From Actinomycetota bacterium (GTDB taxonomy: Bacteria; Actinomycetota; Acidimicrobiia; Acidimicrobiales; VFJN01): a DNA stretch of 64,000 nucleotides. The notes under the pieces were generated by a model. It saw nothing but the letters and a program-made list of their open reading frames with translations. It did not search any database and was not told the DNA's origin. The stretch covers positions 2,590 through 66,589 of the forward strand of contig JBKPHE010000111.1 of the NCBI GenBank assembly GCA_046744485.1, read 5' to 3'. A program made the translations under genes and the position numbers. Positions 1-64,000 of this stretch are shown here, in pieces (the first letter of the stretch is position 1; every line of letters begins with the position of its first letter).

Positions 1-947
1 GGACGACCGTCGACGATCTCGCCGAGCACGTTGGCGGGCAGCCTGGCGCGGAGGACGCGGTTGCCGCGCTCATCGGTGCCTGTGTCCCGCCGATCGACGG
101 TCGCGTCGAGCCACGCCGGCAGCAGCGCAACGCCCTTTCCGGCCGATTGCACGCCGCTCTCCTCCGTGATCGGGAGGTAGGTGGCCCCGGGCAGCGCCTC
201 TCGCGACGGAGCCAGGCGGCCCCACACCACCGGCCCCTCGCTCACGGTCTCGGTGGCACGACCGCTGTCGTCGACGGCGATCTCATGGACGCGCTCGGCG
301 GACGTCATCACGTCACCCTCGACGGTCAGGTCGACCGCGAGCCACAGGCCGGGACGCACGTGGCTGACGTCGATCGCACTGGTTGTTCCCACATAACCGA
401 ACGAGCCACTGGACACGAGCCGATCAGCCGCCTGGGCAAAGGCCTCCTGCGGCGAGACGTCGTCGATCGCCGTGGTCGTCGTCGGCTCGACGGACGTCGT
501 GACGCTCGCCTCGACATCCGCCGCGGGTTGATCGTCGTCGCGGCCGACCGTGATCAGCCCGAGTCCGGTCGCGAGGGCACCGACGAGAGCCAGTCCGACG
601 GCCACCACCCGGGTGCGGCCCCACGCACTCGTCGGTCGGGATGGGACGGTGTCCGACTCGTCCCCAGCTGTCTCACGTACCGGCGGGTCGACGCGCGGGC
701 CGTCCTCCACGGCCGAGCGCGTCCCGATGCCGATCGGGCCGGTGCCGGCGACGTGAGGCGTGGCCCCGTCCGCGTCCTCCGGGGCGTACGCGGCGTCGGC
801 CCGTGTCGGCGAGCTCGTCGGAGGTCGAACGGGCCGCGCACCCGCGCGGCGCCTGGCCACGATCGCCGCCGTCAGTGCCGCACCCAATGCGGCGGCCGCG
901 AGCGATGTCGCGCGTCTTCTCGACCATGACCGCGGCAACGTGCCCAT
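1..947 (-). CDS. hypothetical membrane-anchored protein (3' end lies outside the window)
   Basis: Absent from the ORF track because it runs off the left edge. Hand translation of the minus frame from ATG 947 is stop-free to base 1 and has G/C-rich third positions. One hydrophobic helix (VVAVGLALVGALATGLGLITV) follows a charged N-terminus. No family motif recognised. Confidence 0.45.
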   Translation of the reverse strand, partial: MGTLPRSWSRRRATSLAAAALGAALTAAIVARRRAGARPVRPPTSSPTRADAAYAPEDADGATPHVAGTGPIGIGTRSAVEDGPRVDPPVRETAGDESDTVPSRPTSAWGRTRVVAVGLALVGALATGLGLITVGRDDDQPAADVEASVTTSVEPTTTTAIDDVSPQEAFAQAADRLVSSGSFGYVGTTSAIDVSHVRPGLWLAVDLTVEGDVMTSAERVHEIAVDDSGRATETVSEGPVVWGRLAPSREALPGATYLPITEESGVQSAGKGVALLPAWLDATVDRRDTGTDERGNRVLRARLPANVLGEIVDGR

Positions 948-1123
948 GGGCCCCACAACTCCGAAGTAACCGAGTCGCGGGCACCGCCGCGCAACCCCAG
1001 CACGCCCGCTCGTTCGACTGTCCGACACACTAGTGGGGCGGAACGCCCGGGGTCGCGGTGCCTTGGTGCGGCGGGGATGCGGGCCGGTGGGTCACGGTCG
1101 GGGCACGCGGGTAAGAAGGGACG

Positions 1124-2605
1124 GTGACACTCGTCGAACGTGTGCTTCCACGGCGTCCCTTCGACACGCTGCGCGCCTACCTCGATGCAGGTGGTGGGCA
1201 GGGCATCGAGTCGGCCCGCGACGTCGAGCCCGACGCGGTGATGGCGGAGATCGAGGCATCGGGGCTGCGCGGGCGGGGAGGCGCGGGATTTCCCACGGGC
1301 ACGAAGTGGCGCACGGTGGCGGGCAACCGGTCGCCCGACCTCCCGACCACCGTGGTCGTGAACGCCGCCGAGGGCGAGCCGGGGACGTTCAAGGACCGGT
1401 CCATCCTGCGAGCCAACCCCTACGCCGTGATCGAGGGCGCGCTCATCGGCGCCCACGCCGTGACGGCGGGCGACGTCGTGGTGGCGCTCAAGGCCTCGGG
1501 CGCGGTGGAGCGCGCCCGGGTCGAGGCGGCCATCGCCGAGATGCGCGACGCCGGCCTGCTGGGGGAGGTCGGCGTGATCGTGGCCACCGGGCCCGACGAG
1601 TACCTGTTCGGGGAGGAGACGGCGCTGCTCGAGGTCGTGGACGGGCGGCCGCCGTTCCCCCGCATCGCCCCGCCGTACCGCCGGGGCGTCGTGGAGCTGG
1701 TCGAGCACGACGACGACGTCGACAGCGGTAGCGGCCTGGCCGCGCACGTCGAAATGGCCGGCCCCGGGCACGAGACGGGGGCGCCGCCGGCGCTGGTCGA
1801 CAACGTCGAGACCCTTGCCAACGTGCCGGCGATCATCCAGCGGGGAGCCGACTGGTTCCGCACGCACGGCACGGCGCAGTCGCCCGGCACCATCGTCTGC
1901 ACGGTGACGGGCGACGTCGCCCGCCCGGCCGTGGGAGAGATCGCCCTCGGGACCACTGTGCGGGCCGCCATCGACGAAGTTGCGGGAGGTGTGTCACGCA
2001 GCAGGGTCGTCAGGGCGGTCCTCTCTGGGGTGTCGGCCGGGCCCCTGCCCCCCGAGCTGCTCGACACTCCCCTGACCTACGAGGACATGGCCCGAGCCGG
2101 CAGCGGCCTCGGCACCGCTGGCCTCATCGTGGTCTGCGAGGGCACCGACATGACGGCGGTCGCCGCCGGCGCGGCACGGTTCCTGGCGGTCGAGTCCTGC
2201 GGCCAGTGCACGCCGTGCAAGCGCGACGGCCTGGCGCTGGCCGAAGCGCTGGAGCGCCTGTGCGCCGGCGACGGCACGGAATCGGACCTCGACACGACTA
2301 CGTCGGCGCTGCGGACCGTCGCCGATGGCGCCCGCTGCAACCTCGCGAGCCAGCAGCAGGCCGTGGTCGGTCGGATATTGCACCGCTGGCCCGACGAGCC
2401 CGCAGCCCACGCCGTCGCCGGGGCGTCGGGAGGCACGGTCGAGCCGCTGTTCATCAGCGAGATCACCGAGCTCGCCGACGGCGAGGTCACCCTCGACATC
2501 CGCCGCCGAACCAAACAGCCCGACTGGACCCATCATCCGGAATGGTCGGGCTCGTACCCTGCCGACCTGCTCACGGACCACCGCCAGCATCGGCAGCTGG
2601 ACTGA
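1124..2605 (+). CDS. NuoF-like (NADH dehydrogenase 51-kDa subunit family) FMN/4Fe-4S flavoprotein
   Basis: 493-aa ORF. Motifs GLRGRGGAGFPTG and NAAEGEPGTFKDR, plus the cluster-binding ESCGQCTPCKRDG. No NuoE/NuoG neighbours. The C-terminal ~60 aa carry no recognisable motif. Confidence 0.8.
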   Translation: MTLVERVLPRRPFDTLRAYLDAGGGQGIESARDVEPDAVMAEIEASGLRGRGGAGFPTGTKWRTVAGNRSPDLPTTVVVNAAEGEPGTFKDRSILRANPYAVIEGALIGAHAVTAGDVVVALKASGAVERARVEAAIAEMRDAGLLGEVGVIVATGPDEYLFGEETALLEVVDGRPPFPRIAPPYRRGVVELVEHDDDVDSGSGLAAHVEMAGPGHETGAPPALVDNVETLANVPAIIQRGADWFRTHGTAQSPGTIVCTVTGDVARPAVGEIALGTTVRAAIDEVAGGVSRSRVVRAVLSGVSAGPLPPELLDTPLTYEDMARAGSGLGTAGLIVVCEGTDMTAVAAGAARFLAVESCGQCTPCKRDGLALAEALERLCAGDGTESDLDTTTSALRTVADGARCNLASQQQAVVGRILHRWPDEPAAHAVAGASGGTVEPLFISEITELADGEVTLDIRRRTKQPDWTHHPEWSGSYPADLLTDHRQHRQLD

Positions 2606-2615
2606 GAGACAGCCG

Positions 2616-2915
2616 TCAGGGGGTCTTCGAGGCCAGGACGTCGGCGGGACTGATCTCCGGCGGCGAGGCGAGCAGGCGGTCGGAGTTGGCCATCAGGGCC
2701 GCGGCGATCTGGCCGTCCAGGTGCGCCTGGCGCTCGGCCTGCCCCGGGAAGGCATCGACGATCCAGAACGTGACCGGGTCGGTACGCAGGGCGAACCACA
2801 CCGGGGTGCCCTCCTCGGCGTTCGCCAGCTCGACGGCGCCGGTGAGGAACTCGGCGAGCTCGTCCTGCGTCTCCGGCTTGGCCGTCAGCTTGACGACGAG
2901 TGCAACGGTTGTCAT
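2616..2915 (-). CDS. antibiotic-biosynthesis-monooxygenase (ABM/YgiN-like) family protein
   Basis: 99-aa ORF. Size and pattern (VVKLTAKPETQDELAEFL ... WFALRTDPVTFWIVDAFPGQAERQAHL) are typical of ABM ferredoxin-fold monooxygenases. Confidence 0.65.
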   Translation of the reverse strand: MTTVALVVKLTAKPETQDELAEFLTGAVELANAEEGTPVWFALRTDPVTFWIVDAFPGQAERQAHLDGQIAAALMANSDRLLASPPEISPADVLASKTP

Positions 2916-3001
2916 GAGGACGAACCTACGCCGAGCCGGAGGCCGCGGCCACGGCCGGCGTTCCTTGGGCGCGTTCGGGCCCGGTTTTCTAGTGTGCCGA
3001 C

Positions 3002-3592
3002 ATGCGCAGCACGCATCGGGGAGTCGGGGTGTTCACCCATGCCGTCCTGGTGGCAATCCCGATCGTGATCGCGGTCGCCGTCGGGTGCTCGTCGGGAGAC
3101 GACGACGGTGACGACGCATCGGGCACGACCGACACGACCGCCGTCCAGGACGTGGCGGTCGACGCCGCCGACTTCAAGCCGCTAGCCGAGATGACGCGTG
3201 TGCGCGGGTTCTTCGTCGACAACGTGGCGGGCGACCTCGACGCCACGTTGGCGGTCGCCAACGATCCGGAGGGGGGCACCTATCCGGTGGGGACCGTGAT
3301 CCAGCTCATCCCGCAGGAGGCGATGGTCAAGCGGGCGCCGGGGTTCGACCCCGACTCCAACGACTGGGAGTTCTTCACCCTTGACGTCACGGCGGGTGGC
3401 ACCACGATCGTGACCCGCGGTGGCAGCGAGGTGGTCAACCGATTCAATGGCACCAGCTGCGCGGGATGCCACAGCGCCGCGGAGCCGCGGTTCGACTTCG
3501 TGTGCGAGCACGACCACGGGTGCGCGCCGCTACCAGTGGGCGACGACGTGATCATGGCGATCCAGAATGCGGATCCTCGTCCCCGCAGCTGA
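3002..3592 (+). CDS. lipoprotein with c-type heme motif, cytochrome P460-like
   Basis: 196-aa ORF. Signal peptide with lipobox (IAVAVGC), an acidic linker, a single CxxCH (CAGCH), and the preceding DSNDWEFFTL pattern recalled from P460-family proteins. Confidence 0.5.
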   Translation: MRSTHRGVGVFTHAVLVAIPIVIAVAVGCSSGDDDGDDASGTTDTTAVQDVAVDAADFKPLAEMTRVRGFFVDNVAGDLDATLAVANDPEGGTYPVGTVIQLIPQEAMVKRAPGFDPDSNDWEFFTLDVTAGGTTIVTRGGSEVVNRFNGTSCAGCHSAAEPRFDFVCEHDHGCAPLPVGDDVIMAIQNADPRPRS

Positions 3593-3601
3593 CGGTCCCG
3601 C

Positions 3602-4459
3602 TCACCGCAGCTCGTCGATGAGCGCCGCGTAGCGGTCGATGAACGGCAGCCTGGCGGCGGGCTCGTCCCCGACCCTCGGCGCGGCACCGACGACGACGCG
3701 CCGCACGCCGAGGTCGCGGTAGCGACGCAGGCTGTCGGCGGACGGATCGCCCCACGCGACCAGCGTGATGGGCATGTCGGCACGGCCGGCCGCGGTGGCG
3801 ATCTCGCGGAACCGCCCAACCTTCCCGGCCACGTCGCCCAGCGCTATGTCCATGGGCATCCACGCGTCGGCCCACGCGACGGCGTGGGTGGTGCCGAGCT
3901 TGCGGCCAGTTCCGCAGAGGATCGGCGGGTGCGGTCGCTGCAGCGGCTTGGGATGCGACCACACGGGATCGAAGTCGTAAAACCGGCCGTGGAACTCGGA
4001 CTCGTCGTCGCCCCACAGGGCGCGGAGCGCGCCGACGCACTCGGCGAGGGCGCGGTACCGCTGCGACCAGGGGATGTCGGGGCGATGGTTGGCCAGCTCC
4101 TCCTCGTTCCAGCCCACCCCGACACCGAGCTGGAGCCGCCCGTCCGACAGCCGGTCGAGGGTGGCCACCGACTTCGCGAAGTCGAAGACGTCGTGCTCCA
4201 GCGGGAGCGCCACCCCCATCCCGATCAGCAACCGCTCGGTGGCGCAGGCGGCGGCCGTCAGGCTCACGAACGGGTCCATCATCCGGAGGTAGTGCGGCGG
4301 CAGGTCACCGCCAGCCGGATAGGGGGTCCTGCGGGACGTCGGGATGTGGGGGTGCTCGCCGACCCAGAACGACTCGAAGCCGCGCTCCTCGAGCCAACCG
4401 GCGAGGACGTGCGGAGCCGGGTCCTCCGGTGTGTTCATCGACGAGAACCCGAGCTCCAC
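3602..4459 (-). CDS. LLM-class (luciferase-like) F420-dependent oxidoreductase
   Basis: 285-aa ORF. ERGFESFWVGEHPHIP, LDRLSDGRLQLGVGVGW and HPKPLQRPHPPI are typical of luciferase-like monooxygenase family members. Confidence 0.8.
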   Translation of the reverse strand: MELGFSSMNTPEDPAPHVLAGWLEERGFESFWVGEHPHIPTSRRTPYPAGGDLPPHYLRMMDPFVSLTAAACATERLLIGMGVALPLEHDVFDFAKSVATLDRLSDGRLQLGVGVGWNEEELANHRPDIPWSQRYRALAECVGALRALWGDDESEFHGRFYDFDPVWSHPKPLQRPHPPILCGTGRKLGTTHAVAWADAWMPMDIALGDVAGKVGRFREIATAAGRADMPITLVAWGDPSADSLRRYRDLGVRRVVVGAAPRVGDEPAARLPFIDRYAALIDELR

Positions 4460-4487
4460 GGGTCACCTCCTCCGTACCTGAGCTCGA

Positions 4488-5486
4488 TCACCGCGTCGGG
4501 TCGACGAGGACCTTCCCGGCGGATTGGCGGCCGGCGACCTTGCGCAGCGCGCCGGCGACGTCGCCCAGCGGGTACACGGCGTCGATGTGGGGGGTGACGC
4601 CGCCGGACGCCAGCAGGTCGAGCAGCTCGGCCCGGTCGCGCTGCGCGAGCTCCGGAGCGTGCAGGCCGAACGTCCGGACCTCGAAACCCTTGATGATCGC
4701 CCCCTTCAGCAGCACGAGGTTGAGGGGAATCCTCGGGATCTCGCCGGACGCGAACCCGAGCGTGACGAAACGCCCACCCCAGCGGACCGAGCGGAGCGCC
4801 CGTTCGGCCGCTGGACCGCCGACCGGGTCGATCACCACGTCGGCACCGTCCGGGACGATCGCCCGGACCGCGTCCCGAACGTCGTCGTCGACGTAGTTCA
4901 CCGTGTGCTCGGCGCCGCGCTCGCGGCACAGTGCCAGCTTGTGGGGGGTCGACGCCGCGGCGATCACGCGACCGCCGAGCACCTGCGCCAGATCCACGGC
5001 GGCGATGCCCACGCCGCCGGCCGCTCCGAGCACCACCACCCAGTTGCCGGGTTGCACCTCGGCGATCGAGCGCAGCGCGTGGTACGCGGTCGCATAGGTG
5101 ACCCAGAACCCGGCGGCGGCCGTGACATCGATCCCCGGCGGGATCGGCATGATGCCGTTGGCCGGCATCGTCACGTACTCGGCGAAGGCGCCCACCATGG
5201 TGGCGCCGAACACCATGTCTCCGGGCGCCGCGTTGTCGACACCCGGGCCGAGGGCCACGACCTCGCCGGCGAGCTCGCTGCCGGGTACGAACGGTGTCGG
5301 CATCGAGACCTGGTACCCGTCGGCGACCATGAGGACGTCCGGGAAGTTGACCGCCGCGGCGCCGACCCGCACGAGCACCTCGCCCGGGCCGGGCTCGGGA
5401 CGGGCCACGGACTCGACCACGAGCGCCTCCGGCGGCCCGTGCTCACGGCACACGGCCGCCCGCATCGTCTGCCCCGTCACTGCCAC
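4488..5486 (-). CDS. NADPH:quinone oxidoreductase / medium-chain dehydrogenase-reductase family
   Basis: 332-aa ORF. GroES-like N-terminus (GEVLVRVGAAAVNFPDV) and Rossmann motif VLGAAGGVGIAAVDLAQ. Confidence 0.85.
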   Translation of the reverse strand: MAVTGQTMRAAVCREHGPPEALVVESVARPEPGPGEVLVRVGAAAVNFPDVLMVADGYQVSMPTPFVPGSELAGEVVALGPGVDNAAPGDMVFGATMVGAFAEYVTMPANGIMPIPPGIDVTAAAGFWVTYATAYHALRSIAEVQPGNWVVVLGAAGGVGIAAVDLAQVLGGRVIAAASTPHKLALCRERGAEHTVNYVDDDVRDAVRAIVPDGADVVIDPVGGPAAERALRSVRWGGRFVTLGFASGEIPRIPLNLVLLKGAIIKGFEVRTFGLHAPELAQRDRAELLDLLASGGVTPHIDAVYPLGDVAGALRKVAGRQSAGKVLVDPTR

Positions 5487-5550
5487 CCCCTCGGGCGTTC
5501 CCCGGCTCCCTGCTGACCCTGCGTGGCCACCGAACGATCCACGACGTCGC

Positions 5551-6585
5551 TCACGTGTAGTCCGTCGTCTCGGCCAGGTCGGCGGCCCGCTTGATCAGGT
5601 CGAGCACGAGCGGGCCGAACATCTTCTGCTTCTCGTCGCCCTGGCCCCGCATGACTCGCATGTAGCCCTGCTCGAGCACGATCCCCAGCTTCCAGCGGGC
5701 GAGGATCAGGTAGTAGTCGATGTCGTCGACCTGGCGCCCGGTCTCGCCGCGGTAGTAGTTGAGCAGCTCCCCCTTGTCGGGCATGCCCGCGACGTCCGCG
5801 TAGGCGGCGCCGCTCGCCGGGACCGCCGCGGCCATGTCGTCAGGCCACATCTGGAGGACCCACCCGAGGTCGAGCTTCGGATCGCCGACGGTCCCCATCT
5901 CCCAGTCGACGATCGCCGCGAGCCGGGCGGGCGCGCCGTGGTGGTACATCACGTTGGCGAACTGGTAGTCGCCGTGCATGATGCCGGGCACGTAATCGAT
6001 CGGCTTGTGGGCCCGCAGCCAGTCGGACGCCACGTCGAGGCCCGGGATGTCGCGGGTCTTCACCCGGTCGTAGAACCGGAGCCACCGTTCCACCTGGCGC
6101 TCGTGGAAGCCGTCGGGTCGGCCCAGGTCGCCCAGGCCCTTGGCCCGCCAATCGACCTTGGACAGCCGAGCGATCCCGTCGACGAGCTGGAAGGCGAGCC
6201 CACGGCGAGCATCGAGGTCGTGGTCGAAGGGGCTCGGCCAGCGGTCGAGACCGACGGGGGACCAGCCGTCGACGAAGCCCATCAGGTAGAAGGTGCACCC
6301 GAGCACGCTGGTGTCGGTGCAGACGGCGAGGGCCTCGGTGTGGGGCACGTCGGTGCCCCCGAGCGCCTCGATGATGCGCCACTCGCGCAGGATCCCGTCG
6401 TCGCGGCCGGCGGGGGCATCCTTGGGCGGCTTGCGCAGGGCACAGTGGAGTCCGCCGCGCCGGATGCCGAAGATCTCGTTCTGGCTACCGCCCGAGATGG
6501 CCCTGCACTCGACCGCCTCGCCGGTTCCCGGGAGATCCTGGGTGTCCATCCAGCGCCCGAGGCGATCGATGTCGGCCGAGTCCAT
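5551..6585 (-). CDS. phosphotransferase (APH/choline-kinase-like) family protein
   Basis: 344-aa ORF. Catalytic-loop motif HGDYQFANVMY and IVDWEMGTVGDP. Confidence 0.8.
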   Translation of the reverse strand: MDSADIDRLGRWMDTQDLPGTGEAVECRAISGGSQNEIFGIRRGGLHCALRKPPKDAPAGRDDGILREWRIIEALGGTDVPHTEALAVCTDTSVLGCTFYLMGFVDGWSPVGLDRWPSPFDHDLDARRGLAFQLVDGIARLSKVDWRAKGLGDLGRPDGFHERQVERWLRFYDRVKTRDIPGLDVASDWLRAHKPIDYVPGIMHGDYQFANVMYHHGAPARLAAIVDWEMGTVGDPKLDLGWVLQMWPDDMAAAVPASGAAYADVAGMPDKGELLNYYRGETGRQVDDIDYYLILARWKLGIVLEQGYMRVMRGQGDEKQKMFGPLVLDLIKRAADLAETTDYT

Positions 6586-6592
6586 CGCTGCC

Positions 6593-7426
6593 TCAGGCGT
6601 CGGCGAAGAACGCGAAGTCGTCGACGAGGGCGGCGTGGCGGGCCTCGACCAGGGCGCGGCTCGCCGGGTGCGTGAGGATGTGCAGCCGGTTGGACTTGAT
6701 CCCCCGGACGACGACCGGGCCCACCGCCTCGGGCGACATCAGCGTGTCCGGTGGTTCGGGGGGCGGGGGCGGCGGCAACGGTCCGCCGTGCCGTGCCGGC
6801 CGGTGGCGGGCGGAGGTGGCGGCGAGGTTCGACCGCACCATTCCCGGGCACAGCAGCGAGACGCCGATGCCCTCCGCGGCGAGCTCGCCGCGGAGCGACT
6901 CGGCGTAGCCGAGCAGCGCATGCTTCGTGGCCGTGTAGAGGCCGAGGTGGATCCCGCTGACAATGGGGGGCGCCAGCAGCGCCGCCAGCGAGGCGGTGAT
7001 CACGATGTGCGACGGACCGGAGGCGCGGAGGCAGGGCAGGAAGACGTCGACGGCCCGGACCGCCGACAGCAGGTTGAACTCGATGATCCAGGCCCAGTCC
7101 GTCTCCGAGGCAGTGGTGAGCGGGCGGTCGGCGACGACACCCACGTTGGTGGACAGCACGTGGACGGCCCCGTGCTCCGCAACGGTGGCCTCGGCCAGGC
7201 GGCCGAGCGACTGCCGATCGGTGCCGTCGACCTGCGCCGCGGTGGCGGTGCCGCCGAAACCGGTGATCTCGTTGCTCACCCCTTCGGCTGACACCGCGTC
7301 GATGTCGGCGACCACCACCCGCATGCCCTCCGTCGCGAGGCCGAGGGCGATGCCGCGCCCGATGCCGCTTCCCCCGCCGATCACGACGGCGACCCGGCCG
7401 TTGACATCCTCCATGCGCCGCTGCAT
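6593..7426 (-). CDS. SDR family oxidoreductase
   Basis: 277-aa ORF. Cofactor motif VIGGGSGIGRG and catalytic YTATKHAL (YxxxK). Confidence 0.85.
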   Translation of the reverse strand: MQRRMEDVNGRVAVVIGGGSGIGRGIALGLATEGMRVVVADIDAVSAEGVSNEITGFGGTATAAQVDGTDRQSLGRLAEATVAEHGAVHVLSTNVGVVADRPLTTASETDWAWIIEFNLLSAVRAVDVFLPCLRASGPSHIVITASLAALLAPPIVSGIHLGLYTATKHALLGYAESLRGELAAEGIGVSLLCPGMVRSNLAATSARHRPARHGGPLPPPPPPEPPDTLMSPEAVGPVVVRGIKSNRLHILTHPASRALVEARHAALVDDFAFFADA

Positions 7427-7550
7427 CCCCTCGCTCGAGTCTTCGGCAACAAGTGGCCGACTGGGCCACCTGCGGAGCCTAGGGCAGGACCCCGCACCGG
7501 CCCCGTCGTCGTAAGAGCGACGGGGCCGGTGAGATGCAGCCGCCGCCGAG

Positions 7551-7733
7551 CTAGGTGTAGTCCGCCTGTGATCCTGCGGCCCCGATGAGCGCGGAGACGA
7601 GGATGCCGAGTGGCAGCGCGCCCCAGTACGAGACGTTGGCCCCGACGTTCCCCAGGAACAGCATGAGCAGCCATGTCGCCGGGAAGGTGGCGATGAGGAG
7701 CAGGACCAGGCCGCCGAGCAGCGCGGTGATCAT
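7551..7733 (-). CDS. small two-helix membrane protein
   Basis: Internal ATG at 7733 of the 107-aa ORF, preceded by GGGAGG 5 nt upstream. The 60-aa product MITALLGGLVLLLIATFPATWLLMLFLGNV... is hydrophobic. The upstream part of the tracked ORF looks non-coding. Confidence 0.5.
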   Translation of the reverse strand: MITALLGGLVLLLIATFPATWLLMLFLGNVGANVSYWGALPLGILVSALIGAAGSQADYT

Positions 7734-7812
7734 TTGACCTCCCTGTAGGTAGTGGCGACGGAGGCATACCGGATCGATCTCCCCAGTTGGTGGATCCCAC
7801 AGCGGGCCGGGC

Positions 7813-8298
7813 TTGTCGTCGTGGCGTCCGCATCCGTGCCATGGTCTCGGAGTGGACTCCCGGGCGCGCGTCATCGGTCGGCGGCTACTGGTCGCGCTGG
7901 TCGTGATCGTGCAGCTGGGGCTGGTGGCGCGCGGCTACTGGTCTGTGCACAAGGAGTTCGCGTTCCAGATGTTCCCCGAGTCGAGCACCTGGCGGGCCGA
8001 GATCGTCAGGGTGACGACCGACGGCGACCGGGTGCCCGTCACCCAACCCTGGGCGGGCTACCGGTGGGACGAGTTGGTGACGGGGCGGGGCCTGGGCCAT
8101 CCGCAGATCCGCCACCACGCTGACGCCGGGCTCGACAATCAACTGGCGTTCCTGGACGCCGCCCTCGACTACGTCGCCGACAACACACCCCGGGACGACG
8201 AAACCCGCTATCTCGAGGCGACGGTCACGACCTGGCACAACGCCGACGGGCCCGAGGTGACGGTGCTCCGCAGCGACGACCGGCCGGGCGCGACGTGA
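7813..8298 (+). CDS. hypothetical N-terminally membrane-anchored protein (first gene of HTTM operon)
   Basis: 161-aa ORF (alternative GTG start at 7852). One TM helix (LLVALVVIVQLGLVA) precedes a soluble domain. Its stop overlaps the next start (GTGA at 8295-8298). No family recognised. Confidence 0.5.
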   Translation: MSSWRPHPCHGLGVDSRARVIGRRLLVALVVIVQLGLVARGYWSVHKEFAFQMFPESSTWRAEIVRVTTDGDRVPVTQPWAGYRWDELVTGRGLGHPQIRHHADAGLDNQLAFLDAALDYVADNTPRDDETRYLEATVTTWHNADGPEVTVLRSDDRPGAT

Positions 8299-9503
8299 CG
8301 GCGACGGCCGCACCCGTCCGGCCGGCTGGCCTGGTCGGCGCCATGGACGAGCTGCTGGGCCGTCGGGTCAGCATGCGGTCCCTGGCGTTGCTGCGGGTCC
8401 TGATCGGGCCGGTGACGCTGCTGCACCTGCGCCCGTTCGTCGACGATGCGCTGGGTGGCAGGATCTATCGCGACGCGTTCTACGAGCCCTACGCGTCCTG
8501 GTATCCGGAGCTTCCCCGGCCGCTGTACGGCGCACTGCTGGCCGTCGGCGTCGCGGGGGCGCTGGCGATGTCGCTGGGGTTCTGCACCCGGGTGGCGGCG
8601 GGCGTGACCTTCGGCGTCGTCGCCTACAACCTGTTCCTGTCGACCACACACGTCCACAGCAACCGGGCCTATCTCGTGATCGTGCTGGCGGTGCTGGCCA
8701 TCGCGCCGTGCGGGCGCGAGCTCTCGGTCGATGCGTGGATTCGACAACGGCGGGGGCAGCGGCCGCTCGACCCGCGCGCCCCCGCGTGGCCGCTGTGGTT
8801 GCTGCGGTTCGAGGCCGCCGTGGTCTACGGGGCATCGGGCCTGAGCAAGCTCGTCGACCCCGACTGGCTCGGTGGCACCGTCACGTGGCACCGCATCGTG
8901 CAGGTGCGTGACCGCCTGGACGCCTCGCCCCTCCCCGGTTGGGCGGTCTCGCTGCTCGCCGACCGCTCGTTCCACACGTTCGCCGCCAAGCTGATCGTGA
9001 TCACCGAGCTGTTCATCGCCATCGGGCTGTGGTGGCGGGCGACTCGGTACGCGGCCGTGTGGCTGGCGGTGTGCTTCCATGTCGCTATCGAGGTCTCGGC
9101 TTCGGTCCAGGTCTTCTCGTACCTGGCGATCGCCGCGCTGGTCATCTGGGCGGTGCCGTCGACGCGCGATCGGGTGGTCGCGATCGATCCCGCGAACCCG
9201 AGGCACCGGCGGCTGGCACCGATGATCGGCGCCCTCGACTGGCTGGCCAGGTTCCGCGTCGTCGACGGTCCCCCAGGCGCACCGTTCACGCTCACCGACC
9301 GCAACGGCGCCGTGGCGACGGGTCCACCGGCGGTCGCCCGGGTGCTCAGCCGGCTGCCGTTGACGGCATGGTTCGCGCTGCCCACGCTGGCGCTGCCTGC
9401 CATCCGCCCGGCGCGTCGATCACCGACCCCCGACCAATCCGGCACGGCACCTGAGGGCGAAGCCGCCGAGCGATCGGGCCTCGCCGCCAGCGGCCCACGT
9501 TGA
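8295..9503 (+). CDS. HTTM (vitamin K-dependent gamma-carboxylase-related) domain membrane protein with C-terminal DCC/DUF393-like domain lacking the CxxC
   Basis: 402-aa ORF. SLALLRVLIGPVTLLHL and the polytopic core fit HTTM. The last ~90 aa (VVAIDPANPRHRRL..LDWLARFRVVD..FTLTDRNGAVATGPPAVARVLSRLP) align by eye to DCC thiol-disulfide oxidoreductases, but the DxxCxxC position reads DPANPRH. Confidence 0.65.
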   Translation: MTATAAPVRPAGLVGAMDELLGRRVSMRSLALLRVLIGPVTLLHLRPFVDDALGGRIYRDAFYEPYASWYPELPRPLYGALLAVGVAGALAMSLGFCTRVAAGVTFGVVAYNLFLSTTHVHSNRAYLVIVLAVLAIAPCGRELSVDAWIRQRRGQRPLDPRAPAWPLWLLRFEAAVVYGASGLSKLVDPDWLGGTVTWHRIVQVRDRLDASPLPGWAVSLLADRSFHTFAAKLIVITELFIAIGLWWRATRYAAVWLAVCFHVAIEVSASVQVFSYLAIAALVIWAVPSTRDRVVAIDPANPRHRRLAPMIGALDWLARFRVVDGPPGAPFTLTDRNGAVATGPPAVARVLSRLPLTAWFALPTLALPAIRPARRSPTPDQSGTAPEGEAAERSGLAASGPR

Positions 9504-11323
9504 CAATGGCTCGGAGATCGGAGCGGCCGTGGGTGCGCGTGGCGCTGGCCGCCCTCGCCTTCGCGGGCGCCGCCGTCGCGGTCTTCGGAGTGCTGTCGCC
9601 ACCCGAGCGCTGCCCGGCCGTGGACGCGGCCGAGCTGCGCGCATCGGCCACCGAGGCCGTCGACTGGTTCACGCGCAACCAGGAGCCCGACGGCACCTGG
9701 CTGTACCTCTACGACGCCGAGAGCGACACGGCCGCCGCCGACTACAACGTCGTCCGCCACATGGGCGCCGGCATGGGGCTCTACCAGGCGGCTTCCGCCG
9801 GGATCCCCGGTGCGCTGGAGGTCGCCGACCGTGGCACTGCATGGGCGCTCGGCCGGCTGTTCCAGCGTGACGACTGGGCCGCCCTCCGCTACCGCGGCGA
9901 GGTATCGTCGGGCGCGACGGCGCTTCTGGTCGCGGGGCTGGCCGAGCGGCGCACCGACACGGGAGACGATCGCTACGACGAGCTCCTCGCCCAGCTCGGC
10001 CGGTTCCTGCTGGCCCAGACCGAGCCTTCGGGTGCGGTGCTCGCCTTCTACGACGTCGGCGCCGGGCGTCCCATGCCGGGCGTGTACTCGAAGTACTACA
10101 CGGGGGAGACCTACTGGGCCCTGGCCCGCCTGAACCGCCTGTTCCCCGGTGGGCCCTGGGGCGACGCCGCCACTCGCATCGGCGCGTACCTCGCCACGAG
10201 GCGCGACGTCGACGAGGACCTCTGGCCACCCATCCCCGACCACTGGGCCGCCTACGGGCTGGCGGAGACCGTCGCATTCCGAGACCGGGAGAACGGTCAG
10301 CCGCTCACCGACGCCGAGCTGGCCTACGCGCGGCGGCAAGCGGGCCTGTTCGGCTCGCAGGTGCGGTGGGTGAGCCAGCGGTTCGGGCCGTGGGGCGTGC
10401 TCGTCAGGGGCCCACACGTCCCCCGGGGTGGCGGCTACGGGGTCGTGGGGGAGGGACTCACCGGCCTCTGGCGGGTGGCGGAGGCCGACTCTCGCCTCGC
10501 CGACCTGCGCGCCCCCCTGACCGAGCGGGCAACGTGCATCGCGGGCCTGGCGGTCCGACAGCAGTCCGATGCTGCCGAGGCCCGTGACGCGGTGGCGCCC
10601 GGACGGGTGCGGGGCGCGTGGTTCCGCGACGGCGAAACGCGCATGGACGACCAGCAGCATGCGCTGTCCGCCCTGCTGCGGACCGTCGCCATCGTCGACG
10701 CCGCGGGCGGCGACGACTCCGCCGCCGGAGGCACGGGATCGGTGGTTCGGTCGCGCCCCGCGCCGTCGGCCTGGCTCTGGCTGGTCGCGCTGGTTGCGGT
10801 GGCCAACTCGTGCCGGGTGGCGCTCGGTGTGCCCCGACGCGATCGGTCCTGCCGGGACATTGCGGTCGTGGCGGCGCTCGGCGGCGCGGCGGGAGGCCTT
10901 ACCGTCTACCTCGTCTCGCTGGCCAGCGGACCGCTCCTCGACGCGCTCGACGTCAGCGCGCCAGCGTTCCGGATCGCCGCGGGAGCGGTCGGGGCCATCG
11001 CGGGCGCGGTCGCGCTCGTGCGCCCCGCGCCCTCGCCGGAGCCGGCGTTGCCGGGCCGGGGCGCGGCCGCGGTACCGGTCGCCGTGCCGCTGGTCGCAGG
11101 CCCGGCCCTCGTGTTCCTGGCCCTCAGCGCGCACGCTGACCGCGGTGCGGGCGTGGTGGCGCTCGCGCTCGCGATCGCCGTCGGTCTGGTCGCGATCATC
11201 GCCACCCGGGTGGGGGTGGACGGCGTCAGTGGCCCCATCCTCCGCTGGGCCACGCGGGCGACGGCCGCCGCGGCGGTGGTCGCGGCCGTGCTGCTCGTCG
11301 TCGACGGCGTGTTCGCCGTCTAG
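9500..11323 (+). CDS. fusion protein: signal-anchored alpha/alpha-toroid (prenyltransferase/terpene-cyclase-like) domain plus C-terminal MarC-like polytopic membrane domain
   Basis: 607-aa ORF overlapping the HTTM stop (TTGA; alternative ATG at 9506). QW-like motifs NQEPDGTWLY and AQTEPSGAV. The C-terminal ~190 aa are hydrophobic, and DVSAPAFRIAAGAVGAIAGAVAL resembles the MarC/UPF0056 signature. Confidence 0.55.
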   Translation: MTMARRSERPWVRVALAALAFAGAAVAVFGVLSPPERCPAVDAAELRASATEAVDWFTRNQEPDGTWLYLYDAESDTAAADYNVVRHMGAGMGLYQAASAGIPGALEVADRGTAWALGRLFQRDDWAALRYRGEVSSGATALLVAGLAERRTDTGDDRYDELLAQLGRFLLAQTEPSGAVLAFYDVGAGRPMPGVYSKYYTGETYWALARLNRLFPGGPWGDAATRIGAYLATRRDVDEDLWPPIPDHWAAYGLAETVAFRDRENGQPLTDAELAYARRQAGLFGSQVRWVSQRFGPWGVLVRGPHVPRGGGYGVVGEGLTGLWRVAEADSRLADLRAPLTERATCIAGLAVRQQSDAAEARDAVAPGRVRGAWFRDGETRMDDQQHALSALLRTVAIVDAAGGDDSAAGGTGSVVRSRPAPSAWLWLVALVAVANSCRVALGVPRRDRSCRDIAVVAALGGAAGGLTVYLVSLASGPLLDALDVSAPAFRIAAGAVGAIAGAVALVRPAPSPEPALPGRGAAAVPVAVPLVAGPALVFLALSAHADRGAGVVALALAIAVGLVAIIATRVGVDGVSGPILRWATRATAAAAVVAAVLLVVDGVFAV

Positions 11324-11484
11324 CGCCCGGGCCCACTACGGGCGAGAAAGCTCGGCCGATCGGGTGGGCGACCGCTCACCGGACTTGCGGCGCTCGACGT
11401 CGCCCTTTGCCCCGACGGCCTTGACGTAGTCACGAAAACCGACGCCTTCCTCTCATGGACGGACGGTACCCGCCGCGCGTCGCG

Positions 11485-12138
11485 TCAAAGCTTGGCCTCG
11501 CACCAGACGTGGCCCTGGCTGTCGACCACGGCCACGCTCGTGATGCTGTCGGGGTCGACGTCCAGCGTGGCCCCCCACGACGAATCGTGCTCGATGTCGA
11601 ACGGCACCAGGCGCGGCGCCTGGTCGTTGCGCTCGATGCGGAGCGCGTACGTCTCGTCGGGTACGGCGTAGCGCTCGATCTGATCGCTCCAGCCGGGCAG
11701 CGTCATGAACAGTGCCGCCTCGGGCTCGCGGTTCACGAACACGTGCCCGACCACCTCGCCGGCACCCGTGCGCATGGCGGCCCCCGCCGGGGTGGGGCGA
11801 GCCGACGGGCCGAGGCCAACCGCCAGGGCTAGGGCGGCGACGCAGGCCGCGAGCCCGAGCACGGCAAGGGCGCGAGAGCCGGGTCGGGCGCGGGGGGTAG
11901 TGGGCCGTTCCACGCGGGTCAGAGACGTCAGGACCCTCTCCTGGAACCCGGCCGGCGGCTCGGCGCTGGGTGCGAGCATGAGCAGCCGGTCTGCGTCGGC
12001 TGCAAGCGTGTCCACCAGCTGCTGGCAGGTGACGCAGCCCTCGAGGTGAGCGATCGCGGCGGCCCGCTCGGCGCCACCGAGGATCTCGAGCGCCAGCTCC
12101 GGTGCAACCGCGGCCAGGTCCGCGCAGTCCATGGCCAT
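11485..12138 (-). CDS. anti-sigma factor (zf-HC2 type), single-pass membrane protein
   Basis: ATG at 12138 shares one base with the sigma gene stop (TGATG). HxxxCxxC motif (HLEGCVTCQQL), one TM helix (ALAVLGLAACVAALALAVGL) and an extracytoplasmic C-terminal domain. Confidence 0.7.
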   Translation of the reverse strand: MAMDCADLAAVAPELALEILGGAERAAAIAHLEGCVTCQQLVDTLAADADRLLMLAPSAEPPAGFQERVLTSLTRVERPTTPRARPGSRALAVLGLAACVAALALAVGLGPSARPTPAGAAMRTGAGEVVGHVFVNREPEAALFMTLPGWSDQIERYAVPDETYALRIERNDQAPRLVPFDIEHDSSWGATLDVDPDSITSVAVVDSQGHVWCEAKL

Positions 12139-12689
12139 CACGGCGACACCCCGGCGAACAGGTCCCGCAGCTTGGCGAGGGCCAGGCGGAGCCGGGTCTT
12201 CACGGTGCCGATCGGGAGGTCCCACGCCTCGCTGATCTCCCGGGTGGTCAACCCGTAGTAGGCGGCCGCCATGAGGGTCTCGCGTTGCTCGGTGGGAAGC
12301 GACCGCAGGCCGTCGGCGATCGCGGCGAGATCGCCGATCGGGCTCAACACGTCGGCGTCACCGGCCATGTCGTCGATCCCTCCCATGGGATCGACCGCCA
12401 CGTGATCCAGTCGGCGCTGGCTGGTCGTCACGTGGTCGAGGGCCGCATTCCGGGTGATCCGGAGGAGCCAGGCAGCGACAGAGCCCCGGCGCGGGTCATA
12501 GCTGGCGCCGTATCGCCAGGCGCGCACGAAGGCGTCCTGCGCCACCTCCTGGGCGGCCTGGCGGTCGCGCGTTATGGCCAGTGCGAGCCCGTAGACGCGG
12601 CCCTGGAAGCGGTTGACGAACACCCGCGCGATGTCGCCATCACCCGTGGTGAAGCCGGCAACCAGGGCCTCGTCCGACGCGTTCCACAC
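12138..12689 (-). CDS. ECF (sigma-70 family) RNA polymerase sigma factor
   Basis: C-terminal part of the 513-aa tracked ORF. Region 2 (DAFVRAWRYGASYDPRRGSVAAWLLRITRNAALD) and region 4 HTH (YYGLTTREISEAWDLPIGTVKTRL). GTG start chosen at 12689; GTG 12734 is an alternative. Confidence 0.8.
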   Translation of the reverse strand: MWNASDEALVAGFTTGDGDIARVFVNRFQGRVYGLALAITRDRQAAQEVAQDAFVRAWRYGASYDPRRGSVAAWLLRITRNAALDHVTTSQRRLDHVAVDPMGGIDDMAGDADVLSPIGDLAAIADGLRSLPTEQRETLMAAAYYGLTTREISEAWDLPIGTVKTRLRLALAKLRDLFAGVSP

Positions 12690-12770
12690 ACTGTTCTCTA
12701 CCGCCGATGCGGGGCGCGCAGATCTTTCCCCCACGAGATCCCAGCGGCGTCGCCGGCAGGTATTTCCGGT

Positions 12771-13259
12771 ATGCGGACGCAGACCAGCCCCGACGCCACG
12801 GCGTTCCCCGCCTCCTCCTCCCAGCACGCGCTGCGGCGTTGGGGCTGGCTGATCGCCCGCGGCCTGGGTGCCCTGTCCGTCCTGGCCGTCGGCGTCATCC
12901 ACCTCCAGCAGTACTACGGGCCTTACGCGGCCATCCCGACCATCGGGACCCTCTTCGTCGTGAACTTCGTGGCGGCGACGGTCATCGGCGTGGCGCTTCT
13001 CCTGCCGCTCGAGGATCTGGCCGGCCGGTGGGCCGGCGCGGTCGTGGCCCTCGTCACGGCGGGTGGGATCGCCTTGGCCGGTGGCTCGTTCGTGCTGCTG
13101 CTCATCAGCGAGCGCAGGCCGCTCTTCGGATTTCAGGAACCGGGCTACGACCCGACCGCGATCGCGCTCTCCCGGGCGACGGAGATCGCCGCCGTCGTCA
13201 TGCTGAGCACCTCGTTGGTCGCCCGGTTCGCCACCCGAGCACCGAAGGCTCGCTGGTAG
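12771..13259 (+). CDS. hypothetical four-helix membrane protein
   Basis: ATG at 12771 within the 385-aa tracked ORF, divergent from the ECF sigma gene. The 162-aa hydrophobic product has high GC3. No family recognised. Confidence 0.55.
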   Translation: MRTQTSPDATAFPASSSQHALRRWGWLIARGLGALSVLAVGVIHLQQYYGPYAAIPTIGTLFVVNFVAATVIGVALLLPLEDLAGRWAGAVVALVTAGGIALAGGSFVLLLISERRPLFGFQEPGYDPTAIALSRATEIAAVVMLSTSLVARFATRAPKARW

Positions 13260-13323
13260 CCGCAGCCGTGGGCGCGGTGCGGCGTTCCTCGCGACAAACC
13301 CCCCAACCAAGGAGATGGAGCAC

Positions 13324-13863
13324 ATGAAGCGACTACCCACCTCCGCGGCCATCGTCGCCGCCGCCCTGGCGCTGGGCGCATGCGGCTCGAGCGGCGACGA
13401 CAACAGCGACGCGTCGTCGGGGGCCCCCGCCAGCGGCGCCGCCACCGTCTCGGTCGAGCACGTCGACGGCGTCGGTGACGTCCTCTTCGACCAGGAGGGG
13501 CTGGCGCTGTACACCCCCGAGCAGGAGGCGGACGGCAAGGTGCTCTGCACTGACTCGTGTGAGGCGTTCTGGAAGCCGCTCGAGCCCGGCTCCGGCACCC
13601 CCGCCGCCGAGGCCGGCGTCGCCCGACTGGCCGTGATCATGCGCCCGGACGGCACCGAGCAGGTCACCGCCGACGGCAAGCCCCTCTATACCTTCACCGA
13701 GGACTCGAAGGGCAAGGTCACCGGCAACGACTTCTCCGACGACTTCGGCGGTCAGCAGTTCACCTGGCACGCCGTCCTGTCGGACAAGACGGGCACGGGC
13801 TCGTCCGGCGGCGGGACGCCCACCACCAGCTCGAGCAACAGCGGGTCCGGCCCCAGCTACTGA
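13324..13863 (+). CDS. secreted lipoprotein of the Yx(FWY)xxD-repeat (COG4315/Lipoprotein_15-like) family
   Basis: Lipobox LALGAC. Repeats LALYTPEQEADG..CTDSCEAFWKP and KPLYTFTEDSKG. AAGGAG lies 9 nt before ATG 13324. Paralogue at 23493-24020. Confidence 0.8.
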   Translation: MKRLPTSAAIVAAALALGACGSSGDDNSDASSGAPASGAATVSVEHVDGVGDVLFDQEGLALYTPEQEADGKVLCTDSCEAFWKPLEPGSGTPAAEAGVARLAVIMRPDGTEQVTADGKPLYTFTEDSKGKVTGNDFSDDFGGQQFTWHAVLSDKTGTGSSGGGTPTTSSSNSGSGPSY

Positions 13864-13895
13864 CACCGACAGCTTCTGACACCGACGGCTGTCAG
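13860..13895. terminator. tandem 11-nt duplication with short hairpin just after the lipoprotein stop
   Basis: CTGACACCGAC occurs at 13860-13870 and 13876-13886. The second copy can pair CTGACA (13876-81) with TGTCAG (13890-95). A terminator role is only inferred from position. Confidence 0.25.
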
Positions 13896-14049
13896 GGCCT
13901 CCTGGCGCTGGATTGGTTGCTGGGCAACCACTTCGGCGCCAGAAGGGGCGCAACGATGCCGCGTGGCGCGACGTCCGTTTCTGGGTCCGGTCAGATTGTG
14001 TCGGGCTAGAGTGACGGCTGGTCCCGGCGTCCTTCGGTGGGGGGTGGCG

Positions 14050-15282
14050 ATGTCCCGCAAGATCGACTTCCTGGTCTTCGACGCCGACAACCACATGTAC
14101 GAGACGACCGAGGCCTTCACGAAGTACCTGCCGCAGGCATACGAGGGCGTCGTCAAGTACGTGGAGGTCAACGGGCGGACCAAGATCGCGTTGAAGAACA
14201 AGATCAGCGAGTACATCCCCAACCCCACGTTCAACGTGGTCGCGCCGCCCGGGGCCCAGGAGCTCGAGTTCAAGCTGAAGAACCCGTCGTCGAAGACCCG
14301 GGCCAGCGACGGTGACATCGAGGTGGCGCCCCCGCCGAGGTACATCCCCTCGATCCCGGCCTTCTTCAACCCCGAGGACCGCGTCGTGCTCATGGACGAG
14401 CTCAGCATCGACCGGGCCATGATGTGGCCGACGTTGGCCAGCCTGCTCGAAGAGCGTCTGGCGGACGACCCGAAGGCCACGCACGCGGTCATCCACGCCC
14501 TCAACCAGTGGATGCACGAGCACTGGACCTTCGACTTCGAGGGCCGCATCTTCCCGACGCCGATCGTCACGCTGCCCATCCTCGACGAGGCCCTGCGTGA
14601 GCTCGACTGGGTGCTCGAACACGGCGCCCGCGCCATCCTCGTACGGCCCGCCCCGGTGCCCGACTACAACGGGCGCCGGCGCTCGTTCGCGCTCGAGGAG
14701 TTCGACCCGTTCTGGGAGCGGGTCCAGGCGTCGGGCGTGCTTGTCGGCATGCACGCCTCCGACAGCGGGTTCCAGCGCTACCTCAACGAGTGGGAGGGTC
14801 ACGACGCCGAGTTCCTGCCGTTCGTGCGCAAGCGGTCCGCCTTCGCCGCGATCCTCGGTGCCGACCATCGCACCATCAGTGACGTCGTCGCCTCGATCAT
14901 CGGGCACGGGCTCGCGACCCGCTTCCCCGACCTCCGGTTCGTCCCCGTCGAGAACGGCAGCGCCTGGGTGCGGCCGCTGGTTCACAAGCTCGAGAGGCTC
15001 TACGACCGGTCGCCCAAGCTGTTCGACGAGGACCCCATGGTGGCGTTCAAGCGCTCGATCTTCGTCCACCCGTTCCACGAGGAGGACACGATCGGCCTCG
15101 TGAAGTTGCTCGGGGCAGACAACGTGGTGTTCGGCTCCGACTACCCCCATCCGGAGGGCCTGTTCGACCCCGTCACGTTCGTCGACGAGCTCGACGGGCT
15201 GCCGGAAGAAGACAAGCGCAAGGTGATGGGTGCGAACCTCGCGAGGCTCATGGGCGTCGATCCCGTGGCCAAGGCCGCCTGA
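14050..15282 (+). CDS. amidohydrolase-2 (TIM-barrel metal-dependent hydrolase) family protein
   Basis: ATG at 14050 within the 439-aa ORF. N-terminal FDADNHMYE and C-terminal VVFGSDYPHPEG are typical of the PF04909-type family. Confidence 0.8.
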   Translation: MSRKIDFLVFDADNHMYETTEAFTKYLPQAYEGVVKYVEVNGRTKIALKNKISEYIPNPTFNVVAPPGAQELEFKLKNPSSKTRASDGDIEVAPPPRYIPSIPAFFNPEDRVVLMDELSIDRAMMWPTLASLLEERLADDPKATHAVIHALNQWMHEHWTFDFEGRIFPTPIVTLPILDEALRELDWVLEHGARAILVRPAPVPDYNGRRRSFALEEFDPFWERVQASGVLVGMHASDSGFQRYLNEWEGHDAEFLPFVRKRSAFAAILGADHRTISDVVASIIGHGLATRFPDLRFVPVENGSAWVRPLVHKLERLYDRSPKLFDEDPMVAFKRSIFVHPFHEEDTIGLVKLLGADNVVFGSDYPHPEGLFDPVTFVDELDGLPEEDKRKVMGANLARLMGVDPVAKAA

Positions 15283-15313
15283 CCCGCTCGCCGGTTGTGA
15301 GAAGGAGGTCCCG

Positions 15314-16198
15314 GTGGATCACGTAGAGCTCATGGCCGTGGCGCGCGATGTCGAGAACATCGCCATCGATCCGAGCGACATCCTGGTCACCGACCAGGTC
15401 GCGGTCGTGACCGCGGGTGGTGGCGGCATCGGGCAGGGTGTGGCCCTGGGCTTGGCCCGCTTCGGAGCCGACGTCGCGGTGCTCGACGTGGCCCCCGAGC
15501 GCTGCACCGCGACGGAGGCGGCGATCGAGCGGCTCGGACGCCGGGCCCTGGGGATCCCGTGCGACGTCATGGATGCCGAGCAGATCCGGACGGCCATTGC
15601 CACCACGCTCGAGCGGTTCGGACGCATCGACATCCTGGTCAACAACGCCGGCGGGGTGCGCGGTGGGCCGTTCGTGACCATGCCGGAGCGGAGCATGCGC
15701 CGTCATGTGGAGATCAACATGATCAGCATGCTCGTTGCCACGCAGGAGGTCGCCAGGGCCATGATCGACGCCGGGAACGGCGGCTCGATCGTCAACGTCG
15801 CCAGCATCGAGGCCTTTCGGGCGGCGCCCATGTTCGCGGTCTACGCGGCCTGCAAGGCGGGCATGGCCAGCTTCACGCGGACCATGGCGTTGGAGCTGTC
15901 GGAGCACGGCATCAGGGTCAACTGCATCGCCCCCGACCACACCGTGACCCCCGGCTTGCGGGGTAACCGCACCGGCCCGGTCGACCCGAGCACATGGCCG
16001 GATTCGTCGGAGGACTGGTCCAAGCTTGTGCCCCTCGGCCGCGAGGGTCTCGTCGAGGAGTGCGCCAGCACGGTGGTGTGGCTGTGCTCGAAGATGTCCG
16101 ACTACGTCACGGGCGACACGATCCACGTCGACGGCGGCACGTGGGCCTCGTCCGGATGGCTGCGCCGAGACGACGGCAACTGGACGCTCAACCCGTAG
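15314..16198 (+). CDS. SDR family oxidoreductase
   Basis: GTG at 15314 lies 5 nt after GAAGGAGG. Motifs TAGGGGIGQG, NNAG and YAACKAGM. Confidence 0.85.
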   Translation: MDHVELMAVARDVENIAIDPSDILVTDQVAVVTAGGGGIGQGVALGLARFGADVAVLDVAPERCTATEAAIERLGRRALGIPCDVMDAEQIRTAIATTLERFGRIDILVNNAGGVRGGPFVTMPERSMRRHVEINMISMLVATQEVARAMIDAGNGGSIVNVASIEAFRAAPMFAVYAACKAGMASFTRTMALELSEHGIRVNCIAPDHTVTPGLRGNRTGPVDPSTWPDSSEDWSKLVPLGREGLVEECASTVVWLCSKMSDYVTGDTIHVDGGTWASSGWLRRDDGNWTLNP

Positions 16199-16245
16199 GG
16201 CCCCGTCCCGGCTCGTCGCCGGGCCCACGGTCCGGCCGCGATCGG

Positions 16246-17067
16246 TCACGCCTCGACGAGGTTCGCCTTCAACGCGGCGAGGCCGTCGCCGTCCACGCCG
16301 TTGGCCAGGAGGAATCCGGTGACCGATCCGTGGCGGGCGCGCATCCAAGCCAGCAGGGTCGGAATGGCATCGCCGTGCATCTCGCGGACCGCGGCTGGCA
16401 GGTTCGCCAGGAAGGCGTAGTAGTCGGGCTCGTGGACCCGCAGATAGGCGTTCCGCGCCGCCCGTGACTCGCCCGTCAGCATGTAGTCGTCGACGATGTC
16501 TTCGTCGCGCACGCCAATCGCGCTGAGGATGATCGCGGCCAGGATCCCGGTCCGATCCTTGCCGGCCGTGCAGTGGAACACGGCGGGAAGGGCGCCGGGC
16601 CGGGCCAACAGGGTGACCGCGTCGGCGATCGCGCGCCGACCCTCGCCGGCCATCGCGACGTAGCCCTCACCCACCGACCGCGACGGGGCGCCCGGTGCCG
16701 GCTCGACCGGCCGCTTGGGCCCGCCCACGACATCGATCATGGGCACGTGGTGCACGACGAGCGCGCCGTCGTGCCGGAAGCGCCCGTGGTCGTCCAACTC
16801 GTGTTGCGAGCGAAGGTCGATGATCGACCGCAGGCCCAGCTCGAGAAGCAGATCCAGGTCCGGACCGTCGAGGCGATGCAGCGTGTCGGCCCGGTAGAGC
16901 GTCTTCCACCGCACCCGCCTTCCCTCGGCGGTCTCGTAGCCGCCGAGGTCTCGGAAGTTGAAGCACGTGTCGAAGCGGATCAGGCGTTCGGCGAACGTCG
17001 TCACGCCCGCCAAGCTATCGACGCGGGGTTCAGCGGGCCGGAAGGCAGCGTGAACGTCCGATGGCAA
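16246..17067 (-). CDS. protein-tyrosine phosphatase (Y_phosphatase3-like)
   Basis: 273-aa ORF with the CX5R active-site loop HCTAGKDRTG. Confidence 0.8.
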   Translation of the reverse strand: MPSDVHAAFRPAEPRVDSLAGVTTFAERLIRFDTCFNFRDLGGYETAEGRRVRWKTLYRADTLHRLDGPDLDLLLELGLRSIIDLRSQHELDDHGRFRHDGALVVHHVPMIDVVGGPKRPVEPAPGAPSRSVGEGYVAMAGEGRRAIADAVTLLARPGALPAVFHCTAGKDRTGILAAIILSAIGVRDEDIVDDYMLTGESRAARNAYLRVHEPDYYAFLANLPAAVREMHGDAIPTLLAWMRARHGSVTGFLLANGVDGDGLAALKANLVEA

Positions 17068-17152
17068 CGCGGCAGTCTTTGGTCTCCGTCCAGCTATGCA
17101 CCTACGGTCCTGCCGGTACCTGCCGCCGTATCGGGACCGGGAGCGCCGCGCG

Positions 17153-18301
17153 ATGGTCAGAGATTCGCAGATCGAGCCGTTCGACGTGGACGTCCCCGCC
17201 GATGACCTCGAGGACCTACGCCGGCGCCTCGCCGGTGCGCGGTGGCCCAGCGCGGCGCCGGAGCCCGCCTGGGAGCAGGGGACCGACCTGGCCTACCTCC
17301 GCGAGCTGGTCGGCTACTGGCTCGAAGGCTTCGACTGGCGGGCGCAGGAGCGCCGGCTCAACCAGCTCGACCACTTCTTGACGGAGATCGACGGGCAGCG
17401 CGTCCACTTCGTGCACGCCCGCTCTCGCCACGCGCAGGCCCTGCCGCTCGTGCTCAGCCACGGCTGGCCGGGGTCGATCGTCGAGTTCCTCGACGTGTTC
17501 GGGCCGCTCACCGACCCGTCCGATCCGGCCGACGCGTTCCACGTCGTGGCCCCGTCACTTCCCGGATACGGGTTCTCGGGCCCGGTGTCCGAGCCCGGCT
17601 GGCACCCGCGCCGCATGGCCCAGGCGTTCACTGTGCTCATGGACCGGCTCGGCTACACGCGCTATGGCGTCCAGGGCGGCGACTGGGGGTCGCTCGTGAG
17701 CCAGAACATGGCGGATCTCGCGCCCGATCGGGTGGCGGGGCTGCACCTCAACTTCGTGAGCGTTCCCCGGCCGAGCGCCGAGCGTGTCCAGGAGCTGGAT
17801 CCCGAGGAGCGGGCCAGCGTCGAGCGGCTGACCGCGTTCCAGGAGACCGGTGCCGGGTACTCGGCCATCCAGGCCACGAAGCCGCAGACGCTGGGCTACG
17901 CCCTCGACGACTCGCCGACCGGGCTGGCGGCCTGGATCGTCGAGAAGTTCCGCGCCTGGAGCGACTGCGGCGGCGACATCGAGCGGTCCTTCACCAAGGA
18001 TCAGCTGCTCACGAACGTCATGCTGTACTGGCTCACGCGCACCGCGACCTCGTCGGCCCGGCTGTACTACGAGATGCGAAGAGCCGGCCGGGCGGCCTTG
18101 CCCCAAGCGCGCGTCGACGTCCCCACCGGCATCGCCAACTACCCCGGCGAGATCACGCGCCTGCCTCGACGGTGGGTCGAGCACCGCTACCGCGTCACCC
18201 ATTGGGTCGACCAGCCGCGGGGCGGCCACTTCGCGGCGATGGAGGTCCCCGACCTGTTCGTCGACGACCTGCGTTCGTTCTTCCGGACCGTCAGGGCATG
18301 A
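17153..18301 (+). CDS. epoxide hydrolase (alpha/beta hydrolase with EHN N-terminal domain)
   Basis: ATG at 17153. N-terminal IEPFDVDVPADDLEDLRRRLAGARWP, oxyanion HGWPGS and nucleophile motif GGDWGS. Confidence 0.85.
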   Translation: MVRDSQIEPFDVDVPADDLEDLRRRLAGARWPSAAPEPAWEQGTDLAYLRELVGYWLEGFDWRAQERRLNQLDHFLTEIDGQRVHFVHARSRHAQALPLVLSHGWPGSIVEFLDVFGPLTDPSDPADAFHVVAPSLPGYGFSGPVSEPGWHPRRMAQAFTVLMDRLGYTRYGVQGGDWGSLVSQNMADLAPDRVAGLHLNFVSVPRPSAERVQELDPEERASVERLTAFQETGAGYSAIQATKPQTLGYALDDSPTGLAAWIVEKFRAWSDCGGDIERSFTKDQLLTNVMLYWLTRTATSSARLYYEMRRAGRAALPQARVDVPTGIANYPGEITRLPRRWVEHRYRVTHWVDQPRGGHFAAMEVPDLFVDDLRSFFRTVRA

Positions 18302-18344
18302 GGGGTCCGCCGTCGAGATGATGGCGCCCGGTGTGGACTAGGCA

Positions 18345-18863
18345 ATGGGCAAGGTGCGTGAGATCGGGTGCTCCAACTTCTCGGCCGATCGGCTCGCGGC
18401 CGCGGACGGGGCGGTCGCGGATGGCGCGGTCCGTTGTGTCAGCGTCCAGAACCACTACAACCTGCTCCACCGCGCCGACGAGGCGGACGTCCTGCCCATG
18501 TGCGAACGGCTGGTGCTGGCCCACATCCCTTACTTCCCGCTCGCCAGCGGCCTGCTGACCGGCAAGTACCGGCGAGGGGAGGCCCCGCCCGAGGGCACCC
18601 GCCTGGCCGGATGGGGCGATCGCGCCGACGCGATGTTGAGCGACCGCAACTTCGACCAGATCGACCGGCTCACCGCCTGGGCCGAGGCCCGGGGGCACAG
18701 CATCCTGGAGCTGGCTGTCGCGTGGTTCCTCGGCAAGCCCACGGTCGCCTCGGTCATCGCCGGCGCGACCACGGTCGCCCAGGTGGAAGCGAACGCCGCC
18801 GCGACCTGGCAGCTCTCGGCCGAGGAGGTCCTGGACGTCGACGCGATCACGGCGGCGTCGTGA
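18345..18863 (+). pseudogene. aldo/keto reductase, 5'-truncated (C-terminal half only)
   Basis: The 172-aa ORF begins inside the conserved GK(V/I)RxIGxSNF strand (MGKVREIGCSNF) and runs to a normal AKR C-terminus. The ~150-aa N-terminal half has no room, because the epoxide hydrolase stop is at 18301. Confidence 0.6.
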
Positions 18864-18954
18864 TCCCGCCGTCCGTGTGATCTGACCCGGTCGAACTCTT
18901 GGAGCATTAGCATCGGCCGTTGATGGACCACCCACCGCGCGGCGGCGCGACCCG

Positions 18955-19791
18955 ATGAGCGACCTGCCGGACCTGCTGCAGCTGACCGAGATCGGCGAGC
19001 GGCGCTATCACGTCACCCAGCCCTCGGAGTCGGCCGAGGGTCGCGACGTGGTCTTCAGCGGCCAACTGCTCGCGCAGATGATCATGGCGTCCGACCACGC
19101 GGCGGGCGGGGCCAAGGACGTGCGGTCGATTCACGCCGTGTTCCCGCGGGCCGGGACGTACGGCCAGCCGATCGAGCTGGAGGTCGAGTCGCTGCTCGCC
19201 GGGCGCACGTGGGCGAGCGACACGGTGACCGCGGTGCAGGCGGGAAGGCTGCTGAGCCGGGCCGCGGTCCTGCTGAACGTCGTCGACGAGGACCTCATGC
19301 GCCACGGGCCGCACATGCCCTCCGTCCTCGCCCCCGCGGCCCTGGAGGCGGCTCCCGGCCTGGTGTTTCCGGGTGCCGAGCTCAGGCCCGTGCCCGGCCG
19401 GCGCGAGCAGGGCGGCGTGCCGGTGGAGATGGCGTGGCACCGCTTCGAGCGACCGCTGGCCTCGCAGGCCGCCAACCAGGCCGTGCTGACGTGGGCGACC
19501 TGCGGCAGCATCATCGGTCTCGCCATGCGCCCGCACCGCGACCAGGTGCGCATCGAGAACGCTCACAAAGCGATCTCCACGGGCGTGATCGCCCACACGA
19601 TGCACTTCGTCGACCGCTTCGACGTCTCACAGTGGCTCCTCGTTCGCCACGAGGCCACCAAGGCGGCCACCGGCAGGGTGTACGGAGACGGCCGGGTGTT
19701 CACCGAGGACGGCACCCTCGTGGCCGCGTTTCACCAGGACTCCATGGCCAGAACCCCGTCCGGGCCGCTGGATGCGAAGCGGTCCATGTAA
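18955..19791 (+). CDS. acyl-CoA thioesterase II (TesB-like, double hot-dog)
   Basis: 278-aa ORF. Size and pattern (LLQLTEIGERRY..FSGQLLAQMIMAS..IHAVFPRAG) are typical of TesB. Confidence 0.8.
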   Translation: MSDLPDLLQLTEIGERRYHVTQPSESAEGRDVVFSGQLLAQMIMASDHAAGGAKDVRSIHAVFPRAGTYGQPIELEVESLLAGRTWASDTVTAVQAGRLLSRAAVLLNVVDEDLMRHGPHMPSVLAPAALEAAPGLVFPGAELRPVPGRREQGGVPVEMAWHRFERPLASQAANQAVLTWATCGSIIGLAMRPHRDQVRIENAHKAISTGVIAHTMHFVDRFDVSQWLLVRHEATKAATGRVYGDGRVFTEDGTLVAAFHQDSMARTPSGPLDAKRSM

Positions 19792-19903
19792 CGGCCGGCG
19801 CAGGCGTCGGGCGGCCGGGGCTCGGGCCCGTCGACGTCTCGTCGTCCCGAGATTCATGCAGCGACCAAATAATCCGGTTCGATGAGATGCGTACACTCGC
19901 GGC

Positions 19904-20650
19904 ATGAGCGACGCGATCCGCGCTGAGACGATCAGCATCTCGGGCCACGACGGCGACGAGATCGAGGCGTACCGGGCAATCCCGCTCGACGAGGGGCGGT
20001 ACGGCGGAGTGGTCGTGGTCCACCACATGCCCGGCTACGACCGCGCCACCAAGGAGATCGTTCGCACCTTTGCGGTCTACGGCTACAACGCGGTCTGTCC
20101 GAACCTGTTCCATCGCTACGCCCCAGGGGCGAAGGCGGCCGATGCCGCAGCTGCGGCCCGCGAGGCTGGCGGGGTGCCCGACGCCCAGTGCGTCGGCGAC
20201 GTGGCCGGCGCCGCTGAGCACCTGCGGTCGCTGCCGACCGCCAACGGCAAGATCGGTGTCATCGGGTACTGCTCGGGCGGGCGCCAGGCGTACCTCGTGG
20301 CGTGCACGCTGCCACTGGACGCAGCCGTCGACTGCTATGGCGGGCGCGTGGTCGCCGGGCCCGACGACCTGTCGCCGGCCCGCCCGGTGGCACCCATCGA
20401 TCTGACGTCGAGTCTTGGTTGCCCGCTGCTCGGCTTGTTCGGTGCCGACGACCACAATCCGTCGCCCCAGGACGTTGCCCGGATCGAGGAAGAGCTCCGC
20501 GCCCACGGCAAGACGTACGAGTTCCACTCCTACGACGGAGCGGGCCACGCCTTCTTCTCGGTCGACCGTCCGAGCTACGACGTCGACGCGACGAAGGACG
20601 GCTGGAAGCAGATCTGGCGCTGGTTCGGCCGCTATCTCTCGGCCACCTGA
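19904..20650 (+). CDS. dienelactone hydrolase family protein
   Basis: 248-aa ORF. Cys nucleophile elbow GYCSGGR and the C-terminal GAGHAF pattern. Confidence 0.8.
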   Translation: MSDAIRAETISISGHDGDEIEAYRAIPLDEGRYGGVVVVHHMPGYDRATKEIVRTFAVYGYNAVCPNLFHRYAPGAKAADAAAAAREAGGVPDAQCVGDVAGAAEHLRSLPTANGKIGVIGYCSGGRQAYLVACTLPLDAAVDCYGGRVVAGPDDLSPARPVAPIDLTSSLGCPLLGLFGADDHNPSPQDVARIEEELRAHGKTYEFHSYDGAGHAFFSVDRPSYDVDATKDGWKQIWRWFGRYLSAT

Positions 20651-20717
20651 CGGCGGCGACCGGCTCGCCGTCACCGTCTCGCGCCGGTGCCGCACGTTGC
20701 GGTCGCCGCCCAGGGGA

Positions 20718-20755
20718 AGTGCATAATGGGTGCACTGATACATGGTCCGGGACCA
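20718..20755. promoter_or_regulatory. two adjacent perfect palindromes in an A/T-richer patch upstream of the acyl-CoA ligase gene
   Basis: AGTGCA-N7-TGCACT at 20718-20736 and TGGTCC-G-GGACCA at 20743-20755. GGACC recurs twice more within the next ~50 nt. The sites lie 137-174 nt upstream of the start at 20892. Confidence 0.3.
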
Positions 20756-20891
20756 GATATCAGGCTCTTCGGACCGGGAGCCCCCATGGACCACCAGCTG
20801 CAGAAGCTCGATCCGGCGGACGTTCGCCAGGACATGCGCGGGCACGCGCTGTCTCTGTTGCCGTGAGGGGATCGGGGCGGGGGACACCACG

Positions 20892-22406
20892 TTGAACGTC
20901 GGCATGTTGCTGGAGTTGGCCGCCGAAGGCATGCCCGATCGTCTCGCCGTCGGCGCGACGGCGGACGGCATCAGCTACGCCCAGCTGTTCGAGCGGGCGC
21001 GGCGCGGGGCAGCCGTGGTGCGGGCCAACGGTGTCGAGCGCGTCGGACTGGTCGACACGAACTCTCCGGCGGTGCCGCTGCTGCTCTACGCCAGTGCCCT
21101 GGCGGGTGTCCCCTTCACCGCCGTGAACTACCGGCTGTCCGACGATCGGCTGCGGTCGGTGATCGACCGTGTAGCACCGGCGCTCGTCGTGTCCGACGAT
21201 GCCGCCCGAGCCCGGATTCGGGGTGTCCCGGGCCTCGAGCTGCTCACCCGTGACGAGCTGGACGCTCGCCTGGAGCAGGCCGAGTGTGTCTCTGATGTCG
21301 AGGTCGATAGCGACGCCGTGGCCATCTGGCTTTTCACCAGCGGCACGACCGGCGAGCCCAAGGTCGCGCTGCTGCGCCATCGGCACCTGGTTTCCTACGT
21401 GCTCTCGACGGTCGAGTTCATGGGCGCGGGCGAGGACGAAGCGACGCTCGTGAGCGTCCCGCCGTACCACGTCGCCGGTATGGCCGCCGTGCTGTCGTCG
21501 ACCTATTCGGGTCGGCGGATCGTGTACCTGCCCCAGTTCGACCCGGACGAGTGGGTGTGCCTCGCCGAGGAGGAGGCGGTGACCCACGCCATGGTGGTCC
21601 CCACGATGCTGGTAAGGCTGCTCGACGCCATGGAGGAGCACGGCACCACCCTTCCGTCCCTCAGGCACCTTTCCTACGGTGGTGGGCGCATGCCGGTGGC
21701 CGTGATCGAGCGGGCGATGAACCGGCTGCCGCACGTCGGGTTCGTCAACGCCTACGGCCTCACCGAGGCCAGCAGCACCGTCGCAGTGCTCGGTCCCGAC
21801 GATCATCGGGCCGCGTACGGGAGCGACGATCCCGCGGTCCGGATCCGGCTCGGCTCGGTGGGCCGGCCGCTGCCCACGCTCGAGCTCGAGATCCGTGATC
21901 CCTTGGGCACGGTCCTCCCGCCCGGTGAGACCGGCGAGATCCACGTTCGGGGCGAGCAGATCGCCGGCGAGTACCTCGGCCGCGAGGTCCTGACACCCGA
22001 CGGGTGGTTCCCCACCAACGACTCCGGGCACCTCGACGAGGAGGGGTTCCTGTTCGTCGAGGGGCGGCTCGACGACGTCATCGTCCGGGGTGGAGAGAAC
22101 ATGTCGCCCGGTGAGATCGAGGACGTGCTGCTCCGGCACCCCGCGGTGGCCGAGGCGGGGGTGACCGGGGTTCCGGACGACGAGTGGGGCGAGGTGGCTG
22201 CGGCCGCAGTCGTCTTGGAGCCCGGCGCGAGCACGACCCAAGCCGAGCTGCAGGCATGGGTGCGTGAACGGTTGCGTTCCTCACGGATGCCGGTCGTGGT
22301 GGATGTGCGCCCGGCGTTGCCCTACAACGAGACCGGCAAGCTGCTGCGGCGTGTGCTGAAGGACGAGCTGGGCCGGCTGGCCGGCTCGAAGTTGACCCCG
22401 ACCTGA
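20892..22406 (+). CDS. AMP-dependent acyl-CoA synthetase/ligase (FadD-like)
   Basis: TTG at 20892 (ATG 20904 is an alternative) gives the typical MNVGMLLELAAEG N-terminus. AMP-binding motif LFTSGTTGEPKV and C-terminal GKLLRRVL. Confidence 0.85.
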   Translation: MNVGMLLELAAEGMPDRLAVGATADGISYAQLFERARRGAAVVRANGVERVGLVDTNSPAVPLLLYASALAGVPFTAVNYRLSDDRLRSVIDRVAPALVVSDDAARARIRGVPGLELLTRDELDARLEQAECVSDVEVDSDAVAIWLFTSGTTGEPKVALLRHRHLVSYVLSTVEFMGAGEDEATLVSVPPYHVAGMAAVLSSTYSGRRIVYLPQFDPDEWVCLAEEEAVTHAMVVPTMLVRLLDAMEEHGTTLPSLRHLSYGGGRMPVAVIERAMNRLPHVGFVNAYGLTEASSTVAVLGPDDHRAAYGSDDPAVRIRLGSVGRPLPTLELEIRDPLGTVLPPGETGEIHVRGEQIAGEYLGREVLTPDGWFPTNDSGHLDEEGFLFVEGRLDDVIVRGGENMSPGEIEDVLLRHPAVAEAGVTGVPDDEWGEVAAAAVVLEPGASTTQAELQAWVRERLRSSRMPVVVDVRPALPYNETGKLLRRVLKDELGRLAGSKLTPT

Positions 22407-22441
22407 CGGCCCAGGGCGACCCGAATGCGCCCCGGCGTCGC

Positions 22442-23275
22442 CTATCGCGCGGACAGGTCCAGCACCGAGGCGATGGTCCGCATGCCCGCCAACCACGCGT
22501 CCGCGTCGCCGCGCTCGGGGGCGGCGACGACGTGTTGAACACCCGCCGCTTCGTAGGCCTCGCACTGGGCCCGTATCTCGTCGGGCTCCATGGTGTTGCC
22601 GTCCCAGGGCACACGCAGGGAGATCGTGAACGCGTCGTCGGGCCGTGAGGCGCGGATCCGCTCGACCAACGCCTTGGCGTCGTCCGGCTGGACGCCCACG
22701 CCGTGGAACCCGTCGGCCCTGGTCGTCGCCCTCCGGAAGGCCCCGTCGCTCCTGCCGCCCACCCAGACGGAAATGTCGTGTGCCGGCTTCGGCAGCACCC
22801 GCATGTCGCTGAAGGAGTAGTACCGACCGTCGTGCGTCGCGGGATCGTCGCTCCAGGCCGTGTGGAACAGATCGATGATCTCGTCGAGGCGGGCACCGCG
22901 GTGGTCAAAGGGTGCGTGGAGCGCCTGGTACTCGGCCGCTGACCATCCGATGCCCACGCCCACGGTGAGCCGGCCCCGGCTCATGTTGTCGAGCGACGCG
23001 AGGGAGTTGGCCAGGGCCAGCGGGCTCGGATACTGCGGCCCGACGAGCACGCTCGTCCCGAGTCCGACCGCCGACGTGGTTGCGGCGGCGAACGTCAACG
23101 CGATCAGCGGGTCGTAGAGGTACGGCGACGGGTAGGGCTGGTCCTTGGGTACCACCAGGTGGTCGCTGACCCACACGTCGTCGAACCCGAGCGCTTCGGC
23201 CAGCCGGGCGGCCTGTTCCACGGTCCCGGCGACGGCGGCCCGGCCGAACTGCGGGAGGTGGATGCCGACGCGCAT
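22442..23275 (-). CDS. LLM-class F420-dependent oxidoreductase
   Basis: 277-aa ORF. MRVGIHLPQFG, LGFDDVWVSDHL and LDNMSRGRLTVGVGIGW. Confidence 0.8.
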   Translation of the reverse strand: MRVGIHLPQFGRAAVAGTVEQAARLAEALGFDDVWVSDHLVVPKDQPYPSPYLYDPLIALTFAAATTSAVGLGTSVLVGPQYPSPLALANSLASLDNMSRGRLTVGVGIGWSAAEYQALHAPFDHRGARLDEIIDLFHTAWSDDPATHDGRYYSFSDMRVLPKPAHDISVWVGGRSDGAFRRATTRADGFHGVGVQPDDAKALVERIRASRPDDAFTISLRVPWDGNTMEPDEIRAQCEAYEAAGVQHVVAAPERGDADAWLAGMRTIASVLDLSAR

Positions 23276-23492
23276 GGGTGGATGGTAACGAACGGTCGGG
23301 ACGAATTCCGACTCCGTCTACATACGAGCGAGACGCGGCGGCGACCCCGGCGTAGTCCTTTCGTGGAGGAGAACGACTCCGACCAGAGGGTTTGTGGATG
23401 CTGGCTGAATCCTCTGTCGCGCGTCGGCGGTATGTCATGGCAGGCAATGCGGCCGGCTCACATGCACCGATCTTCGAGGCAGGGAGGATCTG

Positions 23493-24020
23493 ATGAGCTT
23501 CACATCGCGTCCCATCGCACTGGCAGCGGTGACGCTCGGCCTGTTCGGGTTGCTCGGCTTGGCGGCCTGCGGCGACGATGACGACGACTCGACGACGGCC
23601 ACCTCGGCGGCCGACACGACCGAGCCCGCCGACACCACCGAGTCCACGGAGGCTGCGGCCCCGGCCGCGGGCGCATCCACGGTGGCGACGGCAGACACCG
23701 ACCTTGGCACCATCCTCGTCGATGGCGAAGGCAGGACGGTGTACCTGTTCATGCCGGACGCCCAGGGAACCAGCACGTGCGTCGACTCCTGCGCGGCCAC
23801 CTGGCCGGCGTTGCCGGGTCCCGCCACCGCGGGCGTGGGCGTCGACGGGGCCCTCCTCGACACCGCGGACCGCCCCGACGACGGTTCGGCGCAGGTCACC
23901 TACAACGGCTGGCCGCTGTACCACTTCGCCAGCGACGCAGCCCCGGGCGACACCAATGGCCAGGGCATCGGCGACATCTGGTTCGTCGTCGACCCCAGCG
24001 GCAACGCTGTCACCAGCTGA
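23493..24020 (+). CDS. secreted lipoprotein of the Yx(FWY)xxD-repeat (COG4315-like) family
   Basis: Lipobox LGLAAC, an acidic Thr-rich linker, RTVYLFMPDAQG..CVDSCAATWPA and WPLYHFASDAAPGD. GGGAGGA lies before the ATG. Paralogue of 13324-13863. Confidence 0.8.
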   Translation: MSFTSRPIALAAVTLGLFGLLGLAACGDDDDDSTTATSAADTTEPADTTESTEAAAPAAGASTVATADTDLGTILVDGEGRTVYLFMPDAQGTSTCVDSCAATWPALPGPATAGVGVDGALLDTADRPDDGSAQVTYNGWPLYHFASDAAPGDTNGQGIGDIWFVVDPSGNAVTS

Positions 24021-24088
24021 GATACTTTGGCGCCGCATCCAGGCGGACACCTGCGACCGGAGGCGCTGGGTTCCACCCTTCGGCGGGC

Positions 24089-24153
24089 GAGGTCATGGGT
24101 CTCACGTCCGGAACCCATGACCTCCGGCTCGGTCCTTCCGAACCCATGACCTC
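24089..24153. repeat. three copies of a 12-nt motif (one inverted, two direct) between convergent genes
   Basis: GAGGTCATGGGT at 24089-24100 is the exact reverse complement of ACCCATGACCTC at 24113-24124 and again at 24142-24153. Both direct copies are preceded by CCG(G)AA. Confidence 0.6.
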
Positions 24154-24200
24154 GGGTCGCACCACTGCTGGGTCGGCCGTAGTGAGTGGTCCGGGCCGGA

Positions 24201-25037
24201 TCACTCCGCGGGCTCGAACCGCCAACGATCGCCGTCGCGCAGGATCGTTCCGCCGCCGGGCGCTTCGAACAGAGGCGCGATCAACAGCAGATCCTCGCGG
24301 AGGCAGCGCTCGAGCAGCGCGCGCCTCGTCGTCCGCACCGCCTCCGGGTCGTAGTCGAGCTCGGCGACCTCGGGATCGGCGATCTGTGCCGGGTGCAGGA
24401 AGAGGTGCCCGGTGATGACGGCCTCGGGTGGGTCGCCGACGTAGACACCGAAGTGACCGGGATTGTGCCCGGGGAGCGGATCGAGGACGACACCCGGCGC
24501 GGGCTGGATGCGGTCGTCGTAGCGCTCGAGGAGCCCGGCGCGCTCGACGTCGAGGAGCCCTTCGGCTCCGGGCCGCTGGCCATTCACCAATGCGGTCATC
24601 TCGATACCCGGCACCAGGTAGCGCGCATGTCCGAACGCCGGCGCGCCGGTCGTCGGGTCGACGTTGGCCCCCACGCCGTCGATGTGCGAGTTGATCACGA
24701 TGTCAACGTCGTTGGCACTCCACCCGGCCGCCCCGAGGGCCTCCAGGCGCGCCGTGAACCGGGCGGCATCGTCGAATGCGAGCCAGGGATCGACGACCAC
24801 CGTGTACGTGCCGTTGGCGAGGACCATGGCGCTCGACCCGATGCGCAGCGCCCAGTCATCGGTGACGAATCTCGGGTGGAGCCACGGCGATCGCTGCAGG
24901 GCCACCCGCGTCTCGTCGTCCTGGGGAAGCACCAGTTCGAAGCCCGGGTCGGCGACCCGGGTGATCGCCCAGCCGCCAGCGTGCCAGCATTGCACGACCA
25001 GACGGTAGGGGATCCGTGCGGCCACCGACGTCCCCAT
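24201..25037 (-). CDS. MBL-fold protein with degenerate metal-binding motif
   Basis: 278-aa ORF. The HxHxDH position reads NSHIDGVG. The downstream PLPGHNPGHFGVYV matches the MBL-fold pattern. Confidence 0.5.
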   Translation of the reverse strand: MGTSVAARIPYRLVVQCWHAGGWAITRVADPGFELVLPQDDETRVALQRSPWLHPRFVTDDWALRIGSSAMVLANGTYTVVVDPWLAFDDAARFTARLEALGAAGWSANDVDIVINSHIDGVGANVDPTTGAPAFGHARYLVPGIEMTALVNGQRPGAEGLLDVERAGLLERYDDRIQPAPGVVLDPLPGHNPGHFGVYVGDPPEAVITGHLFLHPAQIADPEVAELDYDPEAVRTTRRALLERCLREDLLLIAPLFEAPGGGTILRDGDRWRFEPAE

Positions 25038-25149
25038 ATCGTCGGGGTCATGGTCGGCGGGCCGACTCCCACGCGACGTGGGAGGCCCGCACCCTCGCCC
25101 CCAGCGCTTCCCATGCCCGGTCGCTGACGGGCGAGACGTCGAGGCCGAA

Positions 25150-25658
25150 GAGGCCAGTCACCGATGGCGCCTGGCGTCTCGGCCAGCACCACGGCGAACG
25201 GGCCCTGGCGATACTCGCCGGCGAGCAGGGGAACGGGCTCGTGCAGGGCGTCGCCGAGGCCGGCGTCGACGTACCAGCTCCCGTCGGGGTTCGTGTCGGT
25301 CGGAAGACCGTGGACCGTCAGGACGAGGTGGTTGGCCATGCTGTCCTCGTTCGGGCCATCACGACCGTGCACGCCACCCACGTGGCACGCCACGTCGTAG
25401 CCGAGCGACAGGAGCAGCCCGGCGAACGCGCCGTTGAGGTGGTAGCAGTACCCGCCTCGCCCGGGTCGCGATCCGCGCCACCGACTCGCCGACACCGATG
25501 CCCCAGCGCTCCCCGAGGTGGATCCACAGCGTCTCGTACGGCACGCGCTCGACATGAGCGCGATGTAGCCGGAACAGCCCCGCCACCGAGGGTGGTTCGG
25601 CCTCGAGGCCAAGCCTGGCCAGGTAGGCAGCCTGATCCGTCTGGGAGATAACGGCCAC
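25150..25658 (-). pseudogene. arylamine N-acetyltransferase (NAT), frameshifted and C-terminally truncated
   Basis: The N-terminal NAT sequence (QTDQAAYLARLGLEAEPPSVAGLFRLHRAHVERVPYETLWIHLGE) is in the frame of ORF 25359-25721. The catalytic-Cys region (GRGGYCYHLNGAFAGLLLSLGYDV...) is in the frame of ORF 24695-25612. The frame switch lies within about 25450-25472, and similarity stops near 25155. Confidence 0.65.
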
Positions 25659-25665
25659 AGGCGGA

Positions 25666-26043
25666 CTAGCTGCCGGACACGATCCGGTGTGCGATCTGGA
25701 ACATGTTGCCGAACGGATCACGGACCATCGCCCGTCGGTCGCCGTACGGGGTGTCGAGTGGCTCCTCCATGGCCACCGCGCCCGCTTCGATCGCCCGGAA
25801 ATACGTGCGGTCCGCGTCGTCGACGTAGACGTAGAGGAATGCCGGGAACGGCTCGCGGGCGCCCGCGGACGTCACCATGACGAGCGAGTCGCCGATGCGG
25901 ACCTCGGCCGGCCGATCGGCCAGGACCTCGCCAGAGGCGCCGAACACCGCCCGCAGGAACTCGACCTGCGCTGCAGCATCGGCCACCACCATGCGGGGCG
26001 TCACCGAGTGAAACCCACTGGGCGGACGGCGTTCGGCAGTCAT
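25666..26043 (-). CDS. VOC (glyoxalase/bleomycin-resistance/PhnB-like) family protein
   Basis: ATG at 26043 within the 258-aa tracked ORF. The 125-aa product ends with TPYGDRRAMVRDPFGNMFQI, typical of the VOC fold. Confidence 0.75.
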   Translation of the reverse strand: MTAERRPPSGFHSVTPRMVVADAAAQVEFLRAVFGASGEVLADRPAEVRIGDSLVMVTSAGAREPFPAFLYVYVDDADRTYFRAIEAGAVAMEEPLDTPYGDRRAMVRDPFGNMFQIAHRIVSGS

Positions 26044-26240
26044 CGGGTCACTCTCGCACCCAACCGGTGCGGTAGCGCAAGAGGATGATGCCGGAGGTGG
26101 ACGCAAGAATCTCGGCGAGCTCCAGCTCGGGGCGCTCGGCCGCCCCTCGTAGGGCCGGCGACCGTGGCCCAGCACATGCCACGCTGTCTGGAGACGGAGA
26201 CCTGCGCGCGAACTCATCGGTGGATCGATGACCGGAAAGC

Positions 26241-26690
26241 ATGGGGGTGAACCAGCCTGAGGAGGATCGACTCGGTCGCCTGGCGCGCGCGTCGTCGCTC
26301 GCATTGGGTGCGACCGAATACGCGGATGTCCCGTCCGCCGTGCTCGCCGAGCTGCGGTCGGTGTGCCTCGGGCTGCCCGAGACGGCCGAGAAGCAGGTCT
26401 GGGCGGGGACCCAATGGCGGGTTCGCAACCGGATGTTCGCACACGTCCTCAGCGTCGACTTCGAGGATGGCCCGGTCACCGTGATGACATTCCGATCCAC
26501 GGGCCCGGAGCTCGACGCACTTCGCGGCGCGGGTCATCGGTTCTTCCGGACCGCGTGGGGAGCCAACCTGGTGGGCATGGTGCTCGACGCCGGCGTGAAC
26601 TGGGACGAGGTCACCGAGCTCGTCATCGAGAGCTACTGCGTCCTCGCCCCCAGGAAGTTGGTCGAGCAGATCGACAGACCCGGCGACTGA
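26241..26690 (+). CDS. MmcQ/YjbR family DNA-binding protein
   Basis: 149-aa ORF. LAELRSVCLGLPETAEKQVWAGTQWRVRNRMFAHV fits the YjbR-type pattern. Confidence 0.65.
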   Translation: MGVNQPEEDRLGRLARASSLALGATEYADVPSAVLAELRSVCLGLPETAEKQVWAGTQWRVRNRMFAHVLSVDFEDGPVTVMTFRSTGPELDALRGAGHRFFRTAWGANLVGMVLDAGVNWDEVTELVIESYCVLAPRKLVEQIDRPGD

Positions 26691-26838
26691 CGGGCCGCGA
26701 CGAGTGGCTGTGGTCGCATGGCCCCGATGCTACGGAGGAGCGGCCCGAGCATGCGCGCGGCCCCGAGCCGCCGGCATGGCTGGGCAAGTGCGCAACATTT
26801 GGGCGGAGTCCATATCTTTCGCATAGCATCCGGAGGCT

Positions 26839-28137
26839 GTGACGGCGACATCGGAGAGCGACCTGGACGTCGTGCTCGGCGAGTTGACCACGTGGTTGGA
26901 GGCCAACTGGGATCCGGAGCAGTCGCTGCGCGAGTGGTGGCGCCGGTTGGGCGAGGCGGGGTGGGCCCAGCCCCACTGGCCCCGGGAGTGGTACGGACGG
27001 GGGTTGTCGCGCGCCGACGGGCTGGCGGTATCGGTGGCGATCCAGCGGTTCGGCGCGGTCCCCGGTCCGGTCGGGTTCGCGACCGGGATGGCGGGTCCGA
27101 CGCTCCTCGTCCACGGCACCGACGACCAGAAGCGACGGCATCTGCGGGGGATGGTCACCGGCAGCGACGGGTACTGCCAACTGTTCAGCGAACCGAACGC
27201 GGGATCCGACCTTGCAGGGCTCCAGACCGTTGCGGCTCTGGACGGTGACGACTGGGTCGTCAATGGTCAGAAGGTGTGGACGTCGGGCGGACAGGTCGCC
27301 AACAAGGCGATGCTGGTCGCACGCACGAACGTGGAGGTGCCCAAGCACGCTGGGATCTCCTACTTCATCATTCGCATGGACCAACCCGGCATCGAGGTTC
27401 GTCCTCTCCGGGAGATGACCGGCCGCCGCTTCTTCAACGAGGTGTTCATCACCGACGCTCGTGTGCCCGTCGATGACCTGATCGGAGGCGAGGGCAAGGG
27501 GTGGACGGTGGCCAATACGACCCTCGCGTTCGAGCGGGCGCTCTCGGCGGGCGGGGGCGCGACCACCACCGCGAGGCCGGGGCCGATCGCGGGCGATCTC
27601 GACCGTCCCACCGCCGCCTTCGTCGTCGCTCCGGACGCGGACTCGCCGCCGGTCGCCTCGCGGCTGGGCGGCTGGCCGCGCCTCGCCGAACTGGCCCGCG
27701 AGGTCGGGCGCACGTCCGATCCGGTCGTTCGCCAGGGTCTGGTCCGGCTCTACACCTTCGAGCGGCTCTTGGCGCTGACCAGCCGGCGGGCCCGCGCCCT
27801 GCAGGAGTCCGGCGCGGAGCTGCCCGGACTGCCGAACCTCGCCAAGATGGCGCAGAATCACGCGATCCGCCTGGGTCGTGACCTGACCTTCGCGATCCTC
27901 CAGGCCGCGGGGACGCTCCACGGCTACGACCCGCGGACCGTGGCGGCCGCCGAGGCGGTGACCGGCGTCGCCGATCTCGGCGCACTCATGGAGGGCGCGC
28001 TCTTCGCCCAGGGGCCGCCGATCTACGGGGGGTCCGACCAGATCCAGCGCAACATCGTGGGTGAGCGCGTTCTGGGCCTGCCCCGGGAGCCGAGCGCCGA
28101 CCGGGGCGTGCCGTTCCGCGACCTTCCCAAGAACTGA
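26839..28137 (+). CDS. acyl-CoA dehydrogenase family protein
   Basis: 432-aa ORF. LFSEPNAGSDLAG, WVVNGQKVWTSG and C-terminal IYGGSDQIQRNIVGERVLGLP. Confidence 0.85.
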   Translation: MTATSESDLDVVLGELTTWLEANWDPEQSLREWWRRLGEAGWAQPHWPREWYGRGLSRADGLAVSVAIQRFGAVPGPVGFATGMAGPTLLVHGTDDQKRRHLRGMVTGSDGYCQLFSEPNAGSDLAGLQTVAALDGDDWVVNGQKVWTSGGQVANKAMLVARTNVEVPKHAGISYFIIRMDQPGIEVRPLREMTGRRFFNEVFITDARVPVDDLIGGEGKGWTVANTTLAFERALSAGGGATTTARPGPIAGDLDRPTAAFVVAPDADSPPVASRLGGWPRLAELAREVGRTSDPVVRQGLVRLYTFERLLALTSRRARALQESGAELPGLPNLAKMAQNHAIRLGRDLTFAILQAAGTLHGYDPRTVAAAEAVTGVADLGALMEGALFAQGPPIYGGSDQIQRNIVGERVLGLPREPSADRGVPFRDLPKN

Positions 28138-28233
28138 TGGCACGAGGACGTGGCCGGTCCGGCCGGTTTGCCGAGCGCCGGCCGCCGGCTCTCCGAGCGG
28201 ACGACGTCGCGTAGCGCGGCCGAAGGCGCGTGG

Positions 28234-29532
28234 CTACGAGTTCGCGACCTCGTGCTCGAGCAGCTCGGCGAAGCGCGCCCGGGCCTCGGCGCGGCGGGTG
28301 GGCAGGTGCGCGCTGGGCCACAGGCCGTCGACGGGCTTGTACTCGCGCAGCACCTGGCGGGCGACCGTGACCTTGTGCACCTCCGTGGGTCCGTCGGCCA
28401 GCGCCAGACTCTCGGCGCCGATGAGCATGCCCACGAACGGCATCTCGTTGGACACCCCGAGTGCGCCGTGCAGGTGCAGCGCGCGCTGGGCGATGTTCGT
28501 GAGCACCTTCGGCATCGTCGCCTTCACCGCCGCGATGTCCTTCCGCACGCGCCGGTAGTCCTGGTACCGGTCGATCAGCCATGCCGTGCGCAGAACGAGG
28601 AGGCGGAACTGCTCGAGCTCGATCCAGCTGTCGGCGATCTGCTCCTGCACGATCTCCATCGACGCCAGCGGACCTTCCCGGGTCTGCCGCGACAGGGCCC
28701 GTTCGCACATCATGTCGAAGGCCCGCCGGCACTGGCCCACCGTTCGCATGCCGTGGTGGATGCGCCCGCCGCCCAGGCGGGTCTGCGCGATGGCGAACGC
28801 GCCGCCCTCCTCGCCGAGCAGGTGGTCCCGTGGCACCCGCACGTTCGCGTACCGGATGTAGGCGTGCGAACCCTCGCCCTCGGGCTCGGTGCCGATCCCG
28901 ACGTTGCGGATGATGTTCACCCCGGGTGTATCGGCCGGCACGATGAACATCGACATGCCCTGGTAGGCGCTGACTTCGGGGTTGGTGACCGCCATGACGA
29001 TGAGGAAGCTCGCGAAGCGGGCGTTCGACGAGAACCACTTCTCGCCGTTGATCACCCACTCGCTGCCGTCGAGCTCGGCGCGCGTCTTGAACAGGGTCGG
29101 GTCGGCGCCCGCATGGGGCTCGGTCATCGAGTAGGTGGACGAGATCTCGCCGTTGAGGAGTGGCTCGAGGTAGCGAGCCTTCTGCTCACTGGTGCCGAAG
29201 TGGGCGAGGATCTCGGCGTTGCCGGTATCGGGCGCCTGACAACCGAAGACCGTCGGCGCCCACCGCGACTGGCCGAGGATCTCGTTCAGGAGCGCGAGCT
29301 TCAGCTGCCCGTAGCCCTGCCCGCCGAGCTCGGGGCCGAGGTGTGCCGCCCACAACCCTCGGTCGCGCACCTGCTGCTGGAGCGGTCGGACGATATCGAG
29401 GGCGTTGGTGTCGCTCTTGTCGTACGGGTTGCCGAGCACCAGGTCGAGCGGCTCGATCTCCTGGCGTACGAAGGTCTCGACCCAGTCCAGCTTTTCCTGG
29501 AACTCGGGCTCGGTCTCGAAGTCCCACGCCAT
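28234..29532 (-). CDS. acyl-CoA dehydrogenase family protein
   Basis: 432-aa ORF. SMTEPHAGADPT, WVINGEKWFSSN and C-terminal LADGPTEVHKVTVARQVL. Confidence 0.85.
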   Translation of the reverse strand: MAWDFETEPEFQEKLDWVETFVRQEIEPLDLVLGNPYDKSDTNALDIVRPLQQQVRDRGLWAAHLGPELGGQGYGQLKLALLNEILGQSRWAPTVFGCQAPDTGNAEILAHFGTSEQKARYLEPLLNGEISSTYSMTEPHAGADPTLFKTRAELDGSEWVINGEKWFSSNARFASFLIVMAVTNPEVSAYQGMSMFIVPADTPGVNIIRNVGIGTEPEGEGSHAYIRYANVRVPRDHLLGEEGGAFAIAQTRLGGGRIHHGMRTVGQCRRAFDMMCERALSRQTREGPLASMEIVQEQIADSWIELEQFRLLVLRTAWLIDRYQDYRRVRKDIAAVKATMPKVLTNIAQRALHLHGALGVSNEMPFVGMLIGAESLALADGPTEVHKVTVARQVLREYKPVDGLWPSAHLPTRRAEARARFAELLEHEVANS

Positions 29533-29550
29533 CGCCGTCCCTCCCCGATG

Positions 29551-29578
29551 ACGTTCTCAGTTGCGAGAACGTCGTTCT
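29551..29578. promoter_or_regulatory. operator-like nested inverted repeats (AGAAC/GTTCT half-sites) upstream of the acyl-CoA dehydrogenase gene
   Basis: ACGTTCTC (29551-58), then AGTTGC, then GAGAACGT (29565-72) form a perfect 8-bp inverted repeat. It overlaps AGAACG-T-CGTTCT (29566-78). The element lies 19-46 nt upstream of the minus-strand start at 29532. Confidence 0.35.
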
Positions 29579-29618
29579 GCACGTTAGGGCAGCGCCCGGC
29601 GACCTCGCAAGGTGTCGC

Positions 29619-29780
29619 TCATTGGCCCACGTGGAGCCCACCGCCGACGCGCACGATCGCGCCGCTGGTGAAGCTCGACGCCGGGCTGGCGAGGAACAGC
29701 ACCGCCGTGACGATCTCCTCGGGGTTCCCGGGGCGGCCGATTGCCGTCGTGACCCTCGGCCAATGTCCAGTGACGGCCCG
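29619..29780 (-). pseudogene. SDR oxidoreductase relic (C-terminal ~50 aa only)
   Basis: The 85-aa ORF ends with GRPGNPEEIVTAVLFLASPASSFTSGAIVRVGGGLHVG, a canonical SDR C-terminus. No Rossmann or YxxxK part lies upstream. Confidence 0.5.
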
Positions 29781-29820
29781 GGCCCGAGGGAGTCCGCTTG
29801 ATCCGGATATCGAAGAGTAG

Positions 29821-29846
29821 GGTTCTCTTTCGGCAGAACACAGTTC
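29821..29846. promoter_or_regulatory. second AGAAC/GTTCT half-site cluster, upstream of the TetR gene
   Basis: GTTCT (29822-26), an 8-nt spacer, then AGAAC (29835-39); also GAAC-ACA-GTTC (29836-46). The cluster lies 32-57 nt upstream of the start at 29878. Confidence 0.3.
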
Positions 29847-29877
29847 CACGCCGAGCGAGCTCCGGCTGAAGGGCAAG

Positions 29878-30540
29878 GTGATGGCGAGGCCGTCGAAGGC
29901 GCGAGCAGCCCTGGACGATTGGGACGTCCGCGAGCCCTCGCCTGTCGCGGCGCGGACCGCCCGCCGCGCGTTGGCCGCCCGCGAAAGCGCTTACGTTGAC
30001 GAGGTCCAGCGCCTCCTCGACGCCGGTCTCGAACTCATGGTCGAGCTGGACGACGAGCGGGCTCCCCGCGTGGCCGAGATCATCGAGCGTGCCGGGCTAT
30101 CCAACCAGGCGTTCTACCGGCACTTCGCCGGCAAGGACGAGCTGATCGCGGTGGTCGTCGAGGCAGGGGTCCATCGCCTCGAGAGCTACCTGCGCCACCA
30201 GCTCGACAAGGTCGACGATCCGGAGCGCAAGGTGCGCGCGTGGATCGCCGGCGTGGCAGTCCAGGCTCAGCGCAGGACCGTGGCCCGCCAGACGAGGGCG
30301 GCCATGCGCAACCTCAGGCAGCTGCCGTTCGAGATGCGCCAGACGGTCAGCTCGCCGGCGACCGACCAGATGCTCGCCGACGCCCTGCGCCACGCGGGCA
30401 GCACCGACCCCGAGCGTGACGCCGCCGCCATCTCGCTGGTGGCCTTCGGCCGCCTGGAGCAGTTCCTCTGGCGGTCACCGCCGAGCGACGAGGACGTGGA
30501 GCACCTCATCGAGTTCTGCCTGGCCGGCATCCGGCGCTGA
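29878..30540 (+). CDS. TetR/AcrR family transcriptional regulator
   Basis: 220-aa ORF. HTH VAEIIERAGLSNQAFYRHFAGKDELI. Confidence 0.8.
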   Translation: MMARPSKARAALDDWDVREPSPVAARTARRALAARESAYVDEVQRLLDAGLELMVELDDERAPRVAEIIERAGLSNQAFYRHFAGKDELIAVVVEAGVHRLESYLRHQLDKVDDPERKVRAWIAGVAVQAQRRTVARQTRAAMRNLRQLPFEMRQTVSSPATDQMLADALRHAGSTDPERDAAAISLVAFGRLEQFLWRSPPSDEDVEHLIEFCLAGIRR

Positions 30541-30632
30541 GCCCGGTCGCGGCGTCGTGCCAGCGGTCATCATTGGCGGCGGTGCCGGCGTGTGGCCGAC
30601 CGAGATGGACAAGAGCACAGGAGGGGCAGGCG

Positions 30633-31397
30633 ATGGGGCAGCTCGACGGCAAGGTCGCCGTGGTCACCGGTGCCTCGAGCGGGTCTGGCCGGGGCATCGC
30701 CAAGCTCTTCGTGGAGGAGGGCGCGTCGGTCGTGATGCTGGCGCGTGGGCGCGGGCGCCTGGAGGAGGTCGCGGCCGAATGCGGTCACGGCGCGCTGCCG
30801 GTGGTCACCGACGTCGGTGACCCGGACAGCGTCGCTGCAGCCTTCACGGCCGTCGAGGAGCGATACGGCAAGCTGGACATACTCATCAACAACGCCGCCG
30901 TCTACCGGCCCTGCGCGGTCGAGCGGTTGAGCGATCACGACATCGTCCGGCAGGTGAGCACCAACTTCCTCGGCCCCGTCTACACGAGCCGGGCAGCGAT
31001 CCCCCTGATGCGGGCGGCCGGCGCCGGGGACATCGTCAACACGTCGAGCGAGTCGACGCTCGATCCGTTCCCCATGTTGTCGATGTACGTCGCCACCAAG
31101 GCGGCGCTGGAGATGTTCGATCGGGTCCTCGCAGAGGAGCTGCGCGACGAGGACATCCGCGTGACCACGCTCGTGCAGGGCACGGCCTCGGGCACGGGAG
31201 GCGGTGCCACCGACTGGGAGTGGGACCCCGAGCACGCGGGCGAGGCGATGGAGCTGTGGACGAAGCTGGGCTTGCTCAACCGGGTCGGTGGTGGCACCGG
31301 CGGGCAGCAAGTCGAGGACGTCGCCGGCGTGCACCTCTTCATCGTCACCCGCCCCCGGACCCAGAGGCTGGACACCGTCCACTGCCGCAGCTTCTGA
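30633..31397 (+). CDS. SDR family oxidoreductase
   Basis: ATG at 30633, with AGGAGG 9 nt upstream. Motifs TGASSGSGRG, NNAA and YVATKAAL. Confidence 0.85.
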   Translation: MGQLDGKVAVVTGASSGSGRGIAKLFVEEGASVVMLARGRGRLEEVAAECGHGALPVVTDVGDPDSVAAAFTAVEERYGKLDILINNAAVYRPCAVERLSDHDIVRQVSTNFLGPVYTSRAAIPLMRAAGAGDIVNTSSESTLDPFPMLSMYVATKAALEMFDRVLAEELRDEDIRVTTLVQGTASGTGGGATDWEWDPEHAGEAMELWTKLGLLNRVGGGTGGQQVEDVAGVHLFIVTRPRTQRLDTVHCRSF

Positions 31398-31420
31398 GCT
31401 GTCGACGAGAACCACGATGC

Positions 31421-32356
31421 TCAGTCCCGCGGATCGCCGGGCACCACGCGGCCGGTGAACGCGTAGACGGCCCCGAAGCAGTCGGCCGGCTCGAGCGTGA
31501 ACCCGTCCCCGGATCGGTCGGCGACGCCCACGCCCACGCCTTCGATGTGGCGTTCTGCCGCCTCGAGGTCGACGACCTTGAAGGTGCAGCCGTGTGGAAG
31601 TTCGCCGTTCTCGGCGAGATCCGCGGCGAGCCGGGAGTCGTCGACTGTCGGCCTCGCCAGTTCCACGATCGAGTCACTGCCCACGAAGACGAACGCACTT
31701 TCGACGCCGGCCGATGCCTCGGTGTAGAGGACGCGGCCCCGGAGCGGGCCCTCGTACAGCGCCCGGGCCTTGTCGACGTCTGTCACGATCGTGGTGAAGT
31801 ACGCCACGCGTTCGATCCCCAGGGGATGGTCGTCGCGCCAGAACGAGGGCGACCAGTCGAGCGCGAACCGCGGGTCTCGCTCCCGCCAGAAGCCGTCCAG
31901 GGCGACGAACTCGAGCTGACCGAACGTGTCCTTGGGATGGGTGAAGATCGTCGGCCCCGGGTCGAAGTCACCATCCGGGAACATGCCGCCGGCGGGCATG
32001 GCGATCCGCACCCCATGGACGCGCAGGTCGTCGAAGAGAGGCCGCAGGTCGGGCGTGTCGACGTACCACGCGAGCGAGTGGAAGTGCTGCCCGAACCGGG
32101 TGCGAAAGCGACCCAGCGGCATCGCTTCGTCTTCCGGTGCCGAGCCGGGTTCGATCACCTCGATCATGAAGTCGCCGATCATCGCCAGCGAGGCCCACCG
32201 CTTCTCGACGTCGGACCAGTTCTTCTCGATGAACCGCTGGGGCTTGAAGACCTCGTCGTACCAGGCGTCGGCCTCGCCCCGGTCGTCGACGACGTGGATC
32301 AGGTGGAAGAACTCGCGGACCGGCATGGCGGGATCGTAAGTGGCCCCGGGAGGCAT
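31421..32356 (-). CDS. two-domain VOC-fold protein (extradiol-dioxygenase/glyoxalase-like)
   Basis: 311-aa ORF. Two halves have VOC-like beta-alpha-beta patterns (FFHLIHVVDD... and IERVAYFTTIVTDVDKA...). The assignment is fold-level only. Confidence 0.55.
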   Translation of the reverse strand: MPPGATYDPAMPVREFFHLIHVVDDRGEADAWYDEVFKPQRFIEKNWSDVEKRWASLAMIGDFMIEVIEPGSAPEDEAMPLGRFRTRFGQHFHSLAWYVDTPDLRPLFDDLRVHGVRIAMPAGGMFPDGDFDPGPTIFTHPKDTFGQLEFVALDGFWRERDPRFALDWSPSFWRDDHPLGIERVAYFTTIVTDVDKARALYEGPLRGRVLYTEASAGVESAFVFVGSDSIVELARPTVDDSRLAADLAENGELPHGCTFKVVDLEAAERHIEGVGVGVADRSGDGFTLEPADCFGAVYAFTGRVVPGDPRD

Positions 32357-32367
32357 GGCCAGGCGCG

Positions 32368-32392
32368 TTATTGTTCATTGGCCAACAATTGC
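32368..32392. promoter_or_regulatory. A/T-rich near-palindrome centred on TTGGCCAA, upstream of the two-domain VOC gene
   Basis: TTATTGTTCATTGGCCAACAATTGC lies 12-36 nt upstream of the minus-strand ATG at 32356 and just downstream of the TetR gene stop. It stands out in ~70% GC DNA. Confidence 0.3.
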
Positions 32393-32453
32393 GGGCCGGA
32401 GCGCTGGGGTGGGCCGGGCGACCCCGTTCCGGGAGGTCGTCGGCCGCCTGCGC

Positions 32454-33308
32454 TCAGGCCCGGCGCGCCGCGGTCGCCCGCCGCTGGCGGGGTGGGGCGA
32501 CGACCAGGTTGCGCGCCCCGGCCAGCAACAGTGCGGTGCGCAGACGTAGCACCGCGCCGAGGTCGACGCGCTCGTCCACGGTCCAGTCCTTGATCCCGTC
32601 CATGACCAAGGCCGTGAGCATTGCCGCCAGGTCCTTGGGGGAGATGTCGTTCGGCAGCTCGCCGGAGTCCTGGGCATGAGTGAACACGACCGAGAACGCC
32701 CGCTGGAACCCGAAGTGCTCCTGGTCGTGCAGGAGCTCCGCCTCGGGGGCGCGGTGGAACTCCTGGATCATGCGGCCCACGGCGGCGCGAGGGCCCTTCT
32801 CGATGCGCCGGGCGAGCTTCGTCATCAACTGGTCGAGAACCACGTCGAGCGAGCGACCGTTGGCCAGCGCGCGGAGTGCGTCCTCGTACAGCGCCCTGGC
32901 GGTCAACCAACCCATCTCGAGGAGGACCTGCTCCTTGCGTGCGAAGTGGAAGTAGAAGGTTCCCTTGGCGACGCCTGCCCGGGCGGCGATCTCTTCGGCC
33001 GTCGTGCTGTCGATCCCGGTCTCGAAGCCTCGTTCGCTCCACAGATCGAGAGCGGCCTTGACCAGCTTCCGCCTGGTTTCGCGCGACCGCTCTTGGGCCA
33101 GCGAGGACCGTTTGGGGCCTTCCTGGTGCGTGCTCAGCTGCACGACTGCAGCGGACGCGACCCGCTTGGTGGAGGTTCGTGCCAAGGGAACCACTCCTTC
33201 GTCGGCGCCGACCCCGATGTCTTCGCGCTGCCGTGCGACTATACCGAGTCCCGATTCGCGGTCAGAAGTTGGTTCCGTCACGATCGGCCAGGTTTGGGCG
33301 CCATCCAA
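32454..33308 (-). CDS. TetR/AcrR family transcriptional regulator
   Basis: 284-aa ORF. HTH TAEEIAARAGVAKGTFYFHFARKEQ. The N-terminal ~60 aa are unusual, so the true start may be internal. Confidence 0.75.
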   Translation of the reverse strand: MDGAQTWPIVTEPTSDRESGLGIVARQREDIGVGADEGVVPLARTSTKRVASAAVVQLSTHQEGPKRSSLAQERSRETRRKLVKAALDLWSERGFETGIDSTTAEEIAARAGVAKGTFYFHFARKEQVLLEMGWLTARALYEDALRALANGRSLDVVLDQLMTKLARRIEKGPRAAVGRMIQEFHRAPEAELLHDQEHFGFQRAFSVVFTHAQDSGELPNDISPKDLAAMLTALVMDGIKDWTVDERVDLGAVLRLRTALLLAGARNLVVAPPRQRRATAARRA

Positions 33309-33340
33309 ACACGCGGGCAGGGATCTCCGGGTTCAGGTCG

Positions 33341-34330
33341 TCAGAGTGTCGGCGCCAGGCCGAAGGCGGGAAACAGGGCGGCCCCGAAGGTCGTGATCTC
33401 GGCGATGGCGCCGCCTTCGATCCGGAGGACGTCGAACTTGAACGCCCGGAACTCCGAGTCCCCCGGCCGGCGCAGGTAGCTGGCCGCCGTCGGCATGCGG
33501 TTGGCCCGGGTCGGAACGAGGCGCCAGTCGCCGTCCCGGTCCTCGCCGAAGGCCCGCTCGAGCAGCGGCACGACATCCCCGAGCCCAGCGTAGAAGAAGG
33601 GGTTCGGTGGCATCGTGATGCGGATGTCCTCCGACGCGATCGCCACGGCTGCCGCAGCGTCGCGACGTTGGTGGGCGTCGATGAACCGGTCGAGCAGCTC
33701 CCGTTCCTCGGCGCTCGGCTCCCGCGCGGACCACTCGGCGCGCCGCTCCGGAAGGTGCTGCTGCATCGTCGCCCGAGCGCGCTGGAGCGCACTGTTGGCC
33801 GCGGCCACGCTCGTCTCCAGGAGCGACGCCGTCTCGCTGGCGGGCCAGCCGAGCACATCGCGGACGAGCAAGGCGGCGCGCTGCCGGGGCGGCAGGAGCT
33901 GCAGCGCGGCGAGGAACGCGAGCTCGATCGTCTCGCGCTCGACGACCACGGCGTGAGGCTCGTCGTCGCTCGGCGCGACCTCGTCCAGGAGGCGGTCGGG
34001 GTAGGGCTGCAGCCACGGCACGTCGGCGAACGACTGCATCGTCGCCGGGCGACGGGCGCGGCGACGGAGCATGTCGAGGCTCACGTTGGTGGCGATCCGG
34101 TAGAGCCAGGCGCGGAACATGGAGCTGCCGTCGAAGCCGTCGCGGTTGCGCCAGGCCCGCAGGAACGCCTCCTGGACGGCATCCTCCGCCTCGTCGAACG
34201 ACGCGAGCATCCGGTAGCAGTGCACGTGCAGCTCACGCCGGTGGCGCTCGGTCAGCGCCGCGAAGGCGGACTCGTCGCCCGAGATCGCCGCCGCCACGTC
34301 ACCGCCGGCGTGACCCGCCGTGCGCGTCAT
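33341..34330 (-). CDS. ECF-type sigma-70 factor of the long class with C-terminal SnoaL/NTF2-like extension
   Basis: 329-aa ORF. HRRELHVHCYRMLASFDEAEDAVQEAFLRAWRNRDGF (region 2) and LLVRDVLGWPASETASLLETSVAAANSALQRAR (region 4), followed by ~130 extra C-terminal aa. No adjacent anti-sigma gene. Confidence 0.8.
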   Translation of the reverse strand: MTRTAGHAGGDVAAAISGDESAFAALTERHRRELHVHCYRMLASFDEAEDAVQEAFLRAWRNRDGFDGSSMFRAWLYRIATNVSLDMLRRRARRPATMQSFADVPWLQPYPDRLLDEVAPSDDEPHAVVVERETIELAFLAALQLLPPRQRAALLVRDVLGWPASETASLLETSVAAANSALQRARATMQQHLPERRAEWSAREPSAEERELLDRFIDAHQRRDAAAAVAIASEDIRITMPPNPFFYAGLGDVVPLLERAFGEDRDGDWRLVPTRANRMPTAASYLRRPGDSEFRAFKFDVLRIEGGAIAEITTFGAALFPAFGLAPTL

Positions 34331-34746
34331 CCGCCGGCCTCGTCACGCCTGGCCTCCTGGAGCACCCAGGTGTTGCCGTCGGGGTCGCGGAAGTCGGCGA
34401 AGGAGTTGTACATGCCGCGCTCCGGATCGGGCCCCGGCGCCCGCTGGCCGCCCTCGAAGTGGAACGCCTCGCCGACGTCGACCCCCCGTTCGACCAGCTC
34501 GGCTCGGGCCGCCTCGATGTCGGACACGACCAGGTGCAGACCCTGGACCGACCCCGGTGTCGCCTCGGTGACGCCCTGCCCGATGGTGACCGAGCACGCG
34601 GATCCGGGGGGAGTGAGCTGTACGACGCGGAAGTCGCCGGCCCTGTGGTCGACGTCCACGTTGAAGCCGACCTTGTCGGCGTAGAAGGACTTGGACCGGT
34701 CGACGTCGCTGACCGGAAGCACCACCAGCTCCAGCTTGAAGTCCAT
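34327..34746 (-). CDS. VOC (glyoxalase) family protein
   Basis: ATG at 34746 with a GGGAGAG Shine-Dalgarno. LELVVLPVSDVDRSKSFYADKVGF and FRDPDGNTWVLQE. Its stop overlaps the sigma start (ATGA at 34327-34330). Confidence 0.75.
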   Translation of the reverse strand: MDFKLELVVLPVSDVDRSKSFYADKVGFNVDVDHRAGDFRVVQLTPPGSACSVTIGQGVTEATPGSVQGLHLVVSDIEAARAELVERGVDVGEAFHFEGGQRAPGPDPERGMYNSFADFRDPDGNTWVLQEARRDEAGG

Positions 34747-34857
34747 GTCGCACTCTCCCGTTGTCGTTGCCTGGGGTCGTCCCCGTTGTTCTAGGAGGTT
34801 CAACGCCGGCGCGCGGAGAAACTCATCGATGACGCGATGAGCACTGAGAGCCGTGGA

Positions 34858-35904
34858 TCAGAGGCCGTCGAGCTGGATCCAGGCGGGATCGTGATCGCTG
34901 CCCACGCCGGCCGAGCTCGCGTTCCACGCCCTCCGGCGCTCGATCTCGGCATGGGTCACGCGCCCTGCCAGGGCGGGACTGAGCCAGATCTGGTCGAACA
35001 ACTCGAACGTGTCGGGGGCGTTGGCGACCGAATGACGATGGGTCCAGCGGACGGTGGTCGGTGAGTTCTCGGCCGTCGCCGGCGGCGGCGGACGGCTCTC
35101 GACCACGCCGGCGAGCCCGTCGACCAGGCCGAGGCGGGACACCATCGGGGCCAGCGTGACGGCCTCGGGGGCGTCGTTGAGGTCCCCCAGCACGAGATAG
35201 CGCGCGTCGGGTCGGGTGCGGCCGGAGACGACGCGGGCGATGGTCTCCGCCTGACGGGTGCGCAGCTGGTCGTTGGCCACTGCGGTAGCCACGGGGTCTG
35301 GGTCGTAGAAGGGGACGAACTTGGACTTGAGGTGGGTGACGAACAGCGTCAGCAGCTTCCGGGCCCGGGTCTGGTTGAACACCTGGAGCTCGAGCAGGTC
35401 GCGGCCGAACACCGGCATCGTCGGGCCGTCGGGATGGACCTCGAAGCGGTGCGACGTGACGTTGACGACCGGCAGCCGGGCGAGCACAGCAACGTCGATG
35501 AAGCGTGGGTCGTTGCCCTCGATGAGGACCTCGTACGCGTATGGCTGCGGCAGCAGGTCGCGGTTGAATCGCCGCAGCGCGTCGAGATTCTCGACCTCCT
35601 GCAGTGCGAGGACGTCGGCGTCCACGGCCGCGATGCGGTCCGCCAGCGCGTGCTGGGCGGCTGGGGGCTTGCCCTGGATCAGCTCGCCCCGTACGCCCCT
35701 CTGGATCCGGACGATCGGGGTGGACGAGGTGGGGACGTCGAGTTGGGGCGGGGGGTCTTCGGGTCCGGTTCCCTGCCCCACGAAGACCCATTGGTACGTC
35801 GTGTGGACGTCGCGGTCCTCGGCGGGCAGCGTCCCCAGGTCGGCCTCGAAGTTGAATCGATCGAAGAGGTTGTTGAGGTTGAACGTCGCCAGGCGCACAT
35901 CCAT
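34858..35904 (-). CDS. endonuclease/exonuclease/phosphatase (EEP) family protein
   Basis: 348-aa ORF. N-terminal RLATFNLNNLF, LALQEVEN and C-terminal GSDHDP. Confidence 0.8.
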   Translation of the reverse strand: MDVRLATFNLNNLFDRFNFEADLGTLPAEDRDVHTTYQWVFVGQGTGPEDPPPQLDVPTSSTPIVRIQRGVRGELIQGKPPAAQHALADRIAAVDADVLALQEVENLDALRRFNRDLLPQPYAYEVLIEGNDPRFIDVAVLARLPVVNVTSHRFEVHPDGPTMPVFGRDLLELQVFNQTRARKLLTLFVTHLKSKFVPFYDPDPVATAVANDQLRTRQAETIARVVSGRTRPDARYLVLGDLNDAPEAVTLAPMVSRLGLVDGLAGVVESRPPPPATAENSPTTVRWTHRHSVANAPDTFELFDQIWLSPALAGRVTHAEIERRRAWNASSAGVGSDHDPAWIQLDGL

Positions 35905-35920
35905 GCGGGGCTTGGCCGCG

Positions 35921-36823
35921 TCAGCGGCGGCGGAAGGCGCCGGACAGGTCGGAGGTGTCGAACGCGGGGTCGACGGGCACCTTCGTGGCCCAGCGATAGA
36001 GCGCTGTCTTGTAGACGGCCGAGAGGGCGGACACCACGGCTACGACGGCGATCACCCAGGCCGCCGCGAGCGCCACGCCCACGACCTGGAGGACGAGGAC
36101 GCCAGACGCGAACGATCCCGCCCCGAGTGCGATGCCGGGTAGAGCGGCGACGAAGCCCAGCAGGCCCATGCCAAAGCTGAAGGTGATCTGCTCGCCCCAT
36201 GTGGTCCGCAGCAGCTGCGACGACCGCTTGAAGCTATCGATCGGCCCCAGGTCCTCGAACACGATCACCGGTAGCGCCAGGAACGACATGACACTGAATG
36301 CGACGTTGCCGAGCGAGCCGAGGATGCGACCGGCGACACCCAATCGCTCCTGGATCAGGTCGAGGACGAGCGCCACGACCGTGGCCAGGAACGCCCAGCC
36401 GAACAAGCGGCCGGCGCGGGCACGAGCGGCGTCGAACGCGGTGGCGAGGGTGGGATCGCCCCCGTCCATCCGCTGGCCGGCGCCGGCGACAACCGCGGCT
36501 TGGCCCAGGGCCGTAACCCAGCTGGCGGCGATGGCCGCCACCGCCAATATCAACCACAGCGCGAGATCGCTGGCATCGGTTTCGTCGGAGCCGCCGAGCA
36601 GCAGCACCCCCGGCCCGGCGATGATCCCGAATGCCACCAGCGCCACCAGCCCGGCCACGACCGGGATCGCGATGAGCTCACGGTCACGGGAGAGCACCCG
36701 CCACGACGCCTGAGCGAGGCGCCACGCATTGGAGATACGTCCCACCAGGGGTGAGCTTAGGCGGGCGACGACGGGACAGCCCCGGGTGTCGTGCGGCAAC
36801 GAACAGACCTTCGCATTCCGCAC
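35921..36823 (-). CDS. polytopic membrane protein (DUF6159-like)
   Basis: 300-aa ORF. The more likely start is GTG 36745 (VGRISNAWRLAQASWRVL...). About six TM helices. The family name is from memory of similar actinobacterial proteins. Confidence 0.5.
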   Translation of the reverse strand: MRNAKVCSLPHDTRGCPVVARLSSPLVGRISNAWRLAQASWRVLSRDRELIAIPVVAGLVALVAFGIIAGPGVLLLGGSDETDASDLALWLILAVAAIAASWVTALGQAAVVAGAGQRMDGGDPTLATAFDAARARAGRLFGWAFLATVVALVLDLIQERLGVAGRILGSLGNVAFSVMSFLALPVIVFEDLGPIDSFKRSSQLLRTTWGEQITFSFGMGLLGFVAALPGIALGAGSFASGVLVLQVVGVALAAAWVIAVVAVVSALSAVYKTALYRWATKVPVDPAFDTSDLSGAFRRR

Positions 36824-36890
36824 GTGGGTCCCGGGTCCGACGGGCTGCCGGATCGCTCACCGGGCCCTCCGCGGCCTACCGTTGTCGGCT

Positions 36891-37781
36891 GTGCCGGACA
36901 AGCGCCAGACCTCCAAGCAGCGCCGGGCCGCCCGGAACCGGGCATCCCGTGACGCGCTCGCTGCCCGTCGGACCAACGCCGTGACCAGCGGTACCTCCCC
37001 GGGCTCGTCACGCGCCTCGAGCGCCGCTTCCACGAGCGCAGGGTCCGGGCCAGGCGCGAGCGCGTCCGCCGGCAGGCCCGGCGTCGGCGGCCTGTTGGGG
37101 GCCAGGGGCAACCGCCGCCCTGGTGATCTGGCCGTGATCCTTGCGCTCGCCCTCGCCATCGTGTCGGCGGTTTCGGTGCTCTTCTTCACCCGGGTCCCAG
37201 TGGACGACCGGGGTGAGCCGCTGCCACGGGCCTTCCAGGGGGTGGCGGTGTCCGCCCGTGAGGCGATCACCGGCGAGCAGATGCCCGACAAGAACGAGTC
37301 GTTGCTCGAGGCCAGCGGACCGGGTGTGATCCTGTACCTCGCGTTGCCGGTTGCGGTGGCGGCATTCGCGTTCTGGGCCAATCGCCGCCCCGACCGCAGC
37401 CGCCTCCTCACCTTCGCGCTGGTGGCGATGGCCGGGCTCGTGCTGTTCCTCGGCGGTTACTTCTTCTTCCCGACGCTCGTCGCGTTGGCGGTCGCGAGCT
37501 TCCAGATCCGCAAGGCCGACATGCCCGCCCGGGTGGCCGAGAGGGTGGCGCCGACTCGTGGGCGGCGCGGCGTCATCGACGCCGAGTCCGAGGAGCTCGA
37601 GGACGAGATGATCGGCGATGACACCGACCGCGCGACCGCCGACACCGAGGCGGACGACGAGGCTACGGACCGCGAAGGTGGCGATCCGCTGGCCGAGCTG
37701 GAGGCCGAGCTCGAGGCCGAGGAGCGCGCCCGGCGGGCCGGGGGCAATGGTCCGTCCCGCGGGTCGACACCGGAGGAGTGA
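36891..37781 (+). CDS. hypothetical membrane protein with basic N-terminus and acidic C-terminal tail
   Basis: GTG at 36891 within the 350-aa ORF. KRQTSKQRRAARNRA, then a Ser/Ala/Gly-rich region, three TM helices and a D/E-rich tail. Its stop overlaps the acyP start (GTGA). Confidence 0.5.
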   Translation: MPDKRQTSKQRRAARNRASRDALAARRTNAVTSGTSPGSSRASSAASTSAGSGPGASASAGRPGVGGLLGARGNRRPGDLAVILALALAIVSAVSVLFFTRVPVDDRGEPLPRAFQGVAVSAREAITGEQMPDKNESLLEASGPGVILYLALPVAVAAFAFWANRRPDRSRLLTFALVAMAGLVLFLGGYFFFPTLVALAVASFQIRKADMPARVAERVAPTRGRRGVIDAESEELEDEMIGDDTDRATADTEADDEATDREGGDPLAELEAELEAEERARRAGGNGPSRGSTPEE

Positions 37782-38089
37782 GCTCCCCGGACTCGGGTTT
37801 CGGCGACGTCGTCCGCGTGCGGGCCGTGGTCGCAGGCCGGGTCCAGGGCGTGTGGTTCCGCGAGAGCTGCCGGCATGAGGCGGAGCGCCTGGGCGTCACC
37901 GGTTGGGTGCACAACCTGCGAGACGGCCGCGTCGAGATCGAGGCTCAGGGCAGCCGGGCGGCGGTAGACGCGCTGGTGGCGTGGGCCCACGAGGGTCCCC
38001 GCCTGGCGATCGTCGAGTCCGTCACCGTCAACGCGTTGCCGGTCGTGACACCCGATTCGCCGGCGATGCGGCGCTTCGCCGTCCGCTGA
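37778..38089 (+). CDS. acyP: acylphosphatase
   Basis: 103-aa ORF. VAGRVQGVWFRESCRHEAERLGVTGWVHNLRDGRVEIEAQG is the canonical acylphosphatase signature. Confidence 0.8.
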   Translation: MSSPDSGFGDVVRVRAVVAGRVQGVWFRESCRHEAERLGVTGWVHNLRDGRVEIEAQGSRAAVDALVAWAHEGPRLAIVESVTVNALPVVTPDSPAMRRFAVR

Positions 38090-38127
38090 CGGGGCGGGTT
38101 GACGGGTGGCCCCCGGGATGCCCGCCG

Positions 38128-38796
38128 CTACGGTGCCGCCGCCGTCCCGCCGAGCGCGGCCGACGCCAGCACCGTGGCCGACTCCAGCTGCTCGGCCGCC
38201 TGCGCGCCGTCCGCACCGGCGGCGAGCCCGCTCGGTTCGGCGAGGGCGTAGATGCGGAAGTCGTAGTTGTGGGTACCCGAGGGCGGGCAGGGGCCCGACC
38301 ATCCCTGGCGCCCGAAGTCGTTGAGCTCCTCGATCGCCTGGGCGGGCGGGTCGCCGCGGGCCAAAGCGTCGACGTCGGGTGGCAATCCGGCGATGACCCA
38401 GTGGACGAACCCGTCGGCGTCGGGATCGCGGACCACCAGCGCGAGCTCCGCGGTGCCCGCCGGGACCCCGGTCCACGCCAGGGGAGGTGACACGTCGTCG
38501 CCCACGCACGTGTACTCGGGAGGGATCGGCTCCCCGTCGCCGAAGGCGGTACTGGTCAACCGCAGCGTCGTGGCGGTCGTGGGTGACGCCGCACCACCGG
38601 ACGTGCCGTCCTCGCCACCGGTCCCGCCGCCGGTGCCGGCGGCGACATCGGTCGTGGAGGGGGCGGCCGCGGTCGTGGAGGTCGTGCTCGCGGACGTGGT
38701 GGTCTGATCCGAGCCGGGTGCCCGGAGTTCCCGCCCGTCGTCGCCACACCCAGCGAGCACGAGGGCTACGGCGCCGATCGCCAATACCCATCGCAT
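38128..38796 (-). CDS. YbhB/YbcL (PEBP/Raf-kinase-inhibitor-like) family lipoprotein
   Basis: 222-aa ORF. Lipobox LVLAGC and a Thr/Gly-rich linker. PEBP motifs DPDADGFVHWV and GPCPPSGTHNYDFRIYAL. Confidence 0.8.
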   Translation of the reverse strand: MRWVLAIGAVALVLAGCGDDGRELRAPGSDQTTTSASTTSTTAAAPSTTDVAAGTGGGTGGEDGTSGGAASPTTATTLRLTSTAFGDGEPIPPEYTCVGDDVSPPLAWTGVPAGTAELALVVRDPDADGFVHWVIAGLPPDVDALARGDPPAQAIEELNDFGRQGWSGPCPPSGTHNYDFRIYALAEPSGLAAGADGAQAAEQLESATVLASAALGGTAAAP

Positions 38797-38803
38797 CGGT
38801 CGA

Positions 38804-38822
38804 GTGTTGCAGACCGATGTCG
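38804..38822. repeat. left copy of an imperfect direct repeat flanking the 38.8-42.4 kb island
   Basis: GTGTTGCAGAC-CGA-TGTCG. The 11-mer GTGTTGCAGAC and the TGTCG recur at 42417-42432. Confidence 0.45.
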
Positions 38823-39330
38823 TGGCTGTGGACAGTCAGGTCAATGTGCAGGCGGTGGTCGCCTCGATCGTGATGAGCAGGCAGGCGCTCGAGCGGGGCA
38901 GCGTCGACGCGTTCGTTAACAGTGAGCTCCGCAAGGCCGTCGACGCCGAACAGGAGCGCCTGTTCGTGCAGGGGCTGTTGGGGTCGCCGGTGTCGTTTGT
39001 GGCGACGAACACGGTCAGTCAGACGCAGGTGGGTTGTTGCGTGTTGCAGGCGGCCCGGGTCGCCTCCGATATCCGGGGGACGCCGACGAGGATCATCGCG
39101 TGGCATCCGCGCCGGTTGTTGTGGATGGGGTCGCAGCGCAGCGATGTGTCCCTGTTGGATTACGTGTTCCACAACTTGGCGGATGATGGCCACGTCGTGA
39201 ATGTCCAGAGCGGCGCGTTGCTCAGCAGCACCATCGGCTCCCAGGACAAGGTCATCGCGATGAACGGCTCCGATGTCCGTTACGCCGAGGAGCCGGCCAT
39301 CCGCGCCTACACCGACCAGTCGAGTCCCGC
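38804..39330 (+). pseudogene. phage major capsid protein (HK97-fold family), 3' fragment only
   Basis: The first ~175 aa of the 324-aa tracked ORF read IVMSRQALERGS.VDAFVNSELRKAVDAEQERLFVQG, RIIAWHPRRLLWMG and GSQDKVIAMNGSDVRYAEEPAIRAYTDQ. This matches the C-terminal half of actinophage capsid proteins as I recall them. There is no N-terminal half, and the ORF then reads through into nonsense. Confidence 0.5.
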
Positions 39331-39369
39331 TGGACGCGGAACCGCCCCCCGACCCGTAAGCCGAGGGAG

Positions 39370-39480
39370 CTACCGGGACGCCCACACCTCGTCAGTCGCC
39401 ACCTGCGCCTCCTGGCGCGTTGATATGCGACCGGGGGCGTGGAGGGCCGGCCGATCTTGGTCGGGCAGCCCTCCATTCAT
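39370..39480 (-). pseudogene. truncated paralogue (36 aa) of the 82-aa gene at 40108-40356
   Basis: Hand translation gives MNGGLPDQDRPALHAPGRISTRQEAQVATDEVWASR, matching the C-terminus ...EDPPGLSPITTVGRYATVEDAQFATDEVWASR. The DNA at 39373-39413 matches 40111-40151 with a 21-nt perfect core. Confidence 0.4.
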
Positions 39481-39526
39481 GGCCTTATCGTTGCGTGGCC
39501 GACGACCGCGACAGTTGTGCCGCGTG

Positions 39527-39955
39527 CTAGCCGGCGTTCGCGGCTACCCCGAGCCGCTCGGCTGCAGCCTGACCTTCTGCTATCGAACTGAACTCGATTA
39601 CGCAGTTGATCCGGACGGTGCCCGATATTGCCGTCCCGGTGTTCCGCATGATCCGCAGTCGGGTGTCAGACAAGCCCAACTGGGTCACCACCTGCCCGAC
39701 GATATTGCCGCCGGTGCGAGGAACCGCCCCCGTGCACGCGATACCCAAGACGCCGTCAACTTGGCCGAGGTCCGCTAGGACGAAGTGGCCGTCGGTGGGA
39801 GTGGCCAAAATATTGCTGAACACGAATGTGGATGAGCCCGCGGGTTGCGCGGCATCGACGCCCGGTGACGACCTCAGTGCAACGATGCCTGCGGCCGCGA
39901 TGACCAGGGCGAGCGCCAGCGCGAGGCGCCGCCACGACAAGATGGATGACATCAT
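39527..39955 (-). CDS. hypothetical secreted protein
   Basis: 142-aa ORF. The signal peptide (LALALALVIAAAGIVAL...VDA) precedes a probable mature protein, and GGAGGAGG lies just upstream of the tandem ATGs. No family recognised. Confidence 0.55.
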   Translation of the reverse strand: MMSSILSWRRLALALALVIAAAGIVALRSSPGVDAAQPAGSSTFVFSNILATPTDGHFVLADLGQVDGVLGIACTGAVPRTGGNIVGQVVTQLGLSDTRLRIMRNTGTAISGTVRINCVIEFSSIAEGQAAAERLGVAANAG

Positions 39956-40107
39956 GCCTCCTCCGGGGAGGAGTCAGTCGGCGGCTCCCCAGGCAGGAGC
40001 CAGTTGTCCCGCCTGCGCCTCCCAAGAGGATGGTGGGCGCATAGGAAGCGGCGGTCAACCTTGAACGAGAAGGAACCCCCTCGGACGCAGCACCGCCACC
40101 TGAGTGG

Positions 40108-40356
40108 TCACCGGGACGCCCACACCTCGTCGGTCGCAAACTGCGCATCCTCGACGGTGGCGTAGCGGCCGACAGTCGTGATCGGTGAGAGGCCGGGTGG
40201 GTCCTCGAGCCGCACGTAGGCGACCCAGCGGCCCGTCGACGATTCGAGCATTGCCCTGCGGTTCTGGAATGCCCATACACCCAACTGGTACGCCCAGTTG
40301 AAGCGGTACGACAGGACGAACGGTCCGATCGACATCAAGGTCCGGGGGCTGATCAT
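40108..40356 (-). CDS. hypothetical protein (82 aa), full-length copy of the duplicated small gene
   Basis: ORF track entry. Its start overlaps the upstream ORF stop (ATGA at 40353-40356). No family recognised. Confidence 0.5.
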   Translation of the reverse strand: MISPRTLMSIGPFVLSYRFNWAYQLGVWAFQNRRAMLESSTGRWVAYVRLEDPPGLSPITTVGRYATVEDAQFATDEVWASR

Positions 40357-40790
40357 CTGAGGCGGCTGATGCCGAAGCCCTGGATCCGCCAGCCGTCACC
40401 GGTCTCAGTGACCCAGCAGTTCCATTCGCCAGCGGCCACGTCGTAGGCGAGTGCTTCGAAGGGTTCACCGCCGGCAGTCATGCTTCCGGGTTGGGTCGGT
40501 AGCTTCGAGCGGTCGGCGATGCTGACTCGTCGACCGGCCGGCCATTGCAGGGGCCGGTCCAGATCGGCGGTCATGGTCATGGTGATCGCCCACTTATCAG
40601 CATCGGAGTAGCCAGAGAACCGGGAGCGGGCGTACTCCCACCATTCGGGCCAGCCCATCTGGGTTTCGATCTCGTCGATGAGGTCAGGGTGGAGCACTGA
40701 ACGTGCCCAGTCTGGGTCGTTGTCGTCGCAGGCCTCCATCAAGCCGATGACAGGAACGATCGGCAAGACGGTGGGGTCGATGTCGGTCAC
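40353..40790 (-). CDS. hypothetical protein
   Basis: Part of the 170-aa tracked ORF. GTG 40790 is preferred (purine-rich GAAAGGTAGAGGGG upstream); ATG 40739 and GTG 40865 are alternatives. Trp/Asp-rich, with no family recognised. Confidence 0.45.
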   Translation of the reverse strand: MTDIDPTVLPIVPVIGLMEACDDNDPDWARSVLHPDLIDEIETQMGWPEWWEYARSRFSGYSDADKWAITMTMTADLDRPLQWPAGRRVSIADRSKLPTQPGSMTAGGEPFEALAYDVAAGEWNCWVTETGDGWRIQGFGISRLR

Positions 40791-40890
40791 GGCCCCTCTA
40801 CCTTTCCACCTCTCGTCCGAATCGTCGGCACCCTCACCCCTAACCGACCTCTCGCAGGCGCTCACTGGGCCGCACAGAGGCCGCCGTCGC

Positions 40891-41118
40891 CTAGATCACG
40901 CGCGGGGGTTCACGGTCGTCGCCGACGATCCAGCCGTGGTCGACGAGGGCCCCGTATTCGGGGTGCCGGTCCCGCTCGTTCAACTCCGCGGCTACCGCTT
41001 CGGCTTCTGCCCGGTCGTCCCACGTGGCGGCACGGTCCCAGGTCGACATGACACCCTGGCGGTCGTGTGGGTGGTGGTAGGCCTCGAAGCGGCGGTGGTA
41101 CACCCGGTAGACGGTCAC
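40891..41118 (-). CDS. hypothetical protein (75 aa)
   Basis: ORF track entry with a GTG start. His/Arg/Asp-rich sequence, no family recognised and a weak Shine-Dalgarno. Confidence 0.4.
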   Translation of the reverse strand: MTVYRVYHRRFEAYHHPHDRQGVMSTWDRAATWDDRAEAEAVAAELNERDRHPEYGALVDHGWIVGDDREPPRVI

Positions 41119-41383
41119 GCCGCTGGTCTACCCCGGACGCGACGCCGCCCCCCACCCGAAGGCGAGGGGCCGCGCCGGCGTCCGGCTCCCAGTCGGAAAG
41201 GCGATGCCTAAGGGAGCTGTCCGTTCGTCGGTGCCTACCCGCACCAGCGGCGGGGCAGACGCCCACCGGCCCCAGACGGGGGGACTCGCCTGGGGCTTCA
41301 GCCAACATCAAGCTGGGGGTCTTACTCTGCGCGAGTCGGCGCCATCCCCTGTGGCACCGACGGCGGACAAGGAGGCGGAACCT

Positions 41384-41548
41384 ATGAAGCGTGCAATTGT
41401 GGCCGTCGTCATCGCGGCCGGAATCACGATTGGGTCCGTGGGGCCCGCGTTTGCTGACGCACCCCCACCCACCAACGGTGGCAATGGCGCTGGCCATAGC
41501 GGTCAGTGCACCGGCAACCCCGATGACCGTCCGGCGTCCTGTCACTGA
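41384..41548 (+). CDS. small secreted peptide precursor (54 aa; predicted 30-aa mature peptide with two Cys)
   Basis: Internal ATG at 41384 of the 114-aa ORF, with AAGGAGG 8 nt upstream. Signal peptide MKRAIVAVVIAAGITIGSVGPAFA, then DAPPPTNGGNGAGHSGQCTGNPDDRPASCH. A strong hairpin follows. Confidence 0.5.
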   Translation: MKRAIVAVVIAAGITIGSVGPAFADAPPPTNGGNGAGHSGQCTGNPDDRPASCH

Positions 41549-41564
41549 GTAACGCGACAGATTT

Positions 41565-41619
41565 GAGGTGCGGCCTGAGATGGGTCCCCACTACCTTGGG
41601 CCGCACCTCGGCCTGTTTT
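41565..41619. terminator. stem-loop with T-run between the convergent peptide and HTH genes
   Basis: GAGGTGCGGCC (41565-75) pairs perfectly with GGCCGCACCTC (41599-609) across a 23-nt loop. It is followed by GGCCTGTTTT. Confidence 0.5.
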
Positions 41620-41681
41620 CACAGCCCACGGCGCTTCATGAACCGCGACAGGTCCCGGTGGCCCCGACGACGAACCATGCG

Positions 41682-41945
41682 TCACCGGTAGAACTGCTCT
41701 TGGCCGGGTGCGTGGCGGTCGGTCGGGTGTCGGCCGTTGAACTCCTGACGCGGTCCGCTCAGCAGCCGCTCGATCGTCACGACATCTAGCCCGGTCACGG
41801 CCGCGAGGTGTTGGTAGGTGCAGCCGGCGGCGAGAGCCCGGCTCATCTCGTGGCGGGCGCTCTCGCGCCAGTGGGTCGCCTTGAGCGTGGCGTCCCAGAC
41901 TTTGGTCAGCTGGTCGAGTTGATGCTGCGGCAAGTCTTCGAACAT
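41682..41945 (-). CDS. small helix-turn-helix protein
   Basis: ATG at 41945 within the 146-aa ORF. The 87-aa product has an HTH-like segment TYQHLAAVTGLDVVTIERLL. Confidence 0.5.
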   Translation of the reverse strand: MFEDLPQHQLDQLTKVWDATLKATHWRESARHEMSRALAAGCTYQHLAAVTGLDVVTIERLLSGPRQEFNGRHPTDRHAPGQEQFYR

Positions 41946-42042
41946 CTGTTCGGAGGATAGCGGGTCGGGCAGACGCGGCGCCGCCCCCGGTCCCAGCCGG
42001 AGTCGGGGCCGAGGGCGACAGGTATACGAACCGTTATATCGG

Positions 42043-42273
42043 TCAGGTGTCCGAATTGAGGCCGGCGTCCTCGTCGAGCGGGCGGGCATGGGCCCGATCG
42101 TGAACCTCCATGAGACCCACACGGGTCACGGCGATAGCGGAGCGGCACGGCCGGGCCTGCTCCGGCTCCAACTGGTCGGTGATCTCCCCGATCTTGTCGA
42201 GGGCTCGGGTCACCGCGGCGAGCAGTTCGTCGATGTCGGCGAGCAGCAGGGCACGCACTGTAGGTTCGTTCAC
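42043..42273 (-). CDS. hypothetical protein (76 aa)
   Basis: GTG at 42273, with GGAGGT 8 nt upstream, within the 244-aa tracked ORF. Predicted helical and acidic. No family recognised. Confidence 0.45.
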   Translation of the reverse strand: MNEPTVRALLLADIDELLAAVTRALDKIGEITDQLEPEQARPCRSAIAVTRVGLMEVHDRAHARPLDEDAGLNSDT

Positions 42274-42416
42274 GATCAGGTACCTCCGGTGCCTGGTCCG
42301 GCCCCGGGGTGTCGCTGCACCGCCGGGGGACTGATGTTGTTCGGGGGAAGTTCTGCGAGTCCTGGGGCCGCGTATCCGCTGGTCAACCACTGGAAGAACA
42401 ACGGTCACGCTCCGGG

Positions 42417-42432
42417 GTGTTGCAGACTGTCG
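42417..42432. repeat. right copy of the imperfect direct repeat flanking the island
   Basis: GTGTTGCAGAC-TGTCG, matching 38804-38822 apart from a 3-nt insert in the left copy. Confidence 0.45.
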
Positions 42433-42480
42433 GCGCTCCGATGGGTAGCCCCTCGACCGCCTCGTGAAACCACAGCACCG

Positions 42481-43713
42481 ATGCGATGGCTCTTGCCCCC
42501 TGTGGCGCGGTTGCGCGCACTCCTGGGGCCGGACGCGGCCGGCGTCCGGCAGAGCCTCGTCGCGCTCGGGCTGAACTCGAGCACGAGCCTGGTGGCCGGG
42601 GCGTTCCTCGGGTCGATCACTGGAACCTTCGAGCGCTACCCGGGCCTCTTGGTCCTGGTCCCGGCCGCGATCGGGCTGCGCGGCAACATCTTCGGCTCCT
42701 TCGGCAACCGGCTGTCGACATCCATCCATGCGGGCACGTTCCGCTGGACGCTGCGACGCGAGACCGTCTTGGGTCAAAACGTCTTGGCATCGATGCTGCT
42801 CACGATGGGGATCTCGCTGGCGCTGGCCGTGGTGGCGAAGGCCATCGCCGTCGGCCTCGGCCTCGCCGACTCCATCGACCTGTTGTCAATGTCGACGGTG
42901 TCCATCGTCGGCGGGGTGCTGGGATCGTTGGTGGTACTCGCCGCGGCGCTCGGTCTGACCGGCGGGGCGGTCCGCTACGGCTGGGACCTCGACAACGTCA
43001 CGGCCCCGCTGGTCTCAACCCTGGGCGACGTGCTGACCCTGCCGGCGCTGTACCTGGGCACGCTGCTGCTGGGGATCCCAGTGGTCACCCCCACGGTGGG
43101 TGCTGTCCTGGTGCTCGCTTCGCTCGTCTTGCTCGCCGTCGGTTGGGAGTCCTCGAGCGAGGGCTTGCGGCGCATCGTCCGGGAATCGGTACCAGTGCTG
43201 GTGCTCGCCGGGTGCATCAGCGCGCTGGCCGGCGTCACACTCGAGAAGTCCTTCGCCCGCTTCGACGCCCTGCCGGCGCTGCTGGTGCTGGTTCCCGCAC
43301 ACCTGTCGAGCTCGGGGGCGCTCGGCGGCATCCTGTCGGGCCGGCTGTCGTCGAAGCTGTTCCTGGGCTTGGTCGAGCCCCAGACCACGCCCAACTGGGA
43401 GGCACGGCGCGACATCTCCCTGGTCTTCCTGCTGGCTGCACCAGTGTTCGTCTTCAACGGAGTCGGAGCCCACTGGGTCGCCCGGGCCCTCGGCGAGGCC
43501 AGCCCCGGGCTGGGCCAGATGGTCGCCGTCTCCCTCATCAGTGGGGGACTGGCCATCCTGTTCGTCGTGACCGTGGCCTACTACGGCACCGTGGCCGCGT
43601 ATCGCACCGGGGTCGATCCCGACACCTACGGCATCCCGGTGGTCAGCTCGTCGGTCGACTTCGTGGGCGCCTTCACCCTCATCATCGCCATCGCGCTGCT
43701 GGGCCTCGCCTGA
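42481..43713 (+). CDS. MgtE-like divalent-cation transporter (two tandem MgtE membrane domains, no cytosolic N-domain/CBS)
   Basis: ATG at 42481 within the 541-aa ORF. The two halves share the pattern PGLLVLVPAAIGLRGNIFGSFGNRLST and PALLVLVPAHLSSSGALGGILSGRLSS, each followed by DLDNVTAPLVSTLGD-type or DPDTYGIPVVSSSVD-type motifs. Confidence 0.8.
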   Translation: MRWLLPPVARLRALLGPDAAGVRQSLVALGLNSSTSLVAGAFLGSITGTFERYPGLLVLVPAAIGLRGNIFGSFGNRLSTSIHAGTFRWTLRRETVLGQNVLASMLLTMGISLALAVVAKAIAVGLGLADSIDLLSMSTVSIVGGVLGSLVVLAAALGLTGGAVRYGWDLDNVTAPLVSTLGDVLTLPALYLGTLLLGIPVVTPTVGAVLVLASLVLLAVGWESSSEGLRRIVRESVPVLVLAGCISALAGVTLEKSFARFDALPALLVLVPAHLSSSGALGGILSGRLSSKLFLGLVEPQTTPNWEARRDISLVFLLAAPVFVFNGVGAHWVARALGEASPGLGQMVAVSLISGGLAILFVVTVAYYGTVAAYRTGVDPDTYGIPVVSSSVDFVGAFTLIIAIALLGLA

Positions 43714-43743
43714 TCCGCCTATCGTCTGAGGTCGATACTCGCA

Positions 43744-44976
43744 ATGGACGACAGACCCCGAAATCTCCGGGCCATGCTCGCGGAGGTCAAGGACCTCTCG
43801 GAGCTCATGGTCGATCTTGCCTACGCCGCCCTCTATTTCGGCGATCCCGACATGGCGGAGGAGGTCGGCGCCCTCGAGGAGCGCATGGATGCGCTGGTGC
43901 ACGACATGCGCTCCGTCTGCGTCATGGCCGCCCGCAACCCCCGCGAGGCCGATGCCATGGCGTCGGTGTTGCAGGTGATCTCTGCCATCGAGCGCATCGC
44001 CAACGCCGCCGTCGACATCGCCCGGATCGTCACCCACCGCCTCGGCATCCCCCGCGAGCTGGTTGCCGACCTGTCCAACGCCGAGGAGGTGTCGCACCGC
44101 GTGCGGGTGCGGGACGGCTCGCACCTCGCGCGCCGCCCGCTGGCCGACCTCGAGCTGCCGGTCCAGACCGGCATGCGGATCGTCGCCATCCGGCGTGACC
44201 GGGAGTGGATCACCGACGTGGAGGGCGAGGAGATCATGCTCCCGGGCGACGTGCTGTTCCTGCGGGGATCCCCGGCCGGCATCACGCGCCTCAGGGAGCT
44301 CGCCGCCGCCCCACTGTGGGAGCCGCCGACACCGCCGGAGGACGGCACGCTCACCGACCTAGACCGGGCCATTGACGTACTGGTCGAGATGAAGAACGTC
44401 TCCGAGACGGCGGTAGGCCTGGCCTACTCGGCGCTCGTGCTGCGCGACCTGGGGCTGGCCGCCGAGGTGCGCCACCTGGAGGACCGCCTCGACGAGATGA
44501 AGGACCGCCTGGAGCTGTGGGTGCTGCGCGCCAGCTCGGGCGACATCGATCCCGCACCGCTGCGGGGACTGCTGCACCTGTCGCAGGCCGCCGAGGACCT
44601 GGGTGACTCGGCGCAGCAGATGGTCTGGCTGATCGAGAAGCACGAGGAGGTGCACCCGATCATCAAGATCGCGCTGGGGGAGAGCGACGAGGTGGTCGTG
44701 CGGGTCCCCGTGGGCCCCGGGTCGCCCGCCGACGGTGCCACCCTCCACGAGCTCCAGCTCGACGTTGATCCCGGGTTCCACGTGCTCGCCGTGCGGCGCG
44801 GTGGCCGCTACGTCTACTCGCCCCGCGGTCACGTCGTGCTGCACTCGGGGGACGAGCTCATCGCCAGCGGGCCCGACGAGGGCCACCCCCTGCTCGCGGC
44901 TCGCCTGGGCTGGCGTCTCGAGGAGGACGAGGACACGGGCCAGGAGCGGCTCGAACCCCTGGCCGGCGTCGGCTGA
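43744..44976 (+). CDS. cytosolic regulator with duplicated PhoU-like plus TrkA-C (RCK_C) modules
   Basis: 410-aa ORF. Two repeats each pair a helical PhoU-like segment (ELMVDLAYAALYFGD / ETAVGLAYSALVLRD) with a TrkA-C-like beta domain (LADLELPVQTGMRIVAIRR / LHELQLDVDPGFHVLAVRR). Confidence 0.7.
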   Translation: MDDRPRNLRAMLAEVKDLSELMVDLAYAALYFGDPDMAEEVGALEERMDALVHDMRSVCVMAARNPREADAMASVLQVISAIERIANAAVDIARIVTHRLGIPRELVADLSNAEEVSHRVRVRDGSHLARRPLADLELPVQTGMRIVAIRRDREWITDVEGEEIMLPGDVLFLRGSPAGITRLRELAAAPLWEPPTPPEDGTLTDLDRAIDVLVEMKNVSETAVGLAYSALVLRDLGLAAEVRHLEDRLDEMKDRLELWVLRASSGDIDPAPLRGLLHLSQAAEDLGDSAQQMVWLIEKHEEVHPIIKIALGESDEVVVRVPVGPGSPADGATLHELQLDVDPGFHVLAVRRGGRYVYSPRGHVVLHSGDELIASGPDEGHPLLAARLGWRLEEDEDTGQERLEPLAGVG

Positions 44977-45087
44977 TCCCTCGTTCCCGTCGGCGCTGAG
45001 GTCCAATGCGGTACCCGAGCGCTGACAGTCCGGCCCGACCCCCACCGCCGCCCCGTGATCGCGTCGGTCTTCGACCGCCACGTGCTC

Positions 45088-46338
45088 TCAGACGTAGCCG
45101 CGGAGTCGGGTGGCGTCGGCGACGCGGCGGATCCCGATGGCGAACGCGGCCTGGCGCAGGGTCACGCCGTGCTCCTCGGCGAACGCAAGCGTGTCGTGGG
45201 ACGCCTTGGCCAGCCGATCGGCCAGCTCGGCCAGGAAGCGGTCTTCCTTCCACGTGAACTGCTGGATGTTCTGCGTCCACTCGAAGTACGAGCCCGTGAC
45301 ACCGCCGGCGTTGGCGAGGACGTCGGGCACCACCAGCACGTCGCGGTCGCGCAGGATCTTGTCGGCGCCCGGGGTGGTCGGGTGGTTGGCGGCCTCGACC
45401 ACGATGCGTGCCCGAACCCGGTCGGCGTTGTCCTCGGTGATGACGCCCTCGACGGCGGCAGGGATGAGCACGTCCGCGTCCAGCTCGATGAGCTCCTGGT
45501 TGGTCACGGGCTCGATGCCGCCCGTCCCCGCCAGGTCGACGACCGATCCGCCGGCCCGCACGGTGGCGATGGCCTTCGCCACGTCCAGCCCCTCGGGGTG
45601 GACGATGCCCCCCTTCACGTCGGAGACCGCCACCACCGTCGCTCCCCGCTCAGCCAGCTCGTGGGCCACCCAGCTGCCGACATTGCCGAACCCCTGCACC
45701 GCCACCCGCTGGGCCGCCAGGTCGACGCCCCGGTGGGGGCAGCAGGCGTCGAGCACGTAGACGACCCCGCGGCCGGTGGCGGAGTCGCGTCCGGGAGCCC
45801 CGCCGAAGTCCAGCGGCTTGCCGGTGACGATGGCCGGGCTGTAGCCGTGCACCGACGAGTAGGCATCCATCATCCACGCCATCACCTGGGCGTTGGTGTT
45901 GAGGTCGGGGGCGGGGATGTCGCGGTAGACGCCCAGGACGTGATGGATCGACTGGGTGAAGCGCCGGGTCATGCGCTGCAGCTCGTCGGTGCTCATCCCG
46001 GTAGGGTCCACCTCGATGCCGCCCTTCGCCCCGCCGAAGGGCAGCTCCATGAGTGCGGTCTTCCAGGTCATCAGCGACGCCAGGGCGCGGACCTCGTCGA
46101 GGTCGGCGTTCAGGTGGAAGCGCACGCCCCCCTTGTACGGACCCCGGGCGCCGTTGTGCTGCACCCGGTAGCCCCTCGCCACCATCAGCTCGCCGTCGTC
46201 GAGCCGCACCGGCACCTGCACCGCCACCTCGCGGTAGCTGGTGGTGAGGATGCCGTACAGGTCGTCGTCGAGGTCGATGACCCGAGCGGCCTCCGTGAAG
46301 TACTGGTTGACCGCGTCGATCGCGGACTGCTCGGGCAC
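45088..46338 (-). CDS. gdhA: Glu/Leu/Phe/Val dehydrogenase family, glutamate dehydrogenase
   Basis: GTG at 46338 lies 5 nt after GAGGAGG, giving 416 aa. Motifs HNGARGPYKGGVRFH, LPFGGAKGG and GFGNVGSW. Confidence 0.9.
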   Translation of the reverse strand: MPEQSAIDAVNQYFTEAARVIDLDDDLYGILTTSYREVAVQVPVRLDDGELMVARGYRVQHNGARGPYKGGVRFHLNADLDEVRALASLMTWKTALMELPFGGAKGGIEVDPTGMSTDELQRMTRRFTQSIHHVLGVYRDIPAPDLNTNAQVMAWMMDAYSSVHGYSPAIVTGKPLDFGGAPGRDSATGRGVVYVLDACCPHRGVDLAAQRVAVQGFGNVGSWVAHELAERGATVVAVSDVKGGIVHPEGLDVAKAIATVRAGGSVVDLAGTGGIEPVTNQELIELDADVLIPAAVEGVITEDNADRVRARIVVEAANHPTTPGADKILRDRDVLVVPDVLANAGGVTGSYFEWTQNIQQFTWKEDRFLAELADRLAKASHDTLAFAEEHGVTLRQAAFAIGIRRVADATRLRGYV

Positions 46339-46381
46339 GGCGACCTCCTCGGGCGCCGACGTTCGGATTGGCGGTGAGGGC

Positions 46382-47443
46382 TCAGTCGGGCGGGGGCGCG
46401 ACCGGTGGCTCCGATGACGGTGGACGAGGAGCGCGGGCGGCGGGACTGGTTGCGGCGTCGGGAACCGGCGGGGGCTCAGCGCCGTCGCCGCCCGTGCCGT
46501 TGCTGTTGTTGCCGCCCAGCAGGTCGGCCACGGCGGTGAGCGACCCGGCGATGCCGGCAAGCTCCGTGGGCACCACGATTTTGGTGGCCCGCCCGTCGGC
46601 CATGGCGCGGAGCGCCTCGAGGTACTTGATGGTGAGCAGCGGAGTGTCGGGCGCGCCCTCGTGGATCGCGCCGTAGACCGACAGGATGGCCCCGGCCTCG
46701 CCCTCGGCGACGGTCTCCTGGCGGAACTTCTCGGCCTCGGCCACCCGCTGGATGGCTTCCGCCTCGCCCTCGGCCCGCAGGATGCGCTGTTGCTTGTCGC
46801 CCTCGGCCCGCAAGACGACGGCCTGCTTGTCGCCCTCGGCGCGGGTGATGGCCGCCTGCCGTTCGCCCTCGGCCGACGTCACCACGGCCCTGCGGGTCCG
46901 CTCGGCCTTCATCTGCTCGTGCATCGCGTGCATGACGTCGGCCGGTGGCTCGATCCGTTGGATCTCGACGCGGGCCACCCGGACACCCCACTTGTCGGTG
47001 GCGTCGTCCAGGATCTCGCGCAGCTCGGTGTTGATCTTCTCGCGCGATGTCAGCGCCTCGTCGAGCTGCATGTCGCCGATCAGGTTGCGCAGGTTGGTCT
47101 GCGCCAGCTTGGTCACGGCCAGCATGAAGTTGGCAACGTTGTAGACCAGGCGCTGCGGCTCGGTCGGCTCGTAGTAGATGACGGCGTCGACCGAGACCAC
47201 CACGTTGTCCTCGGTGATGACCTCCTGGGGCGGCACGTCGACGACCTGCTCCCGCATGTCCACGGGCCGCAGCGTCTGGTAGATGGGCGCGATGAGGTGG
47301 AAGCCCGGGTCGACCGTCTCCTTGTACTTGCCGAGCTGCTCGACCAAGCCCTTCTGATAGGGACGGACGATGCGCACCCCCGCCGCTACGTAGACGATCA
47401 CGATGACCGCGAAGACGATGAGCAGGACGGTCACTGCGGTCAC
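46382..47443 (-). CDS. SPFH/band-7 (stomatin-like) family protein
   Basis: 353-aa ORF. N-terminal TM helix, an SPFH core (ITEDNVVVSVDAVIYY), a coiled AEGE-repeat region, and a Pro/Gly-rich tail. Confidence 0.85.
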   Translation of the reverse strand: MTAVTVLLIVFAVIVIVYVAAGVRIVRPYQKGLVEQLGKYKETVDPGFHLIAPIYQTLRPVDMREQVVDVPPQEVITEDNVVVSVDAVIYYEPTEPQRLVYNVANFMLAVTKLAQTNLRNLIGDMQLDEALTSREKINTELREILDDATDKWGVRVARVEIQRIEPPADVMHAMHEQMKAERTRRAVVTSAEGERQAAITRAEGDKQAVVLRAEGDKQQRILRAEGEAEAIQRVAEAEKFRQETVAEGEAGAILSVYGAIHEGAPDTPLLTIKYLEALRAMADGRATKIVVPTELAGIAGSLTAVADLLGGNNSNGTGGDGAEPPPVPDAATSPAARAPRPPSSEPPVAPPPD

Positions 47444-47468
47444 GGCGATACCTCCCTTGTCCTGAACC

Positions 47469-47954
47469 TCATTGCTCGAGCTCGTCGGGGGCCGAGGTCG
47501 AAAGCTGGTCGACGGCGGCGACGATCACCCGGGTACCCTGCACGTCCGCGACTCGGACGGCGGTGCCAGTGGGGATCGCCGATCCGTCGGTCGACTGGGC
47601 CCGCCACTGCTCCCGGTCGACGCGCACGAGCCCGACGTCCCCGCCCGCGGGGATCTCGCGAAGCACGACCGCCGCCTGCCCCAGCAGGCGCCGAGAGCCG
47701 ATGCCGGTGTCGTCCACCGACCGGTTGAGGCGGTGCGCCAGCGGGCGCAGGGCGACCAGGACCGCGAGCGACACGCCCACGAAGACCAGCCACTCGATGA
47801 CGATGTCGACGCCGAGGAATGCCAGCACGGTGGCCACGAGGGCACCGATGGCGAAGGGCAGCATGAAGAACGACCCGGGGCTCGTCAGCTCGCCGATGGC
47901 GAACACGGCCGTGGCGATGATCCAGACCCACCGCCAGTCCTCGGGGCTGTCCAT
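47469..47954 (-). CDS. NfeD family membrane protein
   Basis: ATG at 47954 within the 278-aa ORF. Three TM helices, then an OB-like C-terminus (GLVRVDREQWRAQS...GTAVRVADVQGTRVIV). It lies immediately upstream of the SPFH gene, the classic pairing. Confidence 0.8.
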   Translation of the reverse strand: MDSPEDWRWVWIIATAVFAIGELTSPGSFFMLPFAIGALVATVLAFLGVDIVIEWLVFVGVSLAVLVALRPLAHRLNRSVDDTGIGSRRLLGQAAVVLREIPAGGDVGLVRVDREQWRAQSTDGSAIPTGTAVRVADVQGTRVIVAAVDQLSTSAPDELEQ

Positions 47955-48159
47955 TTGGTTTGCCTCGTGCGCTCCGCGTAGCGGGAACGGGGAACTGATG
48001 TCCCCTACACCAGGGAATCTATCCCGCCCCTGGACTCCAGGTGTGCTGCAGTGCGCGATCGATTCGCGCGCGGTCCAGCCCGACCCGGCAAACCGGGCTC
48101 GATGGCGTCGGTCTGCCGGCCCACTCGGGTCGAATTCGATGACGGTAGCGTGACCGGCG

Positions 48160-49155
48160 ATGAGCGAGCGTCCCGTAAGGGCGAGAGAGCGAGCCGGGCC
48201 CGAGCGGCCGTGGGAGCGGACAAGCAGCGCGTCGGAGCCCGAGCGGCCCGCCGCGAAGCAGCAAGAGCGGGAAGCATGGCCAGATCCTGAACTCTGCCTG
48301 CTCACGGTTCATGCACATCCCGACGACGAGGCGTCGAAGGGGGCCGGCACTGTCGCCCGCTATCACAAGGACGGTGTACGCACGGTGTTGGTGACGTGTA
48401 CCGGCGGCGAGGCCGGCGACATCCTCAACCCGGCGATGGACCGGCCCGAGGTGGCAGCCGACCTACCGGCGGTACGGCGCCGGGAGCTCGCCCGGGCGGC
48501 CGAGATCATCGGCTACGACGAGGTGGTCATGCTCGGCTACCGCGATTCGGGCATGCCCGACACCGAGCCGAACGAGCATCCCGACGCCTTCGCCAATGCC
48601 CCGCTCGACGAGGCCGTCGGGCGCTTGGTCGCCGTCATCCGCCGGGAGCGGCCGCAGGTGATCATCACCTACCCCGACGATCAGAGCGGCTATCCGCATC
48701 CCGACCACCTGCGGGTCCACGACATCTCCGTGCCGGCGTTCGAGCGCGCCGGCGACCCCGACGCCTATCCCGACGCCGGCGATCCCTGGCAACCGCTCAA
48801 GCTCTACTACGCGGTCTGGTCGCGCCGACGCATCGAGGCCATGCACCGACGTTTCGTCGAGCTCGGGCTCGAATCGCCGTTCCCTCCCGAGTGGTTCGAG
48901 CGCGAGTCCCAGGACGACCGCATCACAACGACGATCGACCTCGCCGGCTTCAACGAGGTGCGGCTCGACGCGCTGCTGGCGCACGAGACCCAGGTCGACC
49001 CCACGTCCCCGTTCTGGTTCGGCCTGCCGCGGGACGAGCAGGCCGCGATCCACCCGTTCGACGACTACATCCTCGCCCGCAGCCTGGTCGACACCGAGAA
49101 GCCCGAATCCGACCTCTTCGCCGGCATCCGCAGTCGGGTGGGCCGGCAGGCGTAG
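48160..49155 (+). CDS. mca: mycothiol S-conjugate amidase (PIG-L/LmbE deacetylase family)
   Basis: VHAHPDDEASKGAGTVARY, TCTGGEAGDILNP, GYPHPDH and C-terminal ESDLFAGI closely follow the mycobacterial Mca as I recall it. The in-frame start at 48160 adds a ~39-aa charged extension (see finding). Confidence 0.8.
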   Translation: MSERPVRARERAGPERPWERTSSASEPERPAAKQQEREAWPDPELCLLTVHAHPDDEASKGAGTVARYHKDGVRTVLVTCTGGEAGDILNPAMDRPEVAADLPAVRRRELARAAEIIGYDEVVMLGYRDSGMPDTEPNEHPDAFANAPLDEAVGRLVAVIRRERPQVIITYPDDQSGYPHPDHLRVHDISVPAFERAGDPDAYPDAGDPWQPLKLYYAVWSRRRIEAMHRRFVELGLESPFPPEWFERESQDDRITTTIDLAGFNEVRLDALLAHETQVDPTSPFWFGLPRDEQAAIHPFDDYILARSLVDTEKPESDLFAGIRSRVGRQA

Positions 49156-49182
49156 GCGAGCCTCGGAGCCATCGGACAGGTC

Positions 49183-49593
49183 GTGGGACGGGTCGGCTTT
49201 CTGGGGGCCGAGTGGTTGGCGCTGGCGCGCGAGCTGTTCGGCGACGTGGCGCCGTGCCGGGGGGCGACGGCACGGATCCAGCGCGTGGTCACAGGCACTC
49301 CGGACGGCGACGTGGTCTTCACGCTCACGTTCGAGGACGGGCGGTTGCTGGATGCGGCGCTCGCCGCGGGCCACGAACCGGACCCCGGCGCCGAGCTCAC
49401 GATCACGACCACATACGCCGACACGCTGCGGTTGGCGGCCGGTGATCTCGACCTCAACGTCGCGGTCATGCAGGGACGCGCCAAGGTGGCCGGGTCCATG
49501 AGCGCGCTACTGGCGATCCTGCCCGTCACCCGGAGCCGGGAGTTTCGGGCCGCCCGGGCCGCACTGCACGAGCGCACGGCCGCCCCCGAGTGA
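49183..49593 (+). CDS. SCP2 sterol-binding domain protein
   Basis: 136-aa ORF. GDLDLNVAVMQGRAKVAGSMSALLAI is typical of SCP2-fold proteins that sit next to mca/mshB-type genes. Confidence 0.65.
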   Translation: MGRVGFLGAEWLALARELFGDVAPCRGATARIQRVVTGTPDGDVVFTLTFEDGRLLDAALAAGHEPDPGAELTITTTYADTLRLAAGDLDLNVAVMQGRAKVAGSMSALLAILPVTRSREFRAARAALHERTAAPE

Positions 49594-49603
49594 CACCCGG
49601 CGG

Positions 49604-50467
49604 CTAGCCGCTTCGCTGGAGGGCCCGCAGCTCGCGGTAGCCGATGAGGCTGGCACCGGCCCGTTCGAGCATGGTGCGCAGGCTGCGGTCGGTGACGACG
49701 AGGTCGTGGTCGTCGACCCGCGCCGCCCAATCGCTGGTCAGCGCCCGCAGCTCGGGAGAATCGACGGCCGGGTGCACGTAGACCTCGGTCACGCCCGGTT
49801 GGAGGTCGTGGACGCTCCGCTCGATGTCACGGCGGCTGCCGACCCCACCCCGGACGTAGACGAAGTGGTCCGGGAAGACCGCGCCCTCCTCTTCGGCCAG
49901 CTTCCGGAAGGGAAATCCGATCGTGCGCTCGGTGGAGGCGCCGGACAGGCGGATGGGCAGGCCGAACTCGAGGGCCAGGTCGAGATAGATGTCGAAGAAC
50001 TCGGCCTTGAGCTGGAGCGTCCCCATGTGGCTGTCGAGGTGGCTCACGTCGAAGCCCCAGAGGATCGCCCGCTCAACCTGAGCGCGCAGCTCACGTCGGG
50101 CCTCGTCGAGGTCGGCATGGTCCCAGAGGTCGCGCTGGGTGCGGGGGAAGCCGCCGTCACCGTCGAGCAGCGAGGGGGCGTGCGTGATGGGCCCCCAGCG
50201 GTAGAGGTCGTGCTCGGCGTTGAGCGTGAGGTGGACCCCCACGTCCTCGCCCCGGTAGCGCGCCGCAGCCTCACGCGCCCACGGGCACGGAACCATCAAC
50301 GAGGCGCTGGTGGCGACGCCGTCGCGCAGTGCCTCGTAGACGCCAACGTTGGCGGCGTGGCACGAGCCCAGGTCGTCACAGTTGATGATCAGCACCCGGT
50401 CGTCGGGACCGTACCCGAGTCGTTCGGCGAGCGTGGCCATCGGACCGAGGCTATCGCCGGTCCTCAC
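49604..50467 (-). CDS. ChbG/HpnK (YdjC-like) carbohydrate deacetylase family protein
   Basis: 287-aa ORF (alternative ATG at 50440). LIINCDDLGSCHAANVG and VSHLDSHMG. Confidence 0.8.
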   Translation of the reverse strand: MRTGDSLGPMATLAERLGYGPDDRVLIINCDDLGSCHAANVGVYEALRDGVATSASLMVPCPWAREAAARYRGEDVGVHLTLNAEHDLYRWGPITHAPSLLDGDGGFPRTQRDLWDHADLDEARRELRAQVERAILWGFDVSHLDSHMGTLQLKAEFFDIYLDLALEFGLPIRLSGASTERTIGFPFRKLAEEEGAVFPDHFVYVRGGVGSRRDIERSVHDLQPGVTEVYVHPAVDSPELRALTSDWAARVDDHDLVVTDRSLRTMLERAGASLIGYRELRALQRSG

Positions 50468-50473
50468 GCCGCC

Positions 50474-51028
50474 TCAGCCGATGGACACGTCGGCGCTGCC
50501 GCATGCCGTCCAGAGGCCCGCGCCCGCGAGACGCGCCTGGCGCTCGGCCTGTGCGAAATCGGCCTGGTGAGCGGTGTTGGGCGGATAGGCGAGGGGCTCG
50601 GCGAAGCCGCCGGCCACCTGGGCGAGGTTCAGGAACAGGTCGTCACGGGCGCGGTAGGCGTACGCGAGGAGCCGGTCGTACTGGTCACGCGCCTCGACGT
50701 CGCGCTCCAGCCGGAGCGCCGTGCCGGGCGGCGCCAGGTCGGCGAGGTGGTGTGACGCCTCGGCCCCGAAGCACTCGTCGGGGCGATCGGGGGCGACGGT
50801 CTCGGGCGTGTCGATGCCGATGAGGCGCACGTGCTCGTCGCGGCCGGCGAGGTCGACCACCAACGTGTCGCCGTCGACGACCTCCACGACGGTTGCCCTG
50901 CCCAGGGGGCCCCGGGAGTCGGAGCGGCTCGGTGACACCTGGAACAAGACCACCGCGGCGACGGCGGTCGCGATGACCACCACCAGCCGCGTCTTTGCGC
51001 CGCGGCGAGGGCTTGCACTCGTGGACAA
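50474..51028 (-). CDS. thermonuclease (staphylococcal nuclease-like) family protein, membrane-anchored/secreted
   Basis: 184-aa ORF. N-terminal TM/signal helix, VVDGDTLVV, VRLIGIDTPE, and the QYDRLLAY pattern. Confidence 0.8.
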   Translation of the reverse strand: MSTSASPRRGAKTRLVVVIATAVAAVVLFQVSPSRSDSRGPLGRATVVEVVDGDTLVVDLAGRDEHVRLIGIDTPETVAPDRPDECFGAEASHHLADLAPPGTALRLERDVEARDQYDRLLAYAYRARDDLFLNLAQVAGGFAEPLAYPPNTAHQADFAQAERQARLAGAGLWTACGSADVSIG

Positions 51029-51157
51029 GGGGGCTCCCGAATGGTCGACGGCATCGCTTCGTGGCGGCGGGCGGCCGCGATCCGGGGAGTCCCGTACGGG
51101 GCAGGCAGGCAGCGGTGGAGCGGTAGGGCGGTGGCGTGGGGCCGGGACCCCGATCGC

Positions 51158-52336
51158 CTACGAACGCTCGATGATGGTGCCCGTGCCGAGGCCGCCGCCG
51201 CAGCACATCGTGATGAGCGCCGTGGATCCGTCGGTGCGCTCGAGCTCGTGGACCGCCTTGGTCATGAGGAACGCCCCGGTTGCCCCCAGCGGGTGGCCCA
51301 ACGCGATGGCGCCTCCGTTGGGGTTGGTGCGGTCGAGGTCGGCGCCCAGTTCGCGCTGCCACGCCAGCACCACCGACGCGAAGGCCTCGTTGATCTCGAC
51401 CAGGTCGATGTCGGCGAGTGCCATGCCCGTGCGGGCCAGCAGGCGCTGCGTGGCGTCGATCGGCCCGGTGAGCATGAGGATCGGATCCACGCCGACGAGG
51501 CAGGTGTCGACGACCCGGGCCCGGGCCCGCAGCCCCAGCTCGGCGGCCTTGTCGGCGGTCATCATGAGGAGCGCGGCGGCACCGTCGCTGATCTGGGACG
51601 AGCTGCCCGCGGTGTGGACCCCATCGGGTCGGGCCACGGGCTTGAGCGCGGCCAGCGCCTCGAGGCTGGTGTCGCGCAGGCCCTCGTCGCGGGCGACATG
51701 GTGGGTGGCGCCCGTCGGCTTGCCCTCGTCGTCGACGTCGGGGGCGTCGACCGGGACGACCTGGGTGTCGAACCGCCCCTCGGCCCAGGCCCCGGCAGCC
51801 CGCTGCTGGGACGACAGCCCGAACTCGTCGGTGTCGGTGCGCGTGATGCCCCATTTGTCGGCGATGCGTTCGGCGCCCTCGAACTGAGACGTGAACTCGT
51901 AGCGCGGGAAGTAGGTCTTGGGGATCGGCACGCCCAAGCCGAGCTTCTTGGACGAGTTGGACCCGATCGGCACCCGGGACATCAGCTCGACCCCACACGC
52001 GACGGCGACGTCGGCGACACCGGACGCCACCAGGCTGGTAGCCACGTTGGTCGCCTGCTGGGACGAGCCGCACTGGGTGTCGACGGTGGTGGCGGCGGTG
52101 CCGAGCGGGAGGCCGGCGCTCAGCCACGCGGTACGTGTGATGTTGAACGACTGCTCGCCCACTTGGCTCACGCATCCACCCACGACCTGCTCGACCTCGG
52201 CGGGATCGATGCCAGACCGACCGACGACCTCGCTCATGGCGACGCCGAGGAGGTCGGCCGGATGAACGGTGGACAGTCCGCCGTTGCGGCGCCCGACGGG
52301 CGTGCGCACGGCCTCGACGATCACGACGTCAGCCAT
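51158..52336 (-). CDS. acetyl-CoA C-acyltransferase (thiolase)
   Basis: 392-aa ORF. Active-site Cys context VDTQCGSSQQA, NPNGGAIALGHPLGATG and C-terminal CCGGGLGTG. Confidence 0.9.
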   Translation of the reverse strand: MADVVIVEAVRTPVGRRNGGLSTVHPADLLGVAMSEVVGRSGIDPAEVEQVVGGCVSQVGEQSFNITRTAWLSAGLPLGTAATTVDTQCGSSQQATNVATSLVASGVADVAVACGVELMSRVPIGSNSSKKLGLGVPIPKTYFPRYEFTSQFEGAERIADKWGITRTDTDEFGLSSQQRAAGAWAEGRFDTQVVPVDAPDVDDEGKPTGATHHVARDEGLRDTSLEALAALKPVARPDGVHTAGSSSQISDGAAALLMMTADKAAELGLRARARVVDTCLVGVDPILMLTGPIDATQRLLARTGMALADIDLVEINEAFASVVLAWQRELGADLDRTNPNGGAIALGHPLGATGAFLMTKAVHELERTDGSTALITMCCGGGLGTGTIIERS

Positions 52337-52387
52337 CGCCCCACGCTACTGGAGCGCCGGCGGACCACCCGAAGGCCGCGGCATCGA

Positions 52388-52654
52388 TCACCAGTGACGG
52401 TCGCGGCTGATCGCCTCGAGGACCAGCAGCAACAGCACCGCCCCGACGAACGCCACGAACACCGAGCCGATGTCGAAGTCGTCCATCACGTTGTTGTCGG
52501 CATCGGTCGCCAACCGGAACAGCACGCCGCCGATGAGGCCCCCGAGGACGCCGACGACGATCGTGACCAGGCAGCCGCCCCGCCGGGCACCGGTGACCCA
52601 CCGGGCCAGCGTGCCGGCGATGAGCCCCACGACGATCCAACCGAGGATGGTCAT
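52388..52654 (-). CDS. GlsB/YeaQ/YmgE family stress-response membrane protein
   Basis: 88-aa ORF. ILGWIVVGLIAGTLARWV and GVLGGLIGGVLF are typical. Confidence 0.8.
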   Translation of the reverse strand: MTILGWIVVGLIAGTLARWVTGARRGGCLVTIVVGVLGGLIGGVLFRLATDADNNVMDDFDIGSVFVAFVGAVLLLLVLEAISRDRHW

Positions 52655-52681
52655 CGGCGGCGCACGCTACCGCCCTGCCGC

Positions 52682-52897
52682 TCACGCCGCCGGGCGATCT
52701 CGGGCTCCGGGTGGTGCGCCTCCTCGGGTCGCGGGTCCCGGCCAGGCCGAAGCCTGGCCCCGGCGACGTGCCTGTGTGAGGGCGGCCCGGGCGTCGACCA
52801 GGCCCTTGCGGCCGATCGCGCGGGTCGCGTCGTCGAGCCGCCAGGCATGTGGCCGGTGCGGGTGGGAGCTGCTGATCAGGGTCAGTTGCTTCGTCAT
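52682..52897 (-). CDS. hypothetical small basic protein (71 aa)
   Basis: Internal ATG at 52897 of the 127-aa ORF. WRLDDATRAIGRKGLVDARAAL resembles a small conserved actinobacterial protein type I recall but cannot name. Confidence 0.35.
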   Translation of the reverse strand: MTKQLTLISSSHPHRPHAWRLDDATRAIGRKGLVDARAALTQARRRGQASAWPGPATRGGAPPGARDRPAA

Positions 52898-53196
52898 GGC
52901 CCCAGTATCCCGAGGGGGTGTGACAATTTGGGGCCCGTCGGCCACGGAGGCGCCATTGACCACTTCCAACATCATCATCCGCCCGCTCACGGCCGCCGCC
53001 CTCGACCGCTTCCTGGCGTTGGAGGGGCCCTCCCACGGTCCGCCAGGTCGCGACTTCCTCGCCACCGCCGCCGAGAACCACTACCGACCGCATTGGACGT
53101 GGGTGGCCGACGTTCGCTCCGGCGATCGATGAGGCGGAGTTGCTCGACGTACTCGAACGCCGGATCGTGATGACCTGAGCGCAGCCGTGGCCGAGT

Positions 53197-54603
53197 TCAG
53201 ACGGGTGCCCCCGGGGCCACCAGTGGCCACGGCCGCTCGCGCTCGACCACGCGCGCCAGATCGAGCAGCAGGGCGTCGTCGTGGTGGCGGCCGATCAACT
53301 GCATCCCGACCGGCAAGCCGTCCACGGTCCCGGCCGGAACGGAGATGGCCGGGTTGCCGACGATGTTGGCCGGGATCGTCAGGAGGCCGTTGTTCTCGGG
53401 GCCCACCGACACGTTGCCCACCCGGGTGCTGATGCCGATGTCCGCGGGGAACGCCACGTCGGGGTTGGTGGCACAGATGACGACATCGACCTCGTCGAAC
53501 ACGTCGGCCATGCGTTCGTTGGCCTCGGTGCGCTGCGCCTCCACCCTGCCGGCGATGTCCAGGTTGAACATCTGATCGGCCAGGTCGAGGCCGAACGCCA
53601 TCTCCAGCGTCATGTCGTCCTTGCAGGCCGGCCACAGACCGGTGAGCGCGCGGCGTAGCTGCGACAGGTTGGCCATCGCCCACTCGAAGCCGAGCCCCGG
53701 TAAGCGCACCGGCAGGTCCACGATACGCAACCCGGCGTCGGCAGTCAGCGCCTCGCCCGCCTCCCGCACCACGGCCTCGACCTCCGGACGCACCACCGCG
53801 TTCCCCAGGTCCGGCACGATCGCGACGCGCAGCCCGTCAAGCGGGTGCGTGCCCAGGTCGCGCTCCCAGCCGTCGATGCGGGGCAGGCTGTAGGGGTCAC
53901 GCGCGTCGTAGCCCGAGCAGACGTCGAACCAGCGGGCGGCGTCCCGGACCGAGCGGGCCACGCACCCGACCACGACCGTGAGGGGTGCGATCTCGGTGCG
54001 GGGACCTCGGGGAATGCGGCCGGCGGTGCCCTTCATCCCCACCAGGCCGCAGAAGCCGGCGGGGATGCGTATCGACCCCCCGCCGTCGCCGCCGGTGGCG
54101 ATGGGCAGGAGCCCGCCGGCCGCCGCGGCGGCGGACCCGCCCGAGGAGCCCCCGGCCGTGCGCCCGGCCTGCCACGGGTTGTGGGTCACCCCGTGGAGCT
54201 TGGTGACGCTCACGTTGAGCCCGCCGAACTCGCTCGCGGTCGTCTGACCCACCTTGACGACCCCGGCGCCCTCGAGGCGGCGCACCATCGTGGTGGTGTG
54301 GTCGGCCACGCGGTCGGCGAACACCAGGCTCCCGTCGGCCTGGGGCCACCCCTCGACGGGGTCCAGCTCCTTGACGCCGATGGGGACGCCTCCGAGGGGC
54401 AGCGACACGTCGGCTTCGGCGGCGGCCGCCCGCGCACCCTCGGTGTCCACGTGGCACAGCGCGTCGAGCGCGCTGCGCTCGATCGCGGCGAGGACCAGCT
54501 CGACTTCCTCCTTCGGGGTGCGCTCGCCGGACCGGAAGGCGTCGACCAGTGAGCAGGCATCTCCCTGCCAGGGCGTGTCTGTCATGGCCCGGCAGTCTGG
54601 CAC
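53197..54603 (-). CDS. amidase (amidase-signature family)
   Basis: 468-aa ORF (alternative ATG at 54585). Signature GGSSGGSAAAAAGG and downstream GGDGGGSIRIPA. Confidence 0.85.
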   Translation of the reverse strand: MPDCRAMTDTPWQGDACSLVDAFRSGERTPKEEVELVLAAIERSALDALCHVDTEGARAAAAEADVSLPLGGVPIGVKELDPVEGWPQADGSLVFADRVADHTTTMVRRLEGAGVVKVGQTTASEFGGLNVSVTKLHGVTHNPWQAGRTAGGSSGGSAAAAAGGLLPIATGGDGGGSIRIPAGFCGLVGMKGTAGRIPRGPRTEIAPLTVVVGCVARSVRDAARWFDVCSGYDARDPYSLPRIDGWERDLGTHPLDGLRVAIVPDLGNAVVRPEVEAVVREAGEALTADAGLRIVDLPVRLPGLGFEWAMANLSQLRRALTGLWPACKDDMTLEMAFGLDLADQMFNLDIAGRVEAQRTEANERMADVFDEVDVVICATNPDVAFPADIGISTRVGNVSVGPENNGLLTIPANIVGNPAISVPAGTVDGLPVGMQLIGRHHDDALLLDLARVVERERPWPLVAPGAPV

Positions 54604-54617
54604 CTACAGTCGCTCCG

Positions 54618-55433
54618 ATGGATGCCCGCAAGTGGCTCGGACTCGAACCGACGCACAACCCCATGCGCTGGGTCCTGCCGGTCACCCCCGGCATCTCCAC
54701 CGGGGCCCCCTTCCTGTTCGGTGGTTGCGCGCTCGGCGCTGCCATCGCGGCCATGGAACACACCGGCCAGCGCCCGGTCATCTGGGCGACTGCGCAGTAC
54801 CTGTCCTACGCCCGGCCGCCGTCGATCCTCGACATCGACGTGACCCTGGCCGCGACCGGCAAGCACGTCACGCAGGCGCGCGTGGTGGGTCACGTGGCCG
54901 ACACCGAGATCCTCACCGTCAACGCCGCGCTGGGCACGCGCGGCCACCAGGCCGAGGGAGTCTGGGTGACCAGGCCCGACGTGCCCCGCCCCGACGACTG
55001 CCCTGTCCGTCCTCCCCGCTCGTCGACCGGCGAGTCGATCCACGATCGGATCGACGTGCGGCTGGCGTGCGCCCGCTCCTGGGAGGACGTCGAGGGCCAT
55101 CCCGCACCCGATGGCCGGTCGTCGGTGTGGGCGCGGATGCCCGACCTGTTGGACCTGTCGTCGGGTGCCAGCCTGGCGATCCTCGGCGACTACGTGCCGT
55201 TCGGCATCAGCCAGGCGCTCGGGCACGCCGGGGGCGGGAACAGCAGCCTCGACAACACGCTGCGGGTGTATCGGCTGGTGCCGACGGAATGGGTGCTGCT
55301 CGACATTCGCATCGCTGCGGTCGCACACGGGTTCGGGCATGGCGTCGTCCACATCTGGGCCGAGGAGGGCACCCTGCTGGCCACGGCCAGCCAGTCGACC
55401 ATCGTCCGGGTCGGCAACGAACGACGCGTGTGA
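54618..55433 (+). CDS. acyl-CoA thioesterase (TesB-like double hot-dog)
   Basis: ATG at 54618 within the 294-aa ORF. The GGCALGAAIAAME and ATAQYLSYARPP pattern is similar to thioesterase II. Confidence 0.7.
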   Translation: MDARKWLGLEPTHNPMRWVLPVTPGISTGAPFLFGGCALGAAIAAMEHTGQRPVIWATAQYLSYARPPSILDIDVTLAATGKHVTQARVVGHVADTEILTVNAALGTRGHQAEGVWVTRPDVPRPDDCPVRPPRSSTGESIHDRIDVRLACARSWEDVEGHPAPDGRSSVWARMPDLLDLSSGASLAILGDYVPFGISQALGHAGGGNSSLDNTLRVYRLVPTEWVLLDIRIAAVAHGFGHGVVHIWAEEGTLLATASQSTIVRVGNERRV

Positions 55434-55445
55434 CAGCATCCGATC

Positions 55446-56432
55446 ATGCAGCACTACGGCATGACCATCCCCTTCGATCGCGTGCCATTGCACGAGCAAC
55501 GCGACTGGATCGTGGAGCTGGCCGACCTCGGTTACACGGATGTCTGGTCGTCCGAGGCCAACGGGGCCGACGCCTTCACGCCGCTGGCGCTGGCCTCCGC
55601 GTGGGCCCCGTCCCTGCGCCTGGGCACCGCCATCGTCCCGGCGTTCACCCGGGGACCAGGCTGCCTGGCGCAGAGCGTGGGGTCGCTGGCCCAGGCGGCG
55701 CCGGGCAGGGTCGCCCTGGGGGTGGGCACGTCGTCCGACGTCATCGTCGAGGGCTGGAACGGCATCCCGTTCGAGCGGCCCTACCAGCGCACCCGCGACA
55801 TGGTGCGGTTCCTGCGTCAGGCCCTGACCGGCGACAAGGTCACGGCCGAGTACGAGACGTTCTCGGTGCGCGGCTTCAAGCTGGGCGTGGTACCTCCGGA
55901 GCCGGTGCCGATCCTGGTGGCCGCCCTACGGGAAGGCATGCTGCGGCTGGCCGGGCGCGAGGGCGACGGCGCGATCGTCAACTGGCTGTCGGCCGACGAC
56001 GTGGCCACGGTGGCTCCCATCGTGCACCGGGCGGCCGAAGGGAAGGCCAACGCGTCCGATGGTACGCCTCCCGAGATCGCGGCCCGGATCTTCGTGGCGC
56101 CGAGCGACGACGCCGAGACGGTGCGGGGCATGGGACGCTTCGCGATCGCCGCCTACCTCAACGTGCCCGTGTACGCCGCGTTCCACGAGTGGCTGGGGCG
56201 CGGCGACCAGCTCGGAGACATGTGGCGGTTGTGGCAGGAGGGCGACCGCAAGGGCGCGCTCGCCGTCATCCCCGACGAGGTCGTGGACGAGCTCATCGTG
56301 TGGGGCAAGCCAGACCAATGCCGCGAGCACATCCAGCGCTACGTCGACAACGGCGTGTCCACGCCGGCGCTGGCCCTGCTGCCGTTCGGTTACGACCAGC
56401 GCCAGGCAATCCGGGACCTCGCCCCTCGCTGA
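55446..56432 (+). CDS. LLM-class F420-dependent oxidoreductase
   Basis: 328-aa ORF. LGYTDVWSSEANGADAFT, RVALGVGTSS and VSTPALALLP. Confidence 0.8.
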   Translation: MQHYGMTIPFDRVPLHEQRDWIVELADLGYTDVWSSEANGADAFTPLALASAWAPSLRLGTAIVPAFTRGPGCLAQSVGSLAQAAPGRVALGVGTSSDVIVEGWNGIPFERPYQRTRDMVRFLRQALTGDKVTAEYETFSVRGFKLGVVPPEPVPILVAALREGMLRLAGREGDGAIVNWLSADDVATVAPIVHRAAEGKANASDGTPPEIAARIFVAPSDDAETVRGMGRFAIAAYLNVPVYAAFHEWLGRGDQLGDMWRLWQEGDRKGALAVIPDEVVDELIVWGKPDQCREHIQRYVDNGVSTPALALLPFGYDQRQAIRDLAPR

Positions 56433-56539
56433 CCGAGCGCGCCTCGGGGGAATCCCCGATGCCCTCGCGGGTGTTGGGGCCGTACGGTGACAACCATGCA
56501 TGCGCTTCGGCGGAACGCCGCATGCCGTGAGCGGCGACG

Positions 56540-57166
56540 ATGATCGATCTCAACGCCCTCGCCGATCTGGGGCTCCTCGCGTACCTGCTGATCTTCGGGG
56601 TCGCGGCCCTGGACGTCGTCTTCCCGGTGCTGCCCAGCGAGGCGACCGTGATCCTTGCCGGGGTGCTGGCGTGGCAGGGCCGGCTCAGCATCGTGGCCGT
56701 TGGCCTCGCGGCGGCGGCAGGGGCCATCGCCGGGGACCACCTCTCCTACGGGCTCGGGCGCTGGACGAGCCGGGGCGCCATGCGCCGTTCCAGGAGCAAG
56801 GTCGCCCGCTTGCAGGCCTGGGCGGCGCAGCAACTCCACGTCCGGGGCCCGACCATCCTCCTGGTGGCCCGCTTCGTTCCCGGGGGGCGGACCGCCAGCA
56901 CCTTCATGAGCGGACGACTCCGGTTTCCACTGCCGCGCTTCAGCGCCATCACCTGTCTCGCCGGGCCCCTGTGGGCGGCGTTCGGCGCCTCCCTGGGTTA
57001 CCTGGGCGGCACCACATTCCACGACCACACGCTGCTGGCCACCGGCCTCGGAGTTGCCGTGGGCGTGACGCTCGCGGCGCTGGCCGAGCTCGCGCTACGC
57101 CGTTTCGGCATCTACGGGAAGCCGGTGCCCGAGGTCATCGCCAACGACGACGACCTGGCGGCCTGA
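56540..57166 (+). CDS. DedA (VTT/SNARE-associated) family membrane protein
   Basis: 208-aa ORF. FPVLPSEATVILAGVLA, GDHLSYGLGRW and RFVPGGRTASTF. Confidence 0.8.
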   Translation: MIDLNALADLGLLAYLLIFGVAALDVVFPVLPSEATVILAGVLAWQGRLSIVAVGLAAAAGAIAGDHLSYGLGRWTSRGAMRRSRSKVARLQAWAAQQLHVRGPTILLVARFVPGGRTASTFMSGRLRFPLPRFSAITCLAGPLWAAFGASLGYLGGTTFHDHTLLATGLGVAVGVTLAALAELALRRFGIYGKPVPEVIANDDDLAA

Positions 57167-57177
57167 GCGCGCGTCCA

Positions 57178-57759
57178 CTAGGCCCCGGCCATAGACCGGG
57201 CCAGTGCATGCTCGACGAGCGTGACCAACACGGGTATGACCGAGCGGCTGGCGCGGGCATCGCAGGCCACCAGCGGAACGTCCGGTGCGAGGGCCAATGC
57301 TTCGCGGACCGAGTCGAGCGGGTGGCGCGGGGCGTCGTCGAACAGATTGATGGCGACGACGAACGGCACCCGCCGGTCTTCGAAGAAGTCGATGGCCGCG
57401 AACCCGTCGGCGATGCGGCGGGTGTCGATCAGGACGATGGCTCCGGCCGCGCCCAGGGCGATGTGGTCCCACATGAACCAGAACCGATCCTGGCCCGGCG
57501 TGCCGAACACGTAGAGGACCATCCCATCGTCGATGGTCCGGCGCCCGAAGTCGAGTGCGACGGTGGTGGTGGACTTGCCCCGCACGGCCGACAGGTCGTC
57601 GACGCCCACCGACAGGTCGGTCATCGCCGCCTCGGTGCTCAGCGCCGTGATCTCGGAGGCGGCTCCGACGAACGTGGTCTTACCGGCGCCGAACCCGCCG
57701 GCGATCACGATCTTCACCGGGATCGGCGCGTTCATGGCAGGGCCCGGATACACGCTCAT
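57178..57759 (-). CDS. cvnD: conservon GTPase (CvnD-type small ATP/GTP-binding protein)
   Basis: 193-aa ORF. P-loop GGFGAGKTT, DTPGQ-like GTPGQDRF and VVAINLFD. ATGA overlap with cvnC. Confidence 0.85.
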   Translation of the reverse strand: MSVYPGPAMNAPIPVKIVIAGGFGAGKTTFVGAASEITALSTEAAMTDLSVGVDDLSAVRGKSTTTVALDFGRRTIDDGMVLYVFGTPGQDRFWFMWDHIALGAAGAIVLIDTRRIADGFAAIDFFEDRRVPFVVAINLFDDAPRHPLDSVREALALAPDVPLVACDARASRSVIPVLVTLVEHALARSMAGA

Positions 57760-58118
57760 GCCTGCGCCTTCAATCCGTGGAGGAGGCGCTCGAGGATCTC
57801 ACGGCGCGGTCGGCCGTTGTCGGTGACGCTGGGCCGGTGAACGGCGAGGTAGCCGCCGGTGTGCAAGTCGGAAACGAGCACCGCCGCCACCCCGAGGGGC
57901 ACGCCCAGGTGCGCCGCGATCTCGGCCACCGAAACCGGGCGGCCGCACAGGTCCACGATCTGCCCCTGCTCGAAGCGCAGTTGTTGGCGCGCGGCGCGGC
58001 CATCGCTGGTGGCGACGACCATTGTCTCCCAGGGCAGGTCGCGCCCGTCGGGTTGGGTGCGACCCTGGGTGAGGGCGTAGAACGGCACCAGCCGAGGGTC
58101 GTCGGGAAACGCGTTCAT
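57756..58118 (-). CDS. cvnC: conservon DUF742 protein (CvnC-type)
   Basis: ATG at 58118 within the 192-aa ORF. LVPFYALTQGRT and the winged-helix-like SVAEIAAHLGVPLGVAAVLVSDL. ATGA overlaps at both ends. Confidence 0.8.
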   Translation of the reverse strand: MNAFPDDPRLVPFYALTQGRTQPDGRDLPWETMVVATSDGRAARQQLRFEQGQIVDLCGRPVSVAEIAAHLGVPLGVAAVLVSDLHTGGYLAVHRPSVTDNGRPRREILERLLHGLKAQA

Positions 58119-58534
58119 CGCTGGCGCATGACCTGGCCGTCGGCGCGGAGCGCGGGCGTCAGCACCTGCCCGATGCGGGTGACCAACAGGCTCATCTCGT
58201 AGCCGATGAGGCCGATGTCGCACTCTGTGCCGCACATCAACGCCAGGGCGGATCCGTCGCCGATGGTGGTGACGAACAGGTAGCCGCGGGTCAGCTCGAC
58301 GATCACCTGCTGGACCGAGCCGGCGTCCAGGCAACGAGCCGCGCCGGCCGTGAGGCTGGCGAGTCCTGACGTGACGGCGGCCAACTGGTCGGCGGTGTCG
58401 CGGGCGATCCGGTGAGAGTGGGCGAGGACCAGGCCGTCGGTGGTCACGACCAGGGCGCTGCTCACGCCGGGGATGCGGTCGACGAAGCTGTTGATCAACC
58501 AGTCGAGCTCACCACCGTCGTGGACGCCGGTCAC
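58115..58534 (-). CDS. cvnB: conservon roadblock/LC7 domain protein (CvnB-type)
   Basis: GTG at 58534 overlaps the cvnA stop (GTGA). LDWLINSFVDRIPGVSSALVVTTDGLVLA and IGYEMSLLV. Confidence 0.8.
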   Translation of the reverse strand: MTGVHDGGELDWLINSFVDRIPGVSSALVVTTDGLVLAHSHRIARDTADQLAAVTSGLASLTAGAARCLDAGSVQQVIVELTRGYLFVTTIGDGSALALMCGTECDIGLIGYEMSLLVTRIGQVLTPALRADGQVMRQR

Positions 58535-60459
58535 GGACCGTCCTCTCCGTGGTGGGTCTCGATGTCGACCGGAGGCGCGGCCGCGGCCGCGGCCCGCCCG
58601 GCCCGCTGGTTGGCCTGGAAGCGCGACAGCATCGAACCGGCCTGCTCGCCTGGCCGCCAGTCGGCCGGCGTGGTGCCGCCCGCCGCGACCGGGGCGTCGC
58701 CGTCGCCGGACGTCTTGCGCAGCGACGGGGCCAGGCTCGCGCCCGGCACCCGTCGGACGAGGCCGTCGGCAGTCATCGGCGATGGGGTGGGGGTGACGTA
58801 TGCCGGATCGGGCGTGGCGAACGGTGTGGCAGGCCGCGAGGCCGGGGCCGCGAACGGCGGGGCGGGTTCCTGGGCTGGCTGCAACCATGGTGGGACAGGC
58901 TGCGAGGCCGGTGCCACGAACGGCGGGGCAGGCTGCGGGACGGGAGGAGCGACGGCGGCGGCAGTCGGCTCGGCGACGGCGACCGCCGTCTGGGGGGCGA
59001 GTGAGGCCCTGGCCAGGTTGTGGTGTTGGACGATCCAGGGGCCGCCGTCGTACCCCGCGGCTCCGGCGAGTGCGGATGCGGCGAACGCCGGCGACGTCAC
59101 CTCGGAGGCCGGCAGCCGGCGTTCGCTGACGACGTGCTGCGGCAATGTGACCAGGGCCGTGACCCCGCCGCCCGGCGTGTGCGCCAGGCTCACGCGGAGC
59201 CCGAGACGAAGGGCCAGCCGACCCACGACGTGGAAGCCCAGCGTCGAGCGGCGGGGATCGACGTCAGGTGGCTCGGCGAGCAGCTCGTTGGCAGCCTGCA
59301 TGTGCTCGTCGGACAGGCCGATGCCGGTGTCCTCGATGCTGAGCAGGAACGTCCGCCCTTCCCCCGGCACGAGGTGGGTCCGCACGCGCACCCCCGAGGT
59401 CGGTGGCGAGAACATGGTGGCGTTCTCGATCAGCTCTGCCAGCAGATGGGAGAGGTCGGCAACCACCCGGCCCGACACCTCGAGGTAGTCACTGACCAGC
59501 ACCTCGACCCGCGGATAGTCCTCGACCTCGGCGGCGGCGGCGCGGACGACCTCGGACAGCGGTACCGGCCGCCCCCACAGGCGCGGCGGCTCGTCGCCCG
59601 ACAGCACCAGCAGTGACTCGGCGTTGCGCCGGATGCGGGTGGCAAGGTGGTCGAGCTGGAACAGGTCGGACAGTGCCTCGGGTTTGTTCTCCTGCTGTTC
59701 GAGCTCGGAGATGAGCGCCAGTTGCCGGTCGAGCAGCGATTGGTTGCGCCGGGCGAGGTTGACGAAGAGGTCCGAGATCGACTGACGCTGAGCCACCTGG
59801 GCCTGGACCGCCGCCAGCTCCGACGCGGCCAGCTCGGACGCCAGCCGGTTGCTGCGGTGCTGCTCGAGTTCGGTGTTCTTCCAGAAGATGATGACGCCGA
59901 TGCATGCCGCCAGCACGGACACGCCGTGGATCGCGGCCCAGCTCCACGGGCGGTTCTGAGCCGCGCTGTGGTTGAACATGAGGTCGGCCGCGATTGTGCT
60001 GCCGATCCCGTGCGACAGCACGGTGAAGATCACGTTCCACAAGAACGGCACCCAGTCCTGGTAGAGGGCGATGAGGCCGATGAGGATGAAGAAGTGGAAG
60101 TGGGCCTCGATCGTGCCGCCCGACAGGTGGACCAGCACGGATGAGCAGAACACGAGTCCGGCAGTGACGAAGAACGCCGCCAGCCGGCGATTGCGCGCCA
60201 AGCGGGCGAAGGCGAGGCAGGCGGTGGGTATCGCGATCTCGAGCGCGGAATGGCGCACGCCATAGCCCTGCCAGACGCCGAATGCGAACAACGCCGGCAG
60301 GTGCAACCCCAGGACCCAGCACATCAGCAGGTGACGCCGGCGGAACGACTCGTCGTCGAGCGTGTTGCCCCGGGGGAGATAGTCGAGCACCGTGCGAACC
60401 GCCCGGCGCAGTGGGCCCCGCCGGCGTCCCTTGTCGGTCAGCGACGACCTGAGATGCAT
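58531..60459 (-). CDS. cvnA: conservon sensor histidine-kinase-like ATPase (CvnA-type) with polytopic N-terminal membrane module
   Basis: Tracked as 699 aa (ATG 60630); ATG 60459 (MHLRSSLTDKG) is preferred. About six TM helices, a coiled linker, an HATPase_c-like region (LLAELIENATMFSPP, IEDTGIGL), and a Pro/Ala-rich tail with GLVRRVPGASL. Confidence 0.8.
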   Translation of the reverse strand: MHLRSSLTDKGRRRGPLRRAVRTVLDYLPRGNTLDDESFRRRHLLMCWVLGLHLPALFAFGVWQGYGVRHSALEIAIPTACLAFARLARNRRLAAFFVTAGLVFCSSVLVHLSGGTIEAHFHFFILIGLIALYQDWVPFLWNVIFTVLSHGIGSTIAADLMFNHSAAQNRPWSWAAIHGVSVLAACIGVIIFWKNTELEQHRSNRLASELAASELAAVQAQVAQRQSISDLFVNLARRNQSLLDRQLALISELEQQENKPEALSDLFQLDHLATRIRRNAESLLVLSGDEPPRLWGRPVPLSEVVRAAAAEVEDYPRVEVLVSDYLEVSGRVVADLSHLLAELIENATMFSPPTSGVRVRTHLVPGEGRTFLLSIEDTGIGLSDEHMQAANELLAEPPDVDPRRSTLGFHVVGRLALRLGLRVSLAHTPGGGVTALVTLPQHVVSERRLPASEVTSPAFAASALAGAAGYDGGPWIVQHHNLARASLAPQTAVAVAEPTAAAVAPPVPQPAPPFVAPASQPVPPWLQPAQEPAPPFAAPASRPATPFATPDPAYVTPTPSPMTADGLVRRVPGASLAPSLRKTSGDGDAPVAAGGTTPADWRPGEQAGSMLSRFQANQRAGRAAAAAAPPVDIETHHGEDGP

Positions 60460-60792
60460 GGGCGTGCCACCGGCGTCGCGGCCGTCATCGCGAGCGTCGG
60501 TGTGGGTGGTACCAGAGGCACGGGAGCCATTGGTGTGACCGCTCCGTCGTGCTGGACCAGCCGGATCGCCCCAGACCCGATCCTCCATAGGGTCCCAATT
60601 CTTAACACAACAGGTGGGCGGATCCTCCATCGGTAAGCACGTTCCGCGGTCCCCGCGGCGTTCGAGCTGGGCATTCGCGTCTCCGTTTCCGTGGACGTGG
60701 CGGCGTTGCTACCCATCGTGGTGATGGCAGTACGATGTCGCGAGGGCTGCGGACGCGGGAATTGGCACTGGGTGGAGTCGTAGTGTCGGCCC

Positions 60793-62064
60793 ATGGGCCA
60801 TGGCGCGCTCGAGGTGACCGACAAGCTCTGGACCGGCGAGATCTCGGTGGAGCAGGTGCACCCCGTGGCCGTGAACGGTGACCTCGACGAGGTCGCTCCC
60901 GGCGTCGCCTTCATCACGGCGTTCGGCAACGTGACGGGTGTCGTCTCCGACGGGGCGCTGGTGCTGGTGGACACGGGGAGCCAGTTCCTGGCGCGGGCCA
61001 ACTTCGACAAGATGCGGGCCTGGACGGACCTGCCGCTGGCGGCCGCGCTGTACACACACGGGCACATCGATCACGTCTTCGGCCTCGGGCCCTACGAGGA
61101 CGAGGCCGACGCAGCCGGTCGTCCGGGACCGCGCGTCGTGGCCCACGAGTTGGTCTCGGCCAGGTTCGACCGATACCGCCTCACCGCCGGCTACAACGCA
61201 GTGATCAACGCGCGGCAGTTCAAGATCCCGGGCCTGCAGTGGCCCACGGAGTACCGCTACCCCGACGAGACCTACGTCCAGAGGCACGACGTCGAGGTGG
61301 GGGGCGAGCGCTTCGAGCTGCACCATGGCCGGGGCGAGACCGATGACCACACGTGGATCTGGATGCCCGAGCGGCGCGCGGTCTGCACCGGCGACCTGTT
61401 CATCTGGGCCTCGCCCAACTGCGGGAATCCTCAGAAGGTGCAGCGCTACCCGCGGGACTGGGCGATCGCGCTGCGAGAGATGGTGGCGCTCGAGCCGGAG
61501 CTGCTGTTGCCCGGCCACGGCTGGCCCATCGCTGGAGCCGAGCGGGTGCGACGGGCGCTCGCCGAGACCGCGGACCTCCTGGACAGCCTGGTCGATCAGG
61601 CGCTCGAGCTGATGAACGCCGGCGCCCGGCTCGACGACATCGTGCACACGGTGCGGGCACCGGCCGACCTCCTCGACCGCCCCTACCTCCGGCCCGTCTA
61701 CGACGAGCCGGAGTTCGTGGTGCGGACGGTGTGGCGCCTGTACGGCGGCTGGTACGACGGCAACCCGGCACACCTGAAGCCGGCCCCGGAGGGCGAGCTG
61801 GCGCGGGAGCTGGCGGTCCTCGCGGGCGGGGCAGCGCGGTTGGCCGACCGTGCGGCCGAGTTGGCGGCGGCCGGGGAACTGCGCCTGGCGGGCCACCTGG
61901 CGGAGCTGGCCGCGCAGGCGGCGCCCGACGACGCGGGCATCCACCGGGTGCGGGCCGAAGTGTTCAGCGCCCGGTCGGCGGCGGAGCTGTCGACGATGTC
62001 GAAGGGCGTGTTCTCCTGGGCCGCCGACGAGTCCCAGGCCCGCCTCGCAGAGATGGGCGACTGA
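60793..62064 (+). CDS. MBL-fold hydrolase of the alkyl/aryl-sulfatase type (MBL plus dimerisation domain, no SCP2-like C-terminal domain)
   Basis: 423-aa ORF. YTHGHIDHVFG, GETDDHTWIWMP and PGHGWPI, then EPEFVVRTVWRLYGGWYDGNPAHL, typical of the alkyl-sulfatase dimerisation domain. Confidence 0.75.
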   Translation: MGHGALEVTDKLWTGEISVEQVHPVAVNGDLDEVAPGVAFITAFGNVTGVVSDGALVLVDTGSQFLARANFDKMRAWTDLPLAAALYTHGHIDHVFGLGPYEDEADAAGRPGPRVVAHELVSARFDRYRLTAGYNAVINARQFKIPGLQWPTEYRYPDETYVQRHDVEVGGERFELHHGRGETDDHTWIWMPERRAVCTGDLFIWASPNCGNPQKVQRYPRDWAIALREMVALEPELLLPGHGWPIAGAERVRRALAETADLLDSLVDQALELMNAGARLDDIVHTVRAPADLLDRPYLRPVYDEPEFVVRTVWRLYGGWYDGNPAHLKPAPEGELARELAVLAGGAARLADRAAELAAAGELRLAGHLAELAAQAAPDDAGIHRVRAEVFSARSAAELSTMSKGVFSWAADESQARLAEMGD

Positions 62065-62134
62065 TCCGGCTCCGCCCGGCGCGGTCAGTGGGTCGTCCTC
62101 GGTGGCGCGCCGTCGAGTGCGTTAAGAACTACGT

Positions 62135-62323
62135 GTGCTCACGTTGCTCTGGGCCGGCGGCGTGATCCTCGTCGTCAGCGGCCTCGTCGTTCTCGCGGCG
62201 GCGAGCCACGGCCTCGACGAGCGCATGCCGACGCAGGTGCTTCCCCGACGGTTCGCGATCTATCCGCTGGTCGCCGGCGCCATCCTCATGATCCTCGCCG
62301 GAATCATGCGCCTCTTCCCGTAG
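62135..62323 (+). CDS. small two-helix membrane protein (62 aa)
   Basis: ORF track entry with a GTG start. Very high GC3 and two hydrophobic helices. No Shine-Dalgarno seen. Confidence 0.55.
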   Translation: MLTLLWAGGVILVVSGLVVLAAASHGLDERMPTQVLPRRFAIYPLVAGAILMILAGIMRLFP

Positions 62324-62327
62324 AGAC

Positions 62328-62347
62328 CCCGGGTTCGAGGTCCCGGG
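62328..62347. terminator. short GC hairpin between convergent genes
   Basis: CCCGGG (62328-33) pairs with CCCGGG (62342-47) around the loop TTCGAGGT, directly after the stop at 62321-23. No T-run follows. Confidence 0.25.
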
Positions 62348-62366
62348 CGGGCCACGCCTACGGTCG

Positions 62367-63557
62367 TCAGGACTCGCTCTGCCGCCACGGCTGGGACGGC
62401 CCCTCGGGCGGCCGCGCTGGTTGCTCGGGCAGCTCGGGCAGCTCGGCAGGCGCGACGGCCTCCGGCTCCGGTGGGATCTCCGGGAGGTCGAAAGCGGCCA
62501 ACCGGCCGACGTCAACGTCGCGGCGGCGGGCCACCACCCGGTAACTGAAGGGGACCTCGCCGTCGCCGCCACGCTGCTCCCGAACCTCGAATCCGGTCTC
62601 GCTGCGGTCGGCGACGTACAGGCCCGCGGTCTCGCCCTCGGCGGTGAGGAACACGTGGAAGTCGTCGGTCCGCACCAGCGCCGCGAAGTCCGGGTCCAGC
62701 CGTACCTCGGCGCGGCCGCCGGTCAGCCGGGCGCGACCGAAGTCCTCGAACCAGCTCTCGGGGCTCTCCACGCAGTAGGTGAGCCGGTGGGTGCCGTCGG
62801 GGCGGGCCACCGCGGCAGCCTTGATGCCGCCGACCGCGATGAAGTTGCCGACCACCACGACATCGCCGAGGAACGCGCCGGCGATCCCCGTGGTGCTGGA
62901 CGCAAGCAGGCCGAAGCCGGCGGACGTGCTGCCCCGGACGCCGATCTGACCGATGCCGCCGGACGTGGCGACGCCGTGCACCCCGGCCCCGCTGGACGAA
63001 AGGGTCGTCCCGACCACACCGCGAGCCCCGGACGAGGTGCCCACCACCGCGTCGTTACTCCCCGAGTCGGCCCGGACGCCCACCCCGGATCCCAACCCAG
63101 TGGCGGCGACCCCCACCCGACCGCCGGTTCCCCGGACGCCCACCGCTTCAGCGGACCAGCCCGACACCCCGATGCCGCCGTTGGCGACCCCGAACACCCC
63201 CGTCCCGGAGTGCCCAGCCCAGCCCCACACCCCGCGGCCCTGGTTGGAAGTGCCTACGACCCCCGCCCCCGTTTCCGACTCACCCCGCGTGCCGATGAAG
63301 TCGTTGCTCCGGCCGGAGACGCCGGTGCCGCTACCGGAACCGCCCGCGACACCTACCCCGCTTTCCGACTGGCCGACCACGCCGGCGCCGGTGACCGAGT
63401 CGCCCGTGACACCGGCCATCCCTGCCATGCCATACACAGCCAACCCAGTGTCGTTTTCCACCCAGAAGGACGCGGAATTCGTTCGGTCGCAGTTGATTGT
63501 GGTCATCCCCACAGAGTCGTTCGAGGCTCCGAGGACGATGGGGTCGCCGTCCGCCAT
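62367..63557 (-). CDS. Gly-rich decapeptide-repeat protein (predicted beta-solenoid/fibre-like) with conserved-looking C-terminal module and Pro/Glu tail
   Basis: ATG at 63557, with GGGAGGAG 8 nt upstream, within the 424-aa ORF. About 19 tandem ~10-aa units of type GVxGxSxxGx. Then RLTYCVESPESWFEDFGRARLTGGRAEVRLDPDFAALV...FSYRVVARRRD. No signal peptide. Confidence 0.7.
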   Translation of the reverse strand: MADGDPIVLGASNDSVGMTTINCDRTNSASFWVENDTGLAVYGMAGMAGVTGDSVTGAGVVGQSESGVGVAGGSGSGTGVSGRSNDFIGTRGESETGAGVVGTSNQGRGVWGWAGHSGTGVFGVANGGIGVSGWSAEAVGVRGTGGRVGVAATGLGSGVGVRADSGSNDAVVGTSSGARGVVGTTLSSSGAGVHGVATSGGIGQIGVRGSTSAGFGLLASSTTGIAGAFLGDVVVVGNFIAVGGIKAAAVARPDGTHRLTYCVESPESWFEDFGRARLTGGRAEVRLDPDFAALVRTDDFHVFLTAEGETAGLYVADRSETGFEVREQRGGDGEVPFSYRVVARRRDVDVGRLAAFDLPEIPPEPEAVAPAELPELPEQPARPPEGPSQPWRQSES

Positions 63558-63787
63558 GACAAGGTCTCCTCCCGATCGGTGACACCCGGACTCCCGCGCA
63601 CAGGAGCCGAGCGGCCCGACGGACGCTACCCACCGAAACACCGCTGATCCGGGGATGCTGGAGGCCGTCGCCGGAGGAGCTGCGGTGGGCCTACCAGGGC
63701 AACGCCACCGACATCGCCCGCGGGTGGCTCATCGAGCAGACCCACGTGCTCTTGACGCTTGCCTCGGCTGGGACCGCACCGGGCGTG

Positions 63788-63916
63788 TCAGTAGCCGACT
63801 CCACCCCCACCGCCGCCACCGCCCACTGCGAAGACCAGAATCACCACGGCAGCGGCGATGGCTGCAACAGCGATCCAGAAGATGGGAGCACGAAGAACAC
63901 GTTGCACGATCGGCAT
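63788..63916 (-). CDS. tiny membrane protein (42 aa) ending in a poly-Gly run
   Basis: Below the ORF-track size cut-off. Hand translation gives MPIVQRVLRAPIFWIAVAAIAAAVVILVFAVGGGGGGGGVGY. Purine-rich AAGGGAAGG abuts the ATG. GC3 is only moderate (25 of 41 codons). Confidence 0.3.
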   Translation of the reverse strand: MPIVQRVLRAPIFWIAVAAIAAAVVILVFAVGGGGGGGGVGY

Positions 63917-64000
63917 CCTTCCCTTGGGCTACGTGCCCAATCGAAGCGGGATGAACCTTCACACTGAGTTACCTGCGCTAGCTGCCGACGAGATCTCTTG

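Follow-up and report, generated by a model that had tools for sequence, protein, structure and literature searches.

A decayed island between a PEBP lipoprotein gene and an MgtE-like transporter gene, probably derived from a satellite-like, capsid-bearing element

The block of about 3.6 kb that lies between a PEBP-family lipoprotein gene (38128-38796, minus strand; Pfam PF01161, E = 2e-32) and an MgtE-like divalent cation transporter gene (42481-43713, plus strand; PF01769, E = 2e-25) is the most deviant stretch of the 64-kb DNA analysed here, which we call the window. We interpret it as a decayed remnant, no longer mobile, of DNA acquired horizontally into the divergent promoter region of these two genes from a satellite-like element that carried a capsid gene, and we give this interpretation a probability of roughly 0.6. 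As acquired DNA, the island is a clear but fairly ordinary instance. A sequence-only reading had taken the block for the stump of an integrated phage-derived element. The stump of a mobile element is supported by the composition, by an empty site in a related genome and by the HK97-fold capsid family, and none of the outcomes that the reading had named as speaking against it (the same block in all relatives with no empty-site variant, no capsid-fold match, a repeat not conserved at the junctions) was encountered. As for the source, an origin from an element stands, and a small capsid-encoding integrative (satellite-like) element is a more probable donor than a full phage.

The island has a G+C content of 66.6% against 70.6% for the window, the lowest among all 3.6-kb stretches, and its tetranucleotide distance is the largest (rank 1 of 303, z 3.5). 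At third codon positions, G+C (GC3) is 0.78-0.87 in the island ORFs versus 0.88-0.92 in the flanking genes. The compositional break claimed from the letters alone is thus real in the profiles that had been proposed to check it (GC, GC3 and tetranucleotides), and even the hand counts of 33 G+C in 60 nt (40261-40320) and 41 in 60 (43081-43140) were exact on recount. Composition deviating from that of the host, one mark of a genomic island, is therefore evident.

The two edges of the block carry an 11-mer, GTGTTGCAGAC, on the plus strand at 38804-38814 and 42417-42427. It occurs exactly twice in the 64 kb, as the sequence-only reading had noticed, against an expected count of 0.03, and two copies were reached in 0 of 100 shuffles; the proposed extension of the repeat by TGTCG, after a 3-nt insert, had to be dropped, as 1239 of 2000 shuffles did as well. 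The right copy lies within an invariant host 15-mer, GTGTTGCAGACTGTC (42417-42431, plus strand), which distant relatives keep about 60 nt upstream of the ATG of the MgtE-like gene, and the divergent gene has its start codon 7-9 nt away from the motif. The repeat is therefore a conserved motif of the host regulatory region, invariant upstream of the MgtE-like gene; it may have a promoter role, and a need for it in each flanking gene is the probable reason why neither copy has been lost.

Comparison of the MgtE-like locus among the best 80 of 247 relatives supplied the empty site that the earlier reading had called for. In L002, a related Acidimicrobiales genome, the PEBP and MgtE-like genes are only 72 bp apart, and the join runs from CATCGGTCGA through a single GTGTTGCAGAC, at the position of the left copy in the window, into TGTCGGCGCTCC, linking the PEBP start to the MgtE-like leader. 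More distant relatives also have sites with a single copy, and the PEBP gene is conserved from residue 1 in L001-L007 and L026. Direct repeats at both junctions (38804 and 42417) combined with a one-copy empty site, a second mark of a genomic island, are thus present, and other islands at this site have the repeat at their junctions as well. Two copies bracket unrelated inserts in L003, L006, L007, L011, L026, L066 and L088, related soil bacteria having at this spot either nothing or quite different foreign genes; the cargo between two copies in other relatives includes MerB/MerR, a glyoxalase and a membrane protein. In L003, L007 and L066, only 49-61 bp without genes separate the copies, a pattern that might also arise if a short duplication preceded the arrival of cargo by other routes. 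The best 80 related loci lack all of the island ORFs. Nor did any genome examined have a capsid gene, an integrase or a complete element at this site, an absence that weighs against the site-specific integration we favour.

Several features of the junctions point to an element with defined ends. Across the islands the duplicated core is limited to 9-17 nt, with no significant similarity of the flanks beyond it, and its left boundary is identical in independent islands. The right copy is perfect and begins at one fixed base throughout; in the left copy, the 3' part has decayed. Directly before the right copy lies an arm of about 45 nt (42371-42416, plus strand) that the window shares with the islands of L026, L087 and L088, all four having different cargo. 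It is absent from the L002 empty site, was not found elsewhere in 1.49 Mb of fetched loci, and shows no conserved or covarying hairpin. The window has this arm, yet its MgtE-like gene groups with that of L003 and not with those of the other genomes that share the arm. Being kept beside different cargo, the arm looks like the end of an element.

These junctions also bear on an explanation that does without a dedicated integrase and that we regard as possible, though unlikely. According to it, the interval is a hotspot in which motif duplication or microhomology-mediated illegitimate insertion made a spacer, where foreign DNA then gathered and was swapped by homologous recombination in the flanking genes, selection keeping both copies because one is needed by each divergent gene. 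The gene-free variants, the unrelated cargo among close relatives and the lack of an integrase in any island at this site are all in line with it, as is a possible microhomology within the capsid gene at the left junction; a left copy that decays in its 3' part beside a perfect right copy is what would be expected if the two served different genes. Against it stand the short, sharply bounded repeat with the same left boundary in independent islands, the missing flank similarity that a tandem duplication should have left, and the arm conserved beside different cargo, even in the window with its L003-like transporter gene.

A bolder idea, which we hold to be quite doubtful, is that the motif between the PEBP and MgtE-like genes is the docking site of a cassette-like system, in which integrase-less modules, each ending in the 45-nt arm and GTGTTGCAGAC, are captured and exchanged by a recombinase encoded elsewhere in the genome. 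Such a system would be a functional analogue, in Acidimicrobiia and at an unrelated site, of integron cassettes or Xer-dependent modules. The candidate modules so far are the block with the capsid fragment, MerB/MerR, the glyoxalase and the membrane protein.

The origin from a satellite-like element that we favour is suggested by the capsid gene fragment, which occupies 38804-39340 on the plus strand (GC3 0.87). A hidden Markov model built from nine homologues (32-72% identical over the alignment) matches this interval with E = 2e-69 at model positions 177-382 of 416, which corresponds to about residues 204-391 of a 426-aa homologue, with confident homology from 38816. The fragment alone has no Pfam match even at E <= 10, and among the PHROG families it finds only phrog_2263, 'major head protein', weakly (E = 0.03). 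Six full-length homologues, whose identity to the fragment reaches up to 50% in the aligned region, pass the threshold of PF05065 (Phage_capsid) with 36-40 bits against a cut-off of 24.2. An AlphaFold model of the homologue P0003 (pLDDT 66), not of the fragment, retrieved phage capsids and encapsulins from the PDB with Foldseek, among them HK97 prohead II (E = 5e-11, probability 1.00, TM 0.71); on this predicted structure, the family has the HK97 fold. The family HMM, the Pfam matches and the structural match thus agree with the identification of the first ORF as an HK97-type capsid gene. It was also correctly said to lack its N-terminal half, which is absent from the whole window, but it is an internal rather than a C-terminal piece, as about 35 C-terminal residues are missing in addition to about 200 N-terminal ones, and the gene is not complete enough to encode an assembling subunit. 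At the left junction the codons read V-L-Q-T-D-V, in keeping with the V-x-x-x-D-V pattern of the family and with V-T-Q-T-D-V in the closest homologue.

Most contigs with capsid homologues are too short to show the context of the gene. Wherever it is readable, the gene lies in a chromosomally integrated element of 9-13.5 kb, in the order tyrosine integrase, excisionase-like helix-turn-helix gene, replication gene, sometimes a head protease, capsid gene and small accessory ORFs mostly on the reverse strand. In L083, direct repeats of 105 nt lie 13.5 kb apart, and the element encodes an integrase, HTH_17, DUF3854/DUF3631, an S78 protease, the capsid protein and reverse-strand accessory ORFs; L113-L115 have an integrase, HTH_31, HTH_17, AAA_25, the capsid gene and small reverse-strand ORFs. 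Pfam and PHROG matches, which left several small ORFs unannotated, revealed neither portal nor terminase nor tail genes in L083 and L113-L115, and from their gene content the elements of this capsid family therefore look like satellites. The window has the capsid gene in the same orientation, followed by small reverse-strand ORFs that include a helix-turn-helix gene, and judged by this gene order the island appears to match the capsid-distal end of such an element; its ORFs other than the capsid gene have no homologue in the capsid-bearing elements.

An origin from a full-size temperate phage of some 40 kb, of which the block would be a stump stripped of all integrase, replication, packaging, tail and lysis genes, seems improbable to us. 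The HK97-type fragment would suit such a phage, and the many short homologue contigs leave room for one, but wherever the context of a homologue can be read, the gene lies in an element of 9-13.5 kb in which neither portal nor terminase nor tail genes are detectable, and the capsid family was found neither among 50,697 phage records nor in IMG/VR. The island is not a prophage either: a single internal capsid fragment is accompanied by no structural, packaging, lysis or replication modules, and the other ORFs have no significant phage-family match, the best PHROG match (E = 0.005) being to a family of unknown function.

The remaining ORFs are all present at the sizes first listed, but the description of every one as family-less needs correcting in part. 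It fails for the 82-aa ORF (40108-40356, minus; 75 aa in the NCBI record, P0011), which belongs to a large, uncharacterised family of small proteins with an invariant C-terminal region of about 46 aa. This ORF has at least 285 homologues, no Pfam match and a weak match to phrog_3026 (E = 0.005), and the island of L087 harbours a relative of it. The search run detected no member of the family on viral contigs of IMG/VR, so that two or more elements may have contributed to the island as a mosaic. A 36-aa ORF (39370-39480, minus) contains the 3' fragment of a second gene of this family (homology at 39373-39432; 80% over 20 aa in a tblastn search with the C-terminal consensus), and a 42-nt direct repeat links 39372-39413 with 40110-40151 at 90% identity. 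The 145-aa ORF (40353-40790, minus) is not family-less either, in that it has one homologue, P0010, 97% identical and from another sample; its AF2 model was unusable (pLDDT 48). The contig of P0010 (L109) is 95% identical to window positions 40226-41269, with only 4 differences within the 145-aa gene, versus about 29 in 228 nt and a 2-nt indel in the 75-aa ORF (40891-41118, minus; GC3 0.87), which is possibly decaying. The 87-aa helix-turn-helix-like ORF (41682-41945, minus) has only a sub-threshold match to DUF6003 (E = 4e-5, 23.8 bits against a cut-off of 35.4) and weak PHROG matches to DNA-binding proteins. The 142-aa ORF (39527-39955, minus; GC3 0.78), with a signal-peptide-like N-terminus and a strong Shine-Dalgarno sequence, GGAGGAGG, before its ATG, has no Pfam or PHROG family. 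The 76-aa ORF (42043-42273, minus) has a GC3 of 0.82, and a 30-aa stretch 53% identical to part of it lies near the 82-aa-family gene of L110. The 54-aa ORF (41384-41548, plus) has a signal-peptide-like start and an upstream Shine-Dalgarno AAGGAGG; its G+C is flat over the codon positions (0.65/0.64/0.67), and whether it is a gene is uncertain.

That the intergenic region is native and was inherited vertically, with lineage-specific genes that evolve fast and a coincidental repeat, is hardly credible, although the 95% identity in a second sample might speak for it. The empty site and the capsid fragment contradict this reading, which is also at odds with the single-copy sites in more distant relatives, the absence of the island ORFs from the best 80 related loci, the deviant composition and a repeat expected only 0.03 times by chance.

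The satellite-like origin can be put as a sequence of events. A satellite-like element would have integrated site-specifically into the host GTGTTGCAGAC, probably through its own integrase, leaving one copy at each end. A deletion of everything between the left copy and a point midway in the capsid gene may have followed, probably helped by the chance near-match to the repeat at V-L-Q-T-D-V. Smaller rearrangements would then have removed the 3' end of the capsid gene and left the fragment of the second 82-aa-family gene, so that the capsid-distal accessory end and the conserved right arm of about 45 nt would be what survives.

In keeping with the sequence-only reading, which saw no integrase, tRNA or transposase, Pfam and PHROG searches of the island ORFs found no integrase or transposase family, the 64-kb window holds neither a tRNA nor a homologue of the L083 integrase, and an integrase or recombinase gene, a third mark of a genomic island, is missing from the island. 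As the satellite gene set is present in L083 and L113-L115 and not in the window, we claim descent from such elements, not membership among them. The island itself is not a PICI-type phage satellite, which would combine an integrase, a regulator, a primase or replicase and a helper-hijacking or capsid gene in about 10-15 kb, the window being without the first three of these, nor a cf-PICI, since portal, large terminase, head-tail adaptor and connector genes are absent from the window. An integron cassette array, with a nearby IntI integrase, an attC hairpin and a GTTRRRY core, is contradicted by the lack of a tyrosine recombinase in the window and of a conserved or covarying hairpin in the right arms, and by GTTGCAG, which does not fit GTTRRRY; a transposon or IS, with terminal inverted repeats and target duplications of constant length at varied sites, by the lack of a transposase, the repeat length varying from 9 to 17 nt and the use of the same site in many genomes.

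Among known systems, cryptic integrative elements and genomic islands with att-derived repeats share with the island the deviant composition, short junction repeats, one-copy empty site, truncated structural gene and loss of mobility genes. Unlike them, it has as its target not a tRNA or tmRNA gene but a motif of 11-17 bp in a divergent promoter region, and every island at this site lacks an integrase. Satellites with a single capsid-protein homologue are known, an example being SaPIbov5 with Ccm (PMC8569155). L083 and L113-L115 resemble such PICIs (PMC8569155, PMC5052747) in that about 9-13.5 kb hold an integrase, a helix-turn-helix gene of the regulator or excisionase-like kind, a replication gene and just one HK97-type capsid homologue, and resemble SaPI-type PICIs in having no detectable tail, portal or terminase genes. 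There is no sequence relationship to SaPI genes, however, the host of the island is an uncultured Acidimicrobiales bacterium, and of the capsid gene the window keeps no more than an internal fragment, beside accessory ORFs. Further components of the cf-PICI core are portal, large terminase, small terminase or HNH, head-tail adaptor and connector genes (PMC10085698). L083, an integrative element of about 14 kb that encodes its own capsid protein and head protease, is similar to this class, but none of the portal, terminase, adaptor and connector genes was detected in L083, L113-L115 or the window. Finally, as in integration hotspots between core genes, the same interval holds different accessory genes (MerB/MerR, a glyoxalase, a membrane protein or the island); in contrast to such hotspots, a sharply bounded duplicated motif brackets the variable segment and the right arm is common to several islands, which argues for a specific site rather than for flanking homology alone.

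The window's compositional outlier is a stretch of 3684 bp between two divergently transcribed genes, one for a PEBP-family lipoprotein (38128-38796, minus strand) and the other for an MgtE-like transporter (42481-43713, plus strand). This island has a GC content of 66.6% versus 70.6% for the window, the lowest among all 3.6-kb stretches, and its tetranucleotide profile ranks first of 303 in distance (z = 3.5). GC3 is 0.78-0.87 in the island ORFs versus 0.88-0.92 in the flanking genes. The compositional break proposed in the sequence-only reading is therefore real; the G+C hand counts behind it proved exact on recount, and the ORFs that it listed are all present. The lack of a visible integrase, transposase or tRNA was also confirmed, as no tRNA was found in the window and no integrase or transposase family match among the island ORFs. 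A satellite integrase used as a probe gave no match anywhere in the 64 kb. Taken as a whole, the analysis supports the island as a decayed integrative or satellite-derived element at an integration hotspot, and the earlier interpretation as the stump of an integrated phage-derived element is upheld with refinements.

The 11-mer GTGTTGCAGAC, which had been proposed to mark the two edges of the block, occurs exactly twice in the 64 kb (at 38804 and 42417), against an expectation of 0.03 and with two copies reached in 0 of 100 shuffles. Its proposed extension by TGTCG did not survive, being no better than shuffles in local alignments (2000 shuffles). Judging by the MgtE-like gene and those next to it, the host is an Acidimicrobiales member, of a type represented among soil metagenome-assembled genomes. 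Related loci were fetched with the MgtE-like protein, and the flanking proteins were mapped on the best 80 of 247 relatives. The PEBP and MgtE-like genes are a conserved divergent pair among the related loci, and the island ORFs are absent from all of these best 80 of 247. In the relative L002, whose MgtE-like protein is 94% identical, the two genes are 72 bp apart with a single 11-mer, and the join (...CATCGGTCGA GTGTTGCAGAC TGTCGGCGCTCC...) equals the left flank of the window, one 11-mer and the right flank of the window. This is the empty site that the sequence-only reading had proposed to look for. A 13-nt perfect inverted repeat, ACCGATGCGATGG, spans both flanking start codons (38788-38800 and 42477-42489); it is present in L002 with one mismatch and absent in the distant relative checked by eye. 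Both flanking proteins start M-R-W, and neither gene has a Shine-Dalgarno sequence.

The right copy of the 11-mer is part of a 15-mer, GTGTTGCAGACTGTC (42417-42431), which stands unchanged about 60 nt before the start codon of the MgtE-like gene (relatives L001-L035 and L066), even in those Acidimicrobiales relatives whose surroundings have completely diverged. Where a genome has a single copy, its distance to the start codon of the divergent gene is only 7-9 nt. The motif reads AACACT on the PEBP strand, six bases ahead of the ATG, and CAGACT on the opposite strand. The 15-mer may comprise core promoter or operator elements serving both divergent genes. A consensus promoter and terminator scan gave nothing above shuffle expectation, and an Rfam search for riboswitches and leader RNAs (E <= 1, 37000-44000) returned one chance-level match only. 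The 15-mer was also considered as a phage attP; its 20 exact IMG/VR matches were mostly on low-GC contigs, those inspected lay inside coding regions, and they were treated as chance.

In other genomes, two motif copies bracket differing inserts. The inserts include one of about 3.0 kb encoding the alkylmercury lyase MerB and MerR (L006, 6909-9946), one of 1.17 kb with a glyoxalase/bleomycin-resistance family gene (L026, 8768-9946), one of 1.35 kb with a 17-nt repeat at its junctions (L088, 1305-2658), and gene-free inserts of 255 bp (L011) and 49-61 bp (L003, L007 and L066). L087, a contig that ends inside the island (51-2165), carries a 602-aa membrane-like ORF and a relative of the 82-aa gene, and an ORF of about 110 aa occupies the same site in L004 (1990-2523) and L005. 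In L023 (6678-8438), a 586-aa gene with an HEAYPGHHWH motif lies between the PEBP gene and the 11-mer, in the motif-adjacent position, with the motif unduplicated. The duplicated core is 9-17 nt long and always has the same starting base, and flank similarity beyond it is at shuffle level. In L003, L007, L066 and the window, the flanks had seemed homologous by eye, but a tandem-duplication origin of the repeat was rejected when this was not significant versus 2000 shuffles.

About 45 nt directly before the right repeat copy (42371-42416), the type A right arm, are common to the window, L026, L087 and L088, whose cargo differs, and are absent from the empty site and from elsewhere in the 1.49 Mb of fetched DNA. 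A second arm, type B (GGTACACCGC...), is common to L001, L003, L006 and L007. A neighbour-joining tree of a single gene, the MgtE-like one, places the window with L003 (arm type B) and not with the other type-A genomes. This placement hints that the right arm may have moved horizontally. An attC-like hairpin in the arm was considered and rejected (RNAalifold on four arms, -11.5 kcal/mol, no covariation).

The plus-strand ORF that opens the island had been read as the C-terminal part of an HK97-type capsid protein devoid of its N-terminal half. A word-indexed search with the fragment found one homologue and an exhaustive HMMER search nine, with full lengths of 403-426 aa, six of which pass the Pfam Phage_capsid model (36-40 bits, cut-off 24.2). 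An HMM built from the nine has its sole window match at 38804-39340 (E = 2e-69), confined to model positions 177-382 of 416, so that the fragment lacks about 200 residues at the N-terminus and about 35 at the C-terminus. The family and the window-wide absence of the N-terminal half thus stand, but the fragment does not reach the C-terminus. The HK97 fold of the family is supported by an AlphaFold model of the homologue P0003 (pLDDT 66), whose structural matches are phage capsids, HK97 prohead II among them (E = 5e-11, TM 0.71). By itself the fragment is below the Pfam threshold, weakly matches the PHROG 'major head protein' family, and gave chance matches only in a PDB sequence search. Searches of IMG/VR and of 50,697 phage records found no relative of the capsid family. 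Capsid homology is confident from Asp-Val (38816) on, and the codons encoded by the 11-mer (V-L-Q-T) are compatible with the family pattern V-x-x-x-D-V, the closest homologue having V-T-Q-T-D-V; the left junction therefore looks like a near-match join, and we infer that host motif and capsid gene were probably joined at a chance near-match. A match to the initial 9 nt of the repeat, GTGTTGCAG, lies at 39041-39049 within the conserved capsid motif V-L-Q-A-A-R. This was rejected as a third repeat copy, since the homologues lack TTG there and use other Leu codons, and the match count is within chance.

The claim that all of the island ORFs are orphans needs correction. The 142-, 87- and 76-aa ORFs are indeed uncharacterised, but the 82-aa ORF (40108-40356; P0011-P0130 among the family proteins) has at least 285 homologues, canonically of about 98 aa, whose C-terminal 46 residues are nearly invariant (...WVAYVRLEDPPGLSPITTVGRYATVEEAQVATDEVWASR). 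Many database entries are 46-47-aa C-terminal stubs. With no Pfam model and no member found in an IMG/VR search, this is a large, uncharacterised small-protein family. A 42-nt stretch at 39372-39413 is 90% identical to the 3' end of the 82-aa gene, which indicates a truncated second copy. Members also occur in L111 (8001-8306) and L110 (8001-8297). The L110 member is accompanied by a remnant resembling the 76-aa ORF, by a secreted protein and by the C-terminal part of a tyrosine integrase, the last adjoining, at 9524-10277, a gene for bacterial RNase P RNA (Rfam RF00010, 195 bits). This neighbourhood suggests an element formerly integrated at rnpB, and the company of the 76-aa-like remnant and the integrase fragment indicates that such small genes travel with integrative elements. 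The same region also contains IS110 and Mutator-type transposases.

The 145-aa ORF has one homologue, on a 1-kb contig from another sample (L109). This contig is 95% identical overall to window positions 40226-41269, with very uneven divergence: 4 differences in 438 nt of the 145-aa gene and about 29 in 228 nt, plus a 2-nt indel, in the adjacent 75-aa ORF, which is probably decaying. Neither the 145-aa nor the 82-aa ORF had a meaningful tblastn match among phage records, and the single-sequence AlphaFold model of the former was left out of the fold search owing to its pLDDT of 48. Codon-position GC is flat in the 54-aa ORF despite its good ribosome-binding site, and the sole match of the 87-aa HTH ORF is a sub-threshold one to DUF6003.

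Where the surroundings can be read, intact relatives of the capsid gene lie in compact elements of 9-13.5 kb. In an Acidimicrobiales genome (L083), the element at 262-13848 has 105-nt direct repeats 13.5 kb apart. It starts with a tyrosine integrase, an excisionase-like HTH_17 protein, topoisomerase-like and DUF3854/DUF3631 proteins and small ORFs, and ends with an S78 head protease, the capsid gene and 4.4 kb in which small ORFs, an XRE-type HTH among them, lie mostly on the reverse strand. The repeats resemble the 3' part of a tRNA gene. The Acidimicrobiia-type contigs L113 (4634-13692), L114 and L115 repeat this arrangement with a replication protein of the AAA_25 type, and in L085 a DUF3987 protein and small ORFs precede the capsid gene. 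Among the families detected in L083, L085 and L113-L115, none was of portal, terminase or tail type. By their gene content, elements of the L083/L113-L115 type are candidate phage satellites of Acidimicrobiia. The window has the same layout, namely an inward-pointing capsid gene, reverse-strand small ORFs including an HTH gene, and the element end. When the island was compared with the capsid-bearing loci by unfiltered tblastx, high-GC noise was all that appeared.

We favour, with a probability of about 0.6, site-specific recombination at the 11-mer as the route of entry of a capsid-bearing integrative element that afterwards lost the two-thirds on its integrase side; the layout of the window would follow from one deletion running from the left att copy into the middle of the capsid gene. 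The empty site, the recurrent and sharply bounded core, the constant right arm beside varied cargo and the layout of the intact relatives all argue for such entry, whereas the absence of an integrase or a full capsid gene from every island at this site in the genomes examined argues against it. The main alternative, less probable, is an integrase-independent hotspot, in which a short duplication or microhomology insertion made a spacer between two motif copies, the cargo was exchanged by illegitimate recombination and by homologous recombination in the flanks, and selection kept one motif copy per gene. Descent from a full phage is improbable, being disfavoured by the genomic contexts of the capsid homologues, and so is an integron-like cassette system at the PEBP/MgtE-like site, for which a search turned up neither a recombinase nearby nor an attC-like structure, and whose core site is not matched. 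A native origin, contradicted by the empty site, is highly improbable.

On its own, the island is an ordinary remnant of a decayed mobile element, of modest value. Its filled and empty sites are cleanly resolved in uncultured soil Acidimicrobiales, where mobile elements are almost unknown, and it points to a small integrative-element family with an HK97 capsid, an optional protease and no detected portal, terminase or tail. Insertions recur at the invariant 15-bp motif that the two divergent genes share, with organomercury resistance among the cargo of relatives, and the site could therefore be useful as a marker of gene flow in these populations. The by-products, namely the candidate satellites, the 15-bp putative dual-promoter insertion motif and the 82-aa small-protein family, outrank the island. 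Since portal, large terminase and connector genes belong to the cf-PICI core (PMC10085698), the L083-type elements, with no detected portal or terminase, are not cf-PICIs. Their gene content is that of a phage satellite with a capsid-protein homologue, comparable to SaPIbov5 with its Ccm (PMC8569155).
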